Below are positions 1-64,000 of a stretch of 64,000 nucleotides of DNA, piece by piece. Below the pieces are notes generated by a model, which was not told the origin of the DNA, made no database searches, and saw nothing but the letters and a program-made list of their open reading frames with translations. Within the stretch, counting starts at the first letter, position 1. Every line of letters starts with the position of its first letter. Origin of the DNA: a virus (lineage: Duplodnaviria > Heunggongvirae > Uroviricota > Caudoviricetes). Made by a program: the position numbers and the translations under genes. Location of the stretch: the IMG/VR virus record IMGVR_UViG_2541047680_000004; one strand, 5' to 3'.

Positions 1-74
1 TTAACTACGAATAGCTTTCATAGAACGAAATATTTCTAAGGCTGTCCAATGCAGACCAGCCTTAGAGATTTATA

Positions 75-434
75 TCAACCTTTCTTCATTAACTCGCGTT
101 TAATTTCATCGGTACGCATCGTGACATCGGCAGCAGTGATCGCCTCGTTCAGCTTCACGATGTCCTCGATTTCCTGCGGTGTCTTCTCCGCAAGATGGAA
201 AATAGCAGCACGAATCACATCAGAGCGGGTGAATTTCTCGAAGCGAGGGATGAACTTCATCATCTCCAGCAGTTCGAAGTATTCGTCTTCCAGTGACATT
301 GTGCGGCTTTTAATTTTCTCTTTGCCACGAGTCGGGCGTCCCTGTGGTCTGACTGGTTGGCGCAAAGGAGTTGTGTTCTTAGCCGGTGCATCAGGCTCTT
401 TGCGCTTTGCTAGGTCACCCATTTTCATGGACAT
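75..434 (-). CDS. putative partition partner protein (ParG/ParB-like candidate) downstream of ParA
   Basis: 119-aa ORF whose start overlaps the ParA stop by 1 nt; basic N-terminus; called from operon position, not from a recognised motif. Confidence 0.4.
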   Translation of the reverse strand: MSMKMGDLAKRKEPDAPAKNTTPLRQPVRPQGRPTRGKEKIKSRTMSLEDEYFELLEMMKFIPRFEKFTRSDVIRAAIFHLAEKTPQEIEDIVKLNEAITAADVTMRTDEIKRELMKKG

Positions 435-1102
435 TATTCTTCTTCCTCCAGACTCAACAGATAATCTACAAATTCTTCAAACTCGGCTTCCGCCTTTTTG
501 TCGCGCTCGCTACCGGTCATTTCAAAGATAGAACGACCAGACTCTTCCGCATCATCATAGACGTTGCGGTTATATAGATTGACTGGCGCAGACTCGATGC
601 CAAACGTCTCAACAATCTCTTTAGCCGCCAGAATGCGAGACACTTGTGATGGCAAAGCCGGGCACTGGTTCATGACCGCGCGGACCTTCACTTTATCGTT
701 TACATTACGAACATTGTCGATAATAGGATCGATGTCACGCAGAGATTTCAAATCACGACGCTTAGGACGAAGCGGGATAATGATAACGTCGGCCATCAGC
801 ATCGCTTGTCGCTGAATTTCGGAGTCAAAGCCACCAGCATCTACCACTACATACTCAGCTCTACCCTGAAGCGATTTTAGGTGCTTAATGATGTCATCCT
901 GAACGTATGCAAAAGGAATCAGCTCAAGGTCTTCGTTCTGTCGACGGTCTTCACACCAGCTCGTTGTCGTGCGCTGAATATCTATATCGGTGATATAAAC
1001 CTTCTTCTTCTTTTTGACTTTCAGGCAAACGGCAATTTGCTGGGCTACGGTGGATTTGCCTGGCCCGCCCTTTGTGCCGCCAACCACAAAGATCTTGGTC
1101 AT
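434..1102 (-). CDS. parA: ParA/Soj-family partition ATPase (small, type Ib-like)
   Basis: 222 aa; deviant Walker A GGTKGGPGKST near N-terminus; acidic C-terminal tail. Confidence 0.8.
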   Translation of the reverse strand: MTKIFVVGGTKGGPGKSTVAQQIAVCLKVKKKKKVYITDIDIQRTTTSWCEDRRQNEDLELIPFAYVQDDIIKHLKSLQGRAEYVVVDAGGFDSEIQRQAMLMADVIIIPLRPKRRDLKSLRDIDPIIDNVRNVNDKVKVRAVMNQCPALPSQVSRILAAKEIVETFGIESAPVNLYNRNVYDDAEESGRSIFEMTGSERDKKAEAEFEEFVDYLLSLEEEE

Positions 1103-1225
1103 TGGAGAGTTCCCTTTGCGTATATAATTATCGTCTGAAACAACTTGTTTTCTTATATGTGATATAGCCTAAATGCCTACGGCTGTGGTGTAAAGGTTTA
1201 ATGATAGGTACATAGGTGGGCTTAA

Positions 1226-1250
1226 TAACAAAAAACCCGCCGTAGCGGGT
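1226..1250 (-). terminator. rho-independent terminator after gene 1251..2024
   Basis: stem ACCCGC/GCGGGT with loop CGTA, flanked by an A-run on plus strand (U-run on minus-strand RNA) directly after the stop. Confidence 0.55.
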
Positions 1251-2024
1251 TTATTGATTCATAGATCGTTTACTCAGAATGTTCACTATATGAGTACAAG
1301 CACCTGGGGTGAGATTGATTTTATTAGTCCCCCACTCTTCACGTCTTCGCATCTGGCCTCCGTCAGACTTACCGATATCCCACGGAATAAAACCACTTAC
1401 GCCACAGGCATCCTCACCCAATTCCTCTATAAAATTTTCGTTCTTCGTATCGTAAATTTCGACCAGTCCATGTTTGCGCATACTCACAGCCCAAAGAGTT
1501 GCGCCTTTTATCGTCTGTAACGTATCGCAAACCAAGTACTGATACTTATCTACGAGATAAAGGTAAGCAAAACTTGCGATGCCTAATCCCATATAATCAG
1601 CATGAGTAAAAACCCCTCTAATCTGCTTGGCGCTGACTTTTACTCCAGATTTATCCTTGATTGGAAACTCGCAGTAGGCCACGCGGAAGACTGTTTGGAC
1701 TGGCTGCCCCACATGCAACTTGTAGGATTCAATTTCTGCTCCTATCTCAAGAGGTGTGTAACCAGCACGTTTGAGTCGCTTAACTTCCTGCTCTTGGTAA
1801 TCAGGATCACATGACTCAAGACACTCGCCAACAATACAGCGTTCATAGGCCGAATCAACAAGCTCGTATTCGGTAAATCGAATTAGATCGAAACCTCGGG
1901 AGATAAAATAGAACTCACCGAGAGCGATAATTCTCGTCGCTCTCGGCATTTCAGACAAGACCTTGCTGTAGTCTTCTATTTCAGGGATTAATCTGTTCGC
2001 CTGACCAATTAGAGATGGTGCCAT
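1251..2024 (-). CDS. hypothetical protein, possible acetyltransferase-like C-terminal half
   Basis: 257-aa ORF; segment YMGLGIASFAYLYL loosely resembles a GNAT glycine-rich motif; weak. Confidence 0.35.
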   Translation of the reverse strand: MAPSLIGQANRLIPEIEDYSKVLSEMPRATRIIALGEFYFISRGFDLIRFTEYELVDSAYERCIVGECLESCDPDYQEQEVKRLKRAGYTPLEIGAEIESYKLHVGQPVQTVFRVAYCEFPIKDKSGVKVSAKQIRGVFTHADYMGLGIASFAYLYLVDKYQYLVCDTLQTIKGATLWAVSMRKHGLVEIYDTKNENFIEELGEDACGVSGFIPWDIGKSDGGQMRRREEWGTNKINLTPGACTHIVNILSKRSMNQ

Positions 2025-2428
2025 GAAGTATTCTGTGCCGTTGATGGTTCCATATCATCGATTTTACAGAATTTCTTCATAAAAGACTCTACAACTTGTT
2101 TGATTCGTGAAGAAATATCACGATCTAAACACTTCAAGTCAGGATATTGTTCAGCAACATCTAAAACAAAAGAGGTTCGTTTACCGTTAGCGACAACCTC
2201 GGCCAACGGTTTAACCAGTGACGTAGAATTAGAGACCTTTTCGGCACGCGCCACATCGCTCTTAAAAGTGACGATGAAGTGCTGGCGGTTAGCTGATTCA
2301 CGGCACAACATACGTCGCACTTCTACTGCGTCTTCACTGTTGTGAATACGCATAGGAAAGCTGTCGATAACCGCAGTATTGGTGCGGATCGTCTGCATAG
2401 AACGCGTATTGTCATGATAATTTAGCAT
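2009..2428 (-). CDS. hypothetical protein
   Basis: 139-aa ORF overlapping the downstream gene by 16 nt; no motif recognised. Confidence 0.35.
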   Translation of the reverse strand: MLNYHDNTRSMQTIRTNTAVIDSFPMRIHNSEDAVEVRRMLCRESANRQHFIVTFKSDVARAEKVSNSTSLVKPLAEVVANGKRTSFVLDVAEQYPDLKCLDRDISSRIKQVVESFMKKFCKIDDMEPSTAQNTSWHHL

Positions 2429-2637
2429 ATATCCACCTTAGCCGTTAACACAAGTGTCATTGCGGCACCCCTCTCGGGGTTGAAGGCTACGAGAATGCGT
2501 AGCCTGTATGTGCCCACTTACGTGGATGCCTAATAAATCTACATCAAATTACTAAATGATTCAACATGAGCTTGAGTGAACAGGCGTGTATATGAGTGAA
2601 GATGCCATCTTTAGGATAAAAGGTAAACTGAGATCAA

Positions 2638-2874
2638 TCATCGACTCAGTTCAGGTGCCCCCCACTCACACAGCCTTTCACCTATCGTATTGTGGATAAG
2701 CAACTGTCGCTCCGTTTCCTCAGTCATAAAATCCTCTCTACTCACATAGATAGGATTTGCAGCATCGCAGAATAGCACGCCTGGAGCCTGCGTCTTAATC
2801 ACGCACCCATTTATCAAACAGCTCGCGATGAACACCAGAGGCATCTTTTTGCCGCACTTCATTAACCGTTTCAT
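2638..2874 (-). CDS. putative o-spanin (Rz1-like lipoprotein), overlapped architecture
   Basis: alternate frame overlapping the 3' part of the Rz-like ORF; short signal-like segment ending IASC (lipobox-like); start codon uncertain. Confidence 0.3.
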   Translation of the reverse strand: MKRLMKCGKKMPLVFIASCLINGCVIKTQAPGVLFCDAANPIYVSREDFMTEETERQLLIHNTIGERLCEWGAPELSR

Positions 2875-3046
2875 TTTTGACATCCACTGTGCTTTGAAGT
2901 CGTTTTCTGTCTTCCTGTTTTGCCTTCTCTTCCATTGCTCGTCGCGCCGCATTCCCGCCCATCGTGTAAGCGCCGACCAGAACGAAAAGAACGGCAGCCA
3001 GCGTAATCAAAGCAACTTTTAGCTTTGTCATCAGGCTGCCTAGCAT
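2795..3046 (-). CDS. putative i-spanin (Rz-like)
   Basis: 83 aa; N-terminal TM helix LKVALITLAAVLFVLVGAY followed by charged coiled-coil-like region; last gene of lysis cassette. Confidence 0.5.
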   Translation of the reverse strand: MLGSLMTKLKVALITLAAVLFVLVGAYTMGGNAARRAMEEKAKQEDRKRLQSTVDVKNETVNEVRQKDASGVHRELFDKWVRD

Positions 3047-3047
3047 A

Positions 3048-3740
3048 TTAGACCATCCCTTTCTGGTGTTTTCTTACCTGCGACCAGGCAATGAATCCTG
3101 CCACAACAATAGTGGCAATACCGAAGATGATGCGTACTGTATCCCCGCTAGAGATATGACCTTGTGCTTTATCCATAGCAGCGGAAACCTGTGGCATAAC
3201 ATCGGCCAGCTGTGCCAGACCAATACCTGCTGTAACAGTTGCGCCTGCGGTTTCTTTAGTTACAGGAACAGCCTTCACGGTTTTCACCGGCTTAACGACG
3301 CCAGCTCGACGCAGACCTTCCTCAATAACTTCTGCCGCATACCAGGTGTTCAGCGTTTTTAGCGGACCTCGCCCATTCTCATGGCGAATGATTGCCTCAA
3401 CCAAAGGTCGAAGGATGTCGTAATCATGCAGATCGATGATCATGTCTGCGGTTACACCAACGGCTTTAGACACCTCATTAATGTAGGCGTCAGTGTTGTT
3501 TTCATTCGGCGGTGCCCAACGTTCAATAACTTCACGAATGGTATCGATACTTGAGCCGTCTTTTGCGCGACGTTTGTCGTGGTAGGTAATTAGAGTCACC
3601 GCCAGCGCACGAATCCCCCAAACAGGGTCTTTAAACGTGCAAAAGCGCGGTTCGTCTGGATTCGCAACCAGACCTTGCCACGGTGATCCTTTATCAAGAT
3701 TACCGGGGTTATTATTACGAATGCCTCTCGGAGTCTTCAT
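3048..3740 (-). CDS. putative endolysin (peptidoglycan hydrolase) with C-terminal hydrophobic segment
   Basis: start placed at MKTPRG with RBS AGGAGA; motif IRNNNPGNL near N-terminus; C-terminal TM-like IIFGIATIVVAGFIAW; position between holin-like gene and spanins. Confidence 0.5.
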   Translation of the reverse strand: MKTPRGIRNNNPGNLDKGSPWQGLVANPDEPRFCTFKDPVWGIRALAVTLITYHDKRRAKDGSSIDTIREVIERWAPPNENNTDAYINEVSKAVGVTADMIIDLHDYDILRPLVEAIIRHENGRGPLKTLNTWYAAEVIEEGLRRAGVVKPVKTVKAVPVTKETAGATVTAGIGLAQLADVMPQVSAAMDKAQGHISSGDTVRIIFGIATIVVAGFIAWSQVRKHQKGMV

Positions 3741-3753
3741 CCTTGATCTCCTG

Positions 3754-4089
3754 TTATTGCAGTCCATTTTTTACGCCATACGCGGCTAACCCCAAAAGCA
3801 GTGCAGTAATAATGAACGACGTTATTTTAGAAACAATGCCGCCAAAGAACCCACTGGAGATGGAATCTAACCGGTTAAGGAGTTTGTCCAGATTGGAGTG
3901 TTGAATACTATGTTGCGCCGGGGTCATATCACCAAAGTAGGTTTTCAGCTGATCATTGACCTCTTGGCCAATTTCTTCACGTAGCTCTTTACCTAATTTA
4001 CCAACAACCTCCCGAGCAACGATCGCGGCAATACGCTCAACTTGCTCTGTTGTAACGCCCGCCATCTCGTTCGACATATTTTCCTCCAT
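3754..4089 (-). CDS. holin-like small membrane protein
   Basis: 111 aa with C-terminal TM segment ITSFIITALLLGLAAYGV; first gene of lysis cassette. Confidence 0.35.
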   Translation of the reverse strand: MEENMSNEMAGVTTEQVERIAAIVAREVVGKLGKELREEIGQEVNDQLKTYFGDMTPAQHSIQHSNLDKLLNRLDSISSGFFGGIVSKITSFIITALLLGLAAYGVKNGLQ

Positions 4090-4140
4090 GAAAAGTCAAA
4101 TCGGGATGGCGGATTTATATCACATTTCACCCTTTTGTTG

Positions 4141-4160
4141 TAGGTGTGTGCTTACCTATC
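4141..4160. promoter_or_regulatory. family-2 dyad-like motif (TAGGT..CTTACCTATC)
   Basis: shares the TTACCTATC word with sites at 30062, 56083 and 62343; intergenic between lipoprotein and holin genes. Confidence 0.3.
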
Positions 4161-4389
4161 ATTCAGCATTGCAACGGACTGATGAGAAAGCACCTACTCC
4201 AACCCATCGCCAGTTATAGATGCTACCCGCTTTGTATAAGGTATAGTCGTTCACTTTTTTAACAGCATATATGGGTATGACTGTCTCCTGTCCACCAATG
4301 ATAGCCTCACCATAACATATAGGTGTCGGCAATTTCTGGCAGCCAGTAAGAGAGAGAACAACAGCTATTGTTAGAAATAATCTTTTCAT
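4159..4389 (-). CDS. small lipoprotein
   Basis: 76 aa; signal peptide MKRLFLTIAVVLSLTGC with lipobox LTGC. Confidence 0.5.
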   Translation of the reverse strand: MKRLFLTIAVVLSLTGCQKLPTPICYGEAIIGGQETVIPIYAVKKVNDYTLYKAGSIYNWRWVGVGAFSSVRCNAE

Positions 4390-4399
4390 CGTTTACTCA

Positions 4400-5008
4400 T
4401 CAGTTATACAGATTTCTATTTATTACCGGTACTCTGCCATTTACACTAAAACTATGGCCGCCATTAAGTTGGTTTACGAATATAGAGCTAACAGTATTTC
4501 CATATGCCGCATATCCATAAACCATTGTCATGGCCCCGCCCGGTACTGGAACCGCGAACACATTTGCATATGTTGGGATTATCGCTGGCGGGTAATCAAA
4601 AACATGCCCTCCAGAACTGTTCCACTCCGTATTATTAAGAAAGGTAAATGAAAGTGGGATATTTGCCGTATTATAGATCTCCTCTCCTCGCGCATTGAAA
4701 AAACTCATGCCCCAAGTTTCTTTTTTGGCTATACCTTTCGAAAATACGTATATCGTGGCACTAGAGTCGCTACCCTGACCTCCGAAACTGTAAATCACCT
4801 GGTTGTTACGCACTATTCTGTTGGCTATTAATGAAACAGCTTTCGAATAGGCAACAAAAATCATCGGTGAACGATCTGGAGATATTTGGGTGTTAAACTC
4901 TGTCCCGCCGGACAAAGAAACAACCTGCTTTCTCTGAAAAACGATAGGAGACAAAGAAGGAGACATCCAGACCTTCCCGTCAGATCGATATATCTTGCTT
5001 CCGTACAT
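4400..5008 (-). CDS. hypothetical tail-fiber-associated protein
   Basis: 202 aa, Gly/Ser/Asn-rich; start overlaps upstream stop in TAATG arrangement (translational coupling). Confidence 0.35.
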   Translation of the reverse strand: MYGSKIYRSDGKVWMSPSLSPIVFQRKQVVSLSGGTEFNTQISPDRSPMIFVAYSKAVSLIANRIVRNNQVIYSFGGQGSDSSATIYVFSKGIAKKETWGMSFFNARGEEIYNTANIPLSFTFLNNTEWNSSGGHVFDYPPAIIPTYANVFAVPVPGGAMTMVYGYAAYGNTVSSIFVNQLNGGHSFSVNGRVPVINRNLYN

Positions 5009-5262
5009 TATTTTTGAAAAACCAATATGTTTAAATTACCACTAGCTCCAGACCACGAAATGGTATTTCCAGAAACCGTAAGACTTGTGTATTTTCCATT
5101 GGTTACGTCCATTATGTAATAGTCGATTCCCAATCCCGCCTCAACCTCATATGTTCTACTTCCTGAACCAGAGGGAGTAAAATAATCGAGGTAATAAACA
5201 GGGGCCAACGCATCGACCATCTCCTGTCTTGATGGCGACCAAACCTGTGCACCATAGCTCAT
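5008..5262 (-). CDS. hypothetical protein
   Basis: 84-aa ORF directly downstream of the tail fiber gene. Confidence 0.3.
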   Translation of the reverse strand: MSYGAQVWSPSRQEMVDALAPVYYLDYFTPSGSGSRTYEVEAGLGIDYYIMDVTNGKYTSLTVSGNTISWSGASGNLNILVFQK

Positions 5263-5322
5263 AAATATATCCTTATACTTTTAAGCAGGGGCTGGTTTAG
5301 TTCCAGCCCCGATTGAAGTTGT

Positions 5323-8300
5323 TTATTCTTTAGGTGAATTTAACTTCGTTTCAAGCTCCTCAACCCTTTTGGTCAATTGCTGAATATGATGAATGAGTGG
5401 TACAACCAAACGCTCATACATCACTCCTTCAGCGACCATACCATTTGAGGAAATATCTCCTGGAGAATCATTATTTGTTGGTTCACGCCAATGGACATAT
5501 TGCGGGGCAATCTCACCAACCTCTTCAGCAATAAGGCCGTAATACCCCCAATCCTTTCGGTCACCTCGACAAATTGAACGATACCAAACAGGTCTTAATG
5601 ACAAAAGTTCATCAGCATATCGATCTTGTAATGTTTCAATATCCTTTTTATAGCGCCTTGAAGATGTTGAACGCCAAACTGTATTGATACCTGGGTTTGG
5701 ATCAATGTACATATTGGCACCGCTAGTAGTTGTGCCAATATCCCATATAGCAAACCCTCCACTACCGCCTGATTTGACAACCAGTGTTTCAGCAATAATA
5801 TCCAGGTTGCCACTATAGCCTGTCAGTGATGATCTGCTTGCATAGGAACTTAGAAGGTTTGTTACCTCTGTTTTCGTATAAGCATTAAGGTTAGCCGCAG
5901 TCAAAGTAATATCGGCAGAGCCATCAAACGCCACACCAGCAATTTTCCTTGCTGTCTGCAATTTTGTGGCTGTTGCGGCATTACCAGTAGTATTCTGATT
6001 ACCGGTTGTATTCACACCAGGGATTGAATCCTTAGCGGTATATACCTGCGCCCACGCTGACCATGCCGCATCAGTGGTATCTCTTCTGGAGCGAATGAAA
6101 ACCGGCGCATGTGCACCGCTCGTACCACTCCAGCCAATAAGCAACTCGCCCTCACCAGCAGCACTCGCACCTTTCATGTGCAATACGTTGCCATACGTGG
6201 TCGGGTAGCTATTGTTGTACGCCTCGTACATTTGAATGCCAGCAGTACCTTGAGTAGAACCGCTTAAAGCCGTAACTCGACCACGAGAAACCAATGTATT
6301 AATATTGATATCACCTGAACCATCAAACTTAACACCATTGATGTTTCTCGCTGTTTGCAACTTCGTAGCTGTTGAAGCATTGCCATTCAAGCTACCATTT
6401 ACGCCACCAGTAACATTTAGTCCATTACCAATAGACACAACACCGCTGCTATTATTAATTATAATCGGTCGCAAACTGTTCCATGAACCTAACGTATCTC
6501 CTGATGCTGTTAGCATGAAATATGTGCTGCCGCCGTCATTACGGATAAAGAACCCGTAGTTACCGTAAGCAATGCGGAAACCATTTGCATATTTTGAAAC
6601 GATCTCACCAGAAGACGTCAACCCTCCAGATAATGTGCCACCTGAAAGCGGTAATGCTCCTACATCAGAAGCTGTTGGTTTGTTTCTAGTGTTATAAGAA
6701 CGACGCCAGCCTGGCGCATAATCACTCCCATTGTACACATAAATAAATTCCGCATTATTAACACCACCATGACCTGATGTTGTTGCCGTTGTAACACGAA
6801 TAGTGTAGTGGCTTGTTGCCTTATTACTAAACACCTCAATCACGGAACCAGATAGATCGATCCTACCGCAACCAGTGTCGTCTATATAATTATTGTTGGC
6901 GTAAGTCCATGAGCACCGTGCGATCCAATGTTTGTTTGTAAATGCCCCCTGATTGTTTAGCCAAGTTATAAATTGAGCAGTCGTAAATGCCGTTCCGTTA
7001 CCACTATTTAACCATCCAGCGGCAGCGGTTGGTGCGTTTATATCAGCCGGCTGAGGCATAAATCCAGTCGTGTAAACCTGCTCCCAACCACTTTCAAAAC
7101 CATAGCCATCTCTTGAGGAACGGTAGAACAGACCACCATTTTTATAGTGAGCTTTAATTTGAAGCGTACGGCAACTACCTACACCGGTATAAAAGTTGGC
7201 AAGAATATAACTGGCGCCTGTTCTAGTTACATTGTAAGCACCAGATTCAGCATTCCACGGCACGCCACCATCAGCATCCGCATATGACCCTGTTGCCCTT
7301 CTTGCGAAAGCGGCAACATGCGCAGCGGTTAAAGTGATATCAGTAGAACCATCAAATGGAACACCGGATATTTTTCTTGCAGTCTGAAGTTTTGTAGCAG
7401 TTGCAGCATTACCAGTGGTGTTCTGATTACCCGTAGTGTTTACACCTGGAAGGTTGATATTTGCAGAACCGTCGAAACCAACTCCACCGATAGATCTTGC
7501 CGTCTGCAATTTCGTTGCTGTACTTGCATTACCATTTAATGTTCCGGTGATCCCACCAGTAACAGACAACGGACCTGAAACTGTTCCTCCGGTTGTTGGC
7601 AGTGCTCCAATATCTAACGGCGTCGGTTTCTGATGTGTGCTATACATCGTATAAACAACACCATCGGTAACGCTGGAAGGCTTACTCGCTGAATATGTTG
7701 GCGATGTATAAACAGAAACTGACGCATTTGCAGTACAATCCCAATGGATATTTACACTCGTCGCATAATTGCCAATTTCAACGTAAATATCATATGTATC
7801 GCCGGATGTGTTGATCCAGGCGAAATTCGTTAATCCGACAGCTGTACGCTTCCACAAAGCACCTGTAATCCCTTTGGGGTTTCCATTGCCTGCTCGTAGA
7901 ACCAGTTCTGAAATGCCTGCCTGATGTGGGGAGCCGACGTTGTAACCAGCGCCACCAATCAATGCGATGTAAACGATGGAACTCGCTTGTGGCATTGTAA
8001 CAGTAGCCAGTTTGAACCACCCGGCCCCGCCAGAGAAAGACATCGTTATTGAATTTAAAGTACCAATATCTTTCGGCGTTAATGTGATATCCGCAGTCAG
8101 TGCTTTCCCGTTAATTTTTCGGTTAGATGGCACCCTGCTGTTCGCATTGTCATTGACTACTTTAACTGCTTTTGGCGTTGCGGCCAGCGATTCACTGGTG
8201 CTGTCGACAGCACTGCTAAGTTTCACAACACCTTTAGTTGTAAGGCTTGCGTCTTCCATCGCAACTGCACCGGCAATCTCTTCAGCACGATCAGCAGCAG

Positions 8301-9621
8301 CTTCCGCACGGGTCGCAGCGGATTCAGCAGCAGTTTTGCTCTGAGATGCTGCCGTCGCACTGCCTGCCGCCTCTGTTGCTTTCGTGGATGCCGTCGTGGC
8401 GCTGCCCTTCGCTGCTGACGCCTGTCTGGTCGCCTCATCTTTTGAAGCAGACGCAGATGATGCCGATGACGCTGCCGAACTGGCGGACGATGCGGCTGCC
8501 GTTTTTGAGGATTCTGCACGGGTTTCCGACGCTTTCGCGTTCGTTTCGGATGTCTTCGCTGCGGAAGCAGACCTCGCTGCTGCGCTGGCCTGTTCAGTGG
8601 CTTCGCCAGCCTTCGTTGTGGCTGTTGAAGCAGATGATGCGGCACTTTCTGCCGATTTTCCGGCGGCGGTGGCACTGGCTGAGGCCTGCCCGGCACTTGT
8701 TGACGCGGCACTGGCAGACGACGCAGCCGCTGTTTTTGAGCCTGCCGCAGCCGAGGCGCTCTGTCCCGCTGCCGTTTCAGAAGACCTGGCGTTCGTCTCG
8801 GACGTTTTTGCCGCCTTCGCGGAATTTCCTGCCGCCGTTGCCGAGGAAGCGGCATTACTGGCGCTCGAGGCTGCGCTCGTTTCTGATGATTTCGCTGCCT
8901 CTTTTGAGGCCGCCGCATCCCGGGCTGAGGTGGCAGCTTCTGACGCCTTCGTGGTCGCGGTGGATGCAGAAGTGGCTGCAGATTTTTGTGACGCTGCAGC
9001 ATTCGTTTCAGACGTTTTCGCGGCACCGGCACTGGTGGCCGCCGCGCTTTTTGAGGACTCTGCAGCGGATGCACTTTGAGACGCTTGAGAGGCTTTTTCT
9101 CCAGCGGTATTGGCGCTTTCTGCTGCTGCGGCAGCACTGGCCGCCGCCTCACGAGCTTTGTCGCCAGCAGCATCAATCGCGTCAGTGTTATTTTTATACC
9201 ACTCAACGTTTTCGTTGTGCTCGTTGACGATCTGCATTAGCGGCTTAACGGTCACTTCTGTACCGTCTTCACGCTCGATTGTCACCTCATCCAGAGCAGT
9301 CAACCAACTGCGCATGGACTTGGAATCAGCCGACATACGCGACATTAGTGCTGTAAAGCGCGCGCTAAACTGTGTTAAGTCGCCTTCATAGGTCGTAATG
9401 ATTCGGCACGGAACTTCAGACTGAGTTTCGCCGGTATAGGGTTCTGAGAGAACAATGTTCGTATCACTGGTTACGCGCTTGATCTCATACAGCTTATTGT
9501 CGGGGCCAATGACGATCATCCCCGGCAACACACCATTAGCTGTTACGTTCCAGGCTGTCCCTGCCCCAACCAGAGTATTGCTGCCCTGTGTAAATGTGAT
9601 AGTACCTTCCCTGTACCACAT
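5323..9621 (-). CDS. side tail fiber with C-terminal intramolecular-chaperone (S74-type) domain
   Basis: 1432 aa; tail-fiber motifs GVVKLSSAVDSTSESLAATPKAVK and repeated NGNASTATKLQTAR blocks; C-terminal chaperone-like segment (KKDIETLQDRYADELL...YGLIAEEV); long Ala/Ser-rich tract. Confidence 0.85.
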   Translation of the reverse strand: MWYREGTITFTQGSNTLVGAGTAWNVTANGVLPGMIVIGPDNKLYEIKRVTSDTNIVLSEPYTGETQSEVPCRIITTYEGDLTQFSARFTALMSRMSADSKSMRSWLTALDEVTIEREDGTEVTVKPLMQIVNEHNENVEWYKNNTDAIDAAGDKAREAAASAAAAAESANTAGEKASQASQSASAAESSKSAAATSAGAAKTSETNAAASQKSAATSASTATTKASEAATSARDAAASKEAAKSSETSAASSASNAASSATAAGNSAKAAKTSETNARSSETAAGQSASAAAGSKTAAASSASAASTSAGQASASATAAGKSAESAASSASTATTKAGEATEQASAAARSASAAKTSETNAKASETRAESSKTAAASSASSAASSASSASASKDEATRQASAAKGSATTASTKATEAAGSATAASQSKTAAESAATRAEAAADRAEEIAGAVAMEDASLTTKGVVKLSSAVDSTSESLAATPKAVKVVNDNANSRVPSNRKINGKALTADITLTPKDIGTLNSITMSFSGGAGWFKLATVTMPQASSIVYIALIGGAGYNVGSPHQAGISELVLRAGNGNPKGITGALWKRTAVGLTNFAWINTSGDTYDIYVEIGNYATSVNIHWDCTANASVSVYTSPTYSASKPSSVTDGVVYTMYSTHQKPTPLDIGALPTTGGTVSGPLSVTGGITGTLNGNASTATKLQTARSIGGVGFDGSANINLPGVNTTGNQNTTGNAATATKLQTARKISGVPFDGSTDITLTAAHVAAFARRATGSYADADGGVPWNAESGAYNVTRTGASYILANFYTGVGSCRTLQIKAHYKNGGLFYRSSRDGYGFESGWEQVYTTGFMPQPADINAPTAAAGWLNSGNGTAFTTAQFITWLNNQGAFTNKHWIARCSWTYANNNYIDDTGCGRIDLSGSVIEVFSNKATSHYTIRVTTATTSGHGGVNNAEFIYVYNGSDYAPGWRRSYNTRNKPTASDVGALPLSGGTLSGGLTSSGEIVSKYANGFRIAYGNYGFFIRNDGGSTYFMLTASGDTLGSWNSLRPIIINNSSGVVSIGNGLNVTGGVNGSLNGNASTATKLQTARNINGVKFDGSGDININTLVSRGRVTALSGSTQGTAGIQMYEAYNNSYPTTYGNVLHMKGASAAGEGELLIGWSGTSGAHAPVFIRSRRDTTDAAWSAWAQVYTAKDSIPGVNTTGNQNTTGNAATATKLQTARKIAGVAFDGSADITLTAANLNAYTKTEVTNLLSSYASRSSLTGYSGNLDIIAETLVVKSGGSGGFAIWDIGTTTSGANMYIDPNPGINTVWRSTSSRRYKKDIETLQDRYADELLSLRPVWYRSICRGDRKDWGYYGLIAEEVGEIAPQYVHWREPTNNDSPGDISSNGMVAEGVMYERLVVPLIHHIQQLTKRVEELETKLNSPKE
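8290..9175 (-). repeat. low-complexity Ala/Ser/Thr-rich coding repeats inside tail fiber gene
   Basis: recurring KTSETNA / SASAA units in translation; GC-rich repetitive codons create long spurious ORFs in other frames. Confidence 0.7.
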
Positions 9622-9664
9622 GTTGAATATGCTCCTTGATTTGGTGGGCTATCCTTGCCCCCAT

Positions 9665-9683
9665 TAAGTGTGTACCTACTTAT
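9665..9683. promoter_or_regulatory. family-2-like dyad (TAAGT..ACTTA)
   Basis: TAAGTGTGTACCTACTTAT in the J/tail-fiber intergenic gap. Confidence 0.25.
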
Positions 9684-9712
9684 TTTTACCGATATAAATA
9701 TTTTTTTCTACA

Positions 9713-12700
9713 TTACAGAAGGCCAATTCTTACTCGTAGGACGTTGTTATCGTCATAAACGTCAATCCGCTGACCATTTATGACCAGTCGCCCATTACCC
9801 CCGCTATTACCGTTGATCTCAAGCGTTCCATTTTTGCCGAACCGCCATCCAGATCTACCGCTAACAAAATTGGTAGATTGCAGATCGCCTACTTTTGCAT
9901 TGGTGATTGTGCCATCCTTGATATACGCACCATTCATATAGGCGATACTGTTTTCGATAACAAATGGCGTGGTGATCTTCCCGTTAACAGAGTTGACCAA
10001 ACCAAACCTGTCAGCCTGCACCAAAAACTGAGAAAGGCCAGTGGTGTCGATACCAAGCGCAATACCAGCAACATACTTCTGCCCTCCGCTCGTTGAAGTT
10101 TCCATTTTCAACGTCCACGCGGTTGACACTTTTTTGTTGGTATCAGCAATAGCTGTTGCCTGCTGTTGAATTGTCGCGGTATTTCCATCCACCTCTGCTT
10201 TCAGAGTATCGATTCGCCCACTCAGAGCATTATCTGCCTGCGTTCTCGCTGTCGTTTCAGTTGTTACCGCCGCGGAAATGTTGGCTGCCGTTTGAGACTC
10301 TAAGTTTGTGATTTGAGTCGCCAATGCAGCATCTTGCTCTGTACGCGTTTTCGTTTCGGTTGCTACAGCCGCTTTAATATCCTCTTTGTATTGAGAGGTC
10401 AGCTTGGTGATCTGAGACGACAACGCCGAGTCAGCATCAGTTCGAGCCTGCGTTTCAACTGCAACGGCCGCACTAATATCTTTCGCTGTCTGTGCTTTTA
10501 AACTTGAAACCTCTTTTGTTAAAGCGGTATCACCATCAGCACGAGCCGTTGTTTCTCTGGCAAGAGATGCCTCGAGATCATTAGCTTTTGCTGTAAGAGA
10601 CGAAATCTGAGTGGACAATGCACTATCGGCATCAGTCCTTGCCTTTGTCTCTACAGCAACCGCTGCGGCAATATCAGTTCCGGTTTGTGCTCGCAGGCTG
10701 TTAATTTCTCGTGAGAGCGCCTGGTCAGCACTTGCTCTGGCCTCCTGCTCCTGAGTGATGGCAGCGGATATATCACCGTCAACCTTTGACTGAAGCTGGT
10801 TTATTAGTTTGGCTAACGCAGAGTCCCCGCTTGCTCGGGCCTCCTGCTCACTACGTATTGCAGCAGAAATATCATCATCAACCTTTGCCTGAAGTTGGGT
10901 GATCTGGCTTGCCAGAGCCGAATCTTCCGTTGCTCGGGCTTCTTGCTCTTCCTTAATAGCTGCGACGATATCGTTGCTTACTTTCGACTCAAGCTGAGTG
11001 ATCTGTGTCGTCAGAGCTTCATCGGCAGATGTGCGAGCCTCCTGCTCTGTACTAATCGCCGCGCTGATATCTCCTTCAAACTTAGATTGCAGCTGAGTGA
11101 CACGCTTTGCCAACGCTTCATCGCCATCGGCACGAGCGGTGGACTCTTCCAGAATACTGGCCTTAATGTCTTCGCCAATTTCTACGCGAATTTCCTCAAC
11201 CTTCGTGGCCATTGCAGACATATCATCAGCAAAGGTTTTCTGTGTTGTTGCGATCTTCGCGTTATTGACCATCTGCTTGTGCTGGTCTTCATCTTGACGA
11301 AGAGCCAGGTCAATATTTGTTTTGGCTAACGCCTCAATGTTCGTAGTCAGTTCTGCACTGGCACGATCGACCTCTGCAACCGTCTTTTTCATTTCTTCAA
11401 CGGCAGCGGAGCTTTCCTCTACCGTTGACTGCAACACTTCCAGTTGTTTAGCGTTTGCAGCATCGCCTTCAACACGAGCCTCGCTTTCCTTAGCAATAAG
11501 AGCCGCCGCTTCATCTCTTGCAGCCTTTATTGCCTCGACTGTATTAGCGAGAGCTTTATCGTGTTCAGATACGGTGTTTTCGATTTCAACAATTGCAGCA
11601 TCAGTGGCATCAATTTTTTCAAACGCTTCATTGACCTTGTCGATCGTTGCCGAAACCTCACCTTTAAGCTCGGTTTGTGCGTTCTCCAAAGCATCGCTAC
11701 GCTCGTTGAATTTTATTTCAAAACCCGCGAGGTTATCGCTGAACTGCTTATCTAATTCAGCTATATCTTCCTTAACGTCGTTTACCGACCCCTCCAAAGA
11801 TTCGACGCTCTGGTTGATATGCTCATTTAACTCGTCAACTGCTTCTTGAGAGGCTTTGCTGTTGATGTCCTCAAGCAGAGCCTGACCAAGCTCGGAAGAT
11901 GTAATTTTGCCAGCCAGGAACGACAGTACATCGCGAGTTGTCGCCTCTGTACCCAAGTTTGAGTTCGGAGGGCTTAACATACCTCGCTTGTTCGATGCTC
12001 GAACCCAGTAATACCACGTTTCGCTATCCCCAAGACCAGCATGTGTAAAGGTGGTGCTTGCAGACTCTGCGATCAGTTTCGCCGTATCCAGATTGTTGGT
12101 CTGGGATGCGTAAACATTAATGTGATCAAGGTCTACCGAATCTGGATTAACCCAATTCAGTATCACATTACGATAGTCTCCAACGGCCGTTAATGACGTT
12201 GGGGCATCCGGCGGTGTCATTGTGCCCAACACCTGATAAACGGTACTGATAATCTCTGTTTTTTTACCGTTGAATGAAACCGCATACAGTTGGAAGTCGT
12301 AGCGTCCATTCTCCGCGACATTAACGATTTCGTATTGCTCTTCGGTTACACGCGCCGATTGCCAGTTCGATACATTGTTTTCATCAGAACGTCGCCAACT
12401 GATCCAATACTCTGGAGATTTTCCTTCCCATGTTGCAGTCAGTTTTACTGACAGGTTGCCCGGGCTTGAGAGATAAGTCCCTTCAGTGATTTGCAGATTA
12501 GATGGCTTGGAGTAAGTTGGGTCCAATACCGTCGTATTCTGCGGGATCAGCGTTGCACCATTGTCGATTGCCTCATATTTAGACGGATTGTTCTCAACAG
12601 CGGTGATGTCAAAGCTACCCGGCGTTTCCCCCTGCGCGATGTTAACGATGCGAACGCGCATAGGTTCGAGATCTGGTTCTGTAATTGTCCAGACACCGTT

Positions 12701-14443
12701 CAAAACAGGCGTTTCCGCTGACGACAGGGCTTTTGAAAACGTAACCTTTGTTATGTTTTCGCCAGTTTCAAGAACATCGCGTTCAACGATTTTGCCTTCC
12801 TGATTCAATATCCGAATAAAGCTGCCGCTTTTAGCTAACGACACAGGCGCATCGAGAGTGATGCTGTTTTTGGTAAACTCCACAATTCGACCGGAGTTAC
12901 GTTTACCTGCACGATATTTGTTCTGAATCAGAACGGTTTCACCGGGCATCAGAAATGAGGCGTCTAAGCCGGCAGTAAATGTAATTACATCCGACTCCAT
13001 TCTGGCGGTATACAAAAGCCACAAACCAACTCGGTGAGCCTGGCCTCGGCTTGTACATCCAAATGCTACGACTTCTGTTTTACGCTCACCATAACGGCGC
13101 ATTGCGTCCTGATCTTCAACGTACTCGATGTTTTGCTTATAACCGTCCTCCTTGTTGTTGTAGGTTACGAGCGCAACGGATGGGCGATCTTTACGCGCAG
13201 AACCTTTATAGGTAAACAGTCCATCTTTGACGTTGGAGTTGGTAAACATCATTACCGGATCTGATGGGCTATCCTGCATGATGTTAACCATGCCACCAGC
13301 CCAAAACACCATGCCGCGGAATGCACCGGCAATATCCTGAATTAATCGGTATGCGTCTTGTCGACTGGTGATCTGCGTATTGATTGCAAAGCGTTTCTCT
13401 TTACCCCCAAAGCCATCATCGACCTCTTCGTCACAATATCGACCAATCTGGTAGAGCTGGCCGAGGTCAATCATGGATTCCGACACAAATTGCCCAAGAC
13501 CATACCGAGTATTGGTAAGCAAATCGTAGAGAATCCACGCAGGGTTTGAAGAAGACAACAGCTTAAAAGTACCGTCCCATACGCCGACATAAGTATTGGT
13601 GTATTCGTTGTAGTTTGACGGTACTCGGATTTTGATACCGCGCACCAAATACGAACGGGAAGGCATTGTGCTACCAAACTGCTCTGAATTGACCTTCAAG
13701 CCAACAAGAGCAGAGTTAGGGTAGTTCATTGGCGTGTCGACAATCTCACCGATGGAATCAACCCATGTGTCGTTGTAGAGGTACTGGCTACTATTATCAT
13801 CTGTAAGACGAATCACCCTAACCTTGTATGCACGACCAGGCTTAGGCAGTTTCAGCTCATAGCTACGGTAATACACGCCGGTTTTCTTTGCCGTTAGCGT
13901 GATATCAACGCTTTTCTCACCTTCTGCCACTACATCAGAAAATGTTGCGTCTGCGTTGGCGATCTGGAATTTGTACTTCACCGTAGTGCCATTTGTATCG
14001 CCAGAGCTTTTATCAACGCTACGTAAAGAGGGGAATTTCATGATGACACGAACGCGATCAGCTTCATCGTTATCGATTGAAACCGTAACGTCGTGTGTTT
14101 TTTTAAGCTGAATATTTACGGACTTAGGCGTTTCGACAAAATCAAAACCAGCCATTGGCGTCTGATCTTGTGAGCCGTCACGAAAATCCCATGTAATACC
14201 GCTGAAGTTGGAAGAGCCATCTTCATTCAAGATCGGTAAATCGTCGATGAAGATCGACTTTGCGCCATTTACCAGGCCACCGATAACCCCCTCGCCAAGA
14301 AGGTCGAGGATGGCTGCCATAGCACGAGAATTGACAGTATCATCAGCTTCAACCGGGGTACGGCTGGAGCTTTTACTTTTCTTGCCACCAGCACCGGCAA
14401 TAAGAAGCGGTAATTTTTTCTTCTTGAACTGTTCCATGTCCAA
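9713..14443 (-). CDS. tail tip / host specificity protein (lambda J-like) with expanded coiled-coil repeat stalk
   Basis: 1576 aa; blocks matching lambda J (FGCTSRGQAHR, YCDEEVDDGFGG, SALVGLKVNSEQFGS, YVAGI..LSQFLV); about 380 aa of roughly 29-aa tandem repeats before the C-terminal domain. Confidence 0.9.
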   Translation of the reverse strand: MDMEQFKKKKLPLLIAGAGGKKSKSSSRTPVEADDTVNSRAMAAILDLLGEGVIGGLVNGAKSIFIDDLPILNEDGSSNFSGITWDFRDGSQDQTPMAGFDFVETPKSVNIQLKKTHDVTVSIDNDEADRVRVIMKFPSLRSVDKSSGDTNGTTVKYKFQIANADATFSDVVAEGEKSVDITLTAKKTGVYYRSYELKLPKPGRAYKVRVIRLTDDNSSQYLYNDTWVDSIGEIVDTPMNYPNSALVGLKVNSEQFGSTMPSRSYLVRGIKIRVPSNYNEYTNTYVGVWDGTFKLLSSSNPAWILYDLLTNTRYGLGQFVSESMIDLGQLYQIGRYCDEEVDDGFGGKEKRFAINTQITSRQDAYRLIQDIAGAFRGMVFWAGGMVNIMQDSPSDPVMMFTNSNVKDGLFTYKGSARKDRPSVALVTYNNKEDGYKQNIEYVEDQDAMRRYGERKTEVVAFGCTSRGQAHRVGLWLLYTARMESDVITFTAGLDASFLMPGETVLIQNKYRAGKRNSGRIVEFTKNSITLDAPVSLAKSGSFIRILNQEGKIVERDVLETGENITKVTFSKALSSAETPVLNGVWTITEPDLEPMRVRIVNIAQGETPGSFDITAVENNPSKYEAIDNGATLIPQNTTVLDPTYSKPSNLQITEGTYLSSPGNLSVKLTATWEGKSPEYWISWRRSDENNVSNWQSARVTEEQYEIVNVAENGRYDFQLYAVSFNGKKTEIISTVYQVLGTMTPPDAPTSLTAVGDYRNVILNWVNPDSVDLDHINVYASQTNNLDTAKLIAESASTTFTHAGLGDSETWYYWVRASNKRGMLSPPNSNLGTEATTRDVLSFLAGKITSSELGQALLEDINSKASQEAVDELNEHINQSVESLEGSVNDVKEDIAELDKQFSDNLAGFEIKFNERSDALENAQTELKGEVSATIDKVNEAFEKIDATDAAIVEIENTVSEHDKALANTVEAIKAARDEAAALIAKESEARVEGDAANAKQLEVLQSTVEESSAAVEEMKKTVAEVDRASAELTTNIEALAKTNIDLALRQDEDQHKQMVNNAKIATTQKTFADDMSAMATKVEEIRVEIGEDIKASILEESTARADGDEALAKRVTQLQSKFEGDISAAISTEQEARTSADEALTTQITQLESKVSNDIVAAIKEEQEARATEDSALASQITQLQAKVDDDISAAIRSEQEARASGDSALAKLINQLQSKVDGDISAAITQEQEARASADQALSREINSLRAQTGTDIAAAVAVETKARTDADSALSTQISSLTAKANDLEASLARETTARADGDTALTKEVSSLKAQTAKDISAAVAVETQARTDADSALSSQITKLTSQYKEDIKAAVATETKTRTEQDAALATQITNLESQTAANISAAVTTETTARTQADNALSGRIDTLKAEVDGNTATIQQQATAIADTNKKVSTAWTLKMETSTSGGQKYVAGIALGIDTTGLSQFLVQADRFGLVNSVNGKITTPFVIENSIAYMNGAYIKDGTITNAKVGDLQSTNFVSGRSGWRFGKNGTLEINGNSGGNGRLVINGQRIDVYDDNNVLRVRIGLL
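10250..11330 (-). repeat. tandem coding repeats (about 87 bp units) inside J-like gene
   Basis: repeated ISAAI..EQEARA..DSALA..QITQLQSKV units in translation. Confidence 0.65.
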
Positions 14444-14454
14444 AAAATCCTTGA

Positions 14455-15045
14455 TTACATAAGCTGGTCGATGGTGATAGAAGAACTCACGACCTGTGAG
14501 CCAACTAAAATTTCCTCGCCATAGATAAGCTGTACAGGGTTCCCCTGGTTTGTTGTGTTTTGAGGTCCATCAAAGTAATAAGAGTTCGAGTTATCCGCCT
14601 GCCTCACACTTTCGTTAGTGGCTTGCGGAGATATGATTTGCGCTATACCGCCCATCATCAGTGACAAACCGAGAGGCGCAAGAGCGGGCACCCATATCGA
14701 GGCAACCATTAATACTGCTCCAACAACCGTCTGAAACCATCCAAAAGCAGATCCACCACTTCCTCGCGGAACAGGGGTAATGCGGATTTTTGCAATATTG
14801 TCAGACTGCCCCATCATCTGATATTCACTCTCGTCCACAGACCACTTGTGGCCCTGTTTATTGGTGATCTGGATGTGGTATCTGTCATAGGTTTTGATAT
14901 TGCGCTTCATCCATGCTTTAAACCCAGGCTTGTTGGCCTCAATTAAATCCAGAGCCTGTTTTGTATTACGCACCTTTAGATGCCAGTGGCGGCCAAAATG
15001 TTTGGCCATAGGGCCGCCAAGCTGCACATGAACTAACTCAGACAC
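14455..15045 (-). CDS. tail assembly protein (lambda I-like)
   Basis: 196 aa; position between K-like and J-like genes; hydrophobic central segment. Confidence 0.75.
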   Translation of the reverse strand: MSELVHVQLGGPMAKHFGRHWHLKVRNTKQALDLIEANKPGFKAWMKRNIKTYDRYHIQITNKQGHKWSVDESEYQMMGQSDNIAKIRITPVPRGSGGSAFGWFQTVVGAVLMVASIWVPALAPLGLSLMMGGIAQIISPQATNESVRQADNSNSYYFDGPQNTTNQGNPVQLIYGEEILVGSQVVSSSITIDQLM

Positions 15046-15857
15046 GTCTCATCTCCCTTGAGCAAGTCTCTGTGACGCAAGTGATGCGTCGTATGTTTCT
15101 GATACATCCCGCCGTAATAAGCACGACAACTAAGGCGGTCGATCTGGTGATGAAGAATCATTCCATCGCCGATATAAACCGCACAGTGGTCAGGCATTTT
15201 TCCGTATTGGATAAAGAAGACGTCCCCACGTTGAGGTTCTGTTCCGGGCGCAAGCCGTACCAATCCTTCGTTTCGGTAGTTCTGATCGAGAATGTCGTTA
15301 TCGCCGGTGTACCACGATGGAATATGCAGGTGTGCGTTCGGGTTTAGTTCGACGTTAAACTCACGCTTCAAATAGTCCCGACACAACATCCAGCAATCAA
15401 ATACGCCAAATACATACGGTCTGCCCAGGTATGGCATTTCGAAACCATCAGGTGTGATCACATTCATCTCGCTAAAATGGAAAGGGGCATCTCCCTCAAC
15501 ATTCTTGCGAATAGCCAGAATCATCCACGGAACTTCCGTCGCTTCGCAGCCTGCACGATCGGCATAAGATGCTTCTGCTGATTCATCAGTATGTGAATGC
15601 CAGATTGCGATAACATCACCCGCATCCTCTGCCGCCATAATGTCGTCAACGTGCATTACAAAAGTGTTCTGCGGGTTCTCCGAAACATTCCGCGCTTCCA
15701 TAAAGCGATATTTGTCGCCATTAGTTCTAACCAGAAAGCCACACGCTTCATTAGGGTAGCGATTTATGGCGCAGAGATAGATTTGCTGCATAACGTCAGA
15801 GCCAAGCTCAGGGATTGCTTTATTACCCATACCGCGTAGCTCCAATAAATCCGCCAA
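15033..15857 (-). CDS. tail tip assembly protein (lambda K-like; MPN/JAMM plus NlpC/P60-like)
   Basis: HSH..D metal motif (AIWHSHTDES) and Cys..His pattern (FDCWMLC ... H); position between L-like and I-like. Confidence 0.8.
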   Translation of the reverse strand: MADLLELRGMGNKAIPELGSDVMQQIYLCAINRYPNEACGFLVRTNGDKYRFMEARNVSENPQNTFVMHVDDIMAAEDAGDVIAIWHSHTDESAEASYADRAGCEATEVPWMILAIRKNVEGDAPFHFSEMNVITPDGFEMPYLGRPYVFGVFDCWMLCRDYLKREFNVELNPNAHLHIPSWYTGDNDILDQNYRNEGLVRLAPGTEPQRGDVFFIQYGKMPDHCAVYIGDGMILHHQIDRLSCRAYYGGMYQKHTTHHLRHRDLLKGDETCLS

Positions 15858-16521
15858 AATGGATCACACCGTCGGCAAAATAATTCCGACGCGCATTACA
15901 GGCGTCATAACGTTTTGTGCAGTAATCCGCACCAGACATAGACGTCTGCTGGTTATTTTTGTCGAAATATGGACCGGTATAGCCGCATTCTGGCCCTCGG
16001 TATTTCCACGGGCAGGTGTTTTTAATGATCTGACGATACGGCAGTTGCACCCCCATCAAATCGAACACACTGGACAATTCAAACTCGACAACCTGATGAG
16101 TTTCGAGAGTTTTCTGTTCGATAAACCACATTTCATCCGGGAAATGTTGGTTTGGATCTGCTGTTGGGTTGCCGTCTTTAAAATTAACGGCATCGAGGAA
16201 GCGAGCCAGCGTCATCTTGCGAATAATGCGGCAGCCAACAAGATCGTCGTTCGCCTGAACTTCCGCAGAGACGGTTCCGGCAAAGTTCGATACCTGAATT
16301 TTTGGACGTGGCAACGTTCCCTGGCCAGTTTTGTCAAAGCCTGATGCTTTGATTGGCCACGGCTCGTATGTCACTCCTTGCCAGACGACCGGTTGCATCA
16401 GTTCGTTTGTTCCGGCGTGGAAGAATAGCTTCCCCCCTGAAGTTGTGTTCGACATATCCAGTACGAACAACTCAATGAGTGCAGAGGGAGATAAGCTCTG
16501 AATATCAGCTTTAATTCCCAT
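15823..16521 (-). CDS. minor tail protein (lambda L-like)
   Basis: cysteine motif CPWKYRGPECGY comparable to lambda L; start set at MGIKAD with RBS AAGGA. Confidence 0.8.
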   Translation of the reverse strand: MGIKADIQSLSPSALIELFVLDMSNTTSGGKLFFHAGTNELMQPVVWQGVTYEPWPIKASGFDKTGQGTLPRPKIQVSNFAGTVSAEVQANDDLVGCRIIRKMTLARFLDAVNFKDGNPTADPNQHFPDEMWFIEQKTLETHQVVEFELSSVFDLMGVQLPYRQIIKNTCPWKYRGPECGYTGPYFDKNNQQTSMSGADYCTKRYDACNARRNYFADGVIHFGGFIGATRYG

Positions 16522-16571
16522 TGTTTCATCCTTGAAATAAGTAGGCGCTAACATCCTGTCAGCGCCACAAT

Positions 16572-16596
16572 GATAGTAAATTAGTACTTACTTATC
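16572..16596. promoter_or_regulatory. family-2 dyad GATAGTAA-N8-TTACTTATC
   Basis: dyad symmetry in the M/L intergenic region. Confidence 0.3.
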
Positions 16597-16603
16597 CAGA
16601 TAC

Positions 16604-16939
16604 TTAAGCCTCAAATACTTGTCTGAATGTAGCAGTTAAGACACAGTACCCCTGATATCGCTTGACCGTATGACTGTCACATACAACTACAATCTGCTTG
16701 CCTCTTGGATTAACCCAATAGAACGATTCAACACCTGATCGCTCAGTCAGGAAGTCATCGATTGCATTAATTTCGTTGTATGATCTGGTAAAGGTTAACG
16801 ACCATTCTTCTTTAATACGATTAAGACCTTGAGCCTGTCGCTGCTCGTAGTCATCACCAAAATTAAGTACCGTTACATTCGGTTTTACGCTCTTTTCAGA
16901 TTCGTAATCTGGATACCAATTAAACGTTTGTCTTTCCAT
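16604..16939 (-). CDS. minor tail protein (lambda M-like)
   Basis: 111 aa; position between tape measure and L-like gene. Confidence 0.7.
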   Translation of the reverse strand: MERQTFNWYPDYESEKSVKPNVTVLNFGDDYEQRQAQGLNRIKEEWSLTFTRSYNEINAIDDFLTERSGVESFYWVNPRGKQIVVVCDSHTVKRYQGYCVLTATFRQVFEA

Positions 16940-16981
16940 CTCACATCCTTGTGAGACTGCCCCGGTCGGGGCAGTCGATAG

Positions 16982-19900
16982 TTAGTTACGTTGAGTGTTT
17001 GGGTTGAGTGATCCGCCAGGGCGTTTCTCTTGAGCGATAGTCTCAAGCGCGATTGCTTTCATCCGTTGAGCGGCATTGTTCCATATGCTTTCTGTATCGC
17101 CGGATTCTGTCGTGCTACCGTCACTATGGACGTTGATCTCAATTGATACAGGAGAAAGAACATTTCCGCCTCCACTCATACCATCGGTACTGAGCGTTAC
17201 AGGGATTGTTCGGCCATCAGGCAATGGAACATACGCCTCATTCATAGAACCTTCCCCAAACAACGCTAATTGAGGCGAGTTAGCAATACCGCCTTTCTGG
17301 TATGCCCCGAGCGGGATCACGCCGTCTTTTCCGAATATTCCTCCATTTGCAAACTTCGGGATTGCAGGAATGCCTTTAGTTCCGTCAGCCACACTGCTGG
17401 TTGCGGTTTTAGCAGAGCTTGATGTCACGCTGTCGAAACCACCGCCAGCCCAAGCTGAAACAAGACCAGATGCAACCGTTGCTCCAAAACTCAACCACTT
17501 ATTACCAGAGCCGGAAGCATTAGCTCCAAGCATTGCAAACGCGGCAGACAGCGCGCCGGTAACAGAGCTGAGGTTCTGCATCGAGAAGATGGAGTCCTTC
17601 ACGGCTTTTGTCTCGGCATCTTTGGCTTCAGTGCTATCAAATAGCCCTGATACCCAGCTACCAATCGCATTTGTTGCAGTGCCAATTGCGCTGGTGGTCT
17701 GCTGTGTTGTTTGCCCCAATCCAGTTACCGAACTGGACGTCTCCTTCGTGGCTTCTCCTACCGACTTGTCGCCGTTAACAGTGTTGCCCATTCGTACCCC
17801 TTGATTGGCAACGGCGGAAGCAACCCCGGTCAGCAAATTACCACTCTGTGAACTACCAGCTGCGGTGGTTCCCATCCCCAACATGTTCATTAGAGGCAGC
17901 GTGATTTGCGACTTCACGACCATATTGGTGATATCTTTCAAAATGGACTGAGATAGGCTGGAGAAGCTCATCTTCCCGTTAATAACGAAATCAGTCAGGA
18001 CATCAGTTAAGCCACTAAACAAATCAGTCCAGGTGCTTTCGATCTGCTCTGCCAAGTTTTCGTATTCCAGTGCCAACTTCTGCGTCGCAGTCCCCGTCTC
18101 TTTAATAAGCGCGGTATTGCCAGCAGCAATCAGTTGATTGATTTTCTTTGTATAAAGCGCCACAACTTTAGGATCAGACGCCTTATCACGAAGTTCTATC
18201 AACGCTTTGAGATTGCGGTTGTAGGTGTCTTCGAAATCAGCAACTTTCTCTTCGCGAGACGGCGTATAGCCAGCACTAATAATGGAATCCGCCTCCGGTG
18301 CCCAAGTGGAGATCATCTGCTCAACATTGCGGCGATTAAACATCTCGCGATATTCAGGTGTCGCATTTTTGAGGTCTTCAAGACGTTTTTTCGCCTTGTC
18401 GATCATCTCTTGAGTGATGAACTCGTTAGGAACCGCATTAGCCAAATCTGTCAGCGATTTCGTTGTATCGCGAAGAGACTGATCAAACGATACCGTAGCC
18501 TTAGAGCTTTCACCCATTTGCCCCATAAGCTGATCGGCTTTGTCCAGAGCCTTCTGGTATCCGGCTGCCAGTTTCTGTTGCGCTGCCTGTTCCTTCTTGG
18601 CCGCACGCTGCGAGGCGTTAGCTGATCGTTGGGCTGCTTTCTCGGCAGCTGCTGCATCCTGTTCACGAGCTTTAGTTAGTGCAGCAATGGCTGCGGCACG
18701 CTCTTCATCGCTCATTTTCTCCAGAGAGCTGGCGCTGGATGCTTTCTGCAAATTAAGCTGCGTCTTGAGTTGTTTAGGCCCAATAATCGGCTTACCTTCG
18801 AAGTCCATCATCGGAGTGCCGTCAGGCAAAGTACGCTGATAAGTCGCAGAATCCATCTGGTTTCGCATATATTGCGCCAACGCCTTCTGAGCAGCTTTAT
18901 CAGTTGTACCTAACCCAAGAACAGTCCCCTGGTTTGACATTACGCCCTTACCAGTTTTGGCCGCGTTATCTCTCTCGAACTCTGCCTGAGTAAGTTCCTG
19001 AGCAACGGCTTCCAAATGCTCCTGATAACCACGAATACTGCCTTGCAGTTTCTGGATTTGCTCGGTATTGCCATCCTTTTTGGCTTTTTCAAGCTGATCA
19101 TTAAGAGTCGCGATTTGCTTCTCGGTCGCATTCTTACGAGAAGAAAGTGAATCAACCAGTTTTTGCGCAGGCTCCAGATAGCTTTTGTTTACCGTTTCAC
19201 GTAACGGTGCCAATAGCTTGTTCTTTTCGTCATCTGAAAGTGAACCGTCATCATTGATTTTCTGAATCTTATCCAGAGCCTCCTGCCGGGCTTTCACGAA
19301 TGTTGCCGCGAAAATCTGGTTTTCCTCTCGAATTTTCTCAATCTGAGATTCGGCAGCCTCTTTAGCCAAACGCTTTGCTACAGCGCCGTCACCAAGAGCT
19401 ATCGTGCCGGTTATCTTTTGATACTCTTCCTGATTTTTTTTCAGGCGTGCTTCGATGTCAGCCTTCGACTCTTTGTGAGTAATAACACCGGCAGAGTTAG
19501 ATACGTAATTAACGCCCTCACCATTTTTTAATGCTCGTTGATCAGCGAGAATCTGCTTTTCGAGCTTTTCTGCGCGATCGGCCATCTGTGCTCGTTTGGC
19601 CGCTGTCATCGCCTCTGGTATTTTCCTAATCTCGTCAACGACCTTTGAAGTTTCGCTGCGGAGCATGGTCATGTACGTGATTAGGCCAGCAACAGCTACA
19701 GTGGCAACTGTAAATGCTGCCCCTATAGGGTTTGCTGCAATGAACGCCGTTAATCCCGCAAAAGCGCCTTTAAGCCCCGTAATCGCCCCACGGATGGCGA
19801 AAATAAGAGAGGGGATCGGAGCCAGCCCCATACGTGCCGCACGATTGAATCGAGTTACTGCTGTAGCACCGAGATTAAATGGAGTCTGTATGGCGGTCGC

Positions 19901-21556
19901 CATCGTGGCAAAGGTGCTAACCATCTGGCTCCCAGCGCCAACTACCCCCATGATCCCTGCTCGCATCAGTTTGAACGCAACCATCGCGGCCACGACCTTA
20001 CCGAGATTAATTACCAGCTCTTGGTTCTTTGCTAACCATTGAGCAAGCTGACGCAACCCATCGATTGCCGTTGTTAACCCCGAACCTAAAGAATTGGCAA
20101 ACGAAATCCCTTCGGCGCTATTCATGATTGAAGCCAGTTCTTTCATCCCCTTCGATAGAGAATCCAGATATCCGGCCTGACCAACCCGATCAGCAAATAA
20201 CGTGAATGACGTCTGAAGTTGCGCCAGCGCACCTGTGTAGGTTTGCATCATGTCTTTCGCTGCGTTCTCATTCTCCGCACGCAGACCAACAAACATCAGA
20301 GACAACGCCTGTTTTGCCTCAACCGTACCGCTGGCAACGGCTTTAGTCAGTTCCCCCATAGTGATGCCTGCGGCGTCTGCCATTGCCTGCATCGCGTTAG
20401 GAACGGCTTCACCTAATTGCTGACGTAGCTCTTCCATTGACACAACGCCCTTACCGGACATCTGCTGAACGGCCACAGCCGCACGTTTCAACAGCTCACT
20501 ATCACCACCAAAACGAGCAACGGAGTCCACCAGCGCCTTCAGAGAACCATCGGTTGGATCTAAGCCAGCAGAACGAAACTTCACGAAGGAGTCTGTTAAC
20601 GCCTGCATCGCGAACGGCGCATTTTGAGCCATGTCTACGATGTACTTCATATCATCAGCGGCAGCCTGGCCCGGGTTGGACTTCTCCTTATTCAACCCTC
20701 GAAGCATCACCCGCATACGTTCCATTTCGGCCGCAGCTTCAACAATAGGCTTCTGCCACCCAAACATGATGTCAGTAACCGTTCTGGCTGCATCTCCGAT
20801 CTCGCCAAGCAGGAAAATGTTGCCACGAAGGCCAGAGAACATACCTCCTTCGTTACTTTTACCGCTATGGCCAGAAGCGCCGCTACGCCGCCCGCTACCA
20901 CCATCGCCACTTCCAGATGTACGAACGCGTACCGGCTTGCTAATCAGTTGCTGACGTCCGATAACTTCGTCCATCTGCTCACGAACCTTTTTCAGTCCCT
21001 CGGCAGCCTGACTCGTTGTGACACCCCAATTACTGAGTCGCTTCGTCGTGGTATTAAGGCGCGTATTCATGCCACTCACGGACGCAGAGGCTTCTTTGAC
21101 CTCCGTACCAAAGCGGCTTGCGCTTTTGCTTGCATAGGTCGCCCAATCAGAGAAATCATTTAGCTCTGATTGCACTTTACGTAATGACGCGGTGAGTTTA
21201 TCTACTGAAGAAGTTGTCGTATCGACGCGCTCAATCAGGGCTTTAAGACCAGAATTGAGGCTGGTGATGTTGCCACGCATTTTACGCGTAGCATCTGAAG
21301 CAAGCTCAAAACCGGCAGCTACATCCTGTAGTTTATCTGCAGTAGAATCGAGCTTGCTTTCCAGAACGCCAATGATACGGGCGACCGAACCCAAAGAGCG
21401 TTCAAAGGTTTGGATTTTTTGAGCAGGCTTTGTTACCTGCTCACCAAATCGAGTAAGCAGTTTCCCCGCACGATCGATTGACGCTGTAAACTGTTTGTCT
21501 TCCAGCGACAGGATAAACTCTACGTTTTGTGACATTCCCTTGTCATCCTCTGCCAA
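16982..21556 (-). CDS. tail tape measure protein
   Basis: 1524 aa; long coiled-coil and Gly/Ala-rich hydrophobic regions; position upstream of M-like gene. Confidence 0.85.
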   Translation of the reverse strand: MAEDDKGMSQNVEFILSLEDKQFTASIDRAGKLLTRFGEQVTKPAQKIQTFERSLGSVARIIGVLESKLDSTADKLQDVAAGFELASDATRKMRGNITSLNSGLKALIERVDTTTSSVDKLTASLRKVQSELNDFSDWATYASKSASRFGTEVKEASASVSGMNTRLNTTTKRLSNWGVTTSQAAEGLKKVREQMDEVIGRQQLISKPVRVRTSGSGDGGSGRRSGASGHSGKSNEGGMFSGLRGNIFLLGEIGDAARTVTDIMFGWQKPIVEAAAEMERMRVMLRGLNKEKSNPGQAAADDMKYIVDMAQNAPFAMQALTDSFVKFRSAGLDPTDGSLKALVDSVARFGGDSELLKRAAVAVQQMSGKGVVSMEELRQQLGEAVPNAMQAMADAAGITMGELTKAVASGTVEAKQALSLMFVGLRAENENAAKDMMQTYTGALAQLQTSFTLFADRVGQAGYLDSLSKGMKELASIMNSAEGISFANSLGSGLTTAIDGLRQLAQWLAKNQELVINLGKVVAAMVAFKLMRAGIMGVVGAGSQMVSTFATMATAIQTPFNLGATAVTRFNRAARMGLAPIPSLIFAIRGAITGLKGAFAGLTAFIAANPIGAAFTVATVAVAGLITYMTMLRSETSKVVDEIRKIPEAMTAAKRAQMADRAEKLEKQILADQRALKNGEGVNYVSNSAGVITHKESKADIEARLKKNQEEYQKITGTIALGDGAVAKRLAKEAAESQIEKIREENQIFAATFVKARQEALDKIQKINDDGSLSDDEKNKLLAPLRETVNKSYLEPAQKLVDSLSSRKNATEKQIATLNDQLEKAKKDGNTEQIQKLQGSIRGYQEHLEAVAQELTQAEFERDNAAKTGKGVMSNQGTVLGLGTTDKAAQKALAQYMRNQMDSATYQRTLPDGTPMMDFEGKPIIGPKQLKTQLNLQKASSASSLEKMSDEERAAAIAALTKAREQDAAAAEKAAQRSANASQRAAKKEQAAQQKLAAGYQKALDKADQLMGQMGESSKATVSFDQSLRDTTKSLTDLANAVPNEFITQEMIDKAKKRLEDLKNATPEYREMFNRRNVEQMISTWAPEADSIISAGYTPSREEKVADFEDTYNRNLKALIELRDKASDPKVVALYTKKINQLIAAGNTALIKETGTATQKLALEYENLAEQIESTWTDLFSGLTDVLTDFVINGKMSFSSLSQSILKDITNMVVKSQITLPLMNMLGMGTTAAGSSQSGNLLTGVASAVANQGVRMGNTVNGDKSVGEATKETSSSVTGLGQTTQQTTSAIGTATNAIGSWVSGLFDSTEAKDAETKAVKDSIFSMQNLSSVTGALSAAFAMLGANASGSGNKWLSFGATVASGLVSAWAGGGFDSVTSSSAKTATSSVADGTKGIPAIPKFANGGIFGKDGVIPLGAYQKGGIANSPQLALFGEGSMNEAYVPLPDGRTIPVTLSTDGMSGGGNVLSPVSIEINVHSDGSTTESGDTESIWNNAAQRMKAIALETIAQEKRPGGSLNPNTQRN

Positions 21557-21812
21557 ATATTTGCATCAGTTGCTCTTTGGCGTCAGGGTCTGCCTTATCC
21601 TGGCTTGGATCGTAGACTTTATCTGTTACGACTGGTCTTCCAATCCTGAGTTGCAAACCCTCCATGAACGCCTTCACAGCCTCGCCATCCGCCTGGGACG
21701 CACGAGCGACTTGTAAGTTGCGGACATCCTCTTCCGCACGCAGACGGTCTATATTGCGACTGAGCATCCAGAACATCGTGAGAGGAACGTTCAGTAGCTC
21801 TAATGGCGACAC
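21543..21812 (-). CDS. putative tail assembly chaperone extension (T-like, possible G-T frameshift product)
   Basis: small ORF between G-like gene and tape measure, overlapping the tape measure start. Confidence 0.35.
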   Translation of the reverse strand: MSPLELLNVPLTMFWMLSRNIDRLRAEEDVRNLQVARASQADGEAVKAFMEGLQLRIGRPVVTDKVYDPSQDKADPDAKEQLMQIFGRG

Positions 21813-21892
21813 GGCGTAGTGAGCAACTACACGACTGAAATAGAATCCGAGATCTATTGAGACGGTCCTTGTCCCGGATTCATCGCGGGAAA

Positions 21893-22210
21893 TTACTTTG
21901 CCCCTTCGCCAGCCGCTTTTTCGTTTTCTTCATCAATCACTTCCATAGCGAAGGTGAAGATCTGCTGGAGTTGCGGAACAGTCAGTTTTTCAAGAACTTC
22001 GTCAGGTACTGAAGGGATAACCTTACGAACCAGATCTGCATAAGCTGTCACTTGCTCAACAGGAGACATGTTCATGAGATCTTTACCTTCCATCTGCTTG
22101 ATGGAAACGAACAGACCTACCGTCATTTCAACGATGGGATATTCCTGACCGCCAAATTTGATGCTTTTCTTCGGAGGCAGAATGGAATCGAGATCGAGTA
22201 ATTTGGTCAT
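21893..22210 (-). CDS. tail assembly chaperone (lambda G-like)
   Basis: 105 aa, acidic C-terminus; located between major tail and tape measure genes. Confidence 0.5.
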   Translation of the reverse strand: MTKLLDLDSILPPKKSIKFGGQEYPIVEMTVGLFVSIKQMEGKDLMNMSPVEQVTAYADLVRKVIPSVPDEVLEKLTVPQLQQIFTFAMEVIDEENEKAAGEGAK

Positions 22211-22227
22211 TGGTTAAAATCCTTTTA

Positions 22228-22252
22228 AAAGAGAGGCCCATCCTGAGCCTCT
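22228..22252 (-). terminator. attenuator/terminator-like hairpin after major tail gene
   Basis: stem AGAGGC/GCCTCT followed by CUUUUAAAA on the minus-strand transcript. Confidence 0.35.
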
Positions 22253-22265
22253 GCTTAATTACTGA

Positions 22266-23012
22266 TTAATCTGCGGGGTTAATCGTTACTGACTTAGTTG
22301 CCTTCTTACCACCGCTATTGCTGGTGAAGGAGATATTTGTAGAACCCTGCGCCACACCACGTACCAGACCCGTTTGATCTACCGTGGCCTTTTCCTGGTC
22401 TTCGGATTCCCAAACACCGGTTTTGTCTGCGGCATCAGCTGGAGTGATTTCGGCTGTCAGTTGCACAGTTTCTCCAGCTTTTACGGTTGGAGATTCCGGT
22501 GAGATCGACACAGTTTTTACCGGTTTAGGACCGCTCATTTTGCCCAGAACGCCTTCATCATCCGGGTATGCGCTGAACTGAACAGAGAACACACGAACAT
22601 CATCAGACTGGTAGGTCATAGTGAAGTTGCCCGCGGTTGCCGCTTTCGGGATGGTCAACACATAGTCGGTGGTGTCCTGCGGAGTCAGAACCAGCTCCTT
22701 CGCCACATCAATCAGGTTAACGCCCTGTGCAGATGTGATCGTGACAGAGTTGTCATCTTCGCTCAGAGTAGAACCAGGCATCAGGTCAACCATGTTTTGG
22801 AGTACAGACTCAGCCAGAGGCGCGGTGATGGTAATGTTGCGCCCCTGAACTAATTCGGAAATTACGGTCTGCCCCAACTGATCGACGGTGACTTTCAGCG
22901 TTTCAGTGGCTACTTCAACCTGAACACCACCTTTGGTGTAACCCAAATCCACACCACCAAACGACACCTTACAGGCACCAAGTTTGATGTTTTTTACATG
23001 GGTATTAGACAT
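22266..23012 (-). CDS. major tail protein (lambda V-like) with C-terminal Ig-like domain
   Basis: start set at MSNTHVKN; C-terminal Big_2-like segment (VSISPESPTVKAGETVQLTAEITPADAADKTGVWESEDQEKATVDQTGLVRGVAQGS). Confidence 0.8.
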   Translation of the reverse strand: MSNTHVKNIKLGACKVSFGGVDLGYTKGGVQVEVATETLKVTVDQLGQTVISELVQGRNITITAPLAESVLQNMVDLMPGSTLSEDDNSVTITSAQGVNLIDVAKELVLTPQDTTDYVLTIPKAATAGNFTMTYQSDDVRVFSVQFSAYPDDEGVLGKMSGPKPVKTVSISPESPTVKAGETVQLTAEITPADAADKTGVWESEDQEKATVDQTGLVRGVAQGSTNISFTSNSGGKKATKSVTINPAD

Positions 23013-23060
23013 TGATGGAAAACTCCTTTTTCCGTTAATTCTACGCATTCATTGCGCTAA

Positions 23061-23080
23061 TAGTAAGTATATACTTACTA
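23061..23080. promoter_or_regulatory. family-2 perfect dyad TAGTAAGTAT-ATACTTACTA
   Basis: 20-bp perfect palindrome about 50 bp upstream of the major tail gene. Confidence 0.35.
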
Positions 23081-23086
23081 ATTGAG

Positions 23087-23443
23087 TTAATTCAATAAAT
23101 AGCCAGCAAATTCAACAGGAATGCCTGCTTCTATTAATGCCCCATCATTTTTGGGATAAATGATTGGCATCGCCATCGGTCGTACAAGTCGAAAATAAAC
23201 ACCACCAGATTCCGTTTCCTCTACTGGAAACATCTCAATGATTTTATTGGCTTTCTCAACCGTCGTAGTAATTGACGAACCACGCACAATGATTGTGAAT
23301 GATTCGAGATAAAAGCCCTGTAGCTCATGATCGATGCTGATACCGGTATTTGGGTTAATAAGCAGGACGCCAGATTTCACATTGGCAGGCAAGTAGTGAC
23401 AGAAAATGTCAGTCCCGACCGTGCCAATCTTTGCCTTCTGCAT
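23087..23443 (-). CDS. putative tail terminator/completion protein
   Basis: start chosen at internal Met (MQKAKIG) to avoid overlap with upstream gene; position before major tail gene. Confidence 0.4.
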   Translation of the reverse strand: MQKAKIGTVGTDIFCHYLPANVKSGVLLINPNTGISIDHELQGFYLESFTIIVRGSSITTTVEKANKIIEMFPVEETESGGVYFRLVRPMAMPIIYPKNDGALIEAGIPVEFAGYLLN

Positions 23444-23471
23444 CAAACTTGCAAACGCTTCAATAAACACA

Positions 23472-23945
23472 TTAACCTCTCGTAAATCCGGCTTTTCTGG
23501 CAGCCTCAAGAATCGCTTCTGAGAACTGCTTCTCGCTAATTTCCACCGCTCTTTCCAGAAAGTGTGGCCCAACACGGGGTTTAACACCGGCAATTGGTGG
23601 GTTTGTCACGTTCTTCATTCGAGAAAGATAACCGAGTCGGTATTTACCCAGCTCCATGTACTTAGCATAGTCACCTACTTCTACGCCCGGATGCCCCTGA
23701 CGTGGTTTTGCTCCAGACACAGAAAGCTCAATACGCAGCCCTGAATAACCTTCTTTAATCACCCTGGCAAAGATGGCTGTCTCCAGAGATCCGGTTTCCA
23801 GCGGGGCCATTGCACGGCTGAGACGCTCAACCAAACGCGCCAGCTTTTCCATGTCCCGAATAAGATATCGCTTAAATGCTTTCTGGCTGTTGTTGAGTCG
23901 ATTCCCCGCACGTTTGAACTGATGCGCATCGTATTTCAGACCCAT
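23472..23945 (-). CDS. putative head-tail joining / tail completion protein
   Basis: 157-aa ORF within head-tail junction region; no motif recognised. Confidence 0.35.
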   Translation of the reverse strand: MGLKYDAHQFKRAGNRLNNSQKAFKRYLIRDMEKLARLVERLSRAMAPLETGSLETAIFARVIKEGYSGLRIELSVSGAKPRQGHPGVEVGDYAKYMELGKYRLGYLSRMKNVTNPPIAGVKPRVGPHFLERAVEISEKQFSEAILEAARKAGFTRG

Positions 23946-24280
23946 ATATTCGCCCCTACTTCAAGATGCCCAGGTCTTCCTCGTAGCCCCCAGCGGCGAT
24001 GAACACTGGACACCTTTAATTTTTGACCTTCAAGGATCAGTACATCATCAAGTTGTACAGCCGCTTCCAAAGGGACAACTAACACAGCATCAAACAGCTC
24101 CAGACTCGCCTTACCACGACTACCAGAGCTATCAGCACGAACTGACGATTTCTCATTACTCTGTTCGAACTTAACCACGCCGACATTCGTCTTCCTGACG
24201 AATTGTAATTGCGCCTCACCGTAAACGTTCTTTGCGCCAAAGCGGTAGATCGCAATTTCTGTTTGCCATGAAATATTCAT
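23936..24280 (-). CDS. putative head-tail connector protein
   Basis: start set at MNISWQ with RBS GGGAGAG; position. Confidence 0.35.
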   Translation of the reverse strand: MNISWQTEIAIYRFGAKNVYGEAQLQFVRKTNVGVVKFEQSNEKSSVRADSSGSRGKASLELFDAVLVVPLEAAVQLDDVLILEGQKLKVSSVHRRWGLRGRPGHLEVGANIWV

Positions 24281-24359
24281 GCTCTCTCCCTGTTGTTGTC
24301 GGTCGCTCTCATTACTGGCCAAAAACCCTTTAGACCAAAAGTAAATAATGCGACTGGCG

Positions 24360-25193
24360 TTACGCACGGCGAACAATCATACGGTTGTTGATGTAACTGA
24401 CCAGCAAGCGCCAGGTACTACGAGCCACATGCACGTTTGCAGCTTTACCGGTACGGTACATGTTGGTTGTTTCACCGATGGACTCTGACAAAATGCCATC
24501 CTCTCGTGCTGCGGCTACATCATTGCCATTTGCGATCTCACACGCTTCGTTGACAACGGCAAGCATCAACGCTTCTTTGAAGTAGTCAGGGAACTCTTCA
24601 AACTTCTCCTGCGTCATCTTTTCCCAATCGACTAAATCATGCCGGTACGCTCCATCTGCTCCCCACGGAATATCATACACATTCAGCATATTTTGAGGGC
24701 GATCGTATCGGTCAAAGTCGATACGTAGAATTTTGCGGATTGAGAACGGTAAAGTTTTAATTCGTCTGGTAGCCTCAATGAGACGCTTGCGCATTAAGCC
24801 TTCACCATCCGACAGCAAAGTGTCCCCATTCAGCATATCGATCGCCTGCATTTGAGCATCAGCGACAGTTGCAAACGACTGTTCTGGTATCGACAGTTCA
24901 AAACTATTCAGCAGAACATACATTTGCCGCTCTTCATGCGTCAGACCCGATGCAACAGCCTTCACAATGACGTACCGCAGATCTCGCTCTTTCTCAGAGA
25001 GCTGGTTATATTCAGCCGACACGACGACCGGAATCGACATTTGACCGCTGGTAATTTCTAGCGGCTCGCCATCAACGAGAATAGCCCCGGTGCTGTCCTT
25101 TACTGTGTAGGTGGCAGATTCGATATCCAGCACGTTGAAGGCAAATGAAAGAGAAACAGCTTCACCGCTACGATACGAGTCGATCTGCGCCAT
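24360..25193 (-). CDS. hypothetical structural protein
   Basis: 277-aa ORF in head-tail junction region. Confidence 0.4.
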   Translation of the reverse strand: MAQIDSYRSGEAVSLSFAFNVLDIESATYTVKDSTGAILVDGEPLEITSGQMSIPVVVSAEYNQLSEKERDLRYVIVKAVASGLTHEERQMYVLLNSFELSIPEQSFATVADAQMQAIDMLNGDTLLSDGEGLMRKRLIEATRRIKTLPFSIRKILRIDFDRYDRPQNMLNVYDIPWGADGAYRHDLVDWEKMTQEKFEEFPDYFKEALMLAVVNEACEIANGNDVAAAREDGILSESIGETTNMYRTGKAANVHVARSTWRLLVSYINNRMIVRRA

Positions 25194-25627
25194 TACTCAC
25201 CGCCTTGTGCTTTCAGGATGCCGTCAATCATTTCGACAATTCCTTTCGCTTTGACACCAACCTGATTACCAATAACTCGTAGACCGGCAATACCTTCGTT
25301 GTCTGCAATTGACTCCAGCTCTTCTCGTGTGAAAGTCTGGATCTGTTTGGCCGGTTCATCTGGTGTCCCACGTTTCATTGGCACAATGTCAGGCGCTGCT
25401 GGCTCGGTAATCAGGTCTGCTGTCAATTCACCACGATCACTGTATGCGGCAGACGGAGAAACATTTTTGCCCTCTACTGTTGACGCTCGCATTGAAGCAC
25501 AAATCCTCTGCTGATCGATAAAAGGCAACTCCGCTACGGATACCCCGTTCTCGAACTGAACGCCACACAGCATTCCCGAATAACCGGAAAATTGCGGTTC
25601 TAATAAAACAATTTTTGCTGGTTTCAT
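25193..25627 (-). CDS. hypothetical structural protein
   Basis: 144-aa ORF; TGATG-type coupling with downstream gene. Confidence 0.4.
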   Translation of the reverse strand: MKPAKIVLLEPQFSGYSGMLCGVQFENGVSVAELPFIDQQRICASMRASTVEGKNVSPSAAYSDRGELTADLITEPAAPDIVPMKRGTPDEPAKQIQTFTREELESIADNEGIAGLRVIGNQVGVKAKGIVEMIDGILKAQGGE

Positions 25628-25671
25628 AACGCTTTCTCTCTACATGGGCGGCTTTCGCCGCCCAATATTGA

Positions 25672-26592
25672 TTATTCCTGTGCAGCAGTGACTTCTACGG
25701 TCGCTGTCGCTTTGTGGCTACCATCTTGGGTAGTAACCTCGATTGTGGCAGTACCAGCCGCAACGCCAGTTACAACACCGGTTTCGCTATCCACCGTTGC
25801 AAACTCGGTATTTTTGGATTCCCAAGTAACGGTTTTATTTGTTGCTCCTGCCGGCTCGACATTTGCGGACAGCTGAACAGTTTTGTTTGCCTCAACGGTT
25901 GTGCTATTTGGGTCGATTTCGACGCCGGTAACAGCCACAACAGGCGCAGTTACTTCCACCGTTGCAGTTGCCTTTTTGCTGCCATCTTGGGAAACGATCT
26001 CAATCGTCGCAGTGCCAACTTCTACACCAGTAACGTTCCCGCTCTGGTCTACCGTTGCCTTATCTTCATTTTTGGAAGACCAGGTAACAGCCTTATTCGT
26101 CGCATTTGACGGCTGAACATTCGCTTTCAGACTGACTGATTTCCCTTTCTCAACAGACGTTGATTCTGGCGTTACCGTTACGGATTGAACGGCTACCGGA
26201 TTTACGGTGACTTCCACTGAAGCGGAAAGCTGGGTTTCCTGATCAGTTGCAGTAATTTTTACTTTGCCTGGTGCTACGCCAGTTACTAATCCAGTGCCGT
26301 TAACGGTTGCAATTTGGTCATTTGCTGACTTCCAGGTGAATGAACTGGCACTCTTACCCATACTAATACCTGCACTAAGTTGAACAGTTTTCCCAACCAA
26401 AACTGACGGTGAAGCCGGGGTTATGTTTACGGATTGGGAGAGGGGAACCGCCTGCAAACAAGCAGATAGCTGACTTTGTTGCCGCTCGGTTAAAGGTTCA
26501 TCGGAGATAGAATTGGTAAATCCGGCACGGCACATATGCCCCGTAAAATCCGAAAATGCCTCTTCCGTAATCTTCATCTTTTGTTCTGGCAT
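25672..26592 (-). CDS. Ig-like (Big_2 repeat) protein, probable head decoration protein
   Basis: three tandem Big_2-like units (e.g. VTWSSKNEDKATVDQSGNVTGVEVGTATI); directly downstream of capsid gene. Confidence 0.6.
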   Translation of the reverse strand: MPEQKMKITEEAFSDFTGHMCRAGFTNSISDEPLTERQQSQLSACLQAVPLSQSVNITPASPSVLVGKTVQLSAGISMGKSASSFTWKSANDQIATVNGTGLVTGVAPGKVKITATDQETQLSASVEVTVNPVAVQSVTVTPESTSVEKGKSVSLKANVQPSNATNKAVTWSSKNEDKATVDQSGNVTGVEVGTATIEIVSQDGSKKATATVEVTAPVVAVTGVEIDPNSTTVEANKTVQLSANVEPAGATNKTVTWESKNTEFATVDSETGVVTGVAAGTATIEVTTQDGSHKATATVEVTAAQE

Positions 26593-26637
26593 TTCTCGCT
26601 CCTACAAAAAGGGTGGGCGTATAGCCCACCCTTTAAC

Positions 26638-26655
26638 ATAGATAACTACTTATCT
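26638..26655. promoter_or_regulatory. family-2 dyad TAGATAA-CTAC-TTATCTA
   Basis: perfect 7-4-7 palindrome between capsid and Ig-like genes. Confidence 0.3.
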
Positions 26656-26665
26656 ACTACACTGA

Positions 26666-27541
26666 TTAAATTTTTACATTGGTCAGTGCAGCGATAGCCT
26701 TATCATGCTTATTCGCCAGAGAGCAGTACCACTTCACACGGGTACGTACTGCGTCTTTGTTCTGTACAGTACCAATGTTTTCAACAACGATACCTGCGTT
26801 ATCGCCGCCATACAGACCAGTAACGCCGTTCTCTTCTGACAGATGCAGGCAGTAGATGCTTGCTTTGCCAGCATCGGTCGGGATGAAGTCGTTGATGATG
26901 AACGGAACGCCGTTATGACACAGCATCGGACGACCAAAGTTCTCCATCATGATTTCAGACGGACCTACGTTTACTGTACGCAGCAGCGCACGATAAGCAC
27001 GCAGGTGCTCTGAACGCATCATGATGCAGTCAGCACCAAGATCTTTCACCGCATCGACCAGTTCGTCGAACATAGAGAAAGTCATAGATGCACCGGCGAT
27101 ATCGATCTTCTGATCTGCGTGCATCAGGCGTGGAATGCCGTCAAACGCCTTGTTGTTGGAGCTGGAGTCACCCAAAATCAGGTTGCGACGGAACGCACGA
27201 GCCAGACCTTTAACTTTCTGACGAACCTGAATAGCCAACTGGTTGTTGGTGTCGGCCATAGTGGTCGCCAGGAATTTATCAACGTCTACGTCACCAGCCA
27301 GAATACGCAGTTTCGCAACGCATTCTTCGAAGGTTGCTGCACCTTCAGGGATGGTGTCGTTAACGTCGATGAAGGTAGCTTCACTCAGCGTTTTTTCACG
27401 GTTGTACAGATATGCCTTTGAATTAATTTTCATAAAAGGCAGGATGGCAAACAGGTCATCGCGATCGATGATAGTTTCGATCACACCCTGTTCAAGTTCG
27501 TTGTTAGACAGCTTTTCAGCTTCTTCACGCAGTAATGGCAT
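26666..27541 (-). CDS. major capsid protein (candidate)
   Basis: 291 aa between scaffold-like and decoration-like genes; called from position and size. Confidence 0.55.
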   Translation of the reverse strand: MPLLREEAEKLSNNELEQGVIETIIDRDDLFAILPFMKINSKAYLYNREKTLSEATFIDVNDTIPEGAATFEECVAKLRILAGDVDVDKFLATTMADTNNQLAIQVRQKVKGLARAFRRNLILGDSSSNNKAFDGIPRLMHADQKIDIAGASMTFSMFDELVDAVKDLGADCIMMRSEHLRAYRALLRTVNVGPSEIMMENFGRPMLCHNGVPFIINDFIPTDAGKASIYCLHLSEENGVTGLYGGDNAGIVVENIGTVQNKDAVRTRVKWYCSLANKHDKAIAALTNVKI

Positions 27542-27566
27542 CTATCAATTCCCTTTGATTTAGATG

Positions 27567-28454
27567 TTACTTAAGTCCAATTTTCCCCAGACCGGAGGCC
27601 AACTTATCCATAGTCGACTTGTTCTTCGGTTGGGATATTGTGTAGGTCGATTTGGAATGTGAGCCTACACCCTGCTTGGCTTCGCTACGCATCAATGCGT
27701 CAGCTTCCGGATCTGCCCGCACAATGCGTTCAATCGCGGATTCAAACGGCAACGGCTTACCTTCACCGTCAACCAGAACAGCTCGTTCTTTGTGACCTGC
27801 CGGTTTGTCATAACCCACTACGCTACCGTCTTCACCCACTTCAAAATGAGAACCGTAGATCACGCGGGCTTTTGCCGGGGTCATCAGAACTTTGTCACGT
27901 AGGAAGAGAGAGTTACTGAAGGAAGCGCCCACGGTCATCTCGACTAATTGAGATTTCAGTGATGCGTTTTCACTTTCCAGTGCTGCATAACGTTCGTCAC
28001 GCTGTGCCAGCTCTGCCTGGTGTGCTTCGATCATCTGTTTTTTAACAGCATCGAACTCACCACGACGCTCCAGTTCAGCTTGCTCCGCCTCACGACGTGC
28101 GTTTTCTGCGGCCTGTTCAGCTTCTAAAAGCTGGCGAGCACGAGCCGGATCGATATCACCGTACTGAGCAAGCTGATCGGCCAATGTGCGCTCTTTCTCT
28201 TTGCGCTTCATGTTCTCCTTCAGCAGTTCAGCACCAGCTTTCTTGGTTTTACGAAGTTCGGCCAGTAACTCTTCCTGAGTCATGCCAGCGTATTCGTCAT
28301 CGCCCTTCGGCTGCTCTTTTTGTTCACCCTGTTTGTCAGGATCTTGTGTACTCTGCTCATTATCAGCAGCTACACCGCCAGCGCCTCCACGCTCATGCGC
28401 TTCAGCGACATCCATCAGACCACGACGGGCCAAAAGCATTTGCCACAGATTCAT
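27567..28454 (-). CDS. scaffolding protein (candidate)
   Basis: 295 aa, highly charged with coiled-coil stretches; between portal and capsid genes. Confidence 0.55.
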   Translation of the reverse strand: MNLWQMLLARRGLMDVAEAHERGGAGGVAADNEQSTQDPDKQGEQKEQPKGDDEYAGMTQEELLAELRKTKKAGAELLKENMKRKEKERTLADQLAQYGDIDPARARQLLEAEQAAENARREAEQAELERRGEFDAVKKQMIEAHQAELAQRDERYAALESENASLKSQLVEMTVGASFSNSLFLRDKVLMTPAKARVIYGSHFEVGEDGSVVGYDKPAGHKERAVLVDGEGKPLPFESAIERIVRADPEADALMRSEAKQGVGSHSKSTYTISQPKNKSTMDKLASGLGKIGLK

Positions 28455-28475
28455 AAAAATTCCTTTTGTTACTTA

Positions 28476-30050
28476 TCACTCGTTCTCTTGAGTAGATGAG
28501 TCCCCATTCCCTCGGGGTTGATCTTGCCCTCTTTCTTGGGCTGCACCACGATCATAAGTAAGTGCTGACTTATTTTCAAGGGTATTTAGATCATTTTTTG
28601 GAGGAAAATTCAAGAGATCTTTATCAAATTCCTTTTTCATCGCCTCAGTAATGTTCGGGAAAATCTTCTCAATAAGCATTTCCATCTGGTGACGACGTAC
28701 AGAGTCCGGTGCCTGAAGTAATGACAGTTTCTCGGCAACAGAAAATTCATCAGTAAGGCCACGAATATCGAAACTTTCTGGATACGCAATTAAAGAGTGG
28801 TCTTCGTCCAGATCTACCCCCATCCATTTCGCAACCAGTAGCATGATTTGGCGTTCAGCCCTTTCCAGACGCTCTGCTTTTGTGACAAGCAAGCTATTTA
28901 CACGCTGGAAGTCATACATTTTTGCGGCACCAGATGAGTTATCGATTCCCTGTGCGTTGTCCTGCTTCGTTCGCTCACCAGCTACACCAACTGAATGGTA
29001 GATTTCGTTAATCACCGTCTTAATCGTAGTGATGATCATCTGAGCTTGTTTCGGGTCTGGTGACAGATAAAACGGCTGGTTTCCACCTTCAGAATCGTAG
29101 GTGAAGACTCGCTTTGTGCCCATTTCAAGCACTTTAGTGTGGTTTTCATCACCAGGTAAAAGCGACTGTACTGGTATAGCCAACTGGCTAAATGTCTGAT
29201 CCTGAATAATGGCATCAAGGTTTGACAGATAGTTTGCAACCGCACGATCAAGATAAGCGATATCATCGATCAACGATGGGCTGAAATACGGTGATTCACT
29301 TTCTCCAATACAATCAACAGGAAACACAGGAACTACGCTGAGATTATGCTCACCGCTATCCTCTAAAATAACTTTTGCCTGACGGCGACCTGCTCCACCA
29401 GCGCCCTTCTTCACTTCCTCACGGAACAGATACCACTCGTTTTGTGTCCACAGACGATAACGTTGGTATTCCTGACCTGTAGAAGTAAAAGGATCTGCGT
29501 CATCGCGAGCGACTTCCACAATTAACGCCCATAACATATTCCCGTCGTCGTCCCATGCCACATCCAGCATTTGCTGAGGTGAAATCCAGTAGGCGTAGGC
29601 GCGAGCATCTTTCTTTTTCTCGTCAGCTACTGACTCAACATCACCACTCATCGTGCTATCGACAACAACCCATATGCGACCGTAAATAGACGACTGCAAA
29701 TCAATAGCGGCCATAAATGAGTCAATAGAGGCATTCTGGCGAGTCGCACGTTTCCAGAAATTGCGGATCTGCTCTGGTGCCTCTTCGATATTTCTATGAA
29801 TGTCTTCTTTAAAGAGATATTTGTTGATGAGGTTTACCACCTCACGAGTGTGGTTGAAGCGATAAGCACGTTCAACTCGCTCCTTAAACTCCTGATCTCC
29901 CTCTTTAAAGTAACGAAAGATATTGTCTGTAAACCAACCACGCCCGCCAGCGTAAGTGCTGGCGAGGAAGTCCCAATGTTCTTTTTTCTTTTCGTATTCC
30001 GGGTGGCGTCGCGCCACCAGATCCTTAATTTGTTTGTCGTTCAATTCCAT
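28476..30050 (-). CDS. portal protein
   Basis: 524 aa immediately downstream of TerL; size and position. Confidence 0.7.
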   Translation of the reverse strand: MELNDKQIKDLVARRHPEYEKKKEHWDFLASTYAGGRGWFTDNIFRYFKEGDQEFKERVERAYRFNHTREVVNLINKYLFKEDIHRNIEEAPEQIRNFWKRATRQNASIDSFMAAIDLQSSIYGRIWVVVDSTMSGDVESVADEKKKDARAYAYWISPQQMLDVAWDDDGNMLWALIVEVARDDADPFTSTGQEYQRYRLWTQNEWYLFREEVKKGAGGAGRRQAKVILEDSGEHNLSVVPVFPVDCIGESESPYFSPSLIDDIAYLDRAVANYLSNLDAIIQDQTFSQLAIPVQSLLPGDENHTKVLEMGTKRVFTYDSEGGNQPFYLSPDPKQAQMIITTIKTVINEIYHSVGVAGERTKQDNAQGIDNSSGAAKMYDFQRVNSLLVTKAERLERAERQIMLLVAKWMGVDLDEDHSLIAYPESFDIRGLTDEFSVAEKLSLLQAPDSVRRHQMEMLIEKIFPNITEAMKKEFDKDLLNFPPKNDLNTLENKSALTYDRGAAQERGQDQPRGNGDSSTQENE

Positions 30051-30061
30051 TTGAATAACCT

Positions 30062-30081
30062 TAGATAATTACTTACCTATC
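30062..30081. promoter_or_regulatory. family-2 dyad-like motif (GATAATTACTTACCTATC)
   Basis: in the 26-bp gap between terL stop and portal start. Confidence 0.3.
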
Positions 30082-31333
30082 GAGAACCACCAAGAATAAC
30101 ACGGTTTTTGACTGGATACCTACGATGTACTGGATAGCCCAATGCGTCTGCACTATGCTCAATGCCACCTGTCTTATCCATATCTCGTGTTCCAGGCTTG
30201 TAGATGACTTTTTCCAGTGAATCAATCAAATGCTTGCACTTCGGATCGATATACAGCCGGATATCTCCAGATGCGGTCATCAGCATTCGGTTAACAGCAT
30301 TAACACGATCCGCAATTGGCGGGTGCTTTTTCGAATAATCGACACGTAAGAATCCCTTCTCTTTGAATATGTCGACGTCAGACTCCCCGCGAGCATGTTG
30401 GCGATAAGCACCTGCCGGATCTGGAAATATCGTTATCTGTGATTTCCAGCGCCAGAAGCGTCTCTCAAGCTCATCACAAACCTCTGCCGTGTTAGAGGAA
30501 AAGAGCACCAATTCATCAATTGCCCATAGCTCACCATTTGGCTGAGGTTGCAAAATTACGGAAGACATCGGGTCAATGTTGAAGTCCTGCCCTACCCATA
30601 TAGGTAACCGAGGGTTGAACTGAAGCGGTTTTACATGCACGTTACGATCGAACGGGTAGTAAACGCGCCCGGACATGTTCTCAAAGCTGGCCAGGTACTC
30701 CTGAGCGAACGATTTGGGGTCCATATCGTTCTTAGCAGCTTCAATTTCCGCCGTAGGTACAAACGGAGAATCGGCAGTTACAAACTGCCAGCTCTTCCAC
30801 TGTCCCTTTCTTTGCAGCTCTACGTTCTGGCCTATAGTCCACAGTTTGTGAAATTCCGAGAAGCCTTTTGGCGTACCAATGATCAGTGCACCGCCGCGTG
30901 TCGATGAAAGAGTAGGTCGTAACACCTTGTACCAAGTGTCAGCCTTCATATCCTGAAATTCATCAAGCACTACAAAATGCAACGCTACGCCGCGCAGAGT
31001 GTCAGGCTTATCAGCACCTTTGAGGGCGATCTCCGAACCGTTCTTCAACACGATTGTCATCGTGGTGTCGTTCTTTTTCCTAACCCACTTACGAGGCAGA
31101 ACTTCCTGTAGATCGTCCCACAAAATCTGGCGAGCCATCTGGTAAGTAGGAGCGACATACCAGACCCTTTGCTTTTTTTCCTTTGCCGCCGCACGAATAA
31201 TAGTGGAGATCGACAACCGGGATTTTCCCCAGCGTCGACCAGCACAAACAACTTTAAATCGATGCGGAGACTGGAAGACTTTCATCTGTCCAGAATGCAG
31301 TTGCACAAGACTGAGCGAGGACGGGATTGCCAT
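30077..31333 (-). CDS. terL: terminase large subunit
   Basis: Walker A GRRWGKS, Walker B-like VLDEF, C-terminal nuclease-like region; 418 aa. Confidence 0.9.
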   Translation of the reverse strand: MAIPSSLSLVQLHSGQMKVFQSPHRFKVVCAGRRWGKSRLSISTIIRAAAKEKKQRVWYVAPTYQMARQILWDDLQEVLPRKWVRKKNDTTMTIVLKNGSEIALKGADKPDTLRGVALHFVVLDEFQDMKADTWYKVLRPTLSSTRGGALIIGTPKGFSEFHKLWTIGQNVELQRKGQWKSWQFVTADSPFVPTAEIEAAKNDMDPKSFAQEYLASFENMSGRVYYPFDRNVHVKPLQFNPRLPIWVGQDFNIDPMSSVILQPQPNGELWAIDELVLFSSNTAEVCDELERRFWRWKSQITIFPDPAGAYRQHARGESDVDIFKEKGFLRVDYSKKHPPIADRVNAVNRMLMTASGDIRLYIDPKCKHLIDSLEKVIYKPGTRDMDKTGGIEHSADALGYPVHRRYPVKNRVILGGSR

Positions 31334-31965
31334 TATTCGTCCTCCCCTTCACTTCCATCATCTGTCGCATCAAATTCGCTTAGAGCTTCTTCTTCCAACG
31401 TCTCAAGCAATTCGTCATCGATGATTTCAGGCTCGTCGTCTTCCTGACGTAATTTCGCCACCTGGGAAGGCGTAAGCTCACCAAATACCAGATTCGGAAT
31501 TTCTTCCTCGTCATTTTCCGCATGATCCATGCCCAATGCTTTGGACGAAACTTCAAAGCATTTTGCAAGGGTATTACTGGCTCTCTGTAAGCTCTTGAGA
31601 GAATCCTCAATCGCCCCTAAAGGCTTACCCTCACGTTTGGCCGTAGTGACTTCGACCATCACCATCTGCCCCAACGCATACGCCCAGCCGTCATAACGTG
31701 TACGACGTTCTTCTATCTTTTCCGCACGGGCTTTAGCGCGAAGCTCTGCGTCAGATTTAAGAGACTCACGAACCATCTTCCCAACAGAGTCCGCGCCTTT
31801 CTCTAATCCTCGCTTTTTGAAATGTCTGGAGAGTGTTTCACGACGAATGCCGTACTCTTCCTCCAGCTTTGAGAGTGTATATTCGCCTGACGTCCATTTG
31901 GCTTCAGCTTCGGCCCACTCCGCTGGTGTCAGGCGAGTTTTTACCTCGTCTTTTTCGACCGTCAT
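31333..31965 (-). CDS. terS: terminase small subunit (candidate)
   Basis: 210 aa; N-terminal HTH-like region, very acidic C-terminus; ATGA overlap with terL. Confidence 0.55.
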   Translation of the reverse strand: MTVEKDEVKTRLTPAEWAEAEAKWTSGEYTLSKLEEEYGIRRETLSRHFKKRGLEKGADSVGKMVRESLKSDAELRAKARAEKIEERRTRYDGWAYALGQMVMVEVTTAKREGKPLGAIEDSLKSLQRASNTLAKCFEVSSKALGMDHAENDEEEIPNLVFGELTPSQVAKLRQEDDEPEIIDDELLETLEEEALSEFDATDDGSEGEDE

Positions 31966-31984
31966 AGATCCCTCTAAAACACAC

Positions 31985-32004
31985 AGAGCGCGTCCATGCG
32001 CTCT
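31985..32004 (-). other. hairpin immediately upstream of terS RBS
   Basis: perfect 7-bp stem AGAGCGC/GCGCTCT with loop GTCCAT. Confidence 0.4.
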
Positions 32005-32020
32005 AAAACAACTTGTTTAC
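32005..32020. promoter_or_regulatory. family-1 operator-like dyad (AAAACAA-C-TTGTTT)
   Basis: matches dispersed consensus AGAAAACAAnTTGTTTTCT; upstream of terS. Confidence 0.45.
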
Positions 32021-32030
32021 TGCATCTGCT

Positions 32031-32049
32031 AACCAACTTGTTTTCTGGG
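32031..32049. promoter_or_regulatory. family-1 operator-like dyad
   Basis: AACCAACTTGTTTTCTGGG; second copy upstream of terS. Confidence 0.4.
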
Positions 32050-32080
32050 GTGTTTAATTAGGTCTGGCATGTCTTACGAA

Positions 32081-32136
32081 GCCTGCTTCCGTATATATTT
32101 AATAAGTTACTTATTATTTATATATACAGATGCAGG
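32081..32136. repeat. large AT-centred palindromic element, copy 1
   Basis: arms GCCTGCTTCCGTATAT / ATATACAGATGCAGG around a palindromic AT-rich centre; GGTCTGG 13 nt upstream; related copy at 61660-61716. Confidence 0.6.
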
Positions 32137-32160
32137 TCTTTAAATAAGCTCCCAGACCGA

Positions 32161-32427
32161 TTACATCACCAGTAACTTCGCTTTGGCTCGACCTAAAGTG
32201 GTTAACCCAAGAGTTCGGCGGTGATAGCGATTGTCACTGCGTTGGCGCGTATGCCCTTTCTCCACCAGCCCCTTTTTTATCAGAGCGCGAATTGAGAACT
32301 GGATACTTTGCTTGGTTGTCTTGTACGGCAAAACTTCAAGCAATTCGTCCAGGTCAAGTAGATGACCTCGCTCATAACCGAGATTGAGCGTTTTGATGAT
32401 GTCCTTTTGTTTATCGGTTAACGTCAT
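32161..32427 (-). CDS. small winged-helix-like DNA-binding protein (candidate)
   Basis: 88 aa; helix-turn-wing-like pattern TKQSIQFSIRALIKKGLVEK and basic C-terminus. Confidence 0.4.
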   Translation of the reverse strand: MTLTDKQKDIIKTLNLGYERGHLLDLDELLEVLPYKTTKQSIQFSIRALIKKGLVEKGHTRQRSDNRYHRRTLGLTTLGRAKAKLLVM

Positions 32428-32436
32428 GGCAAATCC

Positions 32437-33327
32437 TTATGCCGGTAAAGCAATTTCTAACGGTTTATCCAAAGGTTGTTTGTCGAATGCCAGCAGTGGC
32501 AGCGTGTCAGGCAGTCGACGGCCAAAGTCAGGGTTTCGGTACACACCATACAACGGAGACGTAAAGCTCAGGTTGTGAATGTCCTTGAGCAGCTTCACAA
32601 TGCTGGCCTCGTCCACCAGACTGTCGGCAATGTCCTGAATCGTCGTGCCACGATTCCGCCCAGCTTTTGCCAGGGAACTGTTCTTGTGGTAGTCCGCCAC
32701 CAGATCACGCAGTGCACGGCGACGACGAGACTCGCTCATTGCGAACAATTCTTTGACGATCGCCTCGTTATCACCCGGGTCGGAACGGAAATGGCGCTGG
32801 AATACACGCAGTGCACTTTCATAGCTCTTCGGTCGCTCAGGGCGGATGAACTTAAACCCTGCTTTCATGGCGAAGGGATTGTATTTGCTCATCGAGGACT
32901 GGATCTCAATGATTGGCCGGTCATGCATCCTGCTAACCAGGTTAATCATTCGATAAGAGACGCCTACGCCACGATACTGAGTATCCACAACTGAGCGACT
33001 GATCACCGCAAAGTTGTTATTCACGTACCGACCCCAGTACTGGTTAGCCACGGTGGTATTAGTGGTTGGTTTCAACTTAGGAAACATGCGGTGGCGAGGT
33101 GCCAGCAGTAGTTTCGGGTAAGCCATAACCACGACGCCCACCAGACGGTCATCAAGTTCGCAGCGATAGTAAGTTGGCGCGAAAGGTTTGCCGTCTGTTT
33201 TGTAGTGAAGCGACTTAAGAGCGTGCCAGTCCTCTACAGTTCCCTTTGTGACAGTCATTCGCTCCAGAAAGTCCAGATGACGCGGAAACTCTTCAGGGCG
33301 GTAGCGTTTAATGATGATGTCCGTCAT
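32437..33327 (-). CDS. GNAT-like acetyltransferase domain protein with C-terminal extension
   Basis: VVDTQYRGVGVSYRMI (R-x-x-G-x-G-like) and NPFAMKAGFKFI resemble GNAT motifs A and B; 296 aa. Confidence 0.45.
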   Translation of the reverse strand: MTDIIIKRYRPEEFPRHLDFLERMTVTKGTVEDWHALKSLHYKTDGKPFAPTYYRCELDDRLVGVVVMAYPKLLLAPRHRMFPKLKPTTNTTVANQYWGRYVNNNFAVISRSVVDTQYRGVGVSYRMINLVSRMHDRPIIEIQSSMSKYNPFAMKAGFKFIRPERPKSYESALRVFQRHFRSDPGDNEAIVKELFAMSESRRRRALRDLVADYHKNSSLAKAGRNRGTTIQDIADSLVDEASIVKLLKDIHNLSFTSPLYGVYRNPDFGRRLPDTLPLLAFDKQPLDKPLEIALPA

Positions 33328-33989
33328 AAATGAACCTCATCATGACTACCATTGTGATATTCCACCTTCACGCGTTCTTTGTAGTGCTTGGTGATCTGCA
33401 TATCCGGGCGCAGCGCGTTCTTCAGGTCTTCGTGAGTCGTCGCCACCATTACCGTCGCACCAACCTTTCGAGCGGCACGCTGGAGGTTAGATGCCACAAC
33501 CTGAGCGGTTACACGGTCTAGAACAGCACCGAACTCGTCAGCAGCCCACACTTTAGCGCCTGACTCAATCAGTTTGGCAATCTTGAGACGATATTTCTGA
33601 CCGTCTGACATTTCAGAAGGCTTGCGAACAAACAGATATGCATCGTTCAGACCAGCCATAGATAACAACCCAAGCGCATCGCTGGTCGTTTTGCCCAACT
33701 GATCGATGACGTTAACCTCATTATCGAAGGTAAAATCATCGATGGAGGCTACAGACAGCCCTTCATCCTTCATCTGTCGTTGCAACTCGCGCAGCACAAC
33801 GGATTTGCCGGAACCGGATTGGCCGGTGATGTACACCACATCGCCCTGCTTCACTTCCAGCTCCAGATTGTCGTAAAGCGTCCACTCTTTTTCGTCCAGG
33901 CCAAGCCCGAACGACTCAGCGATTTCCAACGTGCGCGTGGTTTTATTTACGCGTGTCTGAAACGATACGTTGATGATGTATTTGCTCAT
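33324..33989 (-). CDS. small ABC-type ATPase
   Basis: Walker A GQSGSGKS, signature-like MSDGQKYRL, Walker B VWAADEF, H-loop TTHE; 221 aa, no transmembrane partner adjacent. Confidence 0.8.
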   Translation of the reverse strand: MSKYIINVSFQTRVNKTTRTLEIAESFGLGLDEKEWTLYDNLELEVKQGDVVYITGQSGSGKSVVLRELQRQMKDEGLSVASIDDFTFDNEVNVIDQLGKTTSDALGLLSMAGLNDAYLFVRKPSEMSDGQKYRLKIAKLIESGAKVWAADEFGAVLDRVTAQVVASNLQRAARKVGATVMVATTHEDLKNALRPDMQITKHYKERVKVEYHNGSHDEVHL

Positions 33990-34654
33990 ACAGCCATCTC
34001 CCCGGAAGAGATCTTCTCCGCATATGCCACAAATGCGTCTACCCCGCTTTCTCCCGTCATTTCTTCCATGTGGGCAAGCAAATCACCAACAACAATGGCA
34101 GAGCCAGCAGGAAGCGTTTTAAAGCCCAATACGTCGACAACACGTACTTCTTCCGCTGCAACTTCACGACTGATCTCGGTGTGTTCATCCTTCTGTCGTT
34201 TAGTTTCTTCGCCAAGATCGATAACTAGCGAGTCGGTGTCCATTTCTTCTGTCATGCTGCCAACGAGAACATTCAACTCACGCTCTTCAAAGCCGAAAAC
34301 CTCGATATCGTCCAGAACAAGCGACTCAAGCTCTTTCTGTAGCTTAATTGCATCGTAATCAATGCTGGCAAGTCGGTTATCTTCAAGGCGCTTCGCACGA
34401 ACCTCGTCATCACTGAGATCATCGCGAACAATAACCGGTACGCGCTCAAGTCCAGCAAAAATTGCAGCCTCACGGCGGCCGTGGCCAGTAATAATTACGT
34501 CGTTCTTATCGACCGTAATTGGCTGGTCAAATCCGCGCTTTTTAATGGCTGCGGCTAGATCTCGGATCTGCTGTTCATCATGCTTTTTGGCATTCATCTC
34601 ATAGGGAATAAGATCTGCCGGGTCGCGATATACGATTTCAAACTTTTTGGTCAT
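33986..34654 (-). CDS. ParB/Srx-like N-terminal domain protein
   Basis: motif ITGHGRREAA (GxxRxxA-type ParB box); start set at internal Met overlapping upstream stop. Confidence 0.7.
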   Translation of the reverse strand: MTKKFEIVYRDPADLIPYEMNAKKHDEQQIRDLAAAIKKRGFDQPITVDKNDVIITGHGRREAAIFAGLERVPVIVRDDLSDDEVRAKRLEDNRLASIDYDAIKLQKELESLVLDDIEVFGFEERELNVLVGSMTEEMDTDSLVIDLGEETKRQKDEHTEISREVAAEEVRVVDVLGFKTLPAGSAIVVGDLLAHMEEMTGESGVDAFVAYAEKISSGEMAV

Positions 34655-35334
34655 TACATACGCTCCTTGTAGTAGTCGACCAGCCACACCAGAGCCTCAC
34701 CAGCGTTCTCCATTTCATTACCGGTGTTAATAGCCTGCTCTTTGATGATGTTTTTTATGGTTTCTGCAACACGATCTGACGCATCGAAAGTTACTTTGAA
34801 GCGCATGGTCTGATGTTCCGCCCCCACACGTTCGGTTTTCTCTCGTTTGTCGGTATCGACAGGCTCATCACTACCACGAGACAACGCCTCCAGTGCTTCA
34901 AGGTCGATTGCCGCCTCTTTTGCTAAAACCATCGAGATTTCGTCGTCATACGGGGCGATTTCAGACAGTTGATAGTCAAGTTCTGACTGAATTTCTTCAA
35001 TGAAGCGTTGCAATGCGATTTGGTCGTCTTCACCGTATCGCTCGTTGTCCACCAGTGACATCTGTTTAGCTACGACATCGCTAATTTTGCCCACAGAAAG
35101 CACTGGAACCGTTGAAATTCCTTGCTCAATAGCGGCACGCCAGCGATGTTCGCCGCCGAGGATTTCAAAAAATCCATCTTCAAGTTCACGAGCCAAAATT
35201 GGCTTAAAAAAGCCCAATTTTTCGATAGAACCTTTCAGTTTTTCAAAATTCTGCGCACCAACCGAATTGGTGTTCCAGGTATTCGGGCGAAGGTTGGCAA
35301 CATCAACCTGCAAAATCGTGATTTTTACATCCAT
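34654..35334 (-). CDS. ParB/Srx-like N-terminal domain protein
   Basis: motif ILGGEHRWRAA; first gene of the minus-strand operon; start codon uncertain (ATG at 35334 or GTG at 35352). Confidence 0.7.
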   Translation of the reverse strand: MDVKITILQVDVANLRPNTWNTNSVGAQNFEKLKGSIEKLGFFKPILARELEDGFFEILGGEHRWRAAIEQGISTVPVLSVGKISDVVAKQMSLVDNERYGEDDQIALQRFIEEIQSELDYQLSEIAPYDDEISMVLAKEAAIDLEALEALSRGSDEPVDTDKREKTERVGAEHQTMRFKVTFDASDRVAETIKNIIKEQAINTGNEMENAGEALVWLVDYYKERM

Positions 35335-35352
35335 TTTATTGCTACAATCCAC

Positions 35353-35370
35353 TAAGTAATCACTTACTTA
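35353..35370. promoter_or_regulatory. family-2 dyad TAAGTAA-TCAC-TTACTTA in divergent promoter region
   Basis: perfect 7-4-7 dyad between the ParB-like operon and the helicase operon. Confidence 0.35.
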
Positions 35371-35416
35371 TTATAATAGCCAAATAACATACAAAAGGCA
35401 CTAAGGAAAGAGGTTT

Positions 35417-36976
35417 ATGACTGTTCGGATTGTATCTAACGCAGTTAATGCGCTTATTTCTGGCGCAGATGACAAGGTAAAGCAACTGGTGCAACAGATG
35501 TTGAGCTACGAAGTCGAGACTGGCGACTGGAAGGGCACAAGCACAATGTTCAACTGGAGTAAAAACTCGTTCCCTGCAGGCTTTGCCAAGCCTGTAGCGG
35601 CGAACTTGAACAAGGCGGGCATCAAATGTGTTCATATCCGCAAAGACAAAGCCCCGGCGCTTGGAAAACCAAATCCGGCGGTTAACCCATTCCCATACAA
35701 TCCTGATTATGCGTATCAGGATCAGACTGTGGAAACACTGGTTCGAGAGGGAATGATGATTGCGCAGATCGCTACTGGTGGCGGGAAATCTAACGTTGCC
35801 TGCAAAGCAGCTGCACGTATCGGTCGAATGACATTATTTTTAACAACCCGCTCTGTTCTGATGTTTCAAATGGCCGAAAACTTCCAGAGATCCATCGACT
35901 ACCGCGCCGAAAATGGCGAACCGTGGTTAAAAGACCAAAAGGTTGGAGTCATTGGCTCGGGTGAGTTCCAGGTATCACGACATATCAACGTCGCTACAGT
36001 TCAAACTCTTGCAAGTTTCCTCGAAGAACCACCACGCGATGCAACACCAGATAAGAAAAGCTACCACCTCAAACGTCGGGAGTTGGTGAAACGCTTCCTT
36101 TCAAGTGTCTCTCTTCTTATTCTGGAAGAGGCGCATGAGTCTTCAGGCTCAAATTTCTATGACATCGCCAGATTATGTGTGAACGCAGACTATCGTCTGG
36201 CGCTTACAGCCACGCCGTTCATGAAGGATTCGACGGAAGCCAACATGCGCCTGATGGCGGTGGCCGGGCGAATTGAAATTAAAGTCACAGAAAAGTACCT
36301 GATTGATCGAGGCATTCTGGCAAAGCCGTACTTCCTTTATCATAAAGTTGCCTACAAGCCAGACGAGGCCAGAATCAAGGCCGAACTTGCCAACAAACAC
36401 CTCAATTTTAGAGTTGGTATGAGCACCGCCTACCAAAAGGCTTATCAGTTGGGGATCGTGTATAATTTGGGACGTAACGAGGCCATTGTTCGCGAAGCAT
36501 TGCTCTATAAGCAACATTCTCTCAATTGTATGACTCTGGTTCGTCTTAAACGCCACGGGCAAATCCTGATGGAAATGATGAAAGAGTCCGGCCTTAGAGT
36601 TGACTTCATCTATGGGGAATCTAACCAGGCGACAAGGCAAGCAAAGCTGAACAGTTTAGCGTCTGGAGAAATAGATGTTTTAATAGGCTCGACTATTCTG
36701 GATGTCGGTGTTGATGTGCCAAGCGTTGGTGCGGTCATTCTTGCTGGTGGTGGGAAAGCAGAAGTTGAAATGAGGCAGCGTGTCGGTCGTGGCTTACGAG
36801 CAAAAAAAAATCAGGCAAACGTGTGTTTTATCACTGATTTCATTGACATTAGCAACAAATACCTGTTGTCTCACTCTTATGAGCGAAAACACATCATCGA
36901 CACCACACCTGGCTTTGCAGAAGGTGTATTGCCTATTGATGGAGCATTCGATTTTGGAGTTCTGAAACGAGATTAG
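35417..36976 (+). CDS. superfamily-2 DEAD/DEAH-type helicase
   Basis: motif I ATGGGKS, motif II ILEEAHE, motif III TATP, motif VI QRVGRGLR; about 100-aa N-terminal extension. Confidence 0.85.
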   Translation: MTVRIVSNAVNALISGADDKVKQLVQQMLSYEVETGDWKGTSTMFNWSKNSFPAGFAKPVAANLNKAGIKCVHIRKDKAPALGKPNPAVNPFPYNPDYAYQDQTVETLVREGMMIAQIATGGGKSNVACKAAARIGRMTLFLTTRSVLMFQMAENFQRSIDYRAENGEPWLKDQKVGVIGSGEFQVSRHINVATVQTLASFLEEPPRDATPDKKSYHLKRRELVKRFLSSVSLLILEEAHESSGSNFYDIARLCVNADYRLALTATPFMKDSTEANMRLMAVAGRIEIKVTEKYLIDRGILAKPYFLYHKVAYKPDEARIKAELANKHLNFRVGMSTAYQKAYQLGIVYNLGRNEAIVREALLYKQHSLNCMTLVRLKRHGQILMEMMKESGLRVDFIYGESNQATRQAKLNSLASGEIDVLIGSTILDVGVDVPSVGAVILAGGGKAEVEMRQRVGRGLRAKKNQANVCFITDFIDISNKYLLSHSYERKHIIDTTPGFAEGVLPIDGAFDFGVLKRD

Positions 36977-36978
36977 TT

Positions 36979-37257
36979 ATGAGTGAAAAGAAAACAACTT
37001 ACTGTCAGGTAGCATTGTCTGATAAGGCCAATGACAAACTTGGAAAGTTTCAAGTGAAACTAAAAGAAAAAAATATCAAAATGTCTAAGGCTGAAGTCAT
37101 AAATACCATTCTGGAACAATTGACAATGGCCGACTTTGACAAGGTTATATCTTCTGTCGGGGCTTCCGCTAAGACTCGTGAGAAAATCATGCGTATCTAT
37201 GAGAACTCTAATATGACAAAGGAAGATCTCGAAACGCTATTAAGCAGATTAAAATAA
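36979..37257 (+). CDS. hypothetical small protein
   Basis: 92-aa ORF tightly following the helicase gene. Confidence 0.35.
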   Translation: MSEKKTTYCQVALSDKANDKLGKFQVKLKEKNIKMSKAEVINTILEQLTMADFDKVISSVGASAKTREKIMRIYENSNMTKEDLETLLSRLK

Positions 37258-37325
37258 TCACGCTATCAATTAGGGAGACAAAGATGAAGTCTCCCATACT
37301 GTTCACTTTCTGTTCTAAAACTATC

Positions 37326-37748
37326 ATGAAATACTCGCTTCTCCCTCTACTAACGTTACCAGTGTTGATGCTTACCGCGTGCCAATCACGCCCAATATCA
37401 ATCCATGACGCCAAACCAGCACCGCAGGCCAAAGTGTTCAAGTATCAAAGCGCAGCGCCAGCTACGTTGGTGGTAATGAGAGACACAGGTTTTGTAGGAG
37501 CTGGATGTGATGCTTCCATTTTCATCAACGGCGAAACTGTCGCAAAACTGGCTACAGGCGAAAAAGCGACTTTCCATTTAAATGCCGGAGAATTAATTGT
37601 GGGTGCATCTCTTGAAGGTGCAGGTTTATGTGCTCTAAACCCCGCTCGTCAAGAGCGAGAAACGACTCTGAAGAATGGAGACACAAAAGCGTTCAGGGTG
37701 TTCACCAGCAATTCTGGTGACATCGACATTCTGCCAACAACTCTGTGA
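37326..37748 (+). CDS. lipoprotein
   Basis: signal peptide MKYSLLPLLTLPVLMLTAC with lipobox LTAC; start set at MKYSL. Confidence 0.5.
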   Translation: MKYSLLPLLTLPVLMLTACQSRPISIHDAKPAPQAKVFKYQSAAPATLVVMRDTGFVGAGCDASIFINGETVAKLATGEKATFHLNAGELIVGASLEGAGLCALNPARQERETTLKNGDTKAFRVFTSNSGDIDILPTTL

Positions 37749-37752
37749 TGAC

Positions 37753-38277
37753 ATGACAACCAAAGATATTACCTACGGTATCCAAGCTGAACTCTGGCCG
37801 CGAGATTACACTAACGTTGAAAAACTACTGATGTTCTGGCGCAGAGAACAAATTCCTGTAAGGGTCACTCTCGAAGATGGCCAGGCGTTTTGCATGTACG
37901 TTTATGGCCTCATGCCATCTCGTAACAAAGTTGACCTTTGCCCAGCCCCTTTTGACAAAGAAAATCGTATAAGGCTCCCACTTGAACGCATTAGTACAAT
38001 TGAATCAGGTGTGGTTGACAGTATCGCTCACGATTTCAAAGGTCGACTAACAGTTCACCCTGATTATGTCGATAATCGGCCATCACGCCGCGATTTTTTT
38101 GCAATTTGCAACCAAGCCTACAAAGCAAACAAATCTATAAGGGTGTACATGGCGGATGGCCGTGAAATTGAGGGGGTGTCAGCAGGCGCAGATGCTTGTC
38201 AGGTTACACTACGTGTCGAGAACGGTAGAAAAATAGTTGTTTTGTTCGATTGGGTTGAACGAATTTTGCCTTTTTGA
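37753..38277 (+). CDS. hypothetical protein
   Basis: 174 aa from MTTKDITYG; no motif recognised. Confidence 0.45.
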   Translation: MTTKDITYGIQAELWPRDYTNVEKLLMFWRREQIPVRVTLEDGQAFCMYVYGLMPSRNKVDLCPAPFDKENRIRLPLERISTIESGVVDSIAHDFKGRLTVHPDYVDNRPSRRDFFAICNQAYKANKSIRVYMADGREIEGVSAGADACQVTLRVENGRKIVVLFDWVERILPF

Positions 38278-38280
38278 GTT

Positions 38281-38589
38281 ATGAAATCGATATTGTTACC
38301 ACCATTATTTTTACTTTGCTCAGTTGCGGCAAATGCAATGGACTATAAGCCTGTCATTCAGTCGCTGATGAATGACGTGTGCTCAACGTCTCAGAATGTA
38401 TCAGTTTGCATGTATCAATTTTCGGCAGCCGTAAAAGCAGGAAAAGCGATAGGTGAGAATGTGGAACTGTGTAAGAAAGTGGCAAATGAAGAACGGGCAA
38501 TGTTGGATTGCGAATCTAGCGAGTCATCGGCACAGTTCGTTGATGCGCTATTTGACACCAATCGTAAGGCTGTAGAGTCTGTTCAATAA
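38281..38589 (+). CDS. small secreted protein
   Basis: signal peptide MKSILLPPLFLLCSVAANA; several Cys in mature part. Confidence 0.45.
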   Translation: MKSILLPPLFLLCSVAANAMDYKPVIQSLMNDVCSTSQNVSVCMYQFSAAVKAGKAIGENVELCKKVANEERAMLDCESSESSAQFVDALFDTNRKAVESVQ

Positions 38590-38604
38590 ATCTATAAGGT
38601 TAAT

Positions 38605-38631
38605 AACCGGCTAAGTCCGGTTATTATTTTT
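38605..38631 (+). terminator. rho-independent terminator
   Basis: stem AACCGG/CCGGTT with loop CTAAGT followed by TTATTATTTTT. Confidence 0.6.
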
Positions 38632-38778
38632 CACATCACTTCTTTATATCTATAAATCAAATAATCTAAATATATAAGGTCGAAAGCCGGAATCGATTAT
38701 TTATTTAGGGAACACCTTCGACGATCTCGCTTTTATTTCTAGGACTTTCATCCCTGCAAAAAAAACTTAAAAAAACAC

Positions 38779-38806
38779 TTGCAATCTTTTTTCGCGTATC
38801 GATAAT
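38779..38806 (+). promoter_or_regulatory. sigma70-like promoter of low-GC moron
   Basis: TTGCAA, 16-nt spacer, GATAAT; about 65 nt upstream of the 38872 start. Confidence 0.45.
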
Positions 38807-38871
38807 TGAACTCGTCGAAAGCGAAGACGCTAACGACAATAAATTTTAAATTTACATAAGGAAAAATTATC

Positions 38872-39522
38872 ATGGCTAACATTATCATTTCTAAAAAGTC
38901 CATCATTGAAGCTGCATCTATTGTATCCGACGAGCTGCGCGAAAAAGCAGATCTGGCAACTCAAACATATAACGAACATTATAAAAATGGTACGCACACT
39001 AAAGCAGACAAAGCAAATATGCAAGCTGCGACCACTAAACTTGCTTACTTCATCAACAACGTCGTAAACGCAGTAGAAGACGAAAAATTATGCTCTGTTT
39101 TCTACTATGCGATTAAAGCAAGCAAACAAGCGCCAGAAGTATTTTTCCGTGATGCAATGACTAATAGTTATTCTCTGGAAAAACTGGTTTATCTGGTTAA
39201 ATCAATTAAATCTGGTAAATGCGTTTATTCCGTCGCTGATATGTCTGGATCTCGTGTATTCGCTTTAATCGATATGATTAACGACGAGATCGACACGTTC
39301 ACTAATGGCGCTGTTTTCGATTTAATGAATGAAGCTAAAAAAGCGTGTGAAATTAAATTGGACGCTGGCTATACTCAAGCCAACCAGTTGATCAATCTTT
39401 GCGAACGTCTTGGACTTGTTGAAAAAGTCAAAGGAGCTGGGAGTGCGAAAGCTGGTACTCAGCAATATCGCTTTATTAAAAATGATTTCTACAATTATTT
39501 AGCTGATGCTTTCAAAGCGTAA
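38872..39522 (+). CDS. hypothetical protein (low-GC moron gene 1)
   Basis: 216-aa ORF in AT-rich segment with own promoter and terminators. Confidence 0.5.
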   Translation: MANIIISKKSIIEAASIVSDELREKADLATQTYNEHYKNGTHTKADKANMQAATTKLAYFINNVVNAVEDEKLCSVFYYAIKASKQAPEVFFRDAMTNSYSLEKLVYLVKSIKSGKCVYSVADMSGSRVFALIDMINDEIDTFTNGAVFDLMNEAKKACEIKLDAGYTQANQLINLCERLGLVEKVKGAGSAKAGTQQYRFIKNDFYNYLADAFKA

Positions 39523-39533
39523 TTAATGGAATC

Positions 39534-39554
39534 AAGCGCCCACTATGGGCGCTT
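39534..39554 (+). other. hairpin (copy 1 of GCGCCC-ACTAT-GGGCGC) between moron genes
   Basis: identical stem-loop recurs at 40030-40054 where it carries a T-run; here only TTT follows. Confidence 0.45.
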
Positions 39555-39570
39555 TAAAGGAGCTTTAAAG

Positions 39571-39774
39571 ATGGTCAGCTATGACAAGATCCGCGCGGAA
39601 TATCGCGCAAAGTATCGCGCTTATAAACTGGAATTAATCGATGATTTGATCGCGCAACGCGACCAATTAAATTTTACGTTTTCTGATTTGCTTAACAACA
39701 AGCGAGATTGCAAGCGTAAACGTGAATACTTACGTTTAAGCGCATTAATCGGAAAACTTCAAAATTCTATTTAA
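39571..39774 (+). CDS. hypothetical small basic protein (moron gene 2)
   Basis: start at MVSYDK with RBS AAGGAG; Arg/Lys-rich. Confidence 0.35.
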   Translation: MVSYDKIRAEYRAKYRAYKLELIDDLIAQRDQLNFTFSDLLNNKRDCKRKREYLRLSALIGKLQNSI

Positions 39775-39793
39775 TTTTTTAAGGAGCTTAATC

Positions 39794-40024
39794 ATGTTTG
39801 TTCTTATCGCTGGCGTTAACGTCCATAATGAATATTATGTTAATCGCATCGCTGGGATCGCTGGTTACGCTGGGCGCGCAGTCGAGCTTATAGATGAAAC
39901 GACGCGCAAAATTGACTTATTGAGCGACCAGGAGCGAAAAAAAGCAGACGTGAACGACGCTGATATATTTTTAATGTTAAAAGCGTTTGTAGAAATGGGA
40001 TTTGAAATCAGTCTACATAAATAA
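39794..40024 (+). CDS. hypothetical small protein (moron gene 3)
   Basis: 76-aa ORF with RBS-like AAGGAG upstream. Confidence 0.4.
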   Translation: MFVLIAGVNVHNEYYVNRIAGIAGYAGRAVELIDETTRKIDLLSDQERKKADVNDADIFLMLKAFVEMGFEISLHK

Positions 40025-40029
40025 AATCG

Positions 40030-40054
40030 AGCGCCCACTATGGGCGCTTTTTTC
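40030..40054 (+). terminator. rho-independent terminator
   Basis: stem GCGCCC/GGGCGC, loop ACTAT, then TTTTTT. Confidence 0.65.
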
Positions 40055-40075
40055 GTTTCCAATACTCCCACCAAA

Positions 40076-40101
40076 ACGCGCCAATGATGGCGCGTTTTTT
40101 A
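40076..40101 (+). terminator. second tandem terminator (bidirectional shape)
   Basis: stem ACGCGCCA/TGGCGCGT, loop ATGA, T-run after and A-run before. Confidence 0.6.
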
Positions 40102-40472
40102 TTGTCTTTAACTCACTCCAACAACATAAAAATAAGCGCCAAAATAACGCCATAGACGCGCTTTTATATCCTTACCAGTACATACCCATTACTTAACACA
40201 TTAACGCGCTTAAAACGCGTTATATTGCGCTATAGAGTATGGTTAATCATTGGCTTTTAGTCTTGCTTTATGATCCGCGTTTATTTGTCGGCGCGGATCG
40301 GCATTTTGTTTTGTTCCGTATCCGCTCGCGTATTATGTGCGCGTGATTTTTCACATAATCACACCACTTAATCACGTATGTGATTATGCTACGAAAGAAA
40401 TCTGGATGTCTCAGGCGACGAAAGTCATCATAATTTTCCCCGCTCACCTGTCCGACAACCGCTGGTTGGATT

Positions 40473-40480
40473 CCACCAGC
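40473..40480 (-). other. Chi sequence (GCTGGTGG on minus strand)
   Basis: CCACCAGC on plus strand; forms 9-bp inverted repeat with the Chi at 40597-40604 bracketing iteron cluster 1. Confidence 0.5.
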
Positions 40481-40594
40481 TTCCCGATGTTTTTTCTACA
40501 CAAAGGCGAATGCAGCCGTTTCCCGAAAAAATCCTGGCCGTTCCCCGTCGGCTCATGAATACGTTCCTCGCCGTTTCTGAAAATTTCCCTGCGG
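40481..40594. repeat. iteron cluster 1 (direct repeats of GCCGTTTCCCGAAAA-like units)
   Basis: units at about 40514, 40536, 40570 with partial copies at 40488, 40561, 40584; 22-33 bp phasing; ORF-free convergent intergenic region. Confidence 0.6.
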
Positions 40595-40596
40595 CA

Positions 40597-40604
40597 GCTG
40601 GTGG
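40597..40604 (+). other. Chi sequence GCTGGTGG
   Basis: exact octamer. Confidence 0.5.
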
Positions 40605-40640
40605 CTATAGAGAAAGGGCCGTTTCTGGCCCTCTTCTCAG

Positions 40641-41123
40641 TTACACGCCATCAAGGATGTGGATGCGGTTGCTTGCGTATACATTCAGCATAAAGTTAGC
40701 GCAAAACAGTTTCCATGTATCAACGCCAGCGGTATACGTAATGTTTTTGCATTTAATCGCATTGTTGGCGATCCGCATCCCCTGCGATACTGCTTCATCG
40801 TCGGAAAATTTGAACGACGATTGAGTTTTAATCCAGACAGAAATCTGCGTAGCAAACTCAATCAGCTTAGACTGGCAGAATCGCCCGGAGCGTACCGGGA
40901 AGACGAACGTTCCGAATCCAGAATTAACCACATATGCTTTCTCAAATACCCTCGAGTAACGACGATTGCCAATGATGTCGCGTGCAATAATGCATTTTTC
41001 TTGTGCTGACAGTTCTACCGTCTCATTGTCGCGCCATGCACCAAGTACTCGTTTTTCAATGTCAGAGAACGTTACAGCGATATTGCCATGTGCGGGTGCG
41101 TTTACAGTAGCGATAAAATTCAT
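40641..41123 (-). CDS. hypothetical protein
   Basis: 160-aa ORF preceded by family-1 operator and GATAAT-like element. Confidence 0.45.
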   Translation of the reverse strand: MNFIATVNAPAHGNIAVTFSDIEKRVLGAWRDNETVELSAQEKCIIARDIIGNRRYSRVFEKAYVVNSGFGTFVFPVRSGRFCQSKLIEFATQISVWIKTQSSFKFSDDEAVSQGMRIANNAIKCKNITYTAGVDTWKLFCANFMLNVYASNRIHILDGV

Positions 41124-41142
41124 GATTAATTCCTTATCGTAA

Positions 41143-41177
41143 ATAACAAATTGTTTTCTTGTTGGTGTTAATTATCG
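41143..41177. promoter_or_regulatory. family-1 operator/promoter element
   Basis: AACAAATTGTTTTCTTGTTGGTGTTAATTATCG; GATAAT-like -10 on gene strand. Confidence 0.5.
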
Positions 41178-41207
41178 TTGTACGAATAAGGCGTCAAAGT
41201 GGAAAGT

Positions 41208-41280
41208 TGCGGTAGCCGGACGGGAACAGGTGGGTTTGTCGGTTGCCTGGAGGTAAGAGGTTGGTGTTTTTAGCCTGCGG
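41208..41280. repeat. about 70-bp G/T-rich repeat, copy A
   Basis: roughly 75 percent identical to 44385-44455 (shared GGTAGCC..AGGTGGGT..TCGGT.GCCTG..AAGAGGTTGGT). Confidence 0.5.
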
Positions 41281-41473
41281 GAAACAGGATGGTCATTTAA
41301 GGCCACCAATGCTGATGGCCTTAATAATTATCGACCGATTACGCTAAGGATCTTTTCCTCAACTGATTTGTTGTTGCGACTAAACTGCCTTGCGTATCTG
41401 ATGACAGAAGAGGCGTTTTGCTTTCTGACCATCTCGGCTCTTTCCTTCAGGCGTTTCTTGAAATCGCCCATAT

Positions 41474-41848
41474 TTACCACCAGGCGCAGAAGGTCAGTCT
41501 GTTATTGTGAAAGTCGTGGTTCCTGATCAGGTCTTCCACAAGTTTTTTCAGCTTATCCACGTCATGCCAGTAACCTTCGTCGTACTCCTGACTGCCGAAG
41601 AAAAAACCTTCCCGAGTAGGCAAGTACTCTTCGCAATTGCTTTCGTTTATGTGCATCAAATGAGCTTTCAGAAGACAAATGTCATTCATCGTTAATTCTA
41701 AAAGCTCACAATTTTCGACTTCACCTACGTTGCGCTCCATCCACCCAACGAGCGCATTGAACTTACGGAAGTAAGCAACCTGCTTTCTGGATGCCTCGTT
41801 ATTCAGATCGTTTTTAGGCTGTGTCTCGATATAGATATCAAGTCCCAT
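41474..41848 (-). CDS. hypothetical protein
   Basis: start set at MGLDIY with RBS AAGGAAA; Trp/Cys-containing C-terminus. Confidence 0.45.
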   Translation of the reverse strand: MGLDIYIETQPKNDLNNEASRKQVAYFRKFNALVGWMERNVGEVENCELLELTMNDICLLKAHLMHINESNCEEYLPTREGFFFGSQEYDEGYWHDVDKLKKLVEDLIRNHDFHNNRLTFCAWW

Positions 41849-41882
41849 GATGGTTTCCTTATTAAGTTGCTTCAGTGAAATC

Positions 41883-41922
41883 ATTTTCACAAATCAGATA
41901 AGGCAGAAAACAAATTGTTATC
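41883..41922. promoter_or_regulatory. family-1 operator element (B-form)
   Basis: ATTTTCACAAATCAGATAAGGCAGAAAACAAATTGTTATC. Confidence 0.5.
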
Positions 41923-41930
41923 GGGCATAA

Positions 41931-41958
41931 TAAAATGGCGCGGTTTACGCGCCATTTA
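41931..41958 (-). terminator. terminator hairpin after gene 41966..42361
   Basis: perfect inverted repeat AAATGGCGCG / CGCGCCATTT with loop GTTTA. Confidence 0.5.
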
Positions 41959-41965
41959 AAGAGGA

Positions 41966-42361
41966 TTAAGCGAATACGCTTTCAGGGATTAAGGTGTCGG
42001 CAGGAATGCCAGAGGTAATGCGCAGACCGTACTGGCCAATCCAGGTGGTGCTGGTGTTCAGGCTGGAGGCGAATACGGTGTTAACCATATTCATCATGGT
42101 TTCAAACACCTCTTCATCAACCTGGCGGAAGTAGTTCTCGATTTTCAGCAGCAGCGGGTCAGTTGCATCGAGAATGGACTGGTATTGAGTCGCGTACTCG
42201 CCGTCGGAGGCATCACCTTTACGCACGATCGTACTGGCCTGTACTTCGGCACCAGTTTCGGTGTTGTACGTAACAACGGTGATTTTTGCCACATTCTTAC
42301 CTTCGGCGGTTTCAGAGGCATAGTAAACATCAACTGTCAGTTTTTCGCGTTTAACGGTCAT
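41966..42361 (-). CDS. hypothetical protein
   Basis: start set at MTVKREKL with RBS GGAGAG. Confidence 0.45.
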   Translation of the reverse strand: MTVKREKLTVDVYYASETAEGKNVAKITVVTYNTETGAEVQASTIVRKGDASDGEYATQYQSILDATDPLLLKIENYFRQVDEEVFETMMNMVNTVFASSLNTSTTWIGQYGLRITSGIPADTLIPESVFA

Positions 42362-42487
42362 TTCACTCTCCGTAGTGTATTGGTTATTTTTATATTCTAT
42401 GATCGTAAGTATGTACTTACAATACAAAAAAGCCCCGTAAGGATGGCGGGGCTGTCGTACTGTCGACTAATTACCACTTGCACATTA

Positions 42488-42799
42488 TCAGGCTATTGCC
42501 ATCACTGATGCTCTCTGAATTTCTTGCTGGGCCACGCGGTTAACTTCCATCAAGGCCAGTTCGAGCTGATGTTCCGGCCACATTCTTTGAAACGCCATCC
42601 AGCCTTTTCCACGCTGGCGACGAACATTCATTACATAACGAGTAAAGGTGTTTTTATCGAAAGACACCGCTGTTTCACGGAACAGACGAATAGAGGTTCC
42701 ATTGGCAACGATGTCCAGCAAAGTTAATTGAGCAACCAGCGCAGGCTTCTCTTTTCTCTTCTGGTCTTTGTCCAGACCAAGAACCAATGATTTTTTCAT
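42488..42799 (-). CDS. hypothetical protein
   Basis: start set at MKKSLVLGL; basic. Confidence 0.45.
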   Translation of the reverse strand: MKKSLVLGLDKDQKRKEKPALVAQLTLLDIVANGTSIRLFRETAVSFDKNTFTRYVMNVRRQRGKGWMAFQRMWPEHQLELALMEVNRVAQQEIQRASVMAIA

Positions 42800-42810
42800 C
42801 ACAACTCCGT

Positions 42811-42834
42811 AAACAACTTGTTTTCTCAATGGCG
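42811..42834. promoter_or_regulatory. family-1 operator element
   Basis: AAACAACTTGTTTTCTCAATGGCG about 12 nt upstream of the start codon. Confidence 0.5.
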
Positions 42835-42953
42835 TAAATAATACCAGTAAGAAAACGGCTACAAAGCATAATGATCAGGTGTATGAGCGATATGCAGGTT
42901 CTTCCCTGCGGCTACAGATGAAGTTAAGCCAGCATTGCTGGCTTTGGTTGGGT

Positions 42954-43283
42954 TTACTCGAATACTTCAAGAAACTCCTGAACGTCCCAATGCTGGACGA
43001 GGTGAAGATAGACCTTAGAAATCACGTCATTTTCGCTATCGCATGTGAAGTAGTACTTCTGGCTGCGGTTGTATGTGTCCACACAAAATTCGCTCATATC
43101 CATAAAGTCAGCATCTTCACCCATGTCGCAAATCATCAAAGCAGGTGCATCATCACGAGTCATCAGCTCCAGCACCCATCTTGAATTAATCAGAGTGGAA
43201 GACCAACCTTCCAGCTCATAGAACTGGTCAAACTCTTTTTGAGTTAATTTCTTGATTTGGTTGATGTCGATATTTGCAAACAT
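42954..43283 (-). CDS. hypothetical small acidic protein
   Basis: start set at MFANIDIN; Asp/Glu-rich. Confidence 0.45.
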   Translation of the reverse strand: MFANIDINQIKKLTQKEFDQFYELEGWSSTLINSRWVLELMTRDDAPALMICDMGEDADFMDMSEFCVDTYNRSQKYYFTCDSENDVISKVYLHLVQHWDVQEFLEVFE

Positions 43284-43294
43284 AAAGCAATCCT

Positions 43295-43329
43295 TAAACA
43301 ACATGTTTTCTTGATGGTGTTATTATCGC
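43295..43329. promoter_or_regulatory. family-1 operator/promoter element
   Basis: TAAACAACATGTTTTCTTGATGGTGTTATTATCGC. Confidence 0.5.
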
Positions 43330-43444
43330 AATAACGCACAGGCGAAAAAGGATTTTATTCCGGTGAATATGGTTTTGGCAGTGAGTTTTCAGGTTCAGTA
43401 CCGAGTATACTTTTTACATTATTCTGATTTAGTGGCCGAAGGTG

Positions 43445-43452
43445 GCTGGTGG
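43445..43452 (+). other. Chi sequence GCTGGTGG
   Basis: exact octamer about 200 bp from iteron cluster 2. Confidence 0.45.
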
Positions 43453-43644
43453 GCAGAATAATCCTCTCCCCGAAAACCTACTGAAATCGATTGTGACCCG
43501 TTGGCTGTCTGGCACAATTACGCTGTAGCTGGGCATTCAGAGGGAATCCAGCGGTAAGCAAGTCCGCCTACGTGAGCGCCTCTCTTCTTCCCGCACATTA
43601 CAGGTGGGTAGCCGCAACTCTCCCTCTCGCTATACCGGTACGCC

Positions 43645-43777
43645 GCCGTTCCTGAACCGGCATCGAGCCTTTTCCCGAAATCCACACAGGCAACTCGACC
43701 GTTTCCCTGAAAACCTCCAGCCGTTCCCCGAAGGCAACCCAGCCTTTTCTGTAGCGGGATGCAACCTTTTCCCTGTA
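43645..43777. repeat. iteron cluster 2 (six direct repeats, about 22-bp phasing)
   Basis: units at 43645, 43666, 43697, 43719, 43741, 43763 (e.g. GACCGTTTCCCTGAAAA); extra copy near 43470; same family as cluster 1. Confidence 0.65.
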
Positions 43778-44100
43778 TGGACCGAAGGCTGACCGTAGGG
43801 GTTTTACGGGGGATAAAATCAGGAGTTGAATAAATACGAAAAAGGAGGCGACACCCCTCCTTCCCTCCCCACTTATACATACCTGGCTTCTTCGCTATAC
43901 ATGTTGTGTTTTCTTCGTGTTTTATCTGTCTCAACCTCTCTATAGGCGTTAATGCTCACTCCTTCCAGAACCTTCTATACGGCGACTATTTCTGTTGGTG
44001 AATTGGGTGTGTTGTTCTCTCTGTCGGTGTATGTGGTTTCGTTCGTTTTGCGGTGGTTCTTCTATGGGGTGTTCTCGTCGTTTTGGTGATTGTTCTTCTC

Positions 44101-44460
44101 CGTGTATGGAGTAATGGCAGGTGGGCGATTCCTTTCGTTATTGTGTTTGAGTTGTTTGTCTGGAGTGTGTGAAAGGCTTTTGTAGTTATTCGTGTATTGG
44201 GTAATGGCGTTTCCCGTGATTGTTATGTTTCGTGTCTTTTGGGATTGAGAGAAACCTTGCGGTTACAGGCTTCGTTGGGGTTTCAGTGATTCTGGTGTTT
44301 CTTCGCTGTTTGGGTAATGGCGTGTCGTGGGTATCGCGCGTATGAATGTTTTCGGATTGCCTGTGAAAGTTAGGTTGGTTGTCCGGTAGCCTGGGGAGAA
44401 GAGGTGGGTCTTTTCGGTAGCCTGCCATAAAGAGGTTGGTTGTTTTGGGTAATGGTATAT
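44101..44460. repeat. direct repeats in GT-rich ORF-free region
   Basis: CGTGTAT(T)GG(A/G)GTAATGGC at 44101, 44191, 44304 and degenerate copy at 44437; strong G+T excess on plus strand across 43960-44700. Confidence 0.55.
44385..44455. repeat. about 70-bp G/T-rich repeat, copy B
   Basis: pairs with 41208-41280. Confidence 0.5.
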
Positions 44461-44701
44461 GTGTTATTTAGTTGTTTTGTTATGCCTGAAAATAAGTTGT
44501 TTATATGGTTGTGTAACGCAACGGGAGCGATTTTGAGCGTGTGTTTTTGTTGGTAGTGTGTTGAGTCGTCTGTGGTGAAAATTGGACGCTGTGGCGCTAT
44601 CTGCTGCGTAGAATTACGGGTATAAGAAGTGATGTGTGATAACGTCAATTTTTTAGACCAAATCGGGAGAAAGCGTTGATGTTTCGTTGATCTGTTATTT
44701 A

Positions 44702-44728
44702 GTTGTTTTCTTATTGGTATAAACAACC
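44702..44728. promoter_or_regulatory. family-1 half-site element
   Basis: GTTGTTTTCTTATTGGTATAAACAACC; would drive minus-strand transcription into the GT-rich region. Confidence 0.35.
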
Positions 44729-44845
44729 ATAACCTATTGATATTTAATGATGTGATTGCTGGTATGGGAGGGGAGTAGTGGCGATCAACGGGTTCTTATA
44801 GAAAAGAATCAAATTGTGACCGCCATTATCAATAAGTTGCAACCG

Positions 44846-45451
44846 TTAGTTGTTCAGATAAACATTTGGAACACGGACGTAGAACTTACTGTTACCGGTA
44901 AGTTCCAGAGTAATGTTAATGTCATTACCATTGTCTAGTGTAGCCGTCGCTCTATAGAACTTATCAGTTACCTTTTCGTCAATATTAACCTTGATGCATT
45001 TCGCCGCAGTAGAACCATTATGCTCTTTCAGAATAGTTGTCACGACAGGACATGCGGCTTCCTCAATGACGCCATCTTCCTGTTTCGGTATTACAATGAA
45101 GAATACGTAAGCCAGCAAGGTAACGACTATAATAAATGGCAGTCTACTGCTCTTTGTTATAGTCGCACGCTTCCATAGGTAGATTGGCATGAAAACTATT
45201 CCCCATAAAATAGCAGGTGGCTCATAGCCGGATTCCGAAATCGCCATTCTGTCAGCCACTAATAATCCGATGGCAGCTAAACTTCCAATTAATACAGCAT
45301 AATTTGCATACTCTTCGTTCGGAATGCCGAAGCAAATTGGAATAAAAGCTAAAATCCACGCATAAGTGTTATTCAAAGGTTTTTTTTGTTGGTTATTGGT
45401 TTCCATCACATCCATCTCATCACTTAAATTACTTGTATATATTATCAACAT
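44846..45451 (-). CDS. membrane protein (three or four N-terminal TM helices plus soluble C-terminal domain)
   Basis: hydrophobic segments WILAFIPICF, VLIGSLAAIGLLV, AILWGIVFMPIYL, FIIVVTLLAYVFFIV; AT-rich segment. Confidence 0.5.
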   Translation of the reverse strand: MLIIYTSNLSDEMDVMETNNQQKKPLNNTYAWILAFIPICFGIPNEEYANYAVLIGSLAAIGLLVADRMAISESGYEPPAILWGIVFMPIYLWKRATITKSSRLPFIIVVTLLAYVFFIVIPKQEDGVIEEAACPVVTTILKEHNGSTAAKCIKVNIDEKVTDKFYRATATLDNGNDINITLELTGNSKFYVRVPNVYLNN

Positions 45452-45527
45452 TTAACAAACATAACCTAAACACACAGCAGATATAGCATTACAAACTCAT
45501 TGTGAAAACCATTATCATAGGAAACGA

Positions 45528-45713
45528 TTAGATGAGATGGTCTAATTCATCATCTATCATGGCTTTGACGCTGGAGTCATTCACTCCATATTTATTTATG
45601 AGCTGTTTCAGCTCTGGCGAAAACTGAAGGTAGATATCGTGAGCGTTTTTCACTGTAGGTTCAACGCCACGCATTTCAAGCGCCTTTAGTAGATATGAGT
45701 CTTCTTTAAGCAT
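45528..45713 (-). CDS. hypothetical small protein
   Basis: 61-aa ORF. Confidence 0.3.
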   Translation of the reverse strand: MLKEDSYLLKALEMRGVEPTVKNAHDIYLQFSPELKQLINKYGVNDSSVKAMIDDELDHLI

Positions 45714-45749
45714 AAATTCTCCGTTATCTAGTATGAAGCGATTGCCGGA

Positions 45750-46049
45750 TTACCATTGCCAGCACTCAAGCCCTTCAACGACCGGTGCGCCACAATCAAA
45801 ATGTACAGAGTCAAAGCCTACATCAAGTACTTTCTGAATGTTCGCAATCGCGCCCTCGGATATACCATATCGACGCAACTCATCTATCCAGTCATCGTCC
45901 TGTAACCCGGCGTGGACAATGCAACCGTACTCAATTTGTGAAACCCAATCCAGCTCATTGCTTGCGATCATGAATCGGCGAGCATCTTCCTCTGATGTAT
46001 GAGATGAGCTGATCAATGCCACCTGGTAGGCTTGGGTAATGTTCAACAT
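45750..46049 (-). CDS. hypothetical protein
   Basis: ATG start at 46049 with RBS GGAGTGG; family-1 operator pair immediately upstream. Confidence 0.4.
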   Translation of the reverse strand: MLNITQAYQVALISSSHTSEEDARRFMIASNELDWVSQIEYGCIVHAGLQDDDWIDELRRYGISEGAIANIQKVLDVGFDSVHFDCGAPVVEGLECWQW

Positions 46050-46062
46050 TTCAACCACTCCA

Positions 46063-46095
46063 AAACAAGTTGTTTTCTTATGTGGTTTATTATCT
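46063..46095. promoter_or_regulatory. family-1 operator/promoter element
   Basis: AAAACAAGTTGTTTTCTTATGTGGTTTATTATC. Confidence 0.5.
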
Positions 46096-46107
46096 CCATC
46101 AACAAAA

Positions 46108-46130
46108 GGCAGAAAACATATTGTTTTAGG
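46108..46130. promoter_or_regulatory. family-1 operator element (B-form)
   Basis: GGCAGAAAACATATTGTTTTAGG about 40 bp from metG terminator. Confidence 0.5.
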
Positions 46131-46162
46131 TACTGTGTAAATCAGAAGGGATTGTGTCTATA

Positions 46163-46190
46163 TGAAAATGCCCGGCGTGTTGCCGGGCAT
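46163..46190 (-). terminator. metG rho-independent terminator
   Basis: stem ATGCCCGGC/GCCGGGCAT, loop GTGTT, U-run on minus-strand transcript. Confidence 0.7.
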
Positions 46191-46210
46191 TGCGAAGAGA
46201 GGTTGTTTAA

Positions 46211-48244
46211 TTACTTAACCTGGTGGCCAGGTTTAGCACCAGCATCCGGGCTTAACAGGAAGATATCTTTCCCGCCGGGGCCAGCAGCCATCACCATGCC
46301 TTCAGAGATACCGAAGCGCATTTTACGCGGAGCCAGGTTAGCCACCATAATTGTGTGACGACCAATCAGTGCCTGTGGGTCTGGATAAGCAGAACGGATG
46401 CCTGAGAAGACATTACGCTTTTCACCACCGAGATCCAGCGTCAGGCGCAGCAGCTTGTCAGAACCTTCAACAAACTCTGCGTTTTCAATCAGCGCCACGC
46501 GCAGGTCAACTTTAGCGAAGTCGTCAAAGGTGATGGTTTCCTGAATCGGGTCGTCTGCCAGTGGGCCAGTTACCGGTGCGGCTGTGGCTTTCACTTCTTC
46601 TTTGGATGCTTCCACCAGTGCTTCCACCTGTTTCATATCGATACGGTTATACAATGCCTTGAACGGATTCACTTTATGGCCCAGCAGCGGTTGCTGGATA
46701 CCATCCCAGGTCAGTTCTGTATTCAGGAATGCTTCTGCACGTTCAGTCAGTTTCGGCAGTACCGGTTTCAAGTAAGTCATCAGCACGCGGAACAGGTTAA
46801 TGCCCATAGAGCAAATCGCCTGCAGATCGGCATCGCGTCCTTCCTGCTTCGCCACCACCCACGGAGCCTGTTCATCAACATAGCGGTTAGCCAGGTCAGC
46901 CAGTGCCATGATTTCACGGATAGCTTTACCAAATTCGCGGCTTTCCCATGCTTCGCCAATCACTTCAGCGGCATCAGTAAAGGTTTTGTACAGTTGCGGG
47001 TCAGCCAGTTCGCTTGCCAGCACGCCGTCAAAACGCTTGTTGATAAAGCCTGCATTACGGGAGGCCAGGTTAACCACTTTGTTCACGATATCGGCATTCA
47101 CGCGCTGAACGAAATCCTCCAGGTTGAGATCGATATCATCAATGCGCGAAGAGAGTTTCGCAGTGTAGTAGTAACGCAGGCTGTCGGCGTCAAAATGATT
47201 CAGCCAGGTGCTGGCTTTAATAAAGGTACCGCGAGACTTAGACATCTTCGCGCCGTTCACCGTCACATAGCCATGAACAAACAGGTTGGTCGGCTTGCGG
47301 AAGTTGCTGCCTTCCAGCATTGCTGGCCAGAACAGACTGTGGAAGTAAACAATATCTTTACCGATGAAGTGGTACAGCTCGGCGGTGGAGTCTTTCTTCC
47401 AGTATTCATCGAAGCTTACGCTGTCGCCGCGCTTGTCGCACAGATTCTTGAAAGAACCCATATAGCCAATCGGCGCATCTAGCCAGACGTAGAAATATTT
47501 ACCCGGCGCGTTCGGAATTTCAAAACCGAAATACGGCGCGTCGCGGGAGATATCCCACTGTTGCAGGCCAGATTCAAACCACTCCTGCATTTTATTTGCC
47601 ACCTGCTCCTGCAACGCACCGCTGCGGGTCCATGCCTGCAACATTTCGCTGAAAGAGGGCAGATCAAAGAAGAAGTGTTCAGAATCACGCATTACCGGCG
47701 TAGCGCCAGAAACCACCGATTTCGGCTCGATCAATTCAGTCGGGCTGTAGGTCGCGCCGCAGACTTCGCAGTTATCGCCGTATTGATCCGGGGATTTACA
47801 TTTCGGGCAGGTGCCTTTCACAAAACGATCCGGCAGGAACATGCCTTTTTCCGGGTCGTACAACTGAGAGATAGTGCGATTTTTAATAAAACCGTTCTCT
47901 TTCAGGCGAGTATAGATAAGCTCAGACAACTGACGGTTCTCTTCGCTGTGCGTCGAGTGATAGTTGTCATAGCTGATGTTAAAGCCTGCGAAATCAGTCT
48001 GGTGTTCCTGACTCATTTCGCCAATCATCTGCTCCGGTGTGATACCAAGTTGCTGTGCTTTCAGCATGATCGGCGTACCGTGGGCATCGTCGGCACAGAT
48101 GAAATTAACCTCGTGGCCGCGCATTCGCTGGTAACGAACCCAGACATCAGCCTGGATGTGCTCCAGCATATGGCCGAGGTGGATTGAGCCGTTAGCGTAC
48201 GGCAGCGCGCACGTCACCAGAATTTTCTTCGCGACTTGGGTCAT
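46211..48244 (-). CDS. metG: methionine--tRNA ligase
   Basis: 677 aa from [25 protein letters not shown] (HIGH-type) with KMSKS; C-terminal tRNA-binding domain; near-identical to enterobacterial MetG as I recall it. Confidence 0.97.
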
Positions 48245-48401
48245 AGTAGGCATTACTTCTTTGTAGTGAAAAGGGGCTTGATAGTAACAAAATGGCCTTA
48301 TGTCTGCCATGTGATAACAGCATTTCTCATAAATGATTAAATGTCGCAGCTGGAGTACACTACAAGGCGACAATTGCGCAAATTAAAATAAAGGAGACGG
48401 G

Positions 48402-49502
48402 ATGAGCGAGTCCAAATCGCCGGATGCCCTGAGAGCAATGGTAGCCGGTACGCTGGCTAATTTTCAGCACCCAACCCTGAAACACAACCTGACTACGCTT
48501 AAAGCGTTACACCATGTTGCGTTGATGGATGACACACTGCATGTCGAACTAATCATGCCTTTCGTGTGGAATAAGCCTTTTGAAGACCTGAAAGAGCAAT
48601 GTAGTGGTGATCTGCTCCGTATCACTGGCGCAAAGGCTATTGACTGGAAGCTGTCGTACAACATTGCCACGCTTAAGCGCGTCAAAAACCAACCAGGCAT
48701 TAATGGTGTTAAGAATATTATCGCCGTAAGCTCAGGCAAGGGCGGTGTAGGCAAATCGTCCACAGCAGTAAACTTGGCACTGGCTTTGGCTGCTGAAGGT
48801 GCGAAAGTTGGTATTTTGGATGCCGATATCTATGGTCCATCAATTCCAACCATGCTGGGCGCGGAAAACCAACGTCCAACCTCACCGGACGGTACTCACA
48901 TGGCACCTATCATGTCTCATGGCCTGGCAACCAACTCTATTGGTTATCTGGTCACCGACGACAATGCAATGGTGTGGCGTGGACCGATGGCCAGCAAGGC
49001 GCTGATGCAGATGTTGCAGGAAACACTGTGGCCTGATCTGGACTATCTCGTTCTCGATATGCCGCCGGGCACTGGTGATATTCAATTGACGCTGGCGCAG
49101 AACATTCCTGTAACTGGTGCGGTTGTGGTAACTACGCCGCAAGACATCGCGCTGATCGATGCGAAGAAAGGCATTGTGATGTTCGAAAAAGTCGAAGTGC
49201 CGGTACTAGGTATCGTCGAAAACATGAGTGTGCATATTTGCAGTAACTGCGGTCATCACGAGCCAATTTTTGGCACCGGTGGCGCACAGAAACTGGCCGA
49301 GAAATACAACACGCAGTTGTTAGGCCAAATGCCACTTCATATCTCTCTTCGTGAAGATCTGGATAACGGAACACCAACCGTTATTAGTCGTCCAGATAGC
49401 GAATTTACGGCTATTTATCGTGACCTCGCAGATCGCGTTGCTGCCCAAATGTATTGGCAAGGTGAAGTAATACCTGGCGAAATCGCATTCCGCGCAGTGT
49501 GA
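48402..49502 (+). CDS. apbC: Fe-S cluster carrier ATPase Mrp/ApbC
   Basis: P-loop SSGKGGVGKS, CxxC motif (CSNCGH); divergent from metG as in E. coli. Confidence 0.95.
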   Translation: MSESKSPDALRAMVAGTLANFQHPTLKHNLTTLKALHHVALMDDTLHVELIMPFVWNKPFEDLKEQCSGDLLRITGAKAIDWKLSYNIATLKRVKNQPGINGVKNIIAVSSGKGGVGKSSTAVNLALALAAEGAKVGILDADIYGPSIPTMLGAENQRPTSPDGTHMAPIMSHGLATNSIGYLVTDDNAMVWRGPMASKALMQMLQETLWPDLDYLVLDMPPGTGDIQLTLAQNIPVTGAVVVTTPQDIALIDAKKGIVMFEKVEVPVLGIVENMSVHICSNCGHHEPIFGTGGAQKLAEKYNTQLLGQMPLHISLREDLDNGTPTVISRPDSEFTAIYRDLADRVAAQMYWQGEVIPGEIAFRAV

Positions 49503-49503
49503 T

Positions 49504-49530
49504 AAAAAGGTGGTGCAATGCACCACCTAA
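49504..49530 (-). terminator. terminator hairpin between convergent mrp and UmuD'-like gene
   Basis: inverted repeat GGTGGTG / CACCACC with U-run on minus-strand RNA. Confidence 0.5.
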
Positions 49531-49539
49531 ACAGTTCTC

Positions 49540-49929
49540 CTACATCACAGGACAATCATCAAACTCGCCACTTCTTGCGTCGTTGATAATGTGAGTGATC
49601 ACACCAAACACGGCATTGCTGCCCGTGCATCCATCATCATCCTTTGGCAATGCTTCCTTCTTACCAGTTCTTAAATCCTCCAGATGCTGACGTGGATACT
49701 TCCGGTATCTTTTTACGCGATATTCCCCATCCAGAGCACATACAAGAAGAGATCCATCAACAGGAGTCAGTGAGGAATCGACCACCAGCAATGCACCCTG
49801 CAATATTCCCTCACGATGATGACTATCAGCCGCCCTCATGAAGTAGGTCGCTGAAGGATGTCTAATTATCTGCTGATCAAGAGAAATACGGCTCTCAGCA
49901 TAATCCGCCGCAGGAGAAGGGAAGCCCAT
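49540..49929 (-). CDS. UmuD'-like S24 peptidase-fold protein (HumD-like)
   Basis: begins MGFPSPAADY, aligning with UmuD from the RecA cleavage site onward; Ser (ADSH) and Lys (RVKR) positions conserved; in-frame TAA 15 nt upstream of ATG; RBS AAGAGG. Confidence 0.85.
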   Translation of the reverse strand: MGFPSPAADYAESRISLDQQIIRHPSATYFMRAADSHHREGILQGALLVVDSSLTPVDGSLLVCALDGEYRVKRYRKYPRQHLEDLRTGKKEALPKDDDGCTGSNAVFGVITHIINDARSGEFDDCPVM

Positions 49930-49945
49930 AATACTCGCCTCTTAA

Positions 49946-49965
49946 TGCTGTATATGCATACAGTA
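49946..49965. promoter_or_regulatory. LexA (SOS) box
   Basis: TGCTGTATATGCATACAGTA = CTGT-N8-ACAG, 16 nt upstream of the UmuD'-like start. Confidence 0.8.
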
Positions 49966-50260
49966 TATGTTGAAGCTATATATTTTTGAACTCTATCTCT
50001 TAAAAAAGATGTTAATAAGATGCTAACTATTGAAAGGCATAAATATATACAATTCCAACAAACGTTATTTTTAACAAATTTTTACTTCCCATTGACTTTC
50101 CCAGACTCCTTGTCTGAACTAATGTCCGCGGAAACCACTTTTTCCTTTACGAGTTATCCACAAAGTTATGCACTTGCACATAGTCTCTATAAATCCTATC
50201 TTAATTCGCAAGACACTGATGTTGCGGTATTGTGGGTACATTTGGTTAAAAACGGACATT

Positions 50261-50293
50261 AAAAAAGCCCAGTTGACTAGGCTGGGCTTTTTA
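50261..50293. terminator. bidirectional rho-independent terminator
   Basis: AAAAAAGCCCAG..CTGGGCTTTTT. Confidence 0.65.
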
Positions 50294-50299
50294 AAAGGA

Positions 50300-50716
50300 A
50301 ACAGAGTTTGCGCCTCTGTTCCTGAGCCATAAGTATCTGGCGACTGAGCTAAGATTAACCGAATGTACTGGATTCATCAAGAAACGTTGAGCCGTCATGC
50401 TAGGTAATAATGACCATTTACCAAACATCGTTGTTCTCAAAGAAGATTTAAGTCCAGGTTTTTGGTGACTCTAAAACCTTACCTTAACTCGAAATCGTGC
50501 CGTAAGTATCTGGCGACTACAGATATTGCAACTGCAAAGGCAAGCTCAAAGGTATTTGCAGCTAGGTGCGATAAAACTAAGTGAGGCCTATAGTGCTTAA
50601 CTTACTTTTCAAAATCGTGCCGCCTATGTTCGCAATCATCGAAGCGATCATTGAGTACGTCAACCAGCGCCCATAATGCTAGTTGTTACCGGCCCCATCC
50701 AAATGGGGCCATTTTA
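50300..50716 (+). ncRNA. candidate structured noncoding region / small RNA locus
   Basis: ORF-free; direct repeats TAAGTATCTGGCGACT (50330, 50503) and AAATCGTGCCG (50492, 50612); hairpins; plus-strand terminator GGCCCCAT..ATGGGGCC then ATTTTATTG at 50690-50716. Confidence 0.25.
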
Positions 50717-50725
50717 TTGTATTGA

Positions 50726-51358
50726 CTACATACTTTCTGATCTAATTGAGTTGTTCACTGCTCTGGCAATTTTCTCCCGCAATTGCTGCGTTCCGTGGTA
50801 CTGAACCGCAATATCCCGCAACTCATTCACCAGTTCTCTAATCTGGTGATCTTTAAGCTCATTATTTGGGTGATGGGCAACAACTCTGGTTAATTCACCC
50901 TTGTCTTTTGCTCTTACGTATGCAGCTCTTGTGCATTCGACCCATGTATTACCGCCTACATTAACTTCGTAGATTAGGCTGGACTTATCTGTCAATTCGG
51001 AACAAATACGGGCCGTGGTCTGGCAACTAGAGCATTCGCAGTTATCGCGGAAACCGTGATCTACCGGTCGAGAAAGAGGTTTAACTTTTTCATCCAACTT
51101 CATCACAGCATCGTGATAAGCGTTCCAGCCGTCATCTTTACCAAGTTGATAAATCTCTGAAGGCTCCATGTAGTCTATATCGCAACCTTCTTCATCTGAT
51201 CTATCTGGTCGTTTCCCTGGTAATCGTTCATAAAAACGATTTCTGTCTCGACGTTCGGCTCTCAGTGCTAACGCAAGAAGTTGCTCAAGCGAGGTATTTG
51301 CACCAGCAATAATTTCATTGAGAATATCTTCTGTGAGATCTTTCGCTACCGTGCTCAT
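50726..51358 (-). CDS. hypothetical protein
   Basis: 210-aa ORF with Cys cluster CECSSCQ. Confidence 0.4.
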   Translation of the reverse strand: MSTVAKDLTEDILNEIIAGANTSLEQLLALALRAERRDRNRFYERLPGKRPDRSDEEGCDIDYMEPSEIYQLGKDDGWNAYHDAVMKLDEKVKPLSRPVDHGFRDNCECSSCQTTARICSELTDKSSLIYEVNVGGNTWVECTRAAYVRAKDKGELTRVVAHHPNNELKDHQIRELVNELRDIAVQYHGTQQLREKIARAVNNSIRSESM

Positions 51359-51942
51359 TTATCTCTCTCAGTATGTTGCGATGGCGTAAATTTGACGACA
51401 TCAAATATTTTGGATGGCATCAACTTTATCCGCGAGCTTAGTTCGGCTCTTCTCTGTAATGCGGTTAATAATGTTTTCGTTCTGACGCCTTCGTGTATCC
51501 TCATCCCTGGCACAAGGACTACATCGCAGGGGAGATGCTCAGGTGACAAATCATTTTGGGCATCACCAATAAGTTGTGTAATCTCTCTTTCAAGCCGACC
51601 GCCTAACTCCGTTTTAGTGCAATGTTCTGACCAATCGCCAGCCTCAAGAAGCGCGAGAATGTTTAAAATATCGTCCACAAGAGCAGTAGTGTCGCCGATG
51701 ACAGGAAAGGGATCGGCATAAAGCGCGACAATATCCCCAATCGTTTTTTGTTCCGCATCCTCAATATCTAAATATGCCGGAGTCGAAACAATTGCCGGAT
51801 CGGCCAAATCATCTTTCATTACAAACGCAGATGGCTTTTGTTCAGACAAGGCCAGTAACACATTCGCCATACGATGTGCGATGTGCTTTTTTCCGTAATC
51901 CTTTGTTGCCTGTGTTAGTTCTTCTTTTGTCATTTCAATCAT
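51355..51942 (-). CDS. hypothetical protein
   Basis: 195-aa ORF, ATGA overlap with neighbour. Confidence 0.4.
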   Translation of the reverse strand: MIEMTKEELTQATKDYGKKHIAHRMANVLLALSEQKPSAFVMKDDLADPAIVSTPAYLDIEDAEQKTIGDIVALYADPFPVIGDTTALVDDILNILALLEAGDWSEHCTKTELGGRLEREITQLIGDAQNDLSPEHLPCDVVLVPGMRIHEGVRTKTLLTALQRRAELSSRIKLMPSKIFDVVKFTPSQHTERDK

Positions 51943-52475
51943 CGTAAGGCATCCTCCACACTTAGCAGTCCGTTCCGCAAAAGATAATCCATCGCCCTAT
52001 CCGGTAATTTGCAATCAGGTTTTGCTTTTTTCAGTTGGCTGACCAATTGTTTAACCAGCATTGTTAATTCGATAACCTGGTAGCGCGGCAATGGTGAATT
52101 ATCGGCTTTACCCTGGATGACTGAACGTCCTTTCTCCTCCTTCGACGGTTCTGGCTGCGCCATGTAAAGCGGGGCAACATGTGCGACAGAACCGAGTGAC
52201 TCATGTATCCGAACCCATGTATCTTTCTCTGCACAGTCACGGTAAATAATAGAGACTGATTCCTGATCGTTTTTTGTGAGTGTTACCAGCCACGCCACTG
52301 GCTCTGCCTCCAGTGAGGTCAGTGCAATTCGAGCCAGTTTTAGATCTCGTTCAACCATCTCATGAACAACTTTGCAGTCCGCTCCTTCTTTACTAACACG
52401 TCCTTTCAAGTCTTCCAGATAACTAACGCTTTCGCGTGCATGGGAGATTAACTGTTCTTTGGTAAAGGTGGTCAT
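51939..52475 (-). CDS. hypothetical protein
   Basis: 178-aa ORF in coupled gene string. Confidence 0.4.
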   Translation of the reverse strand: MTTFTKEQLISHARESVSYLEDLKGRVSKEGADCKVVHEMVERDLKLARIALTSLEAEPVAWLVTLTKNDQESVSIIYRDCAEKDTWVRIHESLGSVAHVAPLYMAQPEPSKEEKGRSVIQGKADNSPLPRYQVIELTMLVKQLVSQLKKAKPDCKLPDRAMDYLLRNGLLSVEDALR

Positions 52476-52663
52476 TAGGTAGCTCTCTCAACAACAAGCA
52501 ATTCGTCGTAGTCATAATCAGTTTCGGAACCATCCGTACCGAACAGAGTCACTTTTTCACCGTTCATCCAGAAAGATTTAACCGCACATCGTTTGCCTTT
52601 AGATGTTATGACCACATCACCTGGGGTTACATCTTCAGCGCGAACTTCTACTGTTCTCATCAT
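52475..52663 (-). CDS. hypothetical small protein
   Basis: short ORF from MMRTVEV; start uncertain. Confidence 0.3.
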   Translation of the reverse strand: MMRTVEVRAEDVTPGDVVITSKGKRCAVKSFWMNGEKVTLFGTDGSETDYDYDELLVVERAT

Positions 52664-53201
52664 GCTGACCCTCTTTGGTGAAAACGCCTGATGCAATACT
52701 GTTTATGATGCTGTCAGTACAGGGAGTAGAAAGCTGGGCATCTCCAGCTATTTTCATGACTTCGACATCCGCATATCGAATACCGAGGTGTATCAGACCT
52801 GCTATACCTGACTTAAGTCGAACATTTTCCATAAACAGATCCTTTTCCCGCTGTTTAACGGTCTCCAGCTCAACACGCAGTTTCTCAAGCGTTAGGGCCA
52901 TCTCTACGTTCTCCTGCTCAAGACGTCGGATGTGTTGCTGTCTTTTATCCAGTTCGTCCAGCAGTGCAATCACATCGGGATCACTATCATCAACTACTGT
53001 TACGCGTGATTTTTCATAATGTTCGTCTGCAAAAGTACGCCCTATCTTAAAATATCCGTCATCACCCTCACCGGAACAGGCATAAACAACATGTGCTCCA
53101 GATATGCGCTGTATTGACATTTCCTCGCCACAAACAGAGCATTTAGGCGCTGGTTTTGGTGAATAACGTTCACGTAACGTCAGGTAGTAAATCTCATTCA
53201 C
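52635..53201 (-). CDS. zinc-ribbon plus coiled-coil protein
   Basis: CSVCGEE..YACSGEG Cys pairs; central coiled-coil-like segment. Confidence 0.4.
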   Translation of the reverse strand: MNEIYYLTLRERYSPKPAPKCSVCGEEMSIQRISGAHVVYACSGEGDDGYFKIGRTFADEHYEKSRVTVVDDSDPDVIALLDELDKRQQHIRRLEQENVEMALTLEKLRVELETVKQREKDLFMENVRLKSGIAGLIHLGIRYADVEVMKIAGDAQLSTPCTDSIINSIASGVFTKEGQHDENSRSSR

Positions 53202-53653
53202 TGTTTAGCTCCTGTACGAAGCTCAGCGGCAAAAGCTACTGCGTGATCATGATGTTCAAGTGTGTATGCGCACTCAGCAAACATCTCCACGCCCTGCGCA
53301 CGTACTTCAGCCAGAAAAGCATCGGTTGCTGGAGTCTCCGTTAATTCGCTAACCCAATTATCTCCGTGTTCCTCGGCACACATCGCATCGAATGCTCGCT
53401 CAGATTCTTTCAGGGCTGCATTCTCCGCCGCTAATGCGTCTCTCTGCGCCCGCAACTTCTCAATTTCGGCAGCCATGTAGTAACCAACCATAGCGAAAGT
53501 GGCGAAAGGGTAGTCCGAATCATCAGGAGATACGGAGGCCATTAGCAGACCATCGTGCATGTTCTGGCTTCCATCAGTGATGGATACCGCATAAGAATCG
53601 CTGGTTTCCCGTTTATACAATACGACGACCGGGTTCTTGATTTTCTCTCTCAT
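53198..53653 (-). CDS. hypothetical protein
   Basis: 151-aa ORF. Confidence 0.4.
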   Translation of the reverse strand: MREKIKNPVVVLYKRETSDSYAVSITDGSQNMHDGLLMASVSPDDSDYPFATFAMVGYYMAAEIEKLRAQRDALAAENAALKESERAFDAMCAEEHGDNWVSELTETPATDAFLAEVRAQGVEMFAECAYTLEHHDHAVAFAAELRTGAKQ

Positions 53654-54207
53654 TACGATGCCTCTAACTTGTCTAACTCTTTCAGCCCTTCACGTACCGC
53701 GTTCACAATGCGTTCCAGATACTGGTATTTCGGGTTTGGTATCGTTGGCCAGTCGGCATACCACGGATCATCACCAAATAGATTCAGCAGTTTGTTACCG
53801 ATGCCGAGACAACAGCAGCTTTCTTTGACATCATCTGCGTTTTCCGCCTCGACCCACATTTCGCGAGCCTGTACAGCATCGATTTCTCTCTCTCTTCGTA
53901 ACTTTATGATTTCTGACTTCACGAAAAGCAGATTTGCATCGTTGTCATCGTCGACCGTGCTTAGCAGTTGAGGGTCGAAATTGTCGATTAGATAGTCGTT
54001 GCTAACTCGCTTGATGAACGTCTGCACATCATCACCGCCCATAGCAAACCAAGCCGCAGTCCACGCTTTTCCGTAGCAGGTGATGGTGATTCTTCCCTTA
54101 CCAGGTTCGTAGTTTTCAATCATCACTCGAACCGGATCGAGGCGTTCCAGATCCGTCAGCACAAAGGAAAGAACATCTATTTTTTCGACCTTCATGCAGC
54201 CTCCCAC
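53653..54207 (-). CDS. hypothetical protein
   Basis: 184-aa ORF. Confidence 0.4.
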   Translation of the reverse strand: MGGCMKVEKIDVLSFVLTDLERLDPVRVMIENYEPGKGRITITCYGKAWTAAWFAMGGDDVQTFIKRVSNDYLIDNFDPQLLSTVDDDNDANLLFVKSEIIKLRREREIDAVQAREMWVEAENADDVKESCCCLGIGNKLLNLFGDDPWYADWPTIPNPKYQYLERIVNAVREGLKELDKLEAS

Positions 54208-54833
54208 GCGCTCCAGATCAGCGATTTGTGTTTTTCATAACGTTTGATGTGTACCGGTTTCAGAAGCGCAATACCTTCTGTCACTTTCGCCATTGCGCTT
54301 AATAGCAACGGGTGTTCTATACCTACCCTCTCCATGTACTCGACAACATCAGCATTGGCACCAATCTCTTTGCCGTTAAAGAGTACGTCCAGCATCAGTT
54401 CTTTCTCTGCAAGGTAGATAGCTGAAAACTCAGGATCGCGACTCACGATAGAAGAGGTATTGTCCAGCAGGTCAGCCAGCTTGATCATGCGCGTCTGCAT
54501 GTTGAGATTTTGCTCCAGCTCCCGGACATTGATGATGAAACGCTGTATTCGATTGCCGTCTTCTGGCCTTGCAATGTTGGTCAGAGCCAGAACCATTTCA
54601 GCTACGCGCTCACCGAAGTGATCACGAACCATCTCTATGGTTACATTTGTGTCTTCGACCACATCATGCAGAAGCGCCGCGATCTGCATCTCCACGGTTC
54701 CGTCATGCAATGCAACGATCTCTCGGACAGCAACCGGATGATTTATATAATCTTCACCTGTATATTTTCTTTTCTGACCAACGCCACCATGAGCGCCAGC
54801 GGCGAACATATGTGCTTCGGAAATACTAGACAT
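54192..54833 (-). CDS. SpoT/RelA-like HD-domain hydrolase (small alarmone hydrolase candidate)
   Basis: YINHPVAV and AALLHDVVEDT match the (p)ppGpp-hydrolase HD signature; 213 aa, no synthetase domain. Confidence 0.75.
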   Translation of the reverse strand: MSSISEAHMFAAGAHGGVGQKRKYTGEDYINHPVAVREIVALHDGTVEMQIAALLHDVVEDTNVTIEMVRDHFGERVAEMVLALTNIARPEDGNRIQRFIINVRELEQNLNMQTRMIKLADLLDNTSSIVSRDPEFSAIYLAEKELMLDVLFNGKEIGANADVVEYMERVGIEHPLLLSAMAKVTEGIALLKPVHIKRYEKHKSLIWSAWEAA

Positions 54834-54842
54834 TCTTAACTC

Positions 54843-54905
54843 CGTTGTTTTCTAGTTGTGGTTATTTTCACAAATAAGAAAAGGCAGAAAACAATTTATT
54901 TAAGG
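54843..54905. promoter_or_regulatory. composite family-1 operator pair upstream of HD-hydrolase gene
   Basis: TTGTTTTCT half-site plus AAGGCAGAAAACAATTTATTT. Confidence 0.5.
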
Positions 54906-54952
54906 CCATAAGTTATGGCCTTTATTTATTCATGCAGAAGGATTTGTAGCGC

Positions 54953-55333
54953 CTAATTGCCGGATAAAATGGGTTGAGGTGCTTGCCAGTAAGCTCCACC
55001 GTCCCATGTGAACCCCATGCGAATAAGAGTGTTTATTGCGGCTTTGGTAGACTCCGATTCGACACTGGCTTTTCGAAACTCTTGAACCTCTTTCGCCAAC
55101 TTGTATGTAATTGTGCAGGGGACGATTGCAGCCCAGCCTTTCTCATGACTGTTAATGACCATCTGGATGTGACCATCCAGAATAGGTTGATCAGGCATGT
55201 TATTGAAAACGTCTGCCTGTTTTTGAATATGAAGAAAAAGCCTTGCCAGCTCCATTTGCTCACTACGAGACAAGGGATTATCAAGAGGGTTTTTTGCAAA
55301 AGCGGCTATACGCTGTGCGTCAATGCCAAACAT
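54953..55333 (-). CDS. hypothetical protein
   Basis: 126-aa ORF. Confidence 0.35.
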   Translation of the reverse strand: MFGIDAQRIAAFAKNPLDNPLSRSEQMELARLFLHIQKQADVFNNMPDQPILDGHIQMVINSHEKGWAAIVPCTITYKLAKEVQEFRKASVESESTKAAINTLIRMGFTWDGGAYWQAPQPILSGN

Positions 55334-56037
55334 CAGCGCACCTCACCATCTTTATGGCTGGAGTTAACTTCCGCCATTAAATGTCTGACGTAATCGACAA
55401 GAGAGCCACCTGGTGGAATCTGGCATTCCTCAACTAACTGGAAGTAGATATCCGCAGCATTACGTGTATTGCTACCCGCGCATATTCTTTCTTCCCGAAG
55501 TGCATGAAGCTCGTTGATCAAACGGTCACACTCTCCGTTACGCTGATCCACAACAGCCTCAAGCTCTGCGACGCGTTCACCTGGCGTCTTACCTTCTTTG
55601 CGTTGGATGGTAACGACGAAATCGCCAATTGCAGGGACGTTGTAATCCAGCTCAAGGTAGTTTTTGGCACCGCTGCGGACGAACTCACCCGCGAACATGG
55701 TGGCGAACATCGCAGAGGCCACTTCGCCGTTGAAAAGTGACTCCAGATCTAACGGAGTCCCGGCAGCAAGAGCCTCTTTTGCTGTATCCATTGCATCCAT
55801 GAACCGATCAAACTCATTAGCGCGCTTTTCCAGGTCTTTCCATTGCTCGCTCCAACGTTTGGCAACGAAGTCTATGAATGTTTTCGCGGATTCATCAAAA
55901 TCCCCCTCAAACTTAACGATGCCTTTATCAATAATGATCTGGCCTACCGCATCCTCTGCATAACCTTTCAATGTAAACTTGAAAGAAAAATCAGAACGGC
56001 CTGTGACGTTAAAATGCTCTAACTGGAGGTTGCTCAT
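55333..56037 (-). CDS. hypothetical protein
   Basis: 234-aa ORF. Confidence 0.4.
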   Translation of the reverse strand: MSNLQLEHFNVTGRSDFSFKFTLKGYAEDAVGQIIIDKGIVKFEGDFDESAKTFIDFVAKRWSEQWKDLEKRANEFDRFMDAMDTAKEALAAGTPLDLESLFNGEVASAMFATMFAGEFVRSGAKNYLELDYNVPAIGDFVVTIQRKEGKTPGERVAELEAVVDQRNGECDRLINELHALREERICAGSNTRNAADIYFQLVEECQIPPGGSLVDYVRHLMAEVNSSHKDGEVR

Positions 56038-56082
56038 GTGTTTTTCTCTTCTCGTTTAGTTACTACATTCTTACACAAATTA

Positions 56083-56100
56083 AGTAAGTATTTACCTATC
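56083..56100. promoter_or_regulatory. family-2 dyad-like motif
   Basis: AGTAAGTATTTACCTATC. Confidence 0.3.
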
Positions 56101-57784
56101 ATTTAACGCGTTTGAAAACGTATACGCTGACTGTGATCCCGGTATCTTCAAACTCGTTGGTAAACGACTTCCCTCTGGCATAAACGTAATTATCCATCGT
56201 CATCCAGTCCAGTATTGGCGCAGTGCCCGGCAATACTGCTACAAGACGCCCGCCGACTTTCAGATGCCCCAGCGCAGCCATCGTGTGCTCTCTATGACGA
56301 CCAAGCGAGTACGGCGGGTTCATAACGATTTTGTCGAACTGATAACCTGCGTTGTTCTCAGACCACTTTATGAAGTCGCAGCAAATCGTGTTCGTATACC
56401 CTTTTCCACGCAGGATATCAGCGAAGAGAGGTGCGATTTCTATGCAGGTAACATCTTCCAGATCGGCGTTAATATAGGCCAGAAGATCCCCACGTCCGGC
56501 TTGAGGCTCCAGCAGCTTCTCACCAGGCTTCAATTCAGTGGCTCTGGCAACGTACTCAGCAATCAAGCGTGGGGTAGGGTAGAACTGGTGTGATTTTGTA
56601 TCCGGTATTAATCCGGTAGCCACAATCGTATTTAGCGTATGGCCGATCTCATACGGGAACTGCCAGTGCTTTTTCTCCTGCACGCCGCCAATGAAGCTCA
56701 GTGTGCGCTCAAGCTCTTCCACCTGCGACTTCTGGAGAGCTGAATCAGAGAAGTACCATACGCCTTTGTCTTTGCTCAATCGCCCGTCACGAAGCGCAGT
56801 GCGAACCGGCACGGAGATCGTCTTCTGGATTAAACCGAACTGCTTTGGTGCCCGTGTTTTTGGCGCAGTTCGGCATGGCGCGGGGATTGCAGCAGGCATA
56901 CTGTAAGCCAGCACCTCATTCAACTTCCAGGCCACGTCAGGATGTATTTCAAAGTGAACGTTGCCGTTCTTGAACATCTTCACGCGCATCAGATTTCCAT
57001 CGACGTTCATCCAGTCACCGGTCTGGCAGTCGTTTGCCCTATACGCAGCTGATAGCACCTCAGCAGTGCGGTTGATGGTAATAAATTCTTTGTGCGCGAA
57101 GAAATGAAGCAAGACACGCAGATCGTCGATGTAGTCCTCTTTGCGATAGTTCACGCTAACGCTGTCCCGCCAGAAATCAGAAATGCAGTCAGCGATTATC
57201 AGACGCTCGCTGAAACCGTTTGTCTTATTTGTCTTGTGCGCAGGACTCAGCGCCTTAAACAAGCCATACACGCGCTCAGAGAGATATTTGTGCCTGTCAT
57301 TCAGCAAATTAAGCATCGTGGGTATGACCGTTTCTGCTTTGAACTCCGGTACACCAACGAACTCTTTAACCTTCATCTGGTAGCCTGTTCTGTCAGTTTT
57401 GATGACTTCCTGTTTGCCCTCTATAAACTGCTCGCGCCACTCATCTCGACGGGAAGCTGGCATGATCAGCAAAACGTTAGTCATGTCCGTGACCTTCCTC
57501 CAGTACTCGGCCCAAATATTCTGTTTCACCCATTCCAGATCGACTTTATCCAACCAACCTCGATTTAAACGCGAGCGATCTTCATCTGGTCGATGGTTTA
57601 GTCTCAGCAGGCGATTAATCATGTTGTGGCGTTCGTCGCCATAAACGAAGTCGTGTACCTGATACATGAAGGCGATCTCTTTCTCGCACTCGGCCACGAT
57701 TTCGTGGATGACATTCATTTCCTGACGATAGTCGATAGCCGTGTTTGAGCTGGCATCGTCGATGATAGAAAGGGCTGTATTCAT
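56099..57784 (-). CDS. N6-adenine DNA methyltransferase with large N-terminal domain of unknown function
   Basis: C-terminal motifs FYPTP, LEPQAGRGDLL (SAM-binding-like) and NPPY; about 370-aa N-terminal region without recognised motif. Confidence 0.75.
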   Translation of the reverse strand: MNTALSIIDDASSNTAIDYRQEMNVIHEIVAECEKEIAFMYQVHDFVYGDERHNMINRLLRLNHRPDEDRSRLNRGWLDKVDLEWVKQNIWAEYWRKVTDMTNVLLIMPASRRDEWREQFIEGKQEVIKTDRTGYQMKVKEFVGVPEFKAETVIPTMLNLLNDRHKYLSERVYGLFKALSPAHKTNKTNGFSERLIIADCISDFWRDSVSVNYRKEDYIDDLRVLLHFFAHKEFITINRTAEVLSAAYRANDCQTGDWMNVDGNLMRVKMFKNGNVHFEIHPDVAWKLNEVLAYSMPAAIPAPCRTAPKTRAPKQFGLIQKTISVPVRTALRDGRLSKDKGVWYFSDSALQKSQVEELERTLSFIGGVQEKKHWQFPYEIGHTLNTIVATGLIPDTKSHQFYPTPRLIAEYVARATELKPGEKLLEPQAGRGDLLAYINADLEDVTCIEIAPLFADILRGKGYTNTICCDFIKWSENNAGYQFDKIVMNPPYSLGRHREHTMAALGHLKVGGRLVAVLPGTAPILDWMTMDNYVYARGKSFTNEFEDTGITVSVYVFKRVK

Positions 57785-57796
57785 AATTACACCATT

Positions 57797-57830
57797 AAAT
57801 AATTTGTTTTCTGATTGGTGTAATTATCGC
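57797..57830. promoter_or_regulatory. family-1 operator/promoter element
   Basis: AAATAATTTGTTTTCTGATTGGTGTAATTATCGC. Confidence 0.5.
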
Positions 57831-57925
57831 AAACTTGAAAAGGCATAAAAGCTGCATTCATAGGCGTTACAGCAGATTTAAGGCGTAAAAATGGGGGCTT
57901 TCGCCCCCTGTCGACTGGTGCAGTA

Positions 57926-58492
57926 TTAGAGTGCGTATTGCGTTTTGTGCGGCTGCTTATTCAAGTCATGGCGATGCGTGAGCTCCCGCATCATGTCTTC
58001 AAGGCGACTCTTTGTGTCGTCGAGCTGGTCGGCCATTGCACCTAAAAGCTGGCGAACGGCCATCGGATCGTCGCTGTTTAGTGATGGCATTTTATAACCT
58101 GCTTTAGAAGATATAAGGTTAATTGCAGACATCAACATCGTTAGAGAGGATTTAAGCCCGGCAATTTCACGATCTTTGCTGGCAATAATCGTCTCACTTT
58201 TATTACCGTCATGAGATCCTTGAGTCTCGCTCACCATATCCAAAGTCGCTTGCAACTTATCAGCTCTCTCTTTTTCAGCAAGATAATGAACACCGAAATG
58301 ATGTGCTAAAGCTACAATCTGAGTTGGCTCTTCAAAGGTGGACTCAAAATTAAGTGCTGTAACCACTCTCTCAAATATGGAAACGTCTTCTATTCCTCGA
58401 AGAATGGCTAACATTTTGACCAGTTCATTAGCATCCATTTCTTCGAATAAGGCGTTTTGTTCATCAGCTATCGCTTTGCATTTCTTGCACAT
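57926..58492 (-). CDS. hypothetical protein
   Basis: 188-aa ORF. Confidence 0.4.
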   Translation of the reverse strand: MCKKCKAIADEQNALFEEMDANELVKMLAILRGIEDVSIFERVVTALNFESTFEEPTQIVALAHHFGVHYLAEKERADKLQATLDMVSETQGSHDGNKSETIIASKDREIAGLKSSLTMLMSAINLISSKAGYKMPSLNSDDPMAVRQLLGAMADQLDDTKSRLEDMMRELTHRHDLNKQPHKTQYAL

Positions 58493-58510
58493 GTGTTTTT
58501 CCTAATGCTT

Positions 58511-58549
58511 AAACAAGTTGTTTTCTTATTGGCTTTATTGTGATGTGGC
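58511..58549. promoter_or_regulatory. family-1 operator/promoter element
   Basis: AAACAAGTTGTTTTCTTATTGGCTTTATTGTGATGTGGC. Confidence 0.5.
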
Positions 58550-58789
58550 ATAAAAGGGGAGCAAGCTAAACGTAAAGGTGCAAACTCTCTATTTCGGTCA
58601 ACGAAACACAAGGGCCATTTGGCCCTTGTCATTAGCACTTTGCTTTACGAACTAACGGATAAGCGAAGTAGATCGCCAAACCAATGAGGACGCCATCAGA
58701 AATGACAGACATCATCTTTCCCGTAAAATCCACCAACACCGCCATCACCAGAAGAGCAATGACGATCACAAGCCGGAATCTCTCAAGCA

Positions 58790-59215
58790 TTAGAGATAAG
58801 CATCCAGTGACAACTGAAGCGCCTGGGCGATCTTTTTCAGTGCCTGCTCTTCTTGTTCACCAATGCCGTCCTGATCGGCAATATCAAGGCACAGACACAG
58901 AACATCGACCGCCTCTGGAGTACCCGCAATATCAGACAGCTCACGAATAGCCTGTGCATTAGCAGAACGAGGGGACGCTTCGTAACGAGCACGGATATTG
59001 GCGCTCATTTGGGCAATTTCACCAGCAAACGGAGAAAACGCAGGCAGAGCTGCAATTGTCTTCTCAAGAATGGCAATTTCTTTTGCGTCACATGTGCCGT
59101 CGGCATAGGAGATCATGTACGCGCCCCACACGGTGGCCTCAACCGCATCACGGTTCTCCATTTTTTTGACTTCGATAACAGCTTTACGAGTTTTCTTTTT
59201 GAAGAAACCTAACAT
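58790..59215 (-). CDS. hypothetical protein (possible TerB-like fold)
   Basis: 141 aa; loose resemblance to TerB-type pattern (YADG..E..L); weak. Confidence 0.35.
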   Translation of the reverse strand: MLGFFKKKTRKAVIEVKKMENRDAVEATVWGAYMISYADGTCDAKEIAILEKTIAALPAFSPFAGEIAQMSANIRARYEASPRSANAQAIRELSDIAGTPEAVDVLCLCLDIADQDGIGEQEEQALKKIAQALQLSLDAYL

Positions 59216-59238
59216 GTGTTTTCCTTTTATTATTTGTC

Positions 59239-59270
59239 AAAACAAGTTGTTTTCTAATTACATAAATTGC
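59239..59270. promoter_or_regulatory. family-1 operator/promoter element
   Basis: AAAACAAGTTGTTTTCTAATTACATAAATTGC. Confidence 0.5.
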
Positions 59271-59308
59271 TTACGCAGAGATGGTCAATGCATATGCACT
59301 AACAGCCG

Positions 59309-59497
59309 TCAGAAATAACCAAGTACCGAACCAACTGGAAAAACAAAAATCCCAACTACACGAGCCAAGGTCATGCCAGCCTGAAACTGGAGATCGCCAG
59401 AGCAAACAAGTTTTATAATGTTCGATACCCAACCGGCGGCCATGAGGGCAAGAATTGCCAGCCAAATTTTTCCAAAGTGATTTGAAAACCAGTTCAT
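59309..59497 (-). CDS. small membrane protein
   Basis: 62 aa with two hydrophobic helices. Confidence 0.35.
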   Translation of the reverse strand: MNWFSNHFGKIWLAILALMAAGWVSNIIKLVCSGDLQFQAGMTLARVVGIFVFPVGSVLGYF

Positions 59498-59506
59498 ACA
59501 ACCGCC

Positions 59507-60001
59507 TTAGTCACAGCATGATCCTGAGTAACTGGATGAACTTGAGGTATCGCATCCACCGCCATCCCATCCAGAGTGACAGGACGCTCCACTGGAGTGG
59601 TGGTAATTGTCGTCGACGAAGGTGTGGTGATGGATGAATCCGGCATCAAAAGGCTCTGACCGGCTGGAACGGCTACCGTCGCCAGTGAAACTATAATGAG
59701 AACGTAGGCCATTGGTTTCAGCCTCTTTCTTTGAAAATTTTCCATTCGAACTGTCCTTGTTGTTTTTCTCCTTCACTAAAGGCCGTGCATTTTTCGCTTC
59801 GCGTGAAGAACCAGAGGCAACAATCGCCCCCACGTTCGCAACAACTGACGCTTGATTATCTAAACGTTCATTCAGCAACCGAACGGTAGTCTCTAGTTCA
59901 TCAAGACGTGACATAACACGACCGCTAAATAATTCGGCCAAAATTTGACGTAAAGAACGAGGACGTTTAGTTACAGAAGTGAAATAGGTTTGACGTGCCA
60001 T
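59507..60001 (-). CDS. hypothetical protein (N-terminal coiled coil, low-complexity C-terminus)
   Basis: first about 75 aa protein-like; remainder Ser/Gly/His-rich and overlapped by another ORF with a signal-peptide-like start (59494..59745). Confidence 0.3.
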   Translation of the reverse strand: MARQTYFTSVTKRPRSLRQILAELFSGRVMSRLDELETTVRLLNERLDNQASVVANVGAIVASGSSREAKNARPLVKEKNNKDSSNGKFSKKEAETNGLRSHYSFTGDGSRSSRSEPFDAGFIHHHTFVDDNYHHSSGASCHSGWDGGGCDTSSSSSYSGSCCD

Positions 60002-60130
60002 GTGGACTCCATCCAGTGTCAGAAAGAGTTGCGGCTGGCGATTGCCAGCCGCCTTTCTCGTTCCATCCTGGAACTGTGTCTTACCGACACATTGTCATCC
60101 TGACGCCGATAAGATACATGATTTAAAATG

Positions 60131-60153
60131 ATAGGTAAACACTTACTTACTAT
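60131..60153. promoter_or_regulatory. family-2 dyad-like motif
   Basis: ATAGGTAAACACTTACTTACTAT. Confidence 0.3.
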
Positions 60154-60740
60154 TTGTTATAAACAAAACCAATATCTTTCTTGTGAGGCATATCTGCTGC
60201 TGAAAAAGCTGCGATCTTCGCGAGTCGATCACATATTTCATTTTCACGATGCCCGGCGTGACCTTTAACCCACTTCCAGCGAACATTATGTCGACTTGCG
60301 GCCTCATCCAGACGCTTCCACAGATCAACATTCTTTACCGGTTTTTTGTCAGAAGTCATCCATCCATTGCGTTTCCACCATTTCATCCACTGTGTCATGC
60401 CGTTTTTCAGATACTGGCTATCAGAGTGCAAAATAACGTTGCATGGATATTTCAAACGCTCCAGCCCGATAAGTGCCCCCATCATCTCCATGCGGTTATT
60501 GGTGGTGCTATGAAAACCATCTGAGAACTCGCGTTCCTCACCACGATACTGGAGAACGATACCGTAACCGCCCGGGCCACCCGGATTTTTAAGGCAAGAG
60601 CCATCACTAAAGATTTTCACGGTTTTAAGCTGGGGATTGAACTCTACGACAGGCGTTGTGGGATTGGTGCGGGGAGAATTTTTGTTTTTGTCTTTTTTGC
60701 GAGTTTTTGCTTGCGATCGGGCTGGTGTCTTCGTCGTCAT
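60150..60740 (-). CDS. ribonuclease H (RNase HI family) with basic N-terminal extension
   Basis: SDGSC, NNRME, HSDSQY, VKGHAGH, NE..D motifs; start set at MTTKT with RBS AGGAG. Confidence 0.8.
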
Positions 60741-60839
60741 ATAAACTCCTGAATCAAGCGCCGCGCCGATTTTTCCTCGCGCGTGCGCACACGCGTGCGT
60801 GTTAATAATTATTAAAATAAACAAATTACTTCCCAGAAC

Positions 60840-61205
60840 AGGTTTTTATAAACCTGAACTGAACGAACGAAGTGAGTGACGTTCACCTCGAACGAAGTGA
60901 GAGGTTGTCTTTTCAGGTAATACTCTCCCAGGGAGGTGAGTATAAAATTCCTCACCAACCTGGTCGTTTCATAACCTGAAAAGCTATGGTCTAAGTCTAC
61001 TGCCAGCTTAGACTTGGGAAGTTATGGATGACAGCACCCCAGAACCGAGATCTTCCCACACTTTATGAAGGGGAGTACTGGATTCAACCTCTCGAAACAC
61101 CCCAGACTCGACAATCATAAAGTGACCCTTGTCTCTGCTCACTTTGGTTCCCCCTTCCCCGACACCTATACGGCACCGGTTCTACGCTGGTAGTGAGCTT
61201 TTTTA
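60840..61205 (+). ncRNA. candidate structured noncoding RNA (antisense to flanking genes)
   Basis: ORF-free 480-bp gap; nested inverted repeats CTTTTCAGGT/ACCTGAAAAG and GGTGAG/CTCACC; duplicated GAACGAAGTGAG; plus-strand hairpin GCTCACT..AGTGAGC followed by TTTTTT at 61137-61205. Confidence 0.3.
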
Positions 61206-61321
61206 AACCTGACGCCAGTGACGCTTACCCCCACCCATCAGGTCGAGCCTCCAGTCTACGACTGGAAACTATCAGATCTTAGCACTTACAATTCACTTTA
61301 TGAATAGTTTGTACTTATCTA

Positions 61322-61576
61322 TCATTGTGATTGATTATTTTCTCGACCATGTAGTTGAACATTCAAGGCAAACACCTCATTGATCAACTCACCTAAAAGC
61401 TGTTCAACAAGTTCGCGATGCTCGCCAAGATGCAAGCACTTAATTGCCCACTCGTACAAGTTGAAAGCCTGCTCACGATCTTTCATCATTTCACGAGCCT
61501 GGGCCAGAAAATCGCTCTCTACGAGCGCAACGACATTAGTCGGGTATGACATGTTGGTTTCCTTAAAGTGGTTCAT
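61322..61576 (-). CDS. hypothetical protein
   Basis: 84-aa ORF. Confidence 0.35.
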   Translation of the reverse strand: MNHFKETNMSYPTNVVALVESDFLAQAREMMKDREQAFNLYEWAIKCLHLGEHRELVEQLLGELINEVFALNVQLHGRENNQSQ

Positions 61577-61659
61577 AAAATCGATTTTAAAGCGTCTGGG
61601 AAGGGGGTCTAGTGGATTCTGTAGTGATGTTCAGGTCTGGGAGTCTCTGATACAAAACA

Positions 61660-61716
61660 GCCTGCTTCCGTATATTAATAATTAATATGTAGTTATTTAT
61701 ATATACAGAAGCAGGC
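61660..61716. repeat. large AT-centred palindromic element, copy 2
   Basis: arms GCCTGCTTCCGTATAT / ATATACAGAAGCAGGC; GGTCTGG 19 nt upstream. Confidence 0.6.
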
Positions 61717-61738
61717 TAATTACAGACGCCAGAGCAAA

Positions 61739-62332
61739 CTAAGCAGCCTTCTTTGATGGTCTTTTTTTCCTGATCACATTCGCAGGATCATACCCTCCCA
61801 GACTTTTCATGACGTCCAAAGGGATCTTGCTTATAGAGTGCCCAGCGTCCTGACAAAACCCTCGAAAAACAACGAGCATACTGCCACCGGGGTTGATGTT
61901 TACTTCTACCTGACCCAAATTGACGTCAGGCTCGACAAACGCAACGCGGCCACCAGACAGAATAATCGTCTCATTCGCATACTCTGTTGCACGCTCATAC
62001 CACTTTGTATCGAGGGATTGAGGAATTAGCATCACTGTTGTAACTCCGCGAGCCTGCTCACGTATAGCCGCATCAATCCAGGGGGAGATTTTGGAGTAGG
62101 GTGGATTGAGGAAGGCAATTGTACCTGGCTGCCCCCATTCAGATTTCAAAGCATCGCGCTCAACGCCTATGAAAATAGGCAGCTTTGCATTGTCCTTGTT
62201 GCAGGCAACGTCAACATCAAATGTCACTCCAAGATAACGTTGAATGGCAGAAAACAGCCAATCAGGTGTTCTCCAGAGGTCACGAAGAGAGTTGTCGCGC
62301 TTTCGCTGTTTGATTTTTTCGGCTGCAATCAT
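61739..62332 (-). CDS. phage-type DNA N6-adenine methyltransferase (Dam-like)
   Basis: motifs RTPDWLF, FDVDVAC and FLNPPYS; 197 aa; no adjacent restriction partner. Confidence 0.8.
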   Translation of the reverse strand: MIAAEKIKQRKRDNSLRDLWRTPDWLFSAIQRYLGVTFDVDVACNKDNAKLPIFIGVERDALKSEWGQPGTIAFLNPPYSKISPWIDAAIREQARGVTTVMLIPQSLDTKWYERATEYANETIILSGGRVAFVEPDVNLGQVEVNINPGGSMLVVFRGFCQDAGHSISKIPLDVMKSLGGYDPANVIRKKRPSKKAA

Positions 62333-62342
62333 CTTCTTCCTC

Positions 62343-62364
62343 GATAGGTAAGTGATTACCTATT
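62343..62364. promoter_or_regulatory. family-2 perfect dyad ATAGGTAA-GTGA-TTACCTAT
   Basis: 8-4-8 palindrome about 10 bp upstream of the methyltransferase start. Confidence 0.35.
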
Positions 62365-62514
62365 TTTGCATTTGATTTTATGTATGGCAATCAAATAAAA
62401 CGCGCCAGAAATGCGAACAAGAAGCTCTCTGGCGCGTTTTTGTGGTGCTGGGTATGGGTTAGCTTACCCAGCACTATAAAGCTCTCTATGGGCTTTATTT
62501 TCAGTAGGGGAACG

Positions 62515-63324
62515 TCATCCAATAGTGTACTCCGCGACAAACTTCTTAACGATCGGTGATTCTTCGTTCAATGTTAGATTTCCACCGTCTCTAACAGCAA
62601 TTCCTGTAGCTGGAAATACAGCCATCATTTGCCCAGCCTGAGTTGACGCAGTGTTAAGCGGATACGGTTTTTCTGGATTGCTCATTAAAGCAATCTTAAT
62701 ACTATTACTTGTAGCCTTCTTTTCTGTGAGAAGGTGTCTCATGGAAATTACCGTGTAAACACTAATATCTGGACCTCCGCTAAACCAATTAAGAAGGTTT
62801 AATATCTTATCCTTTGCTTTGACAGGCGCGTTTTCGTAAGCGTCTAAGAAAATATCTTTTTCTAAGCCTGCTTTATTGAAAAACAAATCATCTTTATCAC
62901 TTAAAGTAAAACGAGGACCTCTTGCAGTACGAGCTTTTTTATTTGTATTGCTATCATTTGACTGTTGAACTTTTAATTCATCATTAACCTCAACACACTC
63001 TTCAACCTCAATAAACCCCAATTGTTCTGGCTCGTTTTCGGCAGATTCAACACTTTCAGCCTTAATTACGTTTATAGGCTCATGAGCTAACTCCAACTCA
63101 TTTAAAGCGGAGCTGAAATCACCTGCTTTTTCTTCATTGAACAGTTCTTCGGCAACATCATCAGAACTCATGGCTACGCCAGCATCGAGGCCGAGAAGCA
63201 GATCGTCAATATCATCAGTATTTTCAACCTGTGCAGCTTTTTTTACTGGTTCATCAAGTGATTGCAACATGGCTGTCAGCTCATCCAGATCATCATTTGT
63301 CATTACATTTTCAACCGAACTCAT
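62515..63324 (-). CDS. hypothetical protein with highly acidic N-terminal half
   Basis: 269 aa; Asp/Glu-rich first 120 aa. Confidence 0.4.
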   Translation of the reverse strand: MSSVENVMTNDDLDELTAMLQSLDEPVKKAAQVENTDDIDDLLLGLDAGVAMSSDDVAEELFNEEKAGDFSSALNELELAHEPINVIKAESVESAENEPEQLGFIEVEECVEVNDELKVQQSNDSNTNKKARTARGPRFTLSDKDDLFFNKAGLEKDIFLDAYENAPVKAKDKILNLLNWFSGGPDISVYTVISMRHLLTEKKATSNSIKIALMSNPEKPYPLNTASTQAGQMMAVFPATGIAVRDGGNLTLNEESPIVKKFVAEYTIG

Positions 63325-63447
63325 GTAAGTCTCCTTCTGTTTAGTTGCATTTGCGTTTCGATGGCTACATTTTGACTAAACCTATCAGGCGGAAAAGTAT
63401 TAAATACAGGCAGGAAATGATTGAAAGGCGACTGTTCTTTAAAAGAA

Positions 63448-63486
63448 AGCCTGCTTCAAACTCTCTTTAAAGCAGGCTTTTGTTTT
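63448..63486. terminator. terminator hairpin related to the palindromic elements
   Basis: AGCCTGCTT..AAGCAGGCT stem followed by TTTTGTTTT. Confidence 0.5.
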
Positions 63487-63784
63487 ACACAATTTCAGAG
63501 GGTAATTTAAAAAATCCGTATTTATTACGTGCCTTAAAGAAGCATTGCATCATTAAGTTTGTGTCATATAAGGCACTATGTGCTTTGGCATGATCGTATA
63601 TAAAGCCAAGAGAGAAGGCCAATTCTTCAAGGCGAGGACGTTTACCGTCTTCTGTGGCCCACAATCCCGATAACATAGTATCTATAACGGGAACGTCTGG
63701 CAGTCTTACTCCATACCCTGAAAACTCGTGTCGAATAAATGGTATATCAAACGCTTCGCCGTTATGAGCAATCCACGCACTACA
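63485..63784 (-). pseudogene. DnaQ-like (DEDDh) 3'-5' exonuclease gene, 5'-truncated by IS10
   Basis: C-terminal reading frame contains HNGEAFDIPF (Exo II-like) and HSALYD (Exo III-like); reading frame runs into the IS10 end at 63785 with no Exo I region. Confidence 0.65.
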
Positions 63785-64000
63785 CTGATGAATCCCCTAA
63801 TGATTTTGGTAAAAATCATTAAGTTAAGGTAGATACACATCTTGTCATATGATCAAATGGTTTCGCGAAAAATCAATAATCAGACAACAAGATGTGCGAA
63901 CTCGATATTTTACACGACTCTCTTTACCAATTCTGCCCCGAATTACACTTAAAACGACTCAACAGCTTAACGTTGGCTTGCCACGCCTTACTTGACTGTA
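63785..64000 (+). mobile_element. IS10 (IS4 family) end, partial, continues beyond window
   Basis: sequence from CTGATGAATCCCCTAATGATTTTGGTAAAAATCATTAAG matches the IS10 terminal sequence as I recall it. Confidence 0.85.
63892..64000 (+). CDS. IS10 transposase, N-terminal fragment (partial at window edge)
   Basis: translation MCELDILHDSLYQFCPELHLKRLNSLTLACHALLD. Confidence 0.85.
   Translation, partial: MCELDILHDSLYQFCPELHLKRLNSLTLACHALLDC

What the first reader, a model, noticed from the sequence alone, without database searches (positions are those of the whole stretch)
44846..45713. AT-rich membrane-protein gene plus small partner next to the host junction
A polytopic membrane protein with a soluble C-terminal domain lies in a low-GC stretch just before the last phage gene abutting metG. 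This is a typical position and composition for a superinfection-exclusion or abortive-infection moron.
Basis: inference. Interest (0 to 1): 0.4.

Follow-up and report, generated by a model that had tools for sequence, protein, structure and literature searches.

The report
Swappable membrane gene in a phage-plasmid
The interval holds two real but uncharacterised accessory genes (a small inner-membrane protein and an unrelated 61-residue soluble protein) in a cargo slot of an SSU5-type phage-plasmid. The neighbouring metG is cargo of that plasmid, not the host chromosome, so there is no "host junction" and no evidence yet of an anti-phage role.

Summary
The sequence features are real. There is a 186-aa membrane protein (44846-45406, minus strand) and a 61-aa ORF (45528-45713). 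The interval's GC is 38.6%, in the lowest 2% of the window. The window is an SSU5-type phage-plasmid: all 243 E. coli matches lie on plasmids. metG-apbC is carried inside the element, is only about 90% identical to chromosomal copies, and phage-plasmid genes resume beyond it.

The two genes are not a pair. Among the 243 relatives about 67 have both, about 17 only the membrane gene, about 29 only the 61-aa gene, and about 130 neither.

The membrane gene is a sharply bounded allele cassette: 67-77% identity inside a 94-100% identical backbone, with dN/dS of 0.1-0.2. It belongs to a large uncharacterised bacterial family that usually carries a cytoplasmic GYF_2 domain, which is missing here. Domain fusions indicate an N-in/C-out topology. 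The C-terminal domain is cystatin-like and predicted to be periplasmic.

There is no match to any known defence, holin or immunity family. An envelope-level conversion or exclusion role is my leading guess (about 0.35) and is untested. Ordinary, modest interest. A conserved 1.5-kb noncoding element next door is the stranger object.

The parts
44846..45406 (-). Accessory inner-membrane protein, 186 aa. Alternative upstream starts are at 45415 (M13) and 45451 (201 aa). Its parts are a short N-terminal tail, a membrane module with the invariant motif P-x-Y-L-W-K-R, and a C-terminal cystatin-like alpha/beta domain with two invariant Cys and an invariant LDNGN motif.
   Evidence: ORF. RefSeq start in L001. 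PHROG 12486, E = 3e-112. Homologues and alignment. AF2 model with pLDDT 83. dN/dS 0.09-0.23. Allele cassette.
45528..45713 (-). A 61-aa acidic soluble protein (11 D/E against 7 K/R), predicted to be a four-helix bundle. It is an orphan confined to E. coli SSU5-type phage-plasmids and occurs independently of the membrane gene.
45750..46049 (-). Context: DUF5983-family backbone gene, 99 aa counted from the ATG. In metG-less relatives it is the gene directly upstream of the membrane gene.
   Evidence: Pfam PF19419, E = 1e-12, and PHROG 5003. Synteny in L055, L011, L012 and L015. Only near relatives found.
46211..48244 (-). Context: the phage-plasmid-borne copy of metG. It is cargo, not the host chromosome.
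   Evidence: Annotated in L001 and Cyrano. About 90% identical to chromosomal metG, 95-99% to phage-plasmid copies. Literature.
48402..49502 (+). Context: the phage-plasmid-borne copy of apbC (mrp), captured together with metG.
43305..44845 (-). Context: a conserved noncoding element of about 1.5 kb directly downstream of the membrane gene. It marks the downstream edge of the cargo slot. On the minus strand it has a CA-rich block (43960-44745), a hairpin followed by a T-run (43839-43865), and a G-rich block of GGGAAAMGG units (about 43545-43800).
   Evidence: No gene annotated here in the RefSeq and PLSDB records. Present in 838 plasmids of six or more genera. Composition and noncoding tests. 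Repeats. Hairpin.

Best explanation
SHOWN. The interval carries two independent accessory genes of an SSU5-type phage-plasmid. They sit in a cargo slot between the backbone gene DUF5983 and a conserved 1.5-kb noncoding element. The larger product is an inner-membrane protein of a widespread, uncharacterised bacterial family. Its parts are a membrane module with the invariant motif P-x-YLWKR and a C-terminal helix-plus-four-strand (cystatin-like) domain with two invariant cysteines and an invariant LDNGN motif. The phage-plasmid version lacks the GYF_2 domain that most chromosomal relatives carry (GYF_2 is inferred to be cytoplasmic, see below).

INFERRED, topology. The N-terminus is in the cytoplasm and the C-terminal domain is in the periplasm, which implies three membrane spans plus one interfacial helix.

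INFERRED, function. This is my committed guess. The protein acts alone, as a membrane-anchored periplasmic binding domain that changes the envelope of the cell carrying the plasmid (lysogenic conversion). It most likely does so by occupying a conserved envelope or periplasmic component and so hindering entry of incoming phage DNA or of a periplasm-acting toxin. That is an exclusion or immunity type of action. The 61-aa protein is an unrelated small cytoplasmic protein of unknown role.

Confidence is about 0.9 for the anatomy and context and about 0.35 for the exclusion/conversion function.
For: Element identity and cargo status:
- All 243 E. coli matches are on plasmids.
- metG-apbC is internal to the element.
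- Among the 243 relatives, 84 carry the membrane gene, 96 carry the 61-aa gene and 113 carry either. L009 has a clean deletion of the membrane gene and L010 of the 61-aa gene.
- Backbone identity is 94-100%, but 67-77% inside 44950-45500.
- The same slot holds DUF262 plus type I restriction-modification in Klebsiella, a 396-aa protein in pHCM2, a GIY-YIG nuclease in a Salmonella relative (with two unannotated genes of the same sizes in Enterobacter), and a coiled-coil protein in Cyrano.

Real, constrained gene:
- dN/dS is 0.09-0.23.

Family:
- 40 homologues were found by the word-indexed search.
- A profile search found 1279 cluster representatives at E of 1e-10 or better.
- Invariant residues are listed.

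Topology:
- Relatives fuse a Ser/Thr kinase plus GYF_2, or zinc ribbons, to the N-terminal side of the membrane module.
- One relative has four Ltp repeats (PF07553, named a surface-exposed lipoprotein domain) directly after the last hydrophobic helix.
- The only solved relative of the GYF part is the GYF domain of GltJ. That this domain is cytoplasmic is my own knowledge.
- The loop KRATITKSSR carries +4 charge, while the other loops are acidic (read from the sequence).

Fold:
- AF2 pLDDT is 83, with a helix at 89-130 followed by four strands.
Against: - No match to any PADLOC defence model, NCBIfam model or informative Pfam family.
- The structural neighbours among viral proteins are all uncharacterised.
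- Chromosomal homologues, both with GYF_2 and the short form, are stand-alone genes in housekeeping surroundings, not in defence islands.
- The exposed C-terminal domain is the most conserved part: dN is 0.06-0.08 against 0.18-0.23 for the membrane part, and near-identical motifs are shared from E. coli to Pseudomonas. That is not what an arms race with phage proteins predicts.
- Expression in the plasmid-carrying state is unknown, and no promoter was found by the consensus scan.
- A published DefenseFinder screen found no defence system in the pWPMR2-like clade of SSU5 phage-plasmids. I assume, but did not verify, that this clade includes relatives of this window. That screen can only find known systems.
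Confidence: 0.35

Rival explanations
1. The protein does for the host cell whatever the chromosomal family does. That would be an envelope-physiology role, for example anchoring or sensing through binding of a conserved periplasmic ligand. It is carried as ordinary fitness cargo, like metG, with no role in excluding phages or toxins.
For: - The family is large and mostly chromosomal.
- Homologues lie in housekeeping contexts.
- The periplasmic domain is under strong purifying selection and is conserved between E. coli plasmids and Pseudomonas chromosomes.
- The same region of these plasmids carries other host-physiology cargo: metG, apbC, ydfZ and an LprI-family lysozyme inhibitor.
Against: - The plasmid copy lacks the cytoplasmic GYF_2, kinase or zinc-ribbon part that most relatives have. 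Any signalling across the membrane would therefore be lost.
- E. coli chromosomes have no detectable copy: 0 chromosomal places.
- The sharply bounded, anciently diverged allele cassettes and frequent loss are more typical of specificity or conflict genes.
Confidence: 0.3
2. The membrane protein and the 61-aa protein form a two-gene system, with a membrane effector and a small cytoplasmic partner, for example a toxin-antitoxin or abortive-infection pair.
For: They are adjacent, on the same strand and 76 nt apart. About 67 of the 243 related plasmids have both.
Against: - About 17 plasmids have the membrane gene only (for example L010) and about 29 have the 61-aa gene only (for example L009).
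- In metG-less relatives the membrane gene follows DUF5983 directly, with no 61-aa gene.
- The two genes have different histories. The 61-aa gene is 93-100% identical wherever it occurs, while the membrane gene is 73-81% identical in most plasmids.
- The 61-aa protein has no homologue outside E. coli phage-plasmids, whereas the membrane family is very wide.
- There is no PADLOC hit.
Confidence: 0.05
3. The membrane protein takes part in lysis timing, as a holin, antiholin or similar.
For: It is a small phage-borne protein with several hydrophobic helices. Three of 30 family members give faint hits to the T7-type holin Pfam model (best E = 0.078).
Against: - Those hits are far below significance.
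- No endolysin or spanin lies within about 9 kb on either side.
- The gene is absent from more than half of otherwise near-identical, presumably functional phage-plasmids, including the phage Cyrano.
- Chromosomal homologues are not in prophages.
Confidence: 0.04
4. The positional claim of the first reader: a moron inserted at the end of an integrated prophage, next to the chromosomal metG.
For: metG and apbC look like host genes, and GC rises from about 39% to about 52% across the boundary.
Against: - There are no chromosomal matches for the flank.
- The same metG-apbC segment is embedded in more than 200 circular plasmids and in phage Cyrano, with phage-plasmid genes on both sides.
- The segment is only about 90% identical to E. 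coli chromosomes.
- metG-less relatives carry the membrane gene at the same backbone position.
Confidence: 0.01

Closest known systems
Bacterial 'DUF4339/GYF_2 domain-containing' membrane proteins (for example the Pseudomonas huaxiensis protein P0030, and P0050). The family is uncharacterised.
   Same: Homologous membrane module and C-terminal domain, at 30-40% identity over more than 90% of the query. They share the invariant D52, P74-x-YLWKR80, C119, C137 and L157-D-N-G-N161.
   Different: The phage-plasmid protein lacks the N-terminal GYF_2 domain and its PPPL linker. It is plasmid- and phage-borne rather than chromosomal. No member of the family has a known function.
Membrane-anchored periplasmic domains of cystatin/NTF2-like fold: colicin M immunity protein Cmi (2xgl), and DotI, VirB8 and TraM of type IV secretion systems.
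Phage superinfection-exclusion membrane proteins: Ltp of Streptococcus phage TP-J34, T4 Imm/Sp, P22 SieA and HK97 gp15 (recalled from my own knowledge, not tested here).
   Same: A small, accessory, phage-encoded envelope protein with an extracytoplasmic part. One distant relative of the membrane module (P0179) carries four Ltp-type repeats (PF07553) in place of the C-terminal domain.
   Different: This protein itself has no Ltp domain and no sequence or profile match to any of them. No phenotype is known.
T7 Gp5.9 RecBCD inhibitor (PF25708), as a candidate identity for the 61-aa protein.
   Same: Small and acidic. There is a faint Pfam hit at E = 0.0057 over residues 2-18.

Membership tests
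Prophage-chromosome junction (integrated prophage end) | The flanking DNA is host chromosome, and the element ends there | tested here: not met
   There are 0 chromosomal and 251 plasmid places for the flank. Phage-plasmid genes continue beyond metG-apbC. The metG-apbC segment is about 90% identical to chromosomes and 95-99% to phage-plasmids.
Known anti-phage defence, abortive-infection or exclusion protein families (PADLOC-DB v2) | Significant match to a defence-system HMM | tested here: not met
   No family at E of 1 or better for the 201-aa ORF, the 61-aa ORF or the DUF5983 ORF.
Known anti-phage defence, abortive-infection or exclusion protein families | Reduced plating or DNA entry of challenging phages when the gene is expressed | not testable with these tools
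   Needs a phage challenge experiment.
GYF_2/DUF4339 membrane-protein family | Homologous membrane module with the P-x-YLWKR motif, plus a C-terminal Cys...Cys...LDNGN domain | tested here: met
   E = 1e-17 to 1e-28 to GYF_2-bearing proteins at 91-97% query coverage. Invariant columns. Profile search.
GYF_2/DUF4339 membrane-protein family | N-terminal GYF_2 (PF14237) domain | tested here: not met
   Absent from the window protein and from all 10 phage-plasmid-type and short alleles aligned. Present in 18 of 30 aligned members.
Colicin M immunity (Cmi)-like or cystatin-like periplasmic domains | Significant fold match and sequence relationship | tested here: inconclusive
Ltp-type exclusion lipoproteins (PF07553) | Ltp repeat domain | tested here: not met
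   Not found in the window protein. Present only in the distant relative P0179.
Holins | Match to a holin family and adjacency to an endolysin or spanin | tested here: not met
   Best E is 0.078, in 3 of 30 relatives. No lysis gene lies in the annotated 21-kb neighbourhood.
T7 Gp5.9 (for the 61-aa protein) | Pfam score at or above the gathering threshold, and a matching fold | tested here: not met
Two-gene toxin-antitoxin or Abi operon | Obligate co-occurrence of the two genes | tested here: not met
   Of 243 relatives, 84 carry the membrane gene, 96 the 61-aa gene and 113 either. Single-gene plasmids are L009 and L010.
CsrB/RsmZ-type sponge RNAs or any Rfam family (for the neighbouring noncoding element) | Covariance-model match | tested here: not met
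   No Csr or Rsm hit even at E of 10 or better. The only hit inside the element is a chance-level DUF3800-VIII match; the chance-level Hrs1 match lies outside it, at 40037-40103.

The most novel reading that the evidence does not exclude
The membrane protein is the founding member of a new class of phage-plasmid exclusion or immunity determinants. In this reading a conserved three-span membrane module, shared with hundreds of chromosomal GYF_2 proteins, displays a cystatin-like periplasmic domain that blocks an envelope step used by incoming phages or toxins. The anciently diverged allele cassettes would represent different specificities. The gene might also work together with the conserved 1.5-kb CA-rich/G-rich noncoding element that always borders the cargo slot.
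Probability: 0.15. Interest if true: 0.55.

Novelty: new member of a known kind. Interest (0 to 1): 0.3.

Why it matters
SSU5-type phage-plasmids are common in clinical E. coli, Shigella sonnei, Salmonella Typhi and Klebsiella. Their metG cargo has already been linked to antimicrobial survival.

Three things are useful for annotation and for anyone dissecting these elements. First, metG is internal cargo, not a chromosome junction. Second, the slot just downstream of DUF5983 is a swap-in/swap-out site. Third, one of its recurrent occupants is a constrained envelope protein from a large family with no known function.

If the protein proved to be an exclusion or immunity factor, it would give a first functional handle on more than a thousand uncharacterised homologue clusters. 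As it stands, it is an ordinary hypothetical accessory gene.

Tried and rejected
- Pfam, PHROGs, PADLOC and NCBIfam scans of the three ORFs and their neighbours gave only unknown-function PHROGs, DUF5983 and sub-threshold noise such as bPH_7, Tmemb_185A, Gp5.9 and MvaT.
- The Foldseek search of BFVD gave only uncharacterised phage proteins.
- The profile search against PDB sequences matched only the GYF part, to GltJ.
- The literature search for DUF4339/GYF_2 found no bacterial functional study.
- The 61-aa protein has no distant homologues and no fold match, so I rejected the Gp5.9 lead.
- I tested whether the 116-aa gene after a chromosomal homologue (L052) matches the 116-aa gene after the noncoding element here. 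There is no similarity.
- The DUF5983 search returned only near relatives.
- For the neighbouring noncoding element, Rfam found nothing.
- Its minimum-free-energy z-score is +1.1 on the minus strand and -0.35 on the plus strand, so it is no more stable than shuffled sequence.
- RNAalifold on 12 lineages gave a covariation term of +1.03, so a fixed fold has no support.
- It contains no tandem repeats and no DnaA boxes.
- A literature search for pHCM2 small RNAs was uninformative.

Full report
WHAT THE WINDOW IS

The 2.9 kb from 43300 to the metG stop codon matches 243 of 5426 complete E. coli genomes. There are 251 places on plasmids of about 100-115 kb and none on a chromosome. It also matches the phage-plasmids Escherichia phage Cyrano and CMS-2020a, and part of it matches Salmonella phage SSU5. 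The best match is 98.6% identical (plasmid p2 of isolate NRZ96606).

In that record and in Cyrano, metG and apbC are annotated inside the element. Beyond them come humD, ead/Ea22-like, DUF4942 and other phage-plasmid genes. Homology to E. coli chromosomes covers only window 46210-49498, essentially the two coding sequences plus the spacer between them. It is about 90% identical to all 5426 chromosomes, against 95-99% to 214 phage-plasmids.

Phage-plasmid-borne metG is already described in the literature (Tam et al. 2024, medRxiv 10.1101/2024.10.27.24316207, as cited in PMC12452169). So the 'host junction' in the finding does not exist.

THE OBSERVATION ITSELF

The ORFs are there.

- The long ORF is 201 codons from the first ATG. 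RefSeq annotators and the alignment of homologues favour M16, giving 186 aa at 44846-45406.
- It has hydrophobic helices at residues 14-26, 31-58, 66-84 and 89 to about 108 in 186-aa numbering, followed by a soluble domain.
- The 61-aa ORF has a GGAG ribosome-binding site at the right distance.
- The interval's GC is 38.6%, the 1.9th percentile of equal-sized windows in this 64-kb window. 'AT-rich' is correct.
- The membrane gene is a real gene. It matches PHROG 12486 at E = 3e-112, and eight alleles give dN/dS of 0.09-0.23 with dS up to more than 1. The 61-aa ORF matches PHROG 11467 at E = 1.5e-43.

NOT A PAIR

Among the 243 related E. coli plasmids:

| Content | Count |
|---|---|
| Membrane gene present | 84 (76 over at least 80% of its length) |
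| 61-aa gene present | 96 |
| Either gene | 113 |
| Both (by subtraction) | about 67 |
| Membrane gene only | about 17 |
| 61-aa gene only | about 29 |
| Neither | about 130 |

L010 lacks exactly the 61-aa gene, and L009 lacks exactly the membrane gene. In metG-less SSU5-type elements the membrane gene directly follows the DUF5983 gene, with no 61-aa gene. These elements are Salmonella Tennessee pCFSAN076210, E. coli pEC21Z137-115K, the ET650 plasmid and a metagenomic contig.

The 61-aa gene is 93-100% identical wherever it occurs. The membrane gene is 73-81% identical in most plasmids. The two genes therefore have separate histories.

A CARGO SLOT AND AN ALLELE CASSETTE

A 100-nt identity scan against L013 and L014 shows 94-100% identity on both sides, but 67-77% inside 44950-45500. 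This is a sharply bounded replacement by an anciently diverged allele. Recombination points lie inside the gene: L014 against L015 has dS of 0.012 in the membrane part and 0.67 in the C-terminal part.

The position between DUF5983 and a conserved 1.5-kb noncoding element holds different genes in different lineages:

- a 244-aa coiled-coil protein in Cyrano;
- a GIY-YIG nuclease plus a hypothetical gene downstream of the membrane gene in the Salmonella relative;
- two unannotated genes of the same sizes, with no membrane gene, in Enterobacter;
- a 396-aa protein in S. Typhi pHCM2;
- DUF262 plus a type I restriction-modification system in Klebsiella pRJA166c.

WHAT THE MEMBRANE PROTEIN IS

The word-indexed search found 40 homologues. 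They fall into three groups:

- phage-plasmid alleles at 55-99% identity, from E. coli, Citrobacter and Salmonella;
- short homologues at 42-48% identity;
- proteins of about 240 aa at 30-40% identity, from Pseudomonas, Azoarcus and metagenomes, which add an N-terminal GYF_2 (PF14237/DUF4339) domain.

The invariant residues are D52, G60, P64, P74, Y76-L-W-K-R80, C119, V122, C137, V140, Y151, A153, A155, L157, N159-G160, T166 and V177.

A profile search of 1.84 billion cluster representatives found 4742 hits at E of 1e-3 or better, 1279 at 1e-10 and 196 at 1e-30. Many of these share only the GYF_2 and membrane-module part, or only the module and C-terminal-domain part.

Chromosomal members are stand-alone genes among housekeeping genes. 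Examples of neighbours are UvrD, MltA and OTCase, or TonB receptor, FecR and sigma factor, or PagP and RND efflux.

No Pfam, NCBIfam or PADLOC model covers the module or the C-terminal domain.

STRUCTURE AND TOPOLOGY

AlphaFold2 with the 30-sequence alignment gives pLDDT 83. It predicts helices at 14-26, 31-58, 66-71, 73-84 and 89-130, then strands at 137-145, 150-157, 162-170 and 174-178. The C-terminal domain is thus a helix packed on a four-stranded sheet.

The topology is inferred from four observations.

1. Relatives carry a Ser/Thr kinase plus GYF_2 (P0108), or zinc ribbons (P0139, P0179), on the N-terminal side. P0179 has four Ltp repeats (PF07553, named a surface-exposed lipoprotein domain) directly after the last hydrophobic helix.
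2. The only solved relative of the GYF part is the GYF domain of GltJ. That this domain is cytoplasmic is my own knowledge.
3. The loop KRATITKSSR before the last helix carries +4 charge, while the other loops are acidic (read from the sequence).
4. The C-terminal domain has two invariant cysteines.

Together these give an N-in/C-out orientation, meaning three spans plus one interfacial or re-entrant helix (residues 64-84).

FUNCTION

Nothing links the protein to a known mechanism.

In favour of an exclusion, immunity or conversion role:
- accessory status and slot company (restriction-modification and DUF262 in Klebsiella);
- the architecture of a small inner-membrane protein displaying a periplasmic domain;
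- replacement of that domain by Ltp repeats in one relative;
- the cassette-like allelic diversity.

Against such a role:
- the exposed domain is the most conserved part, with dN of 0.06-0.08 against 0.18-0.23 for the membrane part, and with near-identical motifs from E. coli to Pseudomonas;
- chromosomal homologues are not in defence islands;
- no defence HMM matches;
- expression in the plasmid state is unknown.

I commit to 'membrane-anchored periplasmic binder acting at the envelope of the carrier cell, most likely hindering entry of phage DNA or a toxin' at about 0.35. 'Ordinary envelope-physiology cargo' follows at about 0.30. The pair/TA, holin and junction-moron ideas are each at 0.05 or less.

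THE 61-AA PROTEIN

SIDE OBSERVATION: THE NEIGHBOURING NONCODING ELEMENT (PARTLY FOLLOWED UP)

The 1.5 kb directly downstream of the membrane gene (43305-44845) has no annotated gene in the RefSeq and PLSDB records. It is nevertheless conserved over most of its length, at 66-75% identity across genera. It occurs in 838 plasmids of Klebsiella, Escherichia, Enterobacter, Salmonella (including pHCM2), Citrobacter and Cronobacter.

On the minus strand, 44745 to 43960 is 70% A+C with a C/G ratio of 2.35. It is the most strand-skewed 800 nt of the window (robust z of 9.5). The skew is kept in all lineages, with C/G of 1.7-2.4. Substitutions show no period-3 pattern, and most indels are not multiples of three, so it is not coding. 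The ORFs annotated there in Cyrano are probably artefacts of the T/G-poor composition.

The element contains conserved direct repeats: a 16-mer, GCCATTACYCAAWACA, in four copies, and a 25-mer in two copies. They are 90-100% conserved between genera, against a background of about 67% identity.

After the CA-rich block comes a hairpin followed by a T-run (43865-43839). Then comes a G-rich block made of 7-9 units of the type (C/U)(A/G)GGGAAA(A/C)GG. Whole units are gained or lost between lineages.

No Rfam family matches. The fold is no more stable than shuffled sequence. There is no covariation support for a fixed fold. There are no DnaA boxes.

Candidate explanations, all untested:
- a long CA-rich RNA or Rho-loading (rut-like) insulator between the cargo slot and the downstream conserved small-gene operon;
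- an RNA-binding-protein sponge, since the GGA-rich units are CsrA-like and the CA/ARN-rich block is Hfq-like;
- a DNA-level protein-binding array.

This element is more unusual than the finding itself.

VERDICT

The genes, the membrane topology and the low GC are right. The junction and the partner relationship are wrong. The object is a new member of a known kind (phage accessory membrane protein) from an uncharacterised family. Interest is modest.

Noticed in passing
window 43305-44845 (minus strand): A noncoding element of about 1.5 kb, conserved across the whole SSU5 supergroup: 838 plasmids in six or more genera, at 66-75% identity between genera. On the minus strand it has an 800-nt CA-rich block (A+C 70%, C/G 2.35), which is the most strand-skewed stretch of the window. 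This is followed by a hairpin with a T-run (43865-43839) and then a G-rich block of 7-9 GGGAAAMGG units that are gained or lost between lineages. It is not coding, matches no Rfam family, shows no covariation for a fixed fold and has no DnaA box. Its function is unknown; a long ncRNA or Rho-loading insulator, an RNA-binding-protein sponge, or a DNA-binding array are all possible.
   Followed up: partly
window 44103-44118, 44193-44208, 44306-44321, 44441-44456 (minus strand); also 44459-44483 and 44690-44714: Four same-strand copies of a 16-mer, GCCATTACYCAAWACA, spaced 90-135 nt apart, and two copies of a 25-mer, ATAAsAAAACAACTAAATAACAsAT. The four-copy cluster occurs only here in the window. 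The repeats are 90-100% conserved between E. coli, Salmonella, Enterobacter and Klebsiella elements, against a background of about 67% identity. They look like binding sites, either protein on DNA or a factor on RNA.
   Followed up: partly
window 46210-49498: The phage-plasmid copy of metG-apbC is only about 90% identical to every E. coli chromosome. Chromosomal homology stops at the stop codon of metG and within a few bases of the stop codon of apbC. The capture is therefore old, or came from another enterobacterial species, and was trimmed to the coding sequences. metG on such phage-plasmids has been linked to antimicrobial survival in Shigella sonnei.
   Followed up: partly
L016 4852-7512 (Klebsiella pRJA166c); L018 4284-5474 (pHCM2); L017 4264-5702; L002 7540-8274 (Cyrano): The slot upstream of the noncoding element is a cargo hotspot across the SSU5 supergroup. 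It holds DUF262 plus a type I restriction-modification system in Klebsiella, a 396-aa hypothetical protein in pHCM2, two hypothetical genes in Enterobacter whose sizes match the GIY-YIG nuclease and hypothetical gene of a Salmonella relative (L011), and a coiled-coil protein in Cyrano.
   Followed up: partly
L002 6179-6583 and 7073-7429 (Cyrano CYRAN_104 and CYRAN_103); window ORFs 44370-44726 and 44186-44428 (minus strand): ORFs annotated or listed inside the CA-rich block are probably artefacts of a T/G-poor strand, which has few stop codons. Substitutions show no period-3 pattern, indels are not in multiples of three, and PGAP leaves the region unannotated.
   Followed up: partly
window 43445-43452 (plus strand): A Chi site (GCTGGTGG) lies inside a block (CTGCCCACCAGCC on the minus strand) that is conserved in the window and 4 of the 6 other loci aligned (5 of 7 sequences). 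Its significance was not examined.
   Followed up: no
window 40037-40103 (minus strand): A weak, sub-threshold Rfam match to the Hfq-regulated sRNA Hrs1: 29.4 bits against a gathering score of 56.4, E = 0.013. Probably chance.
   Followed up: no
P0108, P0179, P0139 (distant relatives of the membrane module): The same membrane module is fused in other bacteria to a Ser/Thr kinase plus GYF_2 plus TPR, to a zinc ribbon plus GYF_2 plus four Ltp repeats, or to a double zinc ribbon. This suggests a general 'cytoplasmic adaptor, membrane module, extracytoplasmic domain' design for a large family that has no Pfam model.
   Followed up: partly

Follow-up and report, generated by a model that had tools for sequence, protein, structure and literature searches.

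Two housekeeping genes, metG and mrp (apbC), stand side by side between two arms of phage-type sequence in a 64,000-nucleotide stretch of viral DNA (the window; IMG/VR record IMGVR_UViG_2541047680_000004). How did the two genes come to lie there, and do they belong to a bacterial chromosome or to the phage?

Organization of the metG–mrp locus

The window contains an intact metG–mrp pair flanked by phage-type arms that share an operator-like motif, as an initial annotation of the sequence had described (Table 1). MetG is identical to its K-12 counterpart at 672 of 677 residues (94.6% nucleotide identity; dN/dS 0.013) and is 99.4% identical to MetG of the phage Cyrano. The protein matches the NCBIfam model NF001100 at 1018.8 bits (cut-off 587) and contains the Pfam domains tRNA-synt_1g, Anticodon_3 and tRNA_bind. 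It displays the features of a class I methionine–tRNA ligase (MetRS), namely the HIGH (HLGH) and KMSKS motifs, the zinc-knuckle cysteines (CPKC...CEVC), an anticodon-binding domain and a C-terminal tRNA-binding domain. Across 11 alleles, no fixed amino-acid change specific to phage-plasmids was found in MetG. The hairpin 3' of metG has no counterpart at 80 chromosomal loci; it is absent from the output of the consensus terminator scan and was folded separately.

Mrp is identical to the K-12 protein at 346 of 365 residues and 100% identical to the copies in Cyrano, PhiR41_1 and CMS-2020a. It is a full-length equivalog of ApbC/Mrp (NF008669, 759 bits with a cut-off of 348; Pfam PF10609), in which the deviant Walker A motif GKGGVGKS and the CxxC motif are both conserved relative to K-12. 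At the nucleotide level, mrp is only ~82% identical to any chromosome. The intergenic region is divided in a similar manner: ~75 bp beside metG are near-identical to K-12, the rest on the mrp side is unalignable with Escherichia chromosomes, and the sliding-window identity breaks at positions 48249–48333.

Table 1. Coordinates of the metG–apbC cassette, its backbone neighbours and other features of the window
Feature	Position	Strand	Basis or detail
DUF5983 family gene (left-arm backbone; CYRAN_101 homologue)	45750–46049	-	Pfam PF19419, 48.7 bits; annotation in relatives
DUF5983 promoter/operator cassette	46064–46125	-	Repeat families D1–D4 and motif search
Cargo slot in backbone, here filled by metG-apbC	46141–49539	.	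Backbone homology to other-cargo relatives breaks at edges
Putative terminator, GC-rich hairpin 3' of metG, inside cassette	46167–46191	-	-19.1 kcal/mol, z = -6.1
metG, methionine–tRNA ligase, 677 aa, intact	46211–48244	-	Equivalog match and K-12 alignment
K-12-like (E. coli chromosomal type) gene-conversion tract in metG	47273–47794	-	Gene positions 451–972
metG–mrp divergent intergenic/promoter region, 157 bp	48245–48401	.	K-12 alignment
apbC/mrp, Fe-S cluster carrier P-loop NTPase, 366 aa, intact	48402–49502	+	Equivalog match and K-12 alignment
Hairpin between mrp stop and humD stop	49508–49528	.	Terminator scan (minus strand); folds -15.8 and -15.3 kcal/mol
humD, P1-type UmuD'-like translesion polymerase subunit (right-arm backbone)	49540–49929	-	NF051876 HumD equivalog, 219.8 bits
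SOS (LexA) box upstream of humD	49948–49963	.	Read from sequence
IS10 end	63786–64000		RNA-OUT and sequence

The operator-like motif AACAANNTGTTTTCT occurs in 14 copies in the window, compared with 0.11 expected in a motif search. Six copies are located in the left arm (41145, 41905, 42812, 43297, 46064 and 46111), four in the right arm (54886, 57798, 58512 and 59241) and four elsewhere (1139, 4919, 32007 and 32032). Two inverted copies, at 46064–46078 (+) and 46111–46125 (-), are positioned on either side of a GATAAT-type -10 element, and the latter lies ~42 bp from the metG hairpin, in agreement with the operator that the initial annotation had placed near the metG terminator. On the mrp side, where phage sequence and operators had been described as following immediately, humD coding sequence indeed starts at once, but the first copy of the motif is found ~5.4 kb beyond mrp. 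Similarly, the hairpin interpreted as an mrp terminator exists, but its U-run is present on the minus strand only, and it is therefore mainly the terminator of humD. The humD gene is ~85% identical to P1/P7 humD at the nucleotide level, and its P1 homologue is annotated as 'LexA regulated function'. The upstream SOS box, CTGTATATGCATACAG, fits the CTGT-N8-ACAG LexA consensus.

The edges of the cargo slot are defined by two related plasmids, pTB212 and pHNAH968, which align to the window up to 46126/46140, resume at 49540 and contain a DUF4145 gene in between. The DUF4145 gene in the same slot of both plasmids may be a new observation. A joined-flank query retrieved no plasmid with abutting flanks, only these two with a different cargo gene. 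The slot appears to be bounded by two transcription units of the backbone, with the DUF5983 operon on one side and humD on the other, and the cassette would be a divergent host-derived gene pair that brings its own intergenic promoters. In one E. marmotae plasmid, der adjoins apbC.

Identity of the element

The window is colinear with the circularly permuted Cyrano/pLF82 genome over 54.5 of its 64 kb (85%) at 75–99% identity, and both arms, as had been suspected, belong to one element. The Cyrano-aligned portion covers terminase, capsid, tail, lysis, parA and parB. An SSU5-like structural and lysis module at window positions 2667–32098 corresponds to Cyrano 28149–1 (75–99% identity; gaps at 4161–6307 and 6852–7092) and by this alignment contains the lysis, tail fibre, J, tape measure, capsid, portal and terminase genes. 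The ParA region (73–1209) corresponds to Cyrano 30336–29200 and the ParB region (32099–37232) to Cyrano 108379–103246. Cyrano repA (60633–61688) falls outside the span covered by the window, and the Cyrano integrase gene likewise maps beyond it; no integrase domain was detected in the window ORFs tested, as the initial annotation had noted.

The 8 kb around the cassette match 70 circular plasmids of ~108–110 kb at 95–97% identity and the phages Cyrano, PhiR41_1 and CMS-2020a, and the best-matching records are circular with lengths of 108–112 kb. A survey of 5,426 complete E. coli genomes located the left flank at 218 places in 216 of them, all on plasmids and none on a chromosome, and no form integrated at metG was found. 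Judged through the complete genomes of its relatives, the element is predicted to be maintained extrachromosomally. Its nearest kin appear to be of the Cyrano/pLF82, p09EL50, pECOH89 and Shigella sonnei p38/pWPMR2 type. We assign a probability of roughly 90% to the reading that the window is a contiguous part of a circular, extrachromosomal phage-plasmid of the SSU5/pHCM2 supergroup, Escherichia lineage, with host-derived metG and apbC/mrp in a cargo slot. The window is thus a phage-plasmid rather than a chromosome with prophage arms, and other findings from it should be read in that light.

Chromosomal homology is confined to positions 46202–49509, which comprise the two genes and the intergenic region. 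Homology to 80 Enterobacteriaceae chromosomes ends no more than 9 bp from each stop codon, and the window lacks yehE and yehF, which adjoin the locus in K-12. The same metG–apbC junctions are found in ~200 Escherichia/Shigella plasmids (~100–120 kb) and in three named phages represented by four records (Cyrano, PhiR41_1 and CMS-2020a). In PLSDB, 201 records contain the cassette at a coverage of at least 80%, nearly all of them non-mobilizable Escherichia/Shigella plasmids of ~100–120 kb. Nearly every member of the Escherichia lineage found has the cassette, as do ~4% of the complete E. coli genomes (216/5,426). Salmonella contributes 5 of 210 plasmid records matching the cassette; the one listed of these is a 500-kb record with 83% identity and of the chromosomal type.

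A query spanning 44–52 kb of the window, cassette included, was matched in all 5,426 genomes. The identity of mrp is bimodal, with 216 records (220 plasmid places) at 90% or above versus 5,335 records (5,341 chromosomal places) at 80–90%. Chromosomal apbC is distributed over 5,338 genomes, and strain Esc21 has both the plasmid and a chromosomal apbC. In relatives, the cassette genes are thus additional to the chromosomal copies. For a donor search, the Mrp protein was compared with one genome per species (185,579 species); none of the best 80 loci had matching flanks, mrp identity at these loci was at most 95% for the protein and 83% for the nucleotide sequence, and the search yielded no donor.

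These data bear on the proposal that the element is interrupted by 3.3 kb of core chromosome, in which a chromosomal mrp–metG locus would lie between prophage halves separated by an inversion or other rearrangement (with IS10 as one possible agent) or between two related adjacent prophages. The protein identities to K-12 (99% for MetG and 95% for Mrp) and the IS10 end at 63786, correctly recognized in the initial annotation, are compatible with such an origin. However, chromosomal sequence does not extend past either stop codon in any of the 80 species, the flanks are chromosomal at none of the 218 places, and mrp is of the plasmid type. The arrangement is moreover the ordinary colinear order of ~200 independent, complete circular phage-plasmids and of packaged phage genomes. 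The IS10 insertion is located 14 kb from the cassette at the right end of the window and disrupts a different gene; apart from the IS10 RNA-OUT, the region gave no hit when scanned against Rfam and for tRNAs and tandem repeats. An IS10-mediated rearrangement, two elements at adjacent sites and a prophage integrated at the chromosomal locus are all refuted by these observations, and a split prophage is exceedingly improbable. An assembly chimera of chromosomal and phage-plasmid contigs, for which nothing speaks except the oddity of the housekeeping genes, is hardly credible since many closed plasmids and phage genomes, each assembled independently, contain the two junctions, and the mrp allele is confined to the plasmid lineage. 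Of the alternatives in the initial annotation, the third holds, in which a phage-plasmid captured host genes.

Different histories of metG and mrp

The two captured neighbours are set apart by their trees, GC3 and sliding-window identity. The mrp gene exhibits a long stem branch, saturated synonymous divergence and a GC3 lowered towards the G+C of the element. The metG gene cannot be told from Escherichia chromosomal alleles. Relative to chromosomes, dN/dS is 0.013–0.02; among the phage-plasmid alleles, metG has a pN/pS of 0.015 and mrp one of 0.013, and internal stops occur in 0 of 11 alleles. These ratios indicate strong purifying selection on both genes within the phage-plasmid lineage.

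Inside its K-12-like tract, the window metG matches K-12 at 16 of 19 informative sites, compared with 7 of 84 outside (maximum chi-square 51.4; permutation p ≤ 0.003), and the sliding-window identity to K-12 reaches 99–100% in parts of the tract. Conversion tracts are significant in several metG alleles (p ≤ 0.003–0.007), being K-12-like in the window and p09EL50 and E. ruysiae-like in pMTY18780-3. The differing histories of metG and mrp and the conversion tracts may be new.

The pair was most likely captured long ago, in what would be a single event, from an early Escherichia-lineage chromosome, and metG with its promoter has most likely been overwritten repeatedly since then via homologous recombination with host chromosomal metG. 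Over this time, mrp would have diverged past easy recombination and drifted towards the composition of the element, and metG would have been held in the chromosomal allele pool through repeated conversion by each resident host. An ancient capture of mrp presumes roughly clock-like synonymous change, and a faster rate in the phage-plasmid would yield a younger age. To judge from der in the E. marmotae plasmid, the slot may trap housekeeping genes in general. On balance, the metG–apbC cassette is perhaps best regarded as an evolutionary chimera that makes the phage-plasmid a shuttle for essential-gene alleles. If exchange from plasmid to chromosome also occurs, the infectious element would move metG alleles between Escherichia species. 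The new part of these results is evolutionary and consists of the sharply different histories of captured neighbours and the statistical support that an infectious element continues to recombine with an essential host gene.

Possible function of the cassette

Phage-plasmid-borne metG is already known, and published work connects it with the survival of Shigella under antibiotics. As summarised in PMC12452169, Tam et al. 2024 (medRxiv 10.1101/2024.10.27.24316207) found that phage-plasmid-borne metG promotes antimicrobial survival in S. sonnei, where it is reported to create a better-surviving subpopulation under antimicrobials, with variable copy number. This published link in epidemic Shigella gives the cassette clinical relevance. 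Cyrano is present at 5.5 copies per cell and produces virions, and its apbC (CYRAN_99) is expressed in lysogens at 9x local background; metG is not among the Cyrano genes listed as expressed above background in lysogens of LF82 (PMC9928086). PhiR41_1 was deposited as a phage with K-12 as its host. If the copy number of Cyrano applies, the element would add several expressed copies of near-wild-type MetRS per cell, and because these copies are essentially wild-type, the effect would be one of dosage and not of an altered enzyme. The added dosage may give an antimicrobial-tolerant subpopulation, as reported for the S. sonnei elements.

Alternatively, the cassette could chiefly aid lytic growth of the phage, in that Met-tRNA would still be charged, translation initiated and Fe-S enzymes matured as the functions of the host fade, with host tolerance as a side effect. 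The element encodes many host-like genes for replication and nucleotide metabolism (Pol III alpha, RNR, ThyX, DHFR, RecA and tRNAs), and MetRS genes are found in a few other phage records, among them Microcystis phage MaAM05 and some very large uncultured phages. This role is nevertheless rather unlikely, given that metG and apbC keep host-type promoters and the cassette is devoid of AACAANNTGTTTTCT copies, that Cyrano apbC is expressed during lysogeny (PMC9928086), and that SSU5 and the Salmonella lineage manage without the cassette. It is very unlikely that the cassette is a neutral passenger, that is, functionless host DNA not yet lost. The lack of phage-plasmid-specific change in MetG and the two relatives with other cargo would fit a passenger, but pN/pS is ~0.015 in both genes with every allele intact, mrp has persisted while its synonymous divergence reached saturation and its GC3 shifted, and nearly all Escherichia-lineage members found retain the cassette. 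Expression of apbC in Cyrano lysogens (PMC9928086) and the metG phenotype, as far as it is summarised in PMC12452169, also argue against a passenger.

Comparison with known systems

The phage-plasmid represented by the window shares the slot, cassette and junctions with Cyrano (pLF82, OV696614 / NC_011917) and with the E. coli-lineage pHCM2/SSU5-like elements (p09EL50, pECOH89 and pDG342-type). It differs from Cyrano in accessory segments at 1210–2666, 4161–6307, 44834–45749, 51068–52458 and 52965–54858, in the IS10 insertion at 63786, and in the K-12-like metG tract, which Cyrano lacks. A link between the cassette and the KacT-type acetyltransferase toxin of Cyrano was considered, since Met-tRNAfMet is a target of acetylation by certain GNAT toxins, but was not adopted.

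The S. sonnei plasmid p38 (NZ_CP099775) contains the same cassette at 97.7% identity. In the secondary accounts of the pWPMR2 type (PMC12452169 and bioRxiv 10.1101/2025.09.12.675607, both citing Tam et al. 2024), the element is, like the window, an SSU5-supergroup phage-plasmid with a metG, there additional to the chromosomal one; pWPMR2 is described from S. sonnei and from E. coli CC131/CC23/CC73. The window metG is likewise full-length (677 aa, no stops) and occupies the same locus as in p38. The survival phenotype, as those accounts relate it, is that of the S. sonnei elements. SSU5 and pHCM2 (S. Typhi) belong to the same supergroup and, like the window, are extrachromosomal with a common backbone architecture. 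In contrast to the window, SSU5 lacks a MetRS gene (none among the tblastn matches), and its megablast match to the 8-kb region is limited to 128 bp.

A second aminoacyl-tRNA synthetase encoded on a plasmid is also known from the MupA and MupB IleRS enzymes of mupirocin resistance, which are divergent, inhibitor-insensitive variants. The window resembles them in that an extra synthetase gene on a mobile replicon would accompany the chromosomal copy. A MupA-like model of a resistant variant synthetase was rejected because MetG has no lineage-specific substitution. Unlike MupA and MupB, the window MetRS shares 99.3% identity with the host enzyme, and any effect of it must therefore be one of dosage or expression.

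Identity of the element

The metG-mrp cassette resides in an extrachromosomal phage-plasmid, and a chromosomal location is rejected. Over its full length, the 8-kb region surrounding the cassette is found at 95–97% identity in 70 circular E. coli plasmids of ∼108–110 kb, and it also has matches in the phages Cyrano, PhiR41_1 and CMS-2020a. Once circularly permuted, the genome of the SSU5-like Escherichia phage-plasmid Cyrano (pLF82; OV696614) is colinear with the entire window, with 54.5 of 64 kb aligned. The left flank of the cassette (45000–46200) is found at 218 places in 216 of 5,426 complete E. coli genomes; every one of these places is plasmid-borne, with no chromosomal occurrence. Homology to the chromosomal loci of 80 Enterobacteriaceae species is restricted to 46202–49509, and yehE and yehF, which adjoin the locus in K-12, are absent around metG-mrp.

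The initial annotation described an intact metG-mrp pair between two phage-type arms with common motifs, and these features are confirmed in the sequence. The motif AACAANNTGTTTTCT occurs in 14 copies in the 64-kb window (≤1 mismatch; 0.11 expected), in the left and right arms as well as close to parA and to the terminase end, and is included in ∼70-nt repeat families located upstream of minus-strand genes. Because the motif occurs in both arms, the arms belong to one element, as had been proposed. The main reading of that annotation, an element interrupted by core chromosome, fails on the plasmid-only flank and the confined homology, and its suggested comparison with the E. coli mrp-metG locus points the same way. 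A chromosomal metG-mrp locus with prophage arms is likewise rejected by the left flank. Colinearity with Cyrano, together with the plasmid-only flank, the limited chromosomal homology and the missing yehE and yehF, also excludes an IS10-mediated inversion or rearrangement after integration and two related elements at adjacent sites, and misassembly is further contradicted by recurrence in circular plasmids. The alternative of host gene capture by a phage-plasmid proved correct.

Features of the cassette, its neighbours and the Cyrano-colinear segments
Feature	Window coordinates	Strand	Description
Cyrano 30336-1	73-32098		parA, lysis, tail, head, terminase
Cyrano 108379-99791	32099-39565		parB, helicase
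Cyrano 99803-76014	39777-63784		
DUF5983 gene	45750-46049	minus	left neighbour of cassette; Pfam
Promoter/operator cassette (putative)	46064-46125		precedes DUF5983 gene
Hairpin 3' of metG	46167-46191		strong, -19.1 kcal/mol (folding)
metG	46211-48244	minus	677 aa, intact; 672/677 identical to K-12 MetG
apbC/mrp	48402-49502	plus	366 aa, intact; 346/365 identical to K-12 Mrp
Hairpin between mrp and humD stops	49508-49528		U-run on minus strand, hence chiefly the humD terminator (terminator scan, folding)
humD, P1-type	49540-49929	minus	right neighbour of cassette
LexA box	49948-49963		accompanies humD; read from sequence

Several other sequence features were observed in the window. The operator-like motif often forms an inverted pair, ∼33–35 bp apart, around a -10-like GATAAT (for example 46064–46125, 41883–41930 and 54838–54900), and these pairs are positioned upstream of minus-strand early genes. 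Two more copies, 25 bp apart, adjoin the terminase end (32007–32046). To the right (upstream) of humD, a non-coding stretch (50300–50720) bordered by hairpins (50266–50283 and 50691–50710) holds two copies each of TAAGTATCTGGCGACT (∼50331 and ∼50507) and AAATCGTGCCG (∼50493 and ∼50612); it has no match in Rfam and may encode a small RNA or have a regulatory role. The 1-kb window 44001–45000 exhibits a strong composition anomaly (GC skew +0.365, AT skew -0.308), with which degenerate ∼30-nt repeats of families D5 and D7 (44096–44446) coincide. The adjacent region 44834–45749 is not in Cyrano and encodes a 201-aa protein without a Pfam match. An IS10 end occupies 63786–64000 (CTGATGAATCCCCTAATGATTTTGG...), with RNA-OUT at 63830–63899. 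Cyrano homology ends at window position 63784 (Cyrano 76014), within a CYRAN_77-type 3'-5' exonuclease (Pol III epsilon-like) gene, which IS10 appears to interrupt.

The cargo slot and its contents

The metG and apbC/mrp genes are transcribed divergently from a 157-bp intergenic gap. Both proteins match NCBIfam models at the equivalog level, and profile searches locate every MetRS domain in MetG. In the related plasmids pTB212 and pHNAH968, the backbone is retained to window position 46126–46140 and resumes at 49540, but a DUF4145 gene fills the slot (pTB212 locus L084, 4745–5488; pHNAH968 locus L085, 4745–6012). Since the backbone edges are the same and the gene differs, positions 46141–49539 represent, on sequence comparison, an exchangeable cargo slot separating two backbone transcription units. 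The pHNAH968 DUF4145 gene is either split or has two extra small ORFs beside it, and a type I restriction-modification M subunit is also nearby in pTB212.

The cassette alone is present in 201 PLSDB records (coverage ≥80%), 188 of them with 95–99% identity. The carriers are almost all non-mobilizable plasmids of ∼100–120 kb from E. coli, Shigella sonnei, E. albertii, E. fergusonii and E. marmotae. Sequence searches found no MetRS gene in SSU5. In the 166-kb E. marmotae plasmid NZ_CP146383.1 (locus L089, 6551–8023), apbC is followed by der at the usual humD position. Der/EngA is a ribosome-biogenesis GTPase encoded by an essential housekeeping gene, and genes of this kind from the host may accumulate in the slot. 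Adjacent metG and mrp homologues (57–66% and 48–59% protein identity) also appear in records of Pseudomonas phage Y5 (OQ572407.1) and Acinetobacter phage MD-2021a (CAKLQF020000011.1 / CAKLQH020000007.1); these cases may reflect either separate capture events or bacterial contigs binned in error.

Different histories of metG and mrp

The phage-plasmid mrp alleles constitute a clade (support 100%) with a long stem branch, and the Escherichia chromosomal alleles are its sister clade (support 94.5%). Their nucleotide identity to any chromosome is ∼80–84%, synonymous sites are saturated (dS 1.4 to >2), and GC3 is lowered to 51–54%, compared with 59–63% in Escherichia chromosomes. The plasmid mrp type (at least 90% identity; 216 records, 220 plasmid places) is sharply separate from the chromosomal type (80–90% identity; 5,335 records, 5,341 chromosomal places), and strain Esc21 harbours plasmid and chromosomal copies within one genome. 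The phage-plasmid metG alleles fall inside the Escherichia chromosomal radiation; they group with Escherichia alleles at 100% support, and their own monophyly is supported at 13.5%. Their dS (0.27–0.42) is as between Escherichia species, and their GC3 equals the chromosomal value. A sliding window places the switch between histories in the intergenic region at 48249–48333, and the ∼75 bp adjoining metG are nearly identical to K-12.

A mosaic test identified a chromosomal-type tract in the window metG at gene positions 451–972 (47273–47794; p ≤ 0.003), with K-12 matches at 16 of 19 informative sites inside versus 7 of 84 outside. Significant chromosomal-type tracts were also detected in metG of p09EL50 (positions 240–792) and in mrp of Cyrano and pWP4-S18 (positions 309–432), and pMTY18780-3 metG contains significant E. 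ruysiae-like blocks. These patterns suggest that the pair was captured once, long ago, and that host chromosomes would then have converted metG again and again.

Selection, possible function and relation to known phage-plasmids

Strong purifying selection acts on both genes. Relative to chromosomal homologues, dN/dS is 0.013–0.02; among 11 phage-plasmid alleles, none of which is disrupted, pN/pS is 0.015 (metG) and 0.013 (mrp). MetG has no phage-plasmid-specific fixed substitution among the 11 alleles compared. Mrp has ∼19, mostly in its N- and C-terminal parts (residues 1–90 and 296–362; window 48402–48670 and 49290–49490); its central P-loop core is unaltered, and its N-terminus is 3 aa shorter than that of chromosomal Mrp. 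The metG and apbC carried by this extrachromosomal phage-plasmid are intact, of host type and under selection, and come with a promoter region of their own.

Cyrano is an inducible phage-plasmid with 5.5 copies per cell, and its apbC (CYRAN_99, annotated as MinD) is expressed in the lysogen at 9x the local background (PMC9928086). PMC12452169, citing Tam et al., associates S. sonnei multidrug resistance with phage-plasmid metG in multiple, variable copies, and adds that expressed phage-plasmid metG yields a subpopulation predisposed to acquire resistance. On these reports, several element copies per cell would supply extra metG, apbC would be expressed in lysogens, and more metG would raise antimicrobial survival. 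Because the MetG protein is not a variant, we infer that the effect results from MetRS dosage. Alternatively, the cassette may have a role in the lytic cycle.

Annotations of the metG-apbC feature already exist in hundreds of records, and published work has reported it. The discordant gene histories, conversion tracts and alternative cargo are modest additions, which may or may not figure in Tam et al. A 2025 preprint assigns pWPMR2, the element of Tam et al., to the SSU5 supergroup and records its occurrence in S. sonnei as well as in E. coli CC131, CC23 and CC73.

Follow-up and report, generated by a model that had tools for sequence, protein, structure and literature searches.

In the title of their paper, McLenigan et al. 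(1999) present the product of the humD gene of bacteriophage P1 as a functional UmuD′ homologue which facilitates SOS mutagenesis. In P1 a LexA site is annotated 19 nt before humD, and the LexA box of the Escherichia coli umuDC operon likewise lies 19 nt before the ATG. As to the timing of the host system, a passage in PMC6375631 places the formation of the UmuD′2C complex about 45 min after SOS induction.

The DNA analysed here, in the following called the window, comprises 64,000 nt of the virus record IMGVR_UViG_2541047680_000004. It contains an orthologue of humD, which is a real and functional gene, already known and catalogued: the identical locus is named "HumD family translesion DNA polymerase" in RefSeq, where the family name stands on more than 100 E. 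coli plasmids. For annotation this means that a known gene is confirmed which is already named in public databases and present in phage Cyrano. By analogy to P1 we consider it probable (roughly 0.8) that the gene is a functional orthologue of P1 humD residing on an SSU5-type phage-plasmid, and that its product serves as an SOS-induced UmuD′ mimic for the UmuC of the host.

Reading frame, operator and protein family of humD

The elements of the locus are the following:

49540–49929, minus strand: humD coding sequence, 129 codons and a TAG stop (open reading frame list, profile matches and alignments)
49938–49943, minus strand: AAGAGG, a Shine-Dalgarno-like putative ribosome-binding site 8 nt before the ATG (from the sequence)
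49942–49944, minus strand: in-frame TAA, 5 codons before the ATG (from the sequence)
49946–49965, letters read on the minus strand: predicted LexA operator (SOS box) TACTGTATGCATATACAGCA (weight matrix and conserved position)
49962–49990, minus strand: putative sigma-70 promoter TTCAAA-17-TATACT (consensus match only)
49508–49528, minus strand: hairpin with a T run behind it, resembling an intrinsic terminator, immediately after the stop codon of humD (terminator scan)

The reading frame starts with MGFPSPAADYAESRISLDQQ at the ATG at position 49929, and the N-terminus of the protein reads MGFPSPAADY. In a multiple alignment M1-G2 falls on C24-G25 of UmuD, where G25 is the first residue of UmuD′. 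The best match by sequence among solved structures is UmuD′ itself (1umu, E = 6.7e-23), with residue 2 of the query on residue 1 of the crystallised protein; the same residue aligns with residue 25 of full-length UmuD in 8gmt. The N-terminal arm and the Cys/Ala-Gly cleavage site are absent. A longer frame with a non-ATG start, which could restore a cleavable N-terminal arm, was looked for and is excluded by the TAA 5 codons upstream together with the four codons in between (GAG GCG AGT ATT), none of which is ATG, GTG or TTG. The shortened form is common to the family: a Met-Gly start is found in 117 of 121 close representatives, and an in-frame stop is located 3–5 codons upstream in all but one of the 51 loci that encode a HumD at least 90 % identical.

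The predicted operator is a perfect CTGT-N8-ACAG palindrome which agrees with the 20-mer LexA consensus at 17 of 20 positions, and exactly 16 nt lie between its 49946 end and the ATG. It was scored with a weight matrix made from 19 published LexA operators of E. coli, of which the umuDC box was confirmed in the K-12 sequence. With 23.8 bits it ranks above 17 of the 19 training sites; the second-best 20-mer in the 64-kb window reaches 11.2 bits, and the top score over 20 shuffles of the window was 18.7. A second CTGT-N8-ACAG match at 42670 was discarded, being GC-rich and outside the top ten weight-matrix sites of the window. The −10 hexamer of the only promoter-like site found in the consensus scan overlaps the box. 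At the other end of the gene, the hairpin directly after the stop would make humD monocistronic and set it apart from the convergent apbC. Rfam and tRNA scans gave no match near the humD locus.

The position of the operator is conserved in close relatives: each of the 51 loci with a HumD at least 90 % identical possesses a CTGT-N8-ACAG box 16–19 nt before the ATG. Among 32 loci on viral contigs of no assigned phage type, with a protein about 70 % identical, some possess paired near-consensus boxes, and about half have no box within 150 nt. The missing box in about half of these homologues from other phages counts against an SOS-induced UmuD′ mimic.

No umuC was found by tblastn. The UmuC of E. 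coli has no homologue in the 64-kb window (best E = 0.37), and downstream of humD stand the terminator and the convergent apbC. UmuC is also missing from the 5 kb on each flank of humD in 82 related viral loci, which were fetched with the family alignment and, together with the window, make up the loci compared above, and from those remaining parts of the closest complete plasmid, NZ_JBWDPU010000001.1, that were retrieved. An element which lacks umuC would have to rely on the host copy.

The protein belongs to a defined family. Against the NCBIfam equivalog for HumD, NF051876 ("HumD family translesion DNA polymerase"), it scores 219.8 bits at a cut-off of 120, residues 1–129 covering profile positions 1–129, and against Pfam PF00717 (Peptidase_S24) 37.9 bits at a cut-off of 23.3. 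The UmuD subfamily model NF007621 scores 87 bits, under its cut-off of 110, and the LexA model 27 bits, under its cut-off of 111. In PHROGs the match is phrog_811, "UmuD-like protein". A first AlphaFold run on the family alignment, in which all members are at least 67 % identical, gave a mean pLDDT of 47.4 and was unusable; with a diverse alignment a mean pLDDT of 74.9 was obtained. The resulting model is best matched by the UmuD and UmuD′ structures 8gmt, 1ay9 and 1umu (target-normalised TM-scores 0.75–0.77), followed by the C-terminal domains of LexA and of the lambda repressor.

As far as such features can be read from the sequence, the initial annotation described the gene correctly as a solo, LexA-controlled umuD′-like gene for the pre-processed form. 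The start at the mature UmuD′ N-terminus, the stop just upstream, the strong predicted box 16 nt before the ATG, the terminator and the absence of a following umuC all agree with it. Its comparison with P1 HumD is borne out by the equivalog match, by 91.5 % identity to the P1 protein and by the LexA site at the same position in P1.

Since humD lacks the first 24 codons of umuD as well as a umuC partner, it might be regarded as the remnant of a decaying umuDC operon, that is a 5′-truncated umuD pseudogene, and some sources label members of the family "LexA family transcriptional regulator", as if they were repressors. Both readings are hardly credible and were rejected on the grounds of selection, conservation and domain content. 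Compared with the P1-type copies, humD shows a dN of 0.03–0.05 at a dS of 0.7–1.1 (dN/dS about 0.04), and within the SSU5-type lineage a dN of 0 at a dS of 0.14–0.15. A ratio of about 0.04, maintained over a dS of up to about 1, means that the gene is clearly functional and under strong purifying selection, which argues against decay. The same holds for the Met-Gly start in 117 of the 121 representatives, for the possession of an own ribosome-binding site, promoter-like site, operator and terminator, and for the hundreds of cluster representatives of the same length (561 in a large protein collection, mostly 126–130 aa). A repressor is contradicted by the low score of the LexA model and by the lack of a DNA-binding domain, the 129 residues being taken up by the S24 domain.

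UmuD–UmuD′ heterodimers down-regulate Pol V. HumD could accordingly act as a brake which titrates the UmuC of the host or heterodimerises with uncleaved UmuD and in this way limits mutagenesis or recombination during replication of the element; the fold and the dimer-forming core that it has in common with UmuD and UmuD′ are compatible with this role. However, purifying selection and LexA control fit a brake and an activator alike, and the result published for P1, according to the title of McLenigan et al. (1999), is facilitated SOS mutagenesis. We regard a brake as improbable and retain an activating UmuD′ mimic as the preferred reading.

Carrier element and mosaic surroundings

In tblastn searches of phage records the humD protein has an exact counterpart (100 % identity) in Escherichia phage Cyrano, and it is 98.5–99.2 % identical to the copies of CMS-2020a and PhiR41_1. 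The identity is 90.7–93 % to HumD of P1, P7, D6, RCS47, SJ46 and JL22, and 60–71 % to gp26 of N15, gp23 of phiKO2 and the UmuD-like proteins of lambdoid and P22-like phages. Among complete E. coli genomes 103 records contain the whole 801-bp query. All 15 records listed are replicons of 108–116 kb, and the one of these that was opened is a plasmid; PGAP names the product "HumD family translesion DNA polymerase" or "S24 family peptidase". Proteins at least 90 % identical are encoded by at least 641 members of a plasmid collection.

In its structural region the window shares 98 % identity with CMS-2020a, 99 % with Cyrano and 82 % with Salmonella phage SSU5, and the whole is colinear with about 34.2–99.8 kb of NZ_JBWDPU010000001.1. 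Judged by these matches, the carrier belongs to the SSU5-type phage-plasmids of E. coli, and a P1-type element is excluded. The initial annotation had taken the likeness to P1 HumD as support for an affinity to phage-plasmids. This is right insofar as the carrier is a phage-plasmid, but it is not a P1-like one, and homologues of phd, doc and lxr are absent from the 64-kb window. Moreover, N15-like, lambdoid and P22-like phages as well as chromosomal contigs have homologues of the gene, so that humD is not diagnostic of phage-plasmids.

The remainder of NZ_JBWDPU010000001.1 encodes RecA, a DnaE split by IS100, a DnaB-like helicase, a primase and a ligase, and in addition NrdAB, thymidylate synthase, DfrA51, a RuvC-family protein and four tRNAs; a Y-family polymerase was not found there. 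Pol V requires RecA for its activation, which makes an own RecA beside a UmuD′ mimic worth noting. The plasmid possesses one other strong LexA box, CACTGTATAAGTAAACAGTA (20793–20812, 21.9 bits), 27 nt upstream of a tyrosine recombinase gene (19663–20766, minus strand) that adjoins a helix-turn-helix gene. This box may indicate that a further function of the element is under SOS control. A full-length match to RNA-OUT (Rfam RF00240, 98.8 bits) is located close to the end of the window, at 63830–63899 on the minus strand, and probably marks an insertion sequence of the IS10 type.

On its two sides humD is bordered by the following regions:

48402–49502: apbC, convergent with humD, the next gene downstream and itself followed by metG
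49966–50725: AT-rich non-coding spacer upstream of humD

The genes metG (methionyl-tRNA synthetase) and apbC/mrp form a divergent pair at 46211–49502 of the window, and an Acinetobacter phage record is annotated in the same manner, with metG beside mrp. The 3′ end of apbC is 80–90 % identical to the chromosomal apbC of E. coli. The metG-apbC block adjoins humD in every close SSU5-type relative; in phage records the complete metG-apbC-humD block is confined to Cyrano, two CMS-2020a records and PhiR41_1.

Within the spacer, blastn against P1 detects a 72 %-identical relic (about 50054–50177) of the segment that lies upstream of hot in P1 and there carries annotations for dnaA boxes and the late promoter LPhot; hot and lxr themselves are missing here. 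The 9-mers TTATCCACA and TTATGCACT are found in the spacer at 50154–50162 and 50166–50174 on the plus strand. Over the window as a whole the DnaA box (TTATNCACA) is matched 2 times where 2.4 matches are expected, so that there is no enrichment. The only sizeable open reading frame of the spacer, at 50020–50262 on the plus strand, was considered as a divergent LexA-regulated gene comparable to lxr of P1 and was rejected: in relatives with 84 % identity a stop or an indel breaks it, and it is therefore not coding. The small genes upstream of the spacer (50726–56037, minus strand) are annotated in relatives as Ead/Ea22-, Eaa- and Eae-like, which are lambdoid accessory genes, and this region is mosaic between close relatives.

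At humD the DNA similarity to P1 extends from the LexA box to the stop codon. The confinement of similarity to box and reading frame, together with a dS of about 1, argues that the humD of SSU5-type elements is not the result of a recent transfer from P1. Among the relatives, those whose protein is identical carry one of two upstream sequences, one P1-like and one like that of the window, and the box is kept under both. Box and reading frame consequently behave as a unit in mosaic surroundings. A LexA-box-humD cassette that moves as a unit between the unrelated backbones of P1-type and SSU5-type elements under strong purifying selection suggests that the supply of ready-made UmuD′ during the SOS response is of real benefit.

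Catalytic dyad and acidic C-terminal tip

Ser36 and Lys73 of the humD protein correspond to the nucleophile Ser60 and to Lys97 of UmuD. Loss of this dyad was looked for by alignment, and both residues are retained in the copy of the window. In the 121 close representatives position 36 is Ser, Thr or Ala in 76, 43 and 2 cases, respectively, and Lys73 is kept in 118. A broader survey covered the full-length representatives among the best 150 matches from an exhaustive search of 50 %-identity clusters. The dyad is kept in 2 of the 32 pre-truncated representatives vs 43 of the 50 which possess the N-terminal arm (Fisher p = 1.7e-13). Single examples are the solo homologues of Aeromonas phage pAEv1818 and Hafnia phage yong1, both without either dyad residue, and the full-length UmuD of Cronobacter phage ENT39118, encoded adjacent to umuC and with both residues kept. 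From these alignments it appears that the Ser-Lys dyad is mostly lost in pre-truncated UmuD′-like proteins and vestigial in the HumD clade. The initial annotation had treated loss of the dyad as decisive against a UmuD′-like protein. This argument is not valid, because the dyad is needed for self-cleavage alone; of the distant pre-truncated homologues most lack both of its residues. The survey also contained 17 longer representatives (e.g. 246–301 aa) composed of an arm, an [A/C]-G cleavage site, a UmuD-like domain and 68–147 further residues; most of them were reported as two matched stretches, and many lack the Ser or the Lys.

Several features are specific for HumD. His37 and Arg39, which are conserved and absent from UmuD, flank the former nucleophile, so that the cleft reads [S/T]-H-x-R. 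Residues 120–129 (SGEFDDCPVM) reach beyond the end of UmuD and include the tip E122-F-D-D-C-P-V-M129. The C-terminal pattern R-x-x-E-F-D-D-C-P-V-[M/I] is 90–98 % conserved at its positions in the 121 representatives. A metal site formed by the HumD-specific C64, H82, H37 and C126 was considered and dismissed, since C126 is replaced by Leu or Asn in distant homologues which keep the tail. On the basis of the conserved His37, Arg39 and C-terminal tip the family may do more than mimic UmuD′.

One form which such an additional role might take is that HumD-type proteins represent a distinct clade whose acidic tip, E-F-D-D-x-P-V-M, recruits or competes for another partner, be it one of the proteins that bind the SSB tip, a polymerase or a replication or recombination protein of the element, and in this way modulates DNA transactions of the host or of the phage-plasmid during the SOS response. 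The near invariance of the tip in the 121 representatives and its absence from UmuD speak for this idea. The tip also survives as E-[F/W]-D-D-x-P-x-x in the solo homologues of Aeromonas and Hafnia phages, which are 44–50 % identical and lack the dyad. Tail-like C-termini, some of which end in DDTPF or NLPF, are present in 9 of 32 pre-truncated vs 1 of 50 arm-bearing representatives. The end of E. coli SSB, DFDDDIPF, is similar to the HumD tip, but the likeness is one of short motifs, and the final residues are ordered differently (P-V-M in HumD, I-P-F in SSB). In the AlphaFold model residues 120–129 are predicted without secondary structure and residues 125–129 have a pLDDT below 50, which could point to a disordered tip, although a low pLDDT is weak evidence of disorder. 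Candidate partners exist on the element, which has its own RecA and replisome parts: because the phage-plasmid encodes RecA, DnaE, a DnaB-like helicase and a primase, the partner of HumD could be element-encoded instead of being the host UmuC. On the other hand, the title of McLenigan et al. (1999) reports P1 HumD as a replacement for UmuD′, and for this function no extra partner is needed. On balance an additional partner seems unlikely, though less so than a brake.

Stated more generally, and with the same reserve, the HumD-type proteins could form a separate, widespread, phage-borne clade of the S24 fold which dispensed with the dyad and gained an acidic tip of the form E-[F/W]-D-D-x-P-hydrophobic-hydrophobic, by which the HumD-UmuC complex or HumD alone would dock onto SSB-tip binders or a polymerase. 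If this doubtful proposal were true, temperate phages and phage-plasmids would possess in the tip a separate means of influencing the damage tolerance of their hosts. Dyad decay and acidic tip are leads on the question whether HumD exceeds UmuD′ mimicry, and the tip is to be taken as a lead and not as a finding.

Proposed action and comparison with known systems

For the preferred reading as a UmuD′ mimic, the following course of events can be proposed. In the undamaged lysogen the LexA of the host would occupy 49946–49965, which overlaps the −10 and start region of the promoter-like site, and keep humD off. After DNA damage RecA would become active and LexA would cleave itself, and a monocistronic humD mRNA ending at the hairpin at 49528–49508 should be made. 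Once the initiator Met in front of the Gly has been cut off, the protein would begin exactly as UmuD′ does, with the aligned GFPSPAADY. By analogy to P1 HumD, a dimer of the protein would then combine with the UmuC of the host to a Pol V-like translesion polymerase and skip the delay caused by RecA-mediated cleavage of UmuD. A pre-cut subunit of this kind plausibly shortens the lag of about 45 min. The supply of pre-cut UmuD′ could bring forward error-prone synthesis in the hosts of such elements, some of which carry resistance genes.

LexA-regulated S24 subunits on mobile elements, as in the window, are known from the umuDC-like operons of plasmids and ICEs (mucAB, rumAB, impAB, samAB) and from the umuDC of phage ENT39118. 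In contrast to the gene described here, these systems encode a full-length subunit that can be cleaved, in which GDSM and Lys are intact and the acidic tip is lacking, and the gene for the cognate Y-family polymerase follows immediately downstream.

UmuD and UmuD′ of E. coli (1umu, 1ay9, 1i4v, 8gmt) have the S24 fold, 44 % sequence identity, the GFPSPAADY of the cleaved form and the positions of Ser and Lys in common with the HumD of the window. However, HumD lacks the 24-residue arm and the Cys-Gly site, and with them a RecA-dependent activation step. The GDSM of UmuD corresponds to ADSHH, ten additional conserved residues are present at the C-terminus, and there is no operon with umuC.

The gp26 of N15, the gp23 of phiKO2 and the UmuD-like proteins of HK140, HK639 and BTP1 resemble the protein of the window in being solo and pre-truncated, with 126–129 aa and the same tip. 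The genes for these homologues from N15, phiKO2, lambdoid and P22-like phages are located at moron or attP-proximal positions of other phage types.

The HumD proteins of P1, P7, D6, RCS47 and SJ46, with 91.5–93 % identity, agree with that of the window in their length of 129 aa, in the Met-Gly at the UmuD′ position, in the tip, in a box 16–19 nt before the ATG and in the lack of umuC on the element. The annotated LexA site of P1 is homologous to the box of the window. The neighbours of humD in P1 are the divergent lxr, with hot beyond it, and phd-doc downstream, whereas in the window the gene is followed by a terminator and the convergent apbC-metG. The carriers differ as well: P1 is a myovirus-type phage-plasmid, and humD of the window resides on a siphovirus phage-plasmid of the SSU5 type.

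Follow-up and report, generated by a model that had tools for sequence, protein, structure and literature searches.

An unannotated stretch of an SSU5-like Escherichia coli phage-plasmid probably carries an sRNA-repressed toxic-peptide cassette of the type I toxin-antitoxin (TA) kind, in which a divergently encoded ~85-nt sRNA would pair with the leader of an mRNA for a 27-residue hydrophobic peptide. We place the probability of this reading at roughly 0.7, with production of both RNAs and toxicity of the peptide standing as predictions. The narrower claim, that the locus encodes a linked pair of sRNA and small membrane protein, can be made with high confidence. The cassette is built like a type I TA system, is unrelated in sequence to the named families, and probably represents a new one.

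An earlier note on this DNA had described the stretch as an ORF-free region with paired direct repeats and terminators, and had proposed a small-RNA or immunity locus. The region is not ORF-free: it contains a conserved 27-codon ORF with a Shine-Dalgarno sequence (SD). Of the proposal itself, the antisense-type RNA stands, as a predicted transcript backed by comparative evidence, while the non-coding character does not, since the predicted target is the leader of a peptide gene. The features of the cassette and its neighbours are listed in Table 1.

Table 1. Features of the cassette and its surroundings, with positions in the window (the whole 64,000-nt stretch of DNA that was analysed)
Feature	Position	Strand	Description
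metG	left of apbC/mrp	-	local gene order
apbC/mrp	between metG and humD	+	local gene order
humD / S24 peptidase	49540-49929	-	LexA box at 49948-49963
80-codon ORF	50020-50259	+	matches phrog_28987; between humD and cassette
Predicted sRNA, putative antitoxin	50345->50261	-	~85 nt; predicted from fold, covariation, promoter and terminator
sRNA terminator	50261-50292	-	U-tailed, covarying hairpin
sRNA internal hairpin	50297-50323	-	GGAACAGAG...CUCUGUUUCC; compensatory changes in helices 1 and 2
Repeat copy 1	50326-50345		GCCATAAGTATCTGGCGACT; reverse complement is the 5' seed of the predicted sRNA
Predicted sRNA promoter	50380-50352	-	-35 TTGATG (50380-50375), 17-nt spacer, -10 TAATCT (50357-50352)
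Predicted peptide mRNA	50452-50718	+	~140-nt structured leader, 27-codon ORF, terminator; predicted 5' end
Leader 5' hairpin	50456-50479	+	invariant loop UUGGUGA (50462-50468); pair 7-30 covaries (GC 6, AU 4)
First copy of 11-14-nt repeat	50489-50502		in leader, directly 5' of target block; extended match 13/14
Repeat copy 2	50499-50518	+	GCCGTAAGTATCTGGCGACT; predicted sRNA target site in leader
Leader hairpin CUGCAAA...UUUGCAG	50532-50561	+	stem invariant in consensus fold, hence neutral as to covariation
SD hairpin	50579-50607	+	AAGUGAG (50579-50585) pairs with CUUACUU (50601-50607), codons 3-5
Small ORF, putative membrane toxin	GTG 50593 - TAA 50674-50676	+	MLNLLFKIVPPMFAIIEAIIEYVNQRP + TAA; conserved; SD GAGG
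Second copy of 11-14-nt repeat	50609-50622		ORF codons 6-10 (F-K-I-V-P); 11-nt core is K-I-V-P
Intrinsic terminator of mRNA	50691-50716	+	stem 50691-50710, then T-run
210-codon hypothetical gene	50726-51358	-	right neighbour, convergent with cassette

Genomic setting and distribution

The window belongs to an SSU5-like E. coli phage-plasmid of ~110 kb. Its interval 49900-50800 shares 99.8-100% identity with 14 plasmids sized 108-116 kb (e.g. NZ_CP027358), and 90-94% identity with the phage-plasmids Cyrano (pLF82), itself SSU5-like (PMC9928086), and CMS-2020a. Cyrano is carried by E. coli LF82, and the corresponding stretch lies around 88,441-89,340 in OV696614 (81,120-81,581 in pLF82, NC_011917). 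The cassette region is unannotated in every record examined (~200), the curated Cyrano genome among them. It had been placed beside an SOS-controlled gene; the LexA box of humD is indeed present, but the 80-codon ORF lies between humD and the cassette, so the two are not directly adjacent. A search of 49901-50800 for LexA boxes (CTG-N10-CAG) finds that of humD only and none inside the module, which is therefore not SOS-controlled, and no link of the locus to SOS or to P1-type immunity was found.

The locus is present in 115 of 5426 complete E. coli genomes, with 106 of 116 places on plasmids; its absence from the other 5311 shows that it is none of the core chromosomal type I systems. More distant copies (~68-82% identity) come from Citrobacter and Enterobacter plasmids (85-99 kb), from a Klebsiella IncFIB conjugative plasmid of 261 kb and, in Kosakonia and Enterobacter, from MOBF conjugative plasmids, and the cassette is conserved to ~68% identity across six or more genera. 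A search pattern made from conserved leader motifs returned 2 genome contigs and 34 IMG/VR contigs, and the collected set comprises 35 distinct cassette sequences with 21 distinct repeat-copy combinations. The same cassette boundaries recur on at least five plasmid backbones with different flanking genes, so that the cassette behaves as one unit, as a type I system should. Since homology spans the stretch from left hairpin to right terminator while the flanks differ, the cassette is mobile.

The predicted minus-strand sRNA

The predicted sRNA opens with a single-stranded 5' seed, followed by one internal hairpin and by a Rho-independent terminator that ends in a U6 tail. Its promoter is recognizable in every relative, as TTGAAG, TTGATG or TTGTAG followed after 17 nt by TAAGCT, TAATCT or TAAGAT, at a constant distance from the seed. 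A generic sigma-70 scan does not call this promoter, because its -10 element matches at 3/6 positions only. The promoter spacing sets the predicted sRNA start at ~50345, the first base of the complementary block.

Covariation analysis, which the earlier note had suggested as a check, speaks for a structured RNA. In a consensus fold of 19 distinct sequences, evaluated against 500 shuffles and slid controls, 96.8% of cells are paired and seven pairs are altered on both sides; the covariation score is reached by 0/500 shuffles, and the slid controls are paired at 27-66% only. The minus strand is favoured as the RNA because G:U pairs fit better on it (329/340 cells paired, versus 301/340 on the plus strand).

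The locus had also been described as bounded by a bidirectional terminator, and this is borne out by the left hairpin (50262-50295), which is rated a terminator when read on the minus strand and carries a plus-strand T-run as well. The T-run 3' of the stem is kept on the minus strand in all relatives, whereas only the E. coli group has one on the plus strand. There, in the version of the window, the hairpin doubles as the putative plus-strand terminator of the upstream 80-codon ORF.

At Rfam gathering thresholds, the sole match in the whole window is IS10 RNA-OUT (63830-63899). A permissive Rfam scan of 49900-50900 gives nothing meaningful, its best match being RNAI (24 bits, E = 0.054, against a cut-off of 47 bits), which falls on the sRNA interval.

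Direct repeats and sRNA-target pairing

The two 16-nt copies of TAAGTATCTGGCGACT reported 173 bp apart are present, and extend to a 20-nt block, GCC(A/G)TAAGTATCTGGCGACT, in which 19/20 positions match. Copy 2 precedes the SD by 65 nt and the start codon by 75 nt. The 64-kb window contains no third copy, with up to 3 mismatches allowed, and the copy number is exactly two in every version. The 20-nt pair is present and co-varies in 21/21 distinct locus types from other plasmids and phage-plasmids, which places it clearly beyond chance. Thus both copies read GTTGTTAACCGGCGAC in the Klebsiella version, GTATGTGTCTGCCAGC in the Kosakonia version, and GTAAAACACTGGCGAC, ATCCGG and GGCAGC in three further locus types (L014, L007 and L005, respectively).

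The few differences between the copies are directional. The repeat block was delimited regardless of mismatch type. Across the 21 locus types, all 14 internal mismatches, at five sites, change A to G or C to T from copy 1 to copy 2, and none of the 14 is a reverse transition or a transversion. Such an asymmetry is expected if copy 2, as RNA, pairs through G:U wobbles with an antisense transcript of copy 1, and would not be predicted by a shared DNA-binding protein. This bears on the reading of the repeats as DNA sites (operators or iterons) for a plasmid-encoded DNA-binding protein, which would equally produce sites that change in concert, and which gains from the presence of a rep gene within 1-1.3 kb of the cassette on two backbones. 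We consider it very improbable, given that the 14/14 asymmetry is specific to RNA pairing, that there are only two copies, 152-179 bp apart across versions and without dyad symmetry (iterons usually number three or more), that copy 1 coincides exactly with the predicted 5' end of an RNA that covaries and bears a terminator, and that the cassette is found on unrelated replicon types whose differing neighbours include no DNA-binding gene in common.

The predicted seed-target duplex in the window comprises 20 bp with one G:U pair (-38.6 kcal/mol), compared with -18.1 +/- 3.0 kcal/mol for the shuffled-seed control. Across versions, computed complementarity covers 20-29 nt and cognate duplexes range from -39 to -55 kcal/mol. 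The seeds of the Klebsiella and Kosakonia versions, which belong to divergent classes, prefer their own targets by 8-13 kcal/mol or more, and most other seed classes are predicted to cross-pair. A linked RNA that base-pairs with the mRNA of the putative toxin, as is looked for in a type I system, is therefore found here by computation.

The direct orientation of the repeats also weighs on a control function of another kind, namely immunity or antisense control as in P1, or control of replication by an antisense RNA like RNAI or CopA. The c4 RNA of P1 is processed out of the very transcript that contains its target, pairs with sites there and controls an antirepressor. The immI c4 of P1/P7 resembles the present locus as a short antisense RNA on a plasmid-prophage that recognizes short repeated elements. 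Pairing of an RNA with its own transcript would, however, show as inverted repeats, and the repeats here are direct, implying transcripts from opposite strands; in addition, the predicted target is the 27-codon ORF and the sRNA has no Rfam match to c4. The locus is thus not of the P1 c4 type, having direct repeats, no c4 match and no antirepressor gene. The P1-like humD neighbourhood of the element and the RNAI match described above lend something to the wider proposal, whose probability we put a little lower still than that of DNA sites: no Rfam family reaches its gathering score and RNAI falls far under its cut-off, the predicted target mRNA stops at a terminator immediately behind the small ORF and is followed by neither an antirepressor nor a rep gene, and the cassette is also carried by non-phage conjugative plasmids. 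The likeness to P1-like antisense immunity that the earlier note had drawn fails on the same grounds, the cassette being present on conjugative plasmids that resemble neither P1 nor a phage.

The second repeat of that note, AAATCGTGCCG, has two copies, at 50492-50502 and 50612-50622, at a distance of 120 bp, and no others in the 64-kb window. By our post-hoc estimate, a stretch of 460 bp would contain an 11-mer repeat of some kind by chance in ~2-3% of cases. The pair exists as reported, but a function as a pair was rejected: in relatives the third codon positions of the ORF copy drift (GTG to GTA, CCG to CCT) with the leader copy unchanged, and the match decays to 5-9/11 without concerted changes. 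We treat this repeat as probable chance or residual similarity. Its leader copy matters only because sRNA pairing in relatives extends into CGTGCC.

The peptide gene and its leader

Conservation of the leader begins abruptly at CCAGG (50454) in all relatives; upstream of 50452 the sequence varies and is rich in A and T. No convincing conserved -35/-10 elements of a sigma-70 promoter for the peptide mRNA were found in the window or in relatives. The TTGGTGA of the 5' hairpin loop is invariant among 10 aligned plasmid and phage-plasmid sequences that were collected before this motif served as a search anchor. GGUGA is complementary to the 3' end of 16S rRNA, and, as a speculation, the UUGGUGA loop might act as a ribosome standby site.

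Further downstream, AAGUGAG of the SD hairpin overlaps the SD GAGG (50583-50586), and it is predicted, with moderate confidence, that this hairpin sequesters the ribosome-binding site; changes in the hairpin are mostly one-sided. The consensus fold of the leader was derived from 10 single-ORF versions, in which most stems are invariant, so that covariation support for the leader fold, including SD sequestration, is weak. At the other end of the transcript, the plus-strand intrinsic terminator noted previously is confirmed, and the relatives compared have a GC-rich stem-loop after the ORF stop, with a variable T-run behind the stem.

The leader also contains an ORF of 40 codons (50462-50584) that terminates on the SD. 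In some relatives the sRNA target contains an ATG and is overlapped by a leader ORF, the start, frame and stop of which are not kept across versions. Where such an overlap exists, repression might work otherwise than by the standby-site model. We also considered that the sRNA might really act on a mok-like leader ORF; the ATG is absent from three seed classes, including that of the window, and coupling of the hok/mok kind through the leader ORF is retained only as a minor alternative.

The 27-aa peptide has a GRAVY of 0.86, with 16/27 hydrophobic residues and a polar tail, and thus agrees with the description of type I toxins as proteins of <60 aa, usually forming a single hydrophobic helix. 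The ORF and its SD are kept in all relatives, whose peptides are 25-30 aa long and hydrophobic with a polar or charged C-terminus. The start codon is ATG in Cyrano and most others; the window copy starts with GTG, which we count against the toxin model. Variable sites at codon positions 1/2/3 number 15/6/22, a coding-type substitution pattern. On other plasmids a paralogous peptide, M(QM)LLLFLKLAHPVAVIIMTLLGYWKDR, replaces the ORF or precedes it in tandem in the same mRNA, and the two paralogous peptide types align gap-free.

These observations leave little room for an unremarkable intergenic or 3'-UTR stretch, with a spurious ORF and repeats that arose by chance or are remnants of a decaying duplication. 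The earlier note had itself named an unremarkable 3' UTR with unconserved repeats as the case against its proposal. Although the lack of annotation in ~200 records and the 11-nt repeat, which resembles chance or a coding-sequence residue, would suit such an origin, it is the least probable of the explanations considered: the 20-nt repeats are kept in all locus types and evolve in concert, stems show compensatory changes, the ORF has a coding-type substitution pattern, and the whole is conserved to ~68% identity in six or more genera.

Searches of the peptides against Pfam and NCBIfam (E<=10) and PHROGs gave no match. HMMER searches of 1.84 billion representatives returned only two real relatives, in 'hypothetical' and 'uncharacterized protein' clusters from viral MAGs; a third match, to a 1482-aa protein, lacked an aligned stretch and was discarded.

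Whether the peptide is toxic is a separate matter from whether it is regulated. A regulatory sRNA paired with a small membrane protein that is not a toxin (e.g. a membrane regulator, or a superinfection-exclusion factor, with the sRNA setting its dose) would fit all of the RNA and ORF evidence equally well, and no homology to proven toxins was found. We nevertheless regard a non-toxic peptide as unlikely. Small size, a hydrophobic helix with polar tail and a long structured leader form the recurring signature of type I toxins, to which tight linkage to an antisense RNA of their own, paralogous ORFs in tandem and plasmid carriage also belong (PMC8309996, PMC8594479), and a dedicated linked antisense RNA is rare for non-toxic small membrane proteins.

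Comparison with known type I systems

The predicted arrangement, a divergent, non-overlapping sRNA gene with ~18-21-nt complementarity to a long 5' UTR at a site upstream of the ribosome-binding site, is that of tisB/istR-1, zorO/orzO and shoB/ohsC. With tisB/istR-1 the cassette shares a hydrophobic peptide of <30 aa, a long structured leader, a sequestered ribosome-binding site (predicted here) and a divergent sRNA of ~75-90 nt, the 5' part of which is complementary over ~20 nt to a distant leader site. The sRNA site of tisB lies ~100 nt upstream of the ribosome-binding site (PMC7708055), versus 65-75 nt here. Unlike tisB/istR-1, the cassette lacks a LexA box, is mobile and borne by plasmids and phage-plasmids rather than chromosomal, has two paralogous peptide ORFs in some versions, and shows no peptide or RNA sequence similarity in Pfam, NCBIfam or Rfam.

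Divergent sRNA and toxin genes are likewise found in zorO/orzO (and zorP/orzP) of E. coli O157, with a hydrophobic toxin of 29 aa in ZorO. The sRNA orzO pairs within the 174-nt 5' UTR of zorO, which itself inhibits translation (PMC5397157), and zorO/orzO and zorP/orzP form paralogous sets of sequence-specific toxin/sRNA pairs, as do the cassette versions. The differences are that the sequences are unrelated, that the cassette is rare in E. coli (115/5426) and mostly plasmid-borne, and that here the ORF is duplicated within one mRNA and not the whole locus. A separately encoded sRNA with short leader complementarity is also shared with shoB/ohsC and dinQ/agrB, whose toxins are single-helix peptides of 26-27 aa and whose primary transcripts are translationally inert (PMC5066626, PMC8309996). 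In contrast to the cassette, both of these systems are chromosomal and dinQ is LexA-regulated, and their sequences are unrelated to it.

Among plasmid-borne systems, par of pAD1 and hok/sok of R1 serve post-segregational killing. In par (fst RNAI/RNAII), DNA direct repeats transcribed from opposite strands supply the RNA-RNA pairing (PMC8309996); the par RNAs are, however, convergent with a shared terminator, whereas the cassette genes are divergent and non-overlapping. In hok/sok the mok leader ORF couples control to translation of the toxin, which finds a parallel in those cassette versions with a leader ORF over the target; unlike Sok, which overlaps its target in cis, the cassette sRNA has no predicted cis overlap. 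The peptide has no homology to Hok or Fst in Pfam or NCBIfam, and no match assigning the cassette to ZorO/OrzO, ShoB/OhsC, DinQ/AgrB, Ldr, Ibs, Hok or SymE was found in Pfam, NCBIfam, PHROGs or Rfam.

Literature searches with the peptide and seed strings found no publication, and those on type I TA systems of phage-plasmids and plasmids found nothing describing the locus. The toxin systems listed for Cyrano are KacT, RelE/ParE and HicAB, and the cassette is not in the list of its expressed prophage genes (morons), which includes toxin genes; LF82 transcriptomes are published (PMC9928086). Annotation of type I systems is very incomplete, since their two genes are so small and show no sequence conservation from one family to the next.

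Proposed mechanism and significance

In the proposed mechanism, the plus-strand mRNA (~50452-50718) would carry a ~140-nt structured leader ahead of the 27-residue hydrophobic peptide (50593-50676), with the SD held in a local hairpin. The divergent, separately encoded minus-strand sRNA (50345->50261) would pair through its first 20 nt with 50499-50518, and this pairing, far upstream of the ribosome-binding site, would keep the peptide untranslated. Repression may proceed through a blocked ribosome standby or activation site, through cleavage of the duplex, or both, in the manner of IstR-1 on tisB and OrzO on zorO. We infer both the exact RNA ends and repression by pairing. A phage-plasmid would probably gain by it, either in maintenance (through post-segregational killing) or in excluding or defending against other elements.

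Taken more broadly, and with odds only modestly in favour, the cassette may represent a previously unrecognized type I TA family whose members pass between SSU5-like phage-plasmids and the conjugative plasmids of Enterobacteriaceae. Such a family would comprise several seed/target classes (with low predicted cross-pairing for at least three), would have one ORF or two tandem paralogous ORFs under a single sRNA, and would act in plasmid-prophage maintenance or help related elements to compete with and exclude one another.

Our picture of how a type I system operates is not altered by the cassette. If confirmed, it would provide a compact new family of membrane-active peptides, and a natural series of co-varying seed/target pairs for the study of sRNA specificity and of cross-talk between co-resident plasmids. 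It would also add a maintenance or defence function to clinically common E. coli phage-plasmids, which are often carriers of ESBL genes.

Genomic neighbourhood of the cassette

The stretch between humD and the predicted type I toxin-antitoxin-like cassette (a minus-strand sRNA and a 27-codon peptide ORF) contains an 80-codon ORF that is without annotation in the RefSeq plasmid records, and whose 3' end lies at the bidirectional terminator, on its plus-strand side. Upstream of humD lies a LexA box, the only one near the cassette, and P1 humD/lxr likewise has a LexA box ahead of humD. Positions 49928-50178 share ∼81% identity with the sequence ahead of hot in P1/P7 (upfN/upfO), and include two DnaA-box-like sequences. 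For this piece, the P1 annotation gives 94% identity to chromosomal DNA of E. coli. Of 5426 E. coli genomes, 5423 match some part of the query 49900-50800, which includes 49928-50178, with identities of 80-90% in nearly every case; the matched part is not necessarily that stretch.

The phage-plasmid also carries metG and apbC/mrp, and a tRNA synthetase is unusual cargo for an SSU5-like phage-plasmid. Both genes are kept in the related phage-plasmid Cyrano and in related plasmids, and the Cyrano apbC (CYRAN_99, annotated as MinD in that paper) is among the genes expressed in lysogens (PMC9928086). At the far end of the window, a match to the IS10 antisense RNA RNA-OUT marks an IS10/Tn10 end within the element.

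Features in and around the cassette (window positions)
Feature	Position	Strand	Remarks
metG (methionyl-tRNA synthetase, full-length) and apbC/mrp	46211-49502		on the phage-plasmid
LexA box CTGTATATGCATACAG	49948-49963		upstream of humD
80-codon ORF	50020-50259	+	full-length match to phrog_28987, E = 1.5e-39
DnaA-box-like TTATCCACA	50154-50162		within P1/P7-like stretch
DnaA-box-like TTATGCACT	50166-50174		within P1/P7-like stretch
T(G/A)GAACGGTT tandem copies (in relatives)	aligns to ~50385-50445		between sRNA promoter and leader
UUGGUGA	50462-50468	+	loop of 5' leader hairpin
Leader ORF	50462-50584	+	overlaps sRNA target; stop codon on SD
IS10 RNA-OUT	63830-63899	-	Rfam RF00240, 98.8 bits

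The peptide mRNA leader and its upstream region

Many relatives have an ATG inside the sRNA target (GAATGTATC), and in one lineage (protein P0002, from L015-type loci) the leader ORF is joined in frame to the peptide, a fusion annotated as a 56-aa protein by a MAG pipeline. The UUGGUGA loop was invariant in all 10 sequences aligned before the motif entered the search pattern. The GGUGA in it is the complement of a sequence at the 16S rRNA 3' end, which makes the loop a possible standby site for ribosomes.

Upstream of the leader, five cassette versions from relatives (L013, L028, L037, L004 and L020) carry T(G/A)GAACGGTT in 2-4 tandem copies with a roughly 10-nt period, which may constitute a regulator-binding array for the putative toxin promoter. 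Of these copies, only AACGTT-like remnants are present in the E. coli version.

Further occurrences in E. coli

An 89-kb plasmid of E. coli CH468 (NZ_JBRBPZ010000006, 16066-16198) matches only the leader (50455-50586, 82% identity). The CH468 plasmid may carry a divergent full cassette of the Enterobacter L004 type, a type that likewise matched the window over this span. Ten of the 116 E. coli cassette matches are chromosomal rather than plasmid-borne (e.g. NZ_CP117006, 3855835-3856296; NZ_AP027512; NZ_CP190018), suggesting that either the phage-plasmid or the cassette has integrated there.
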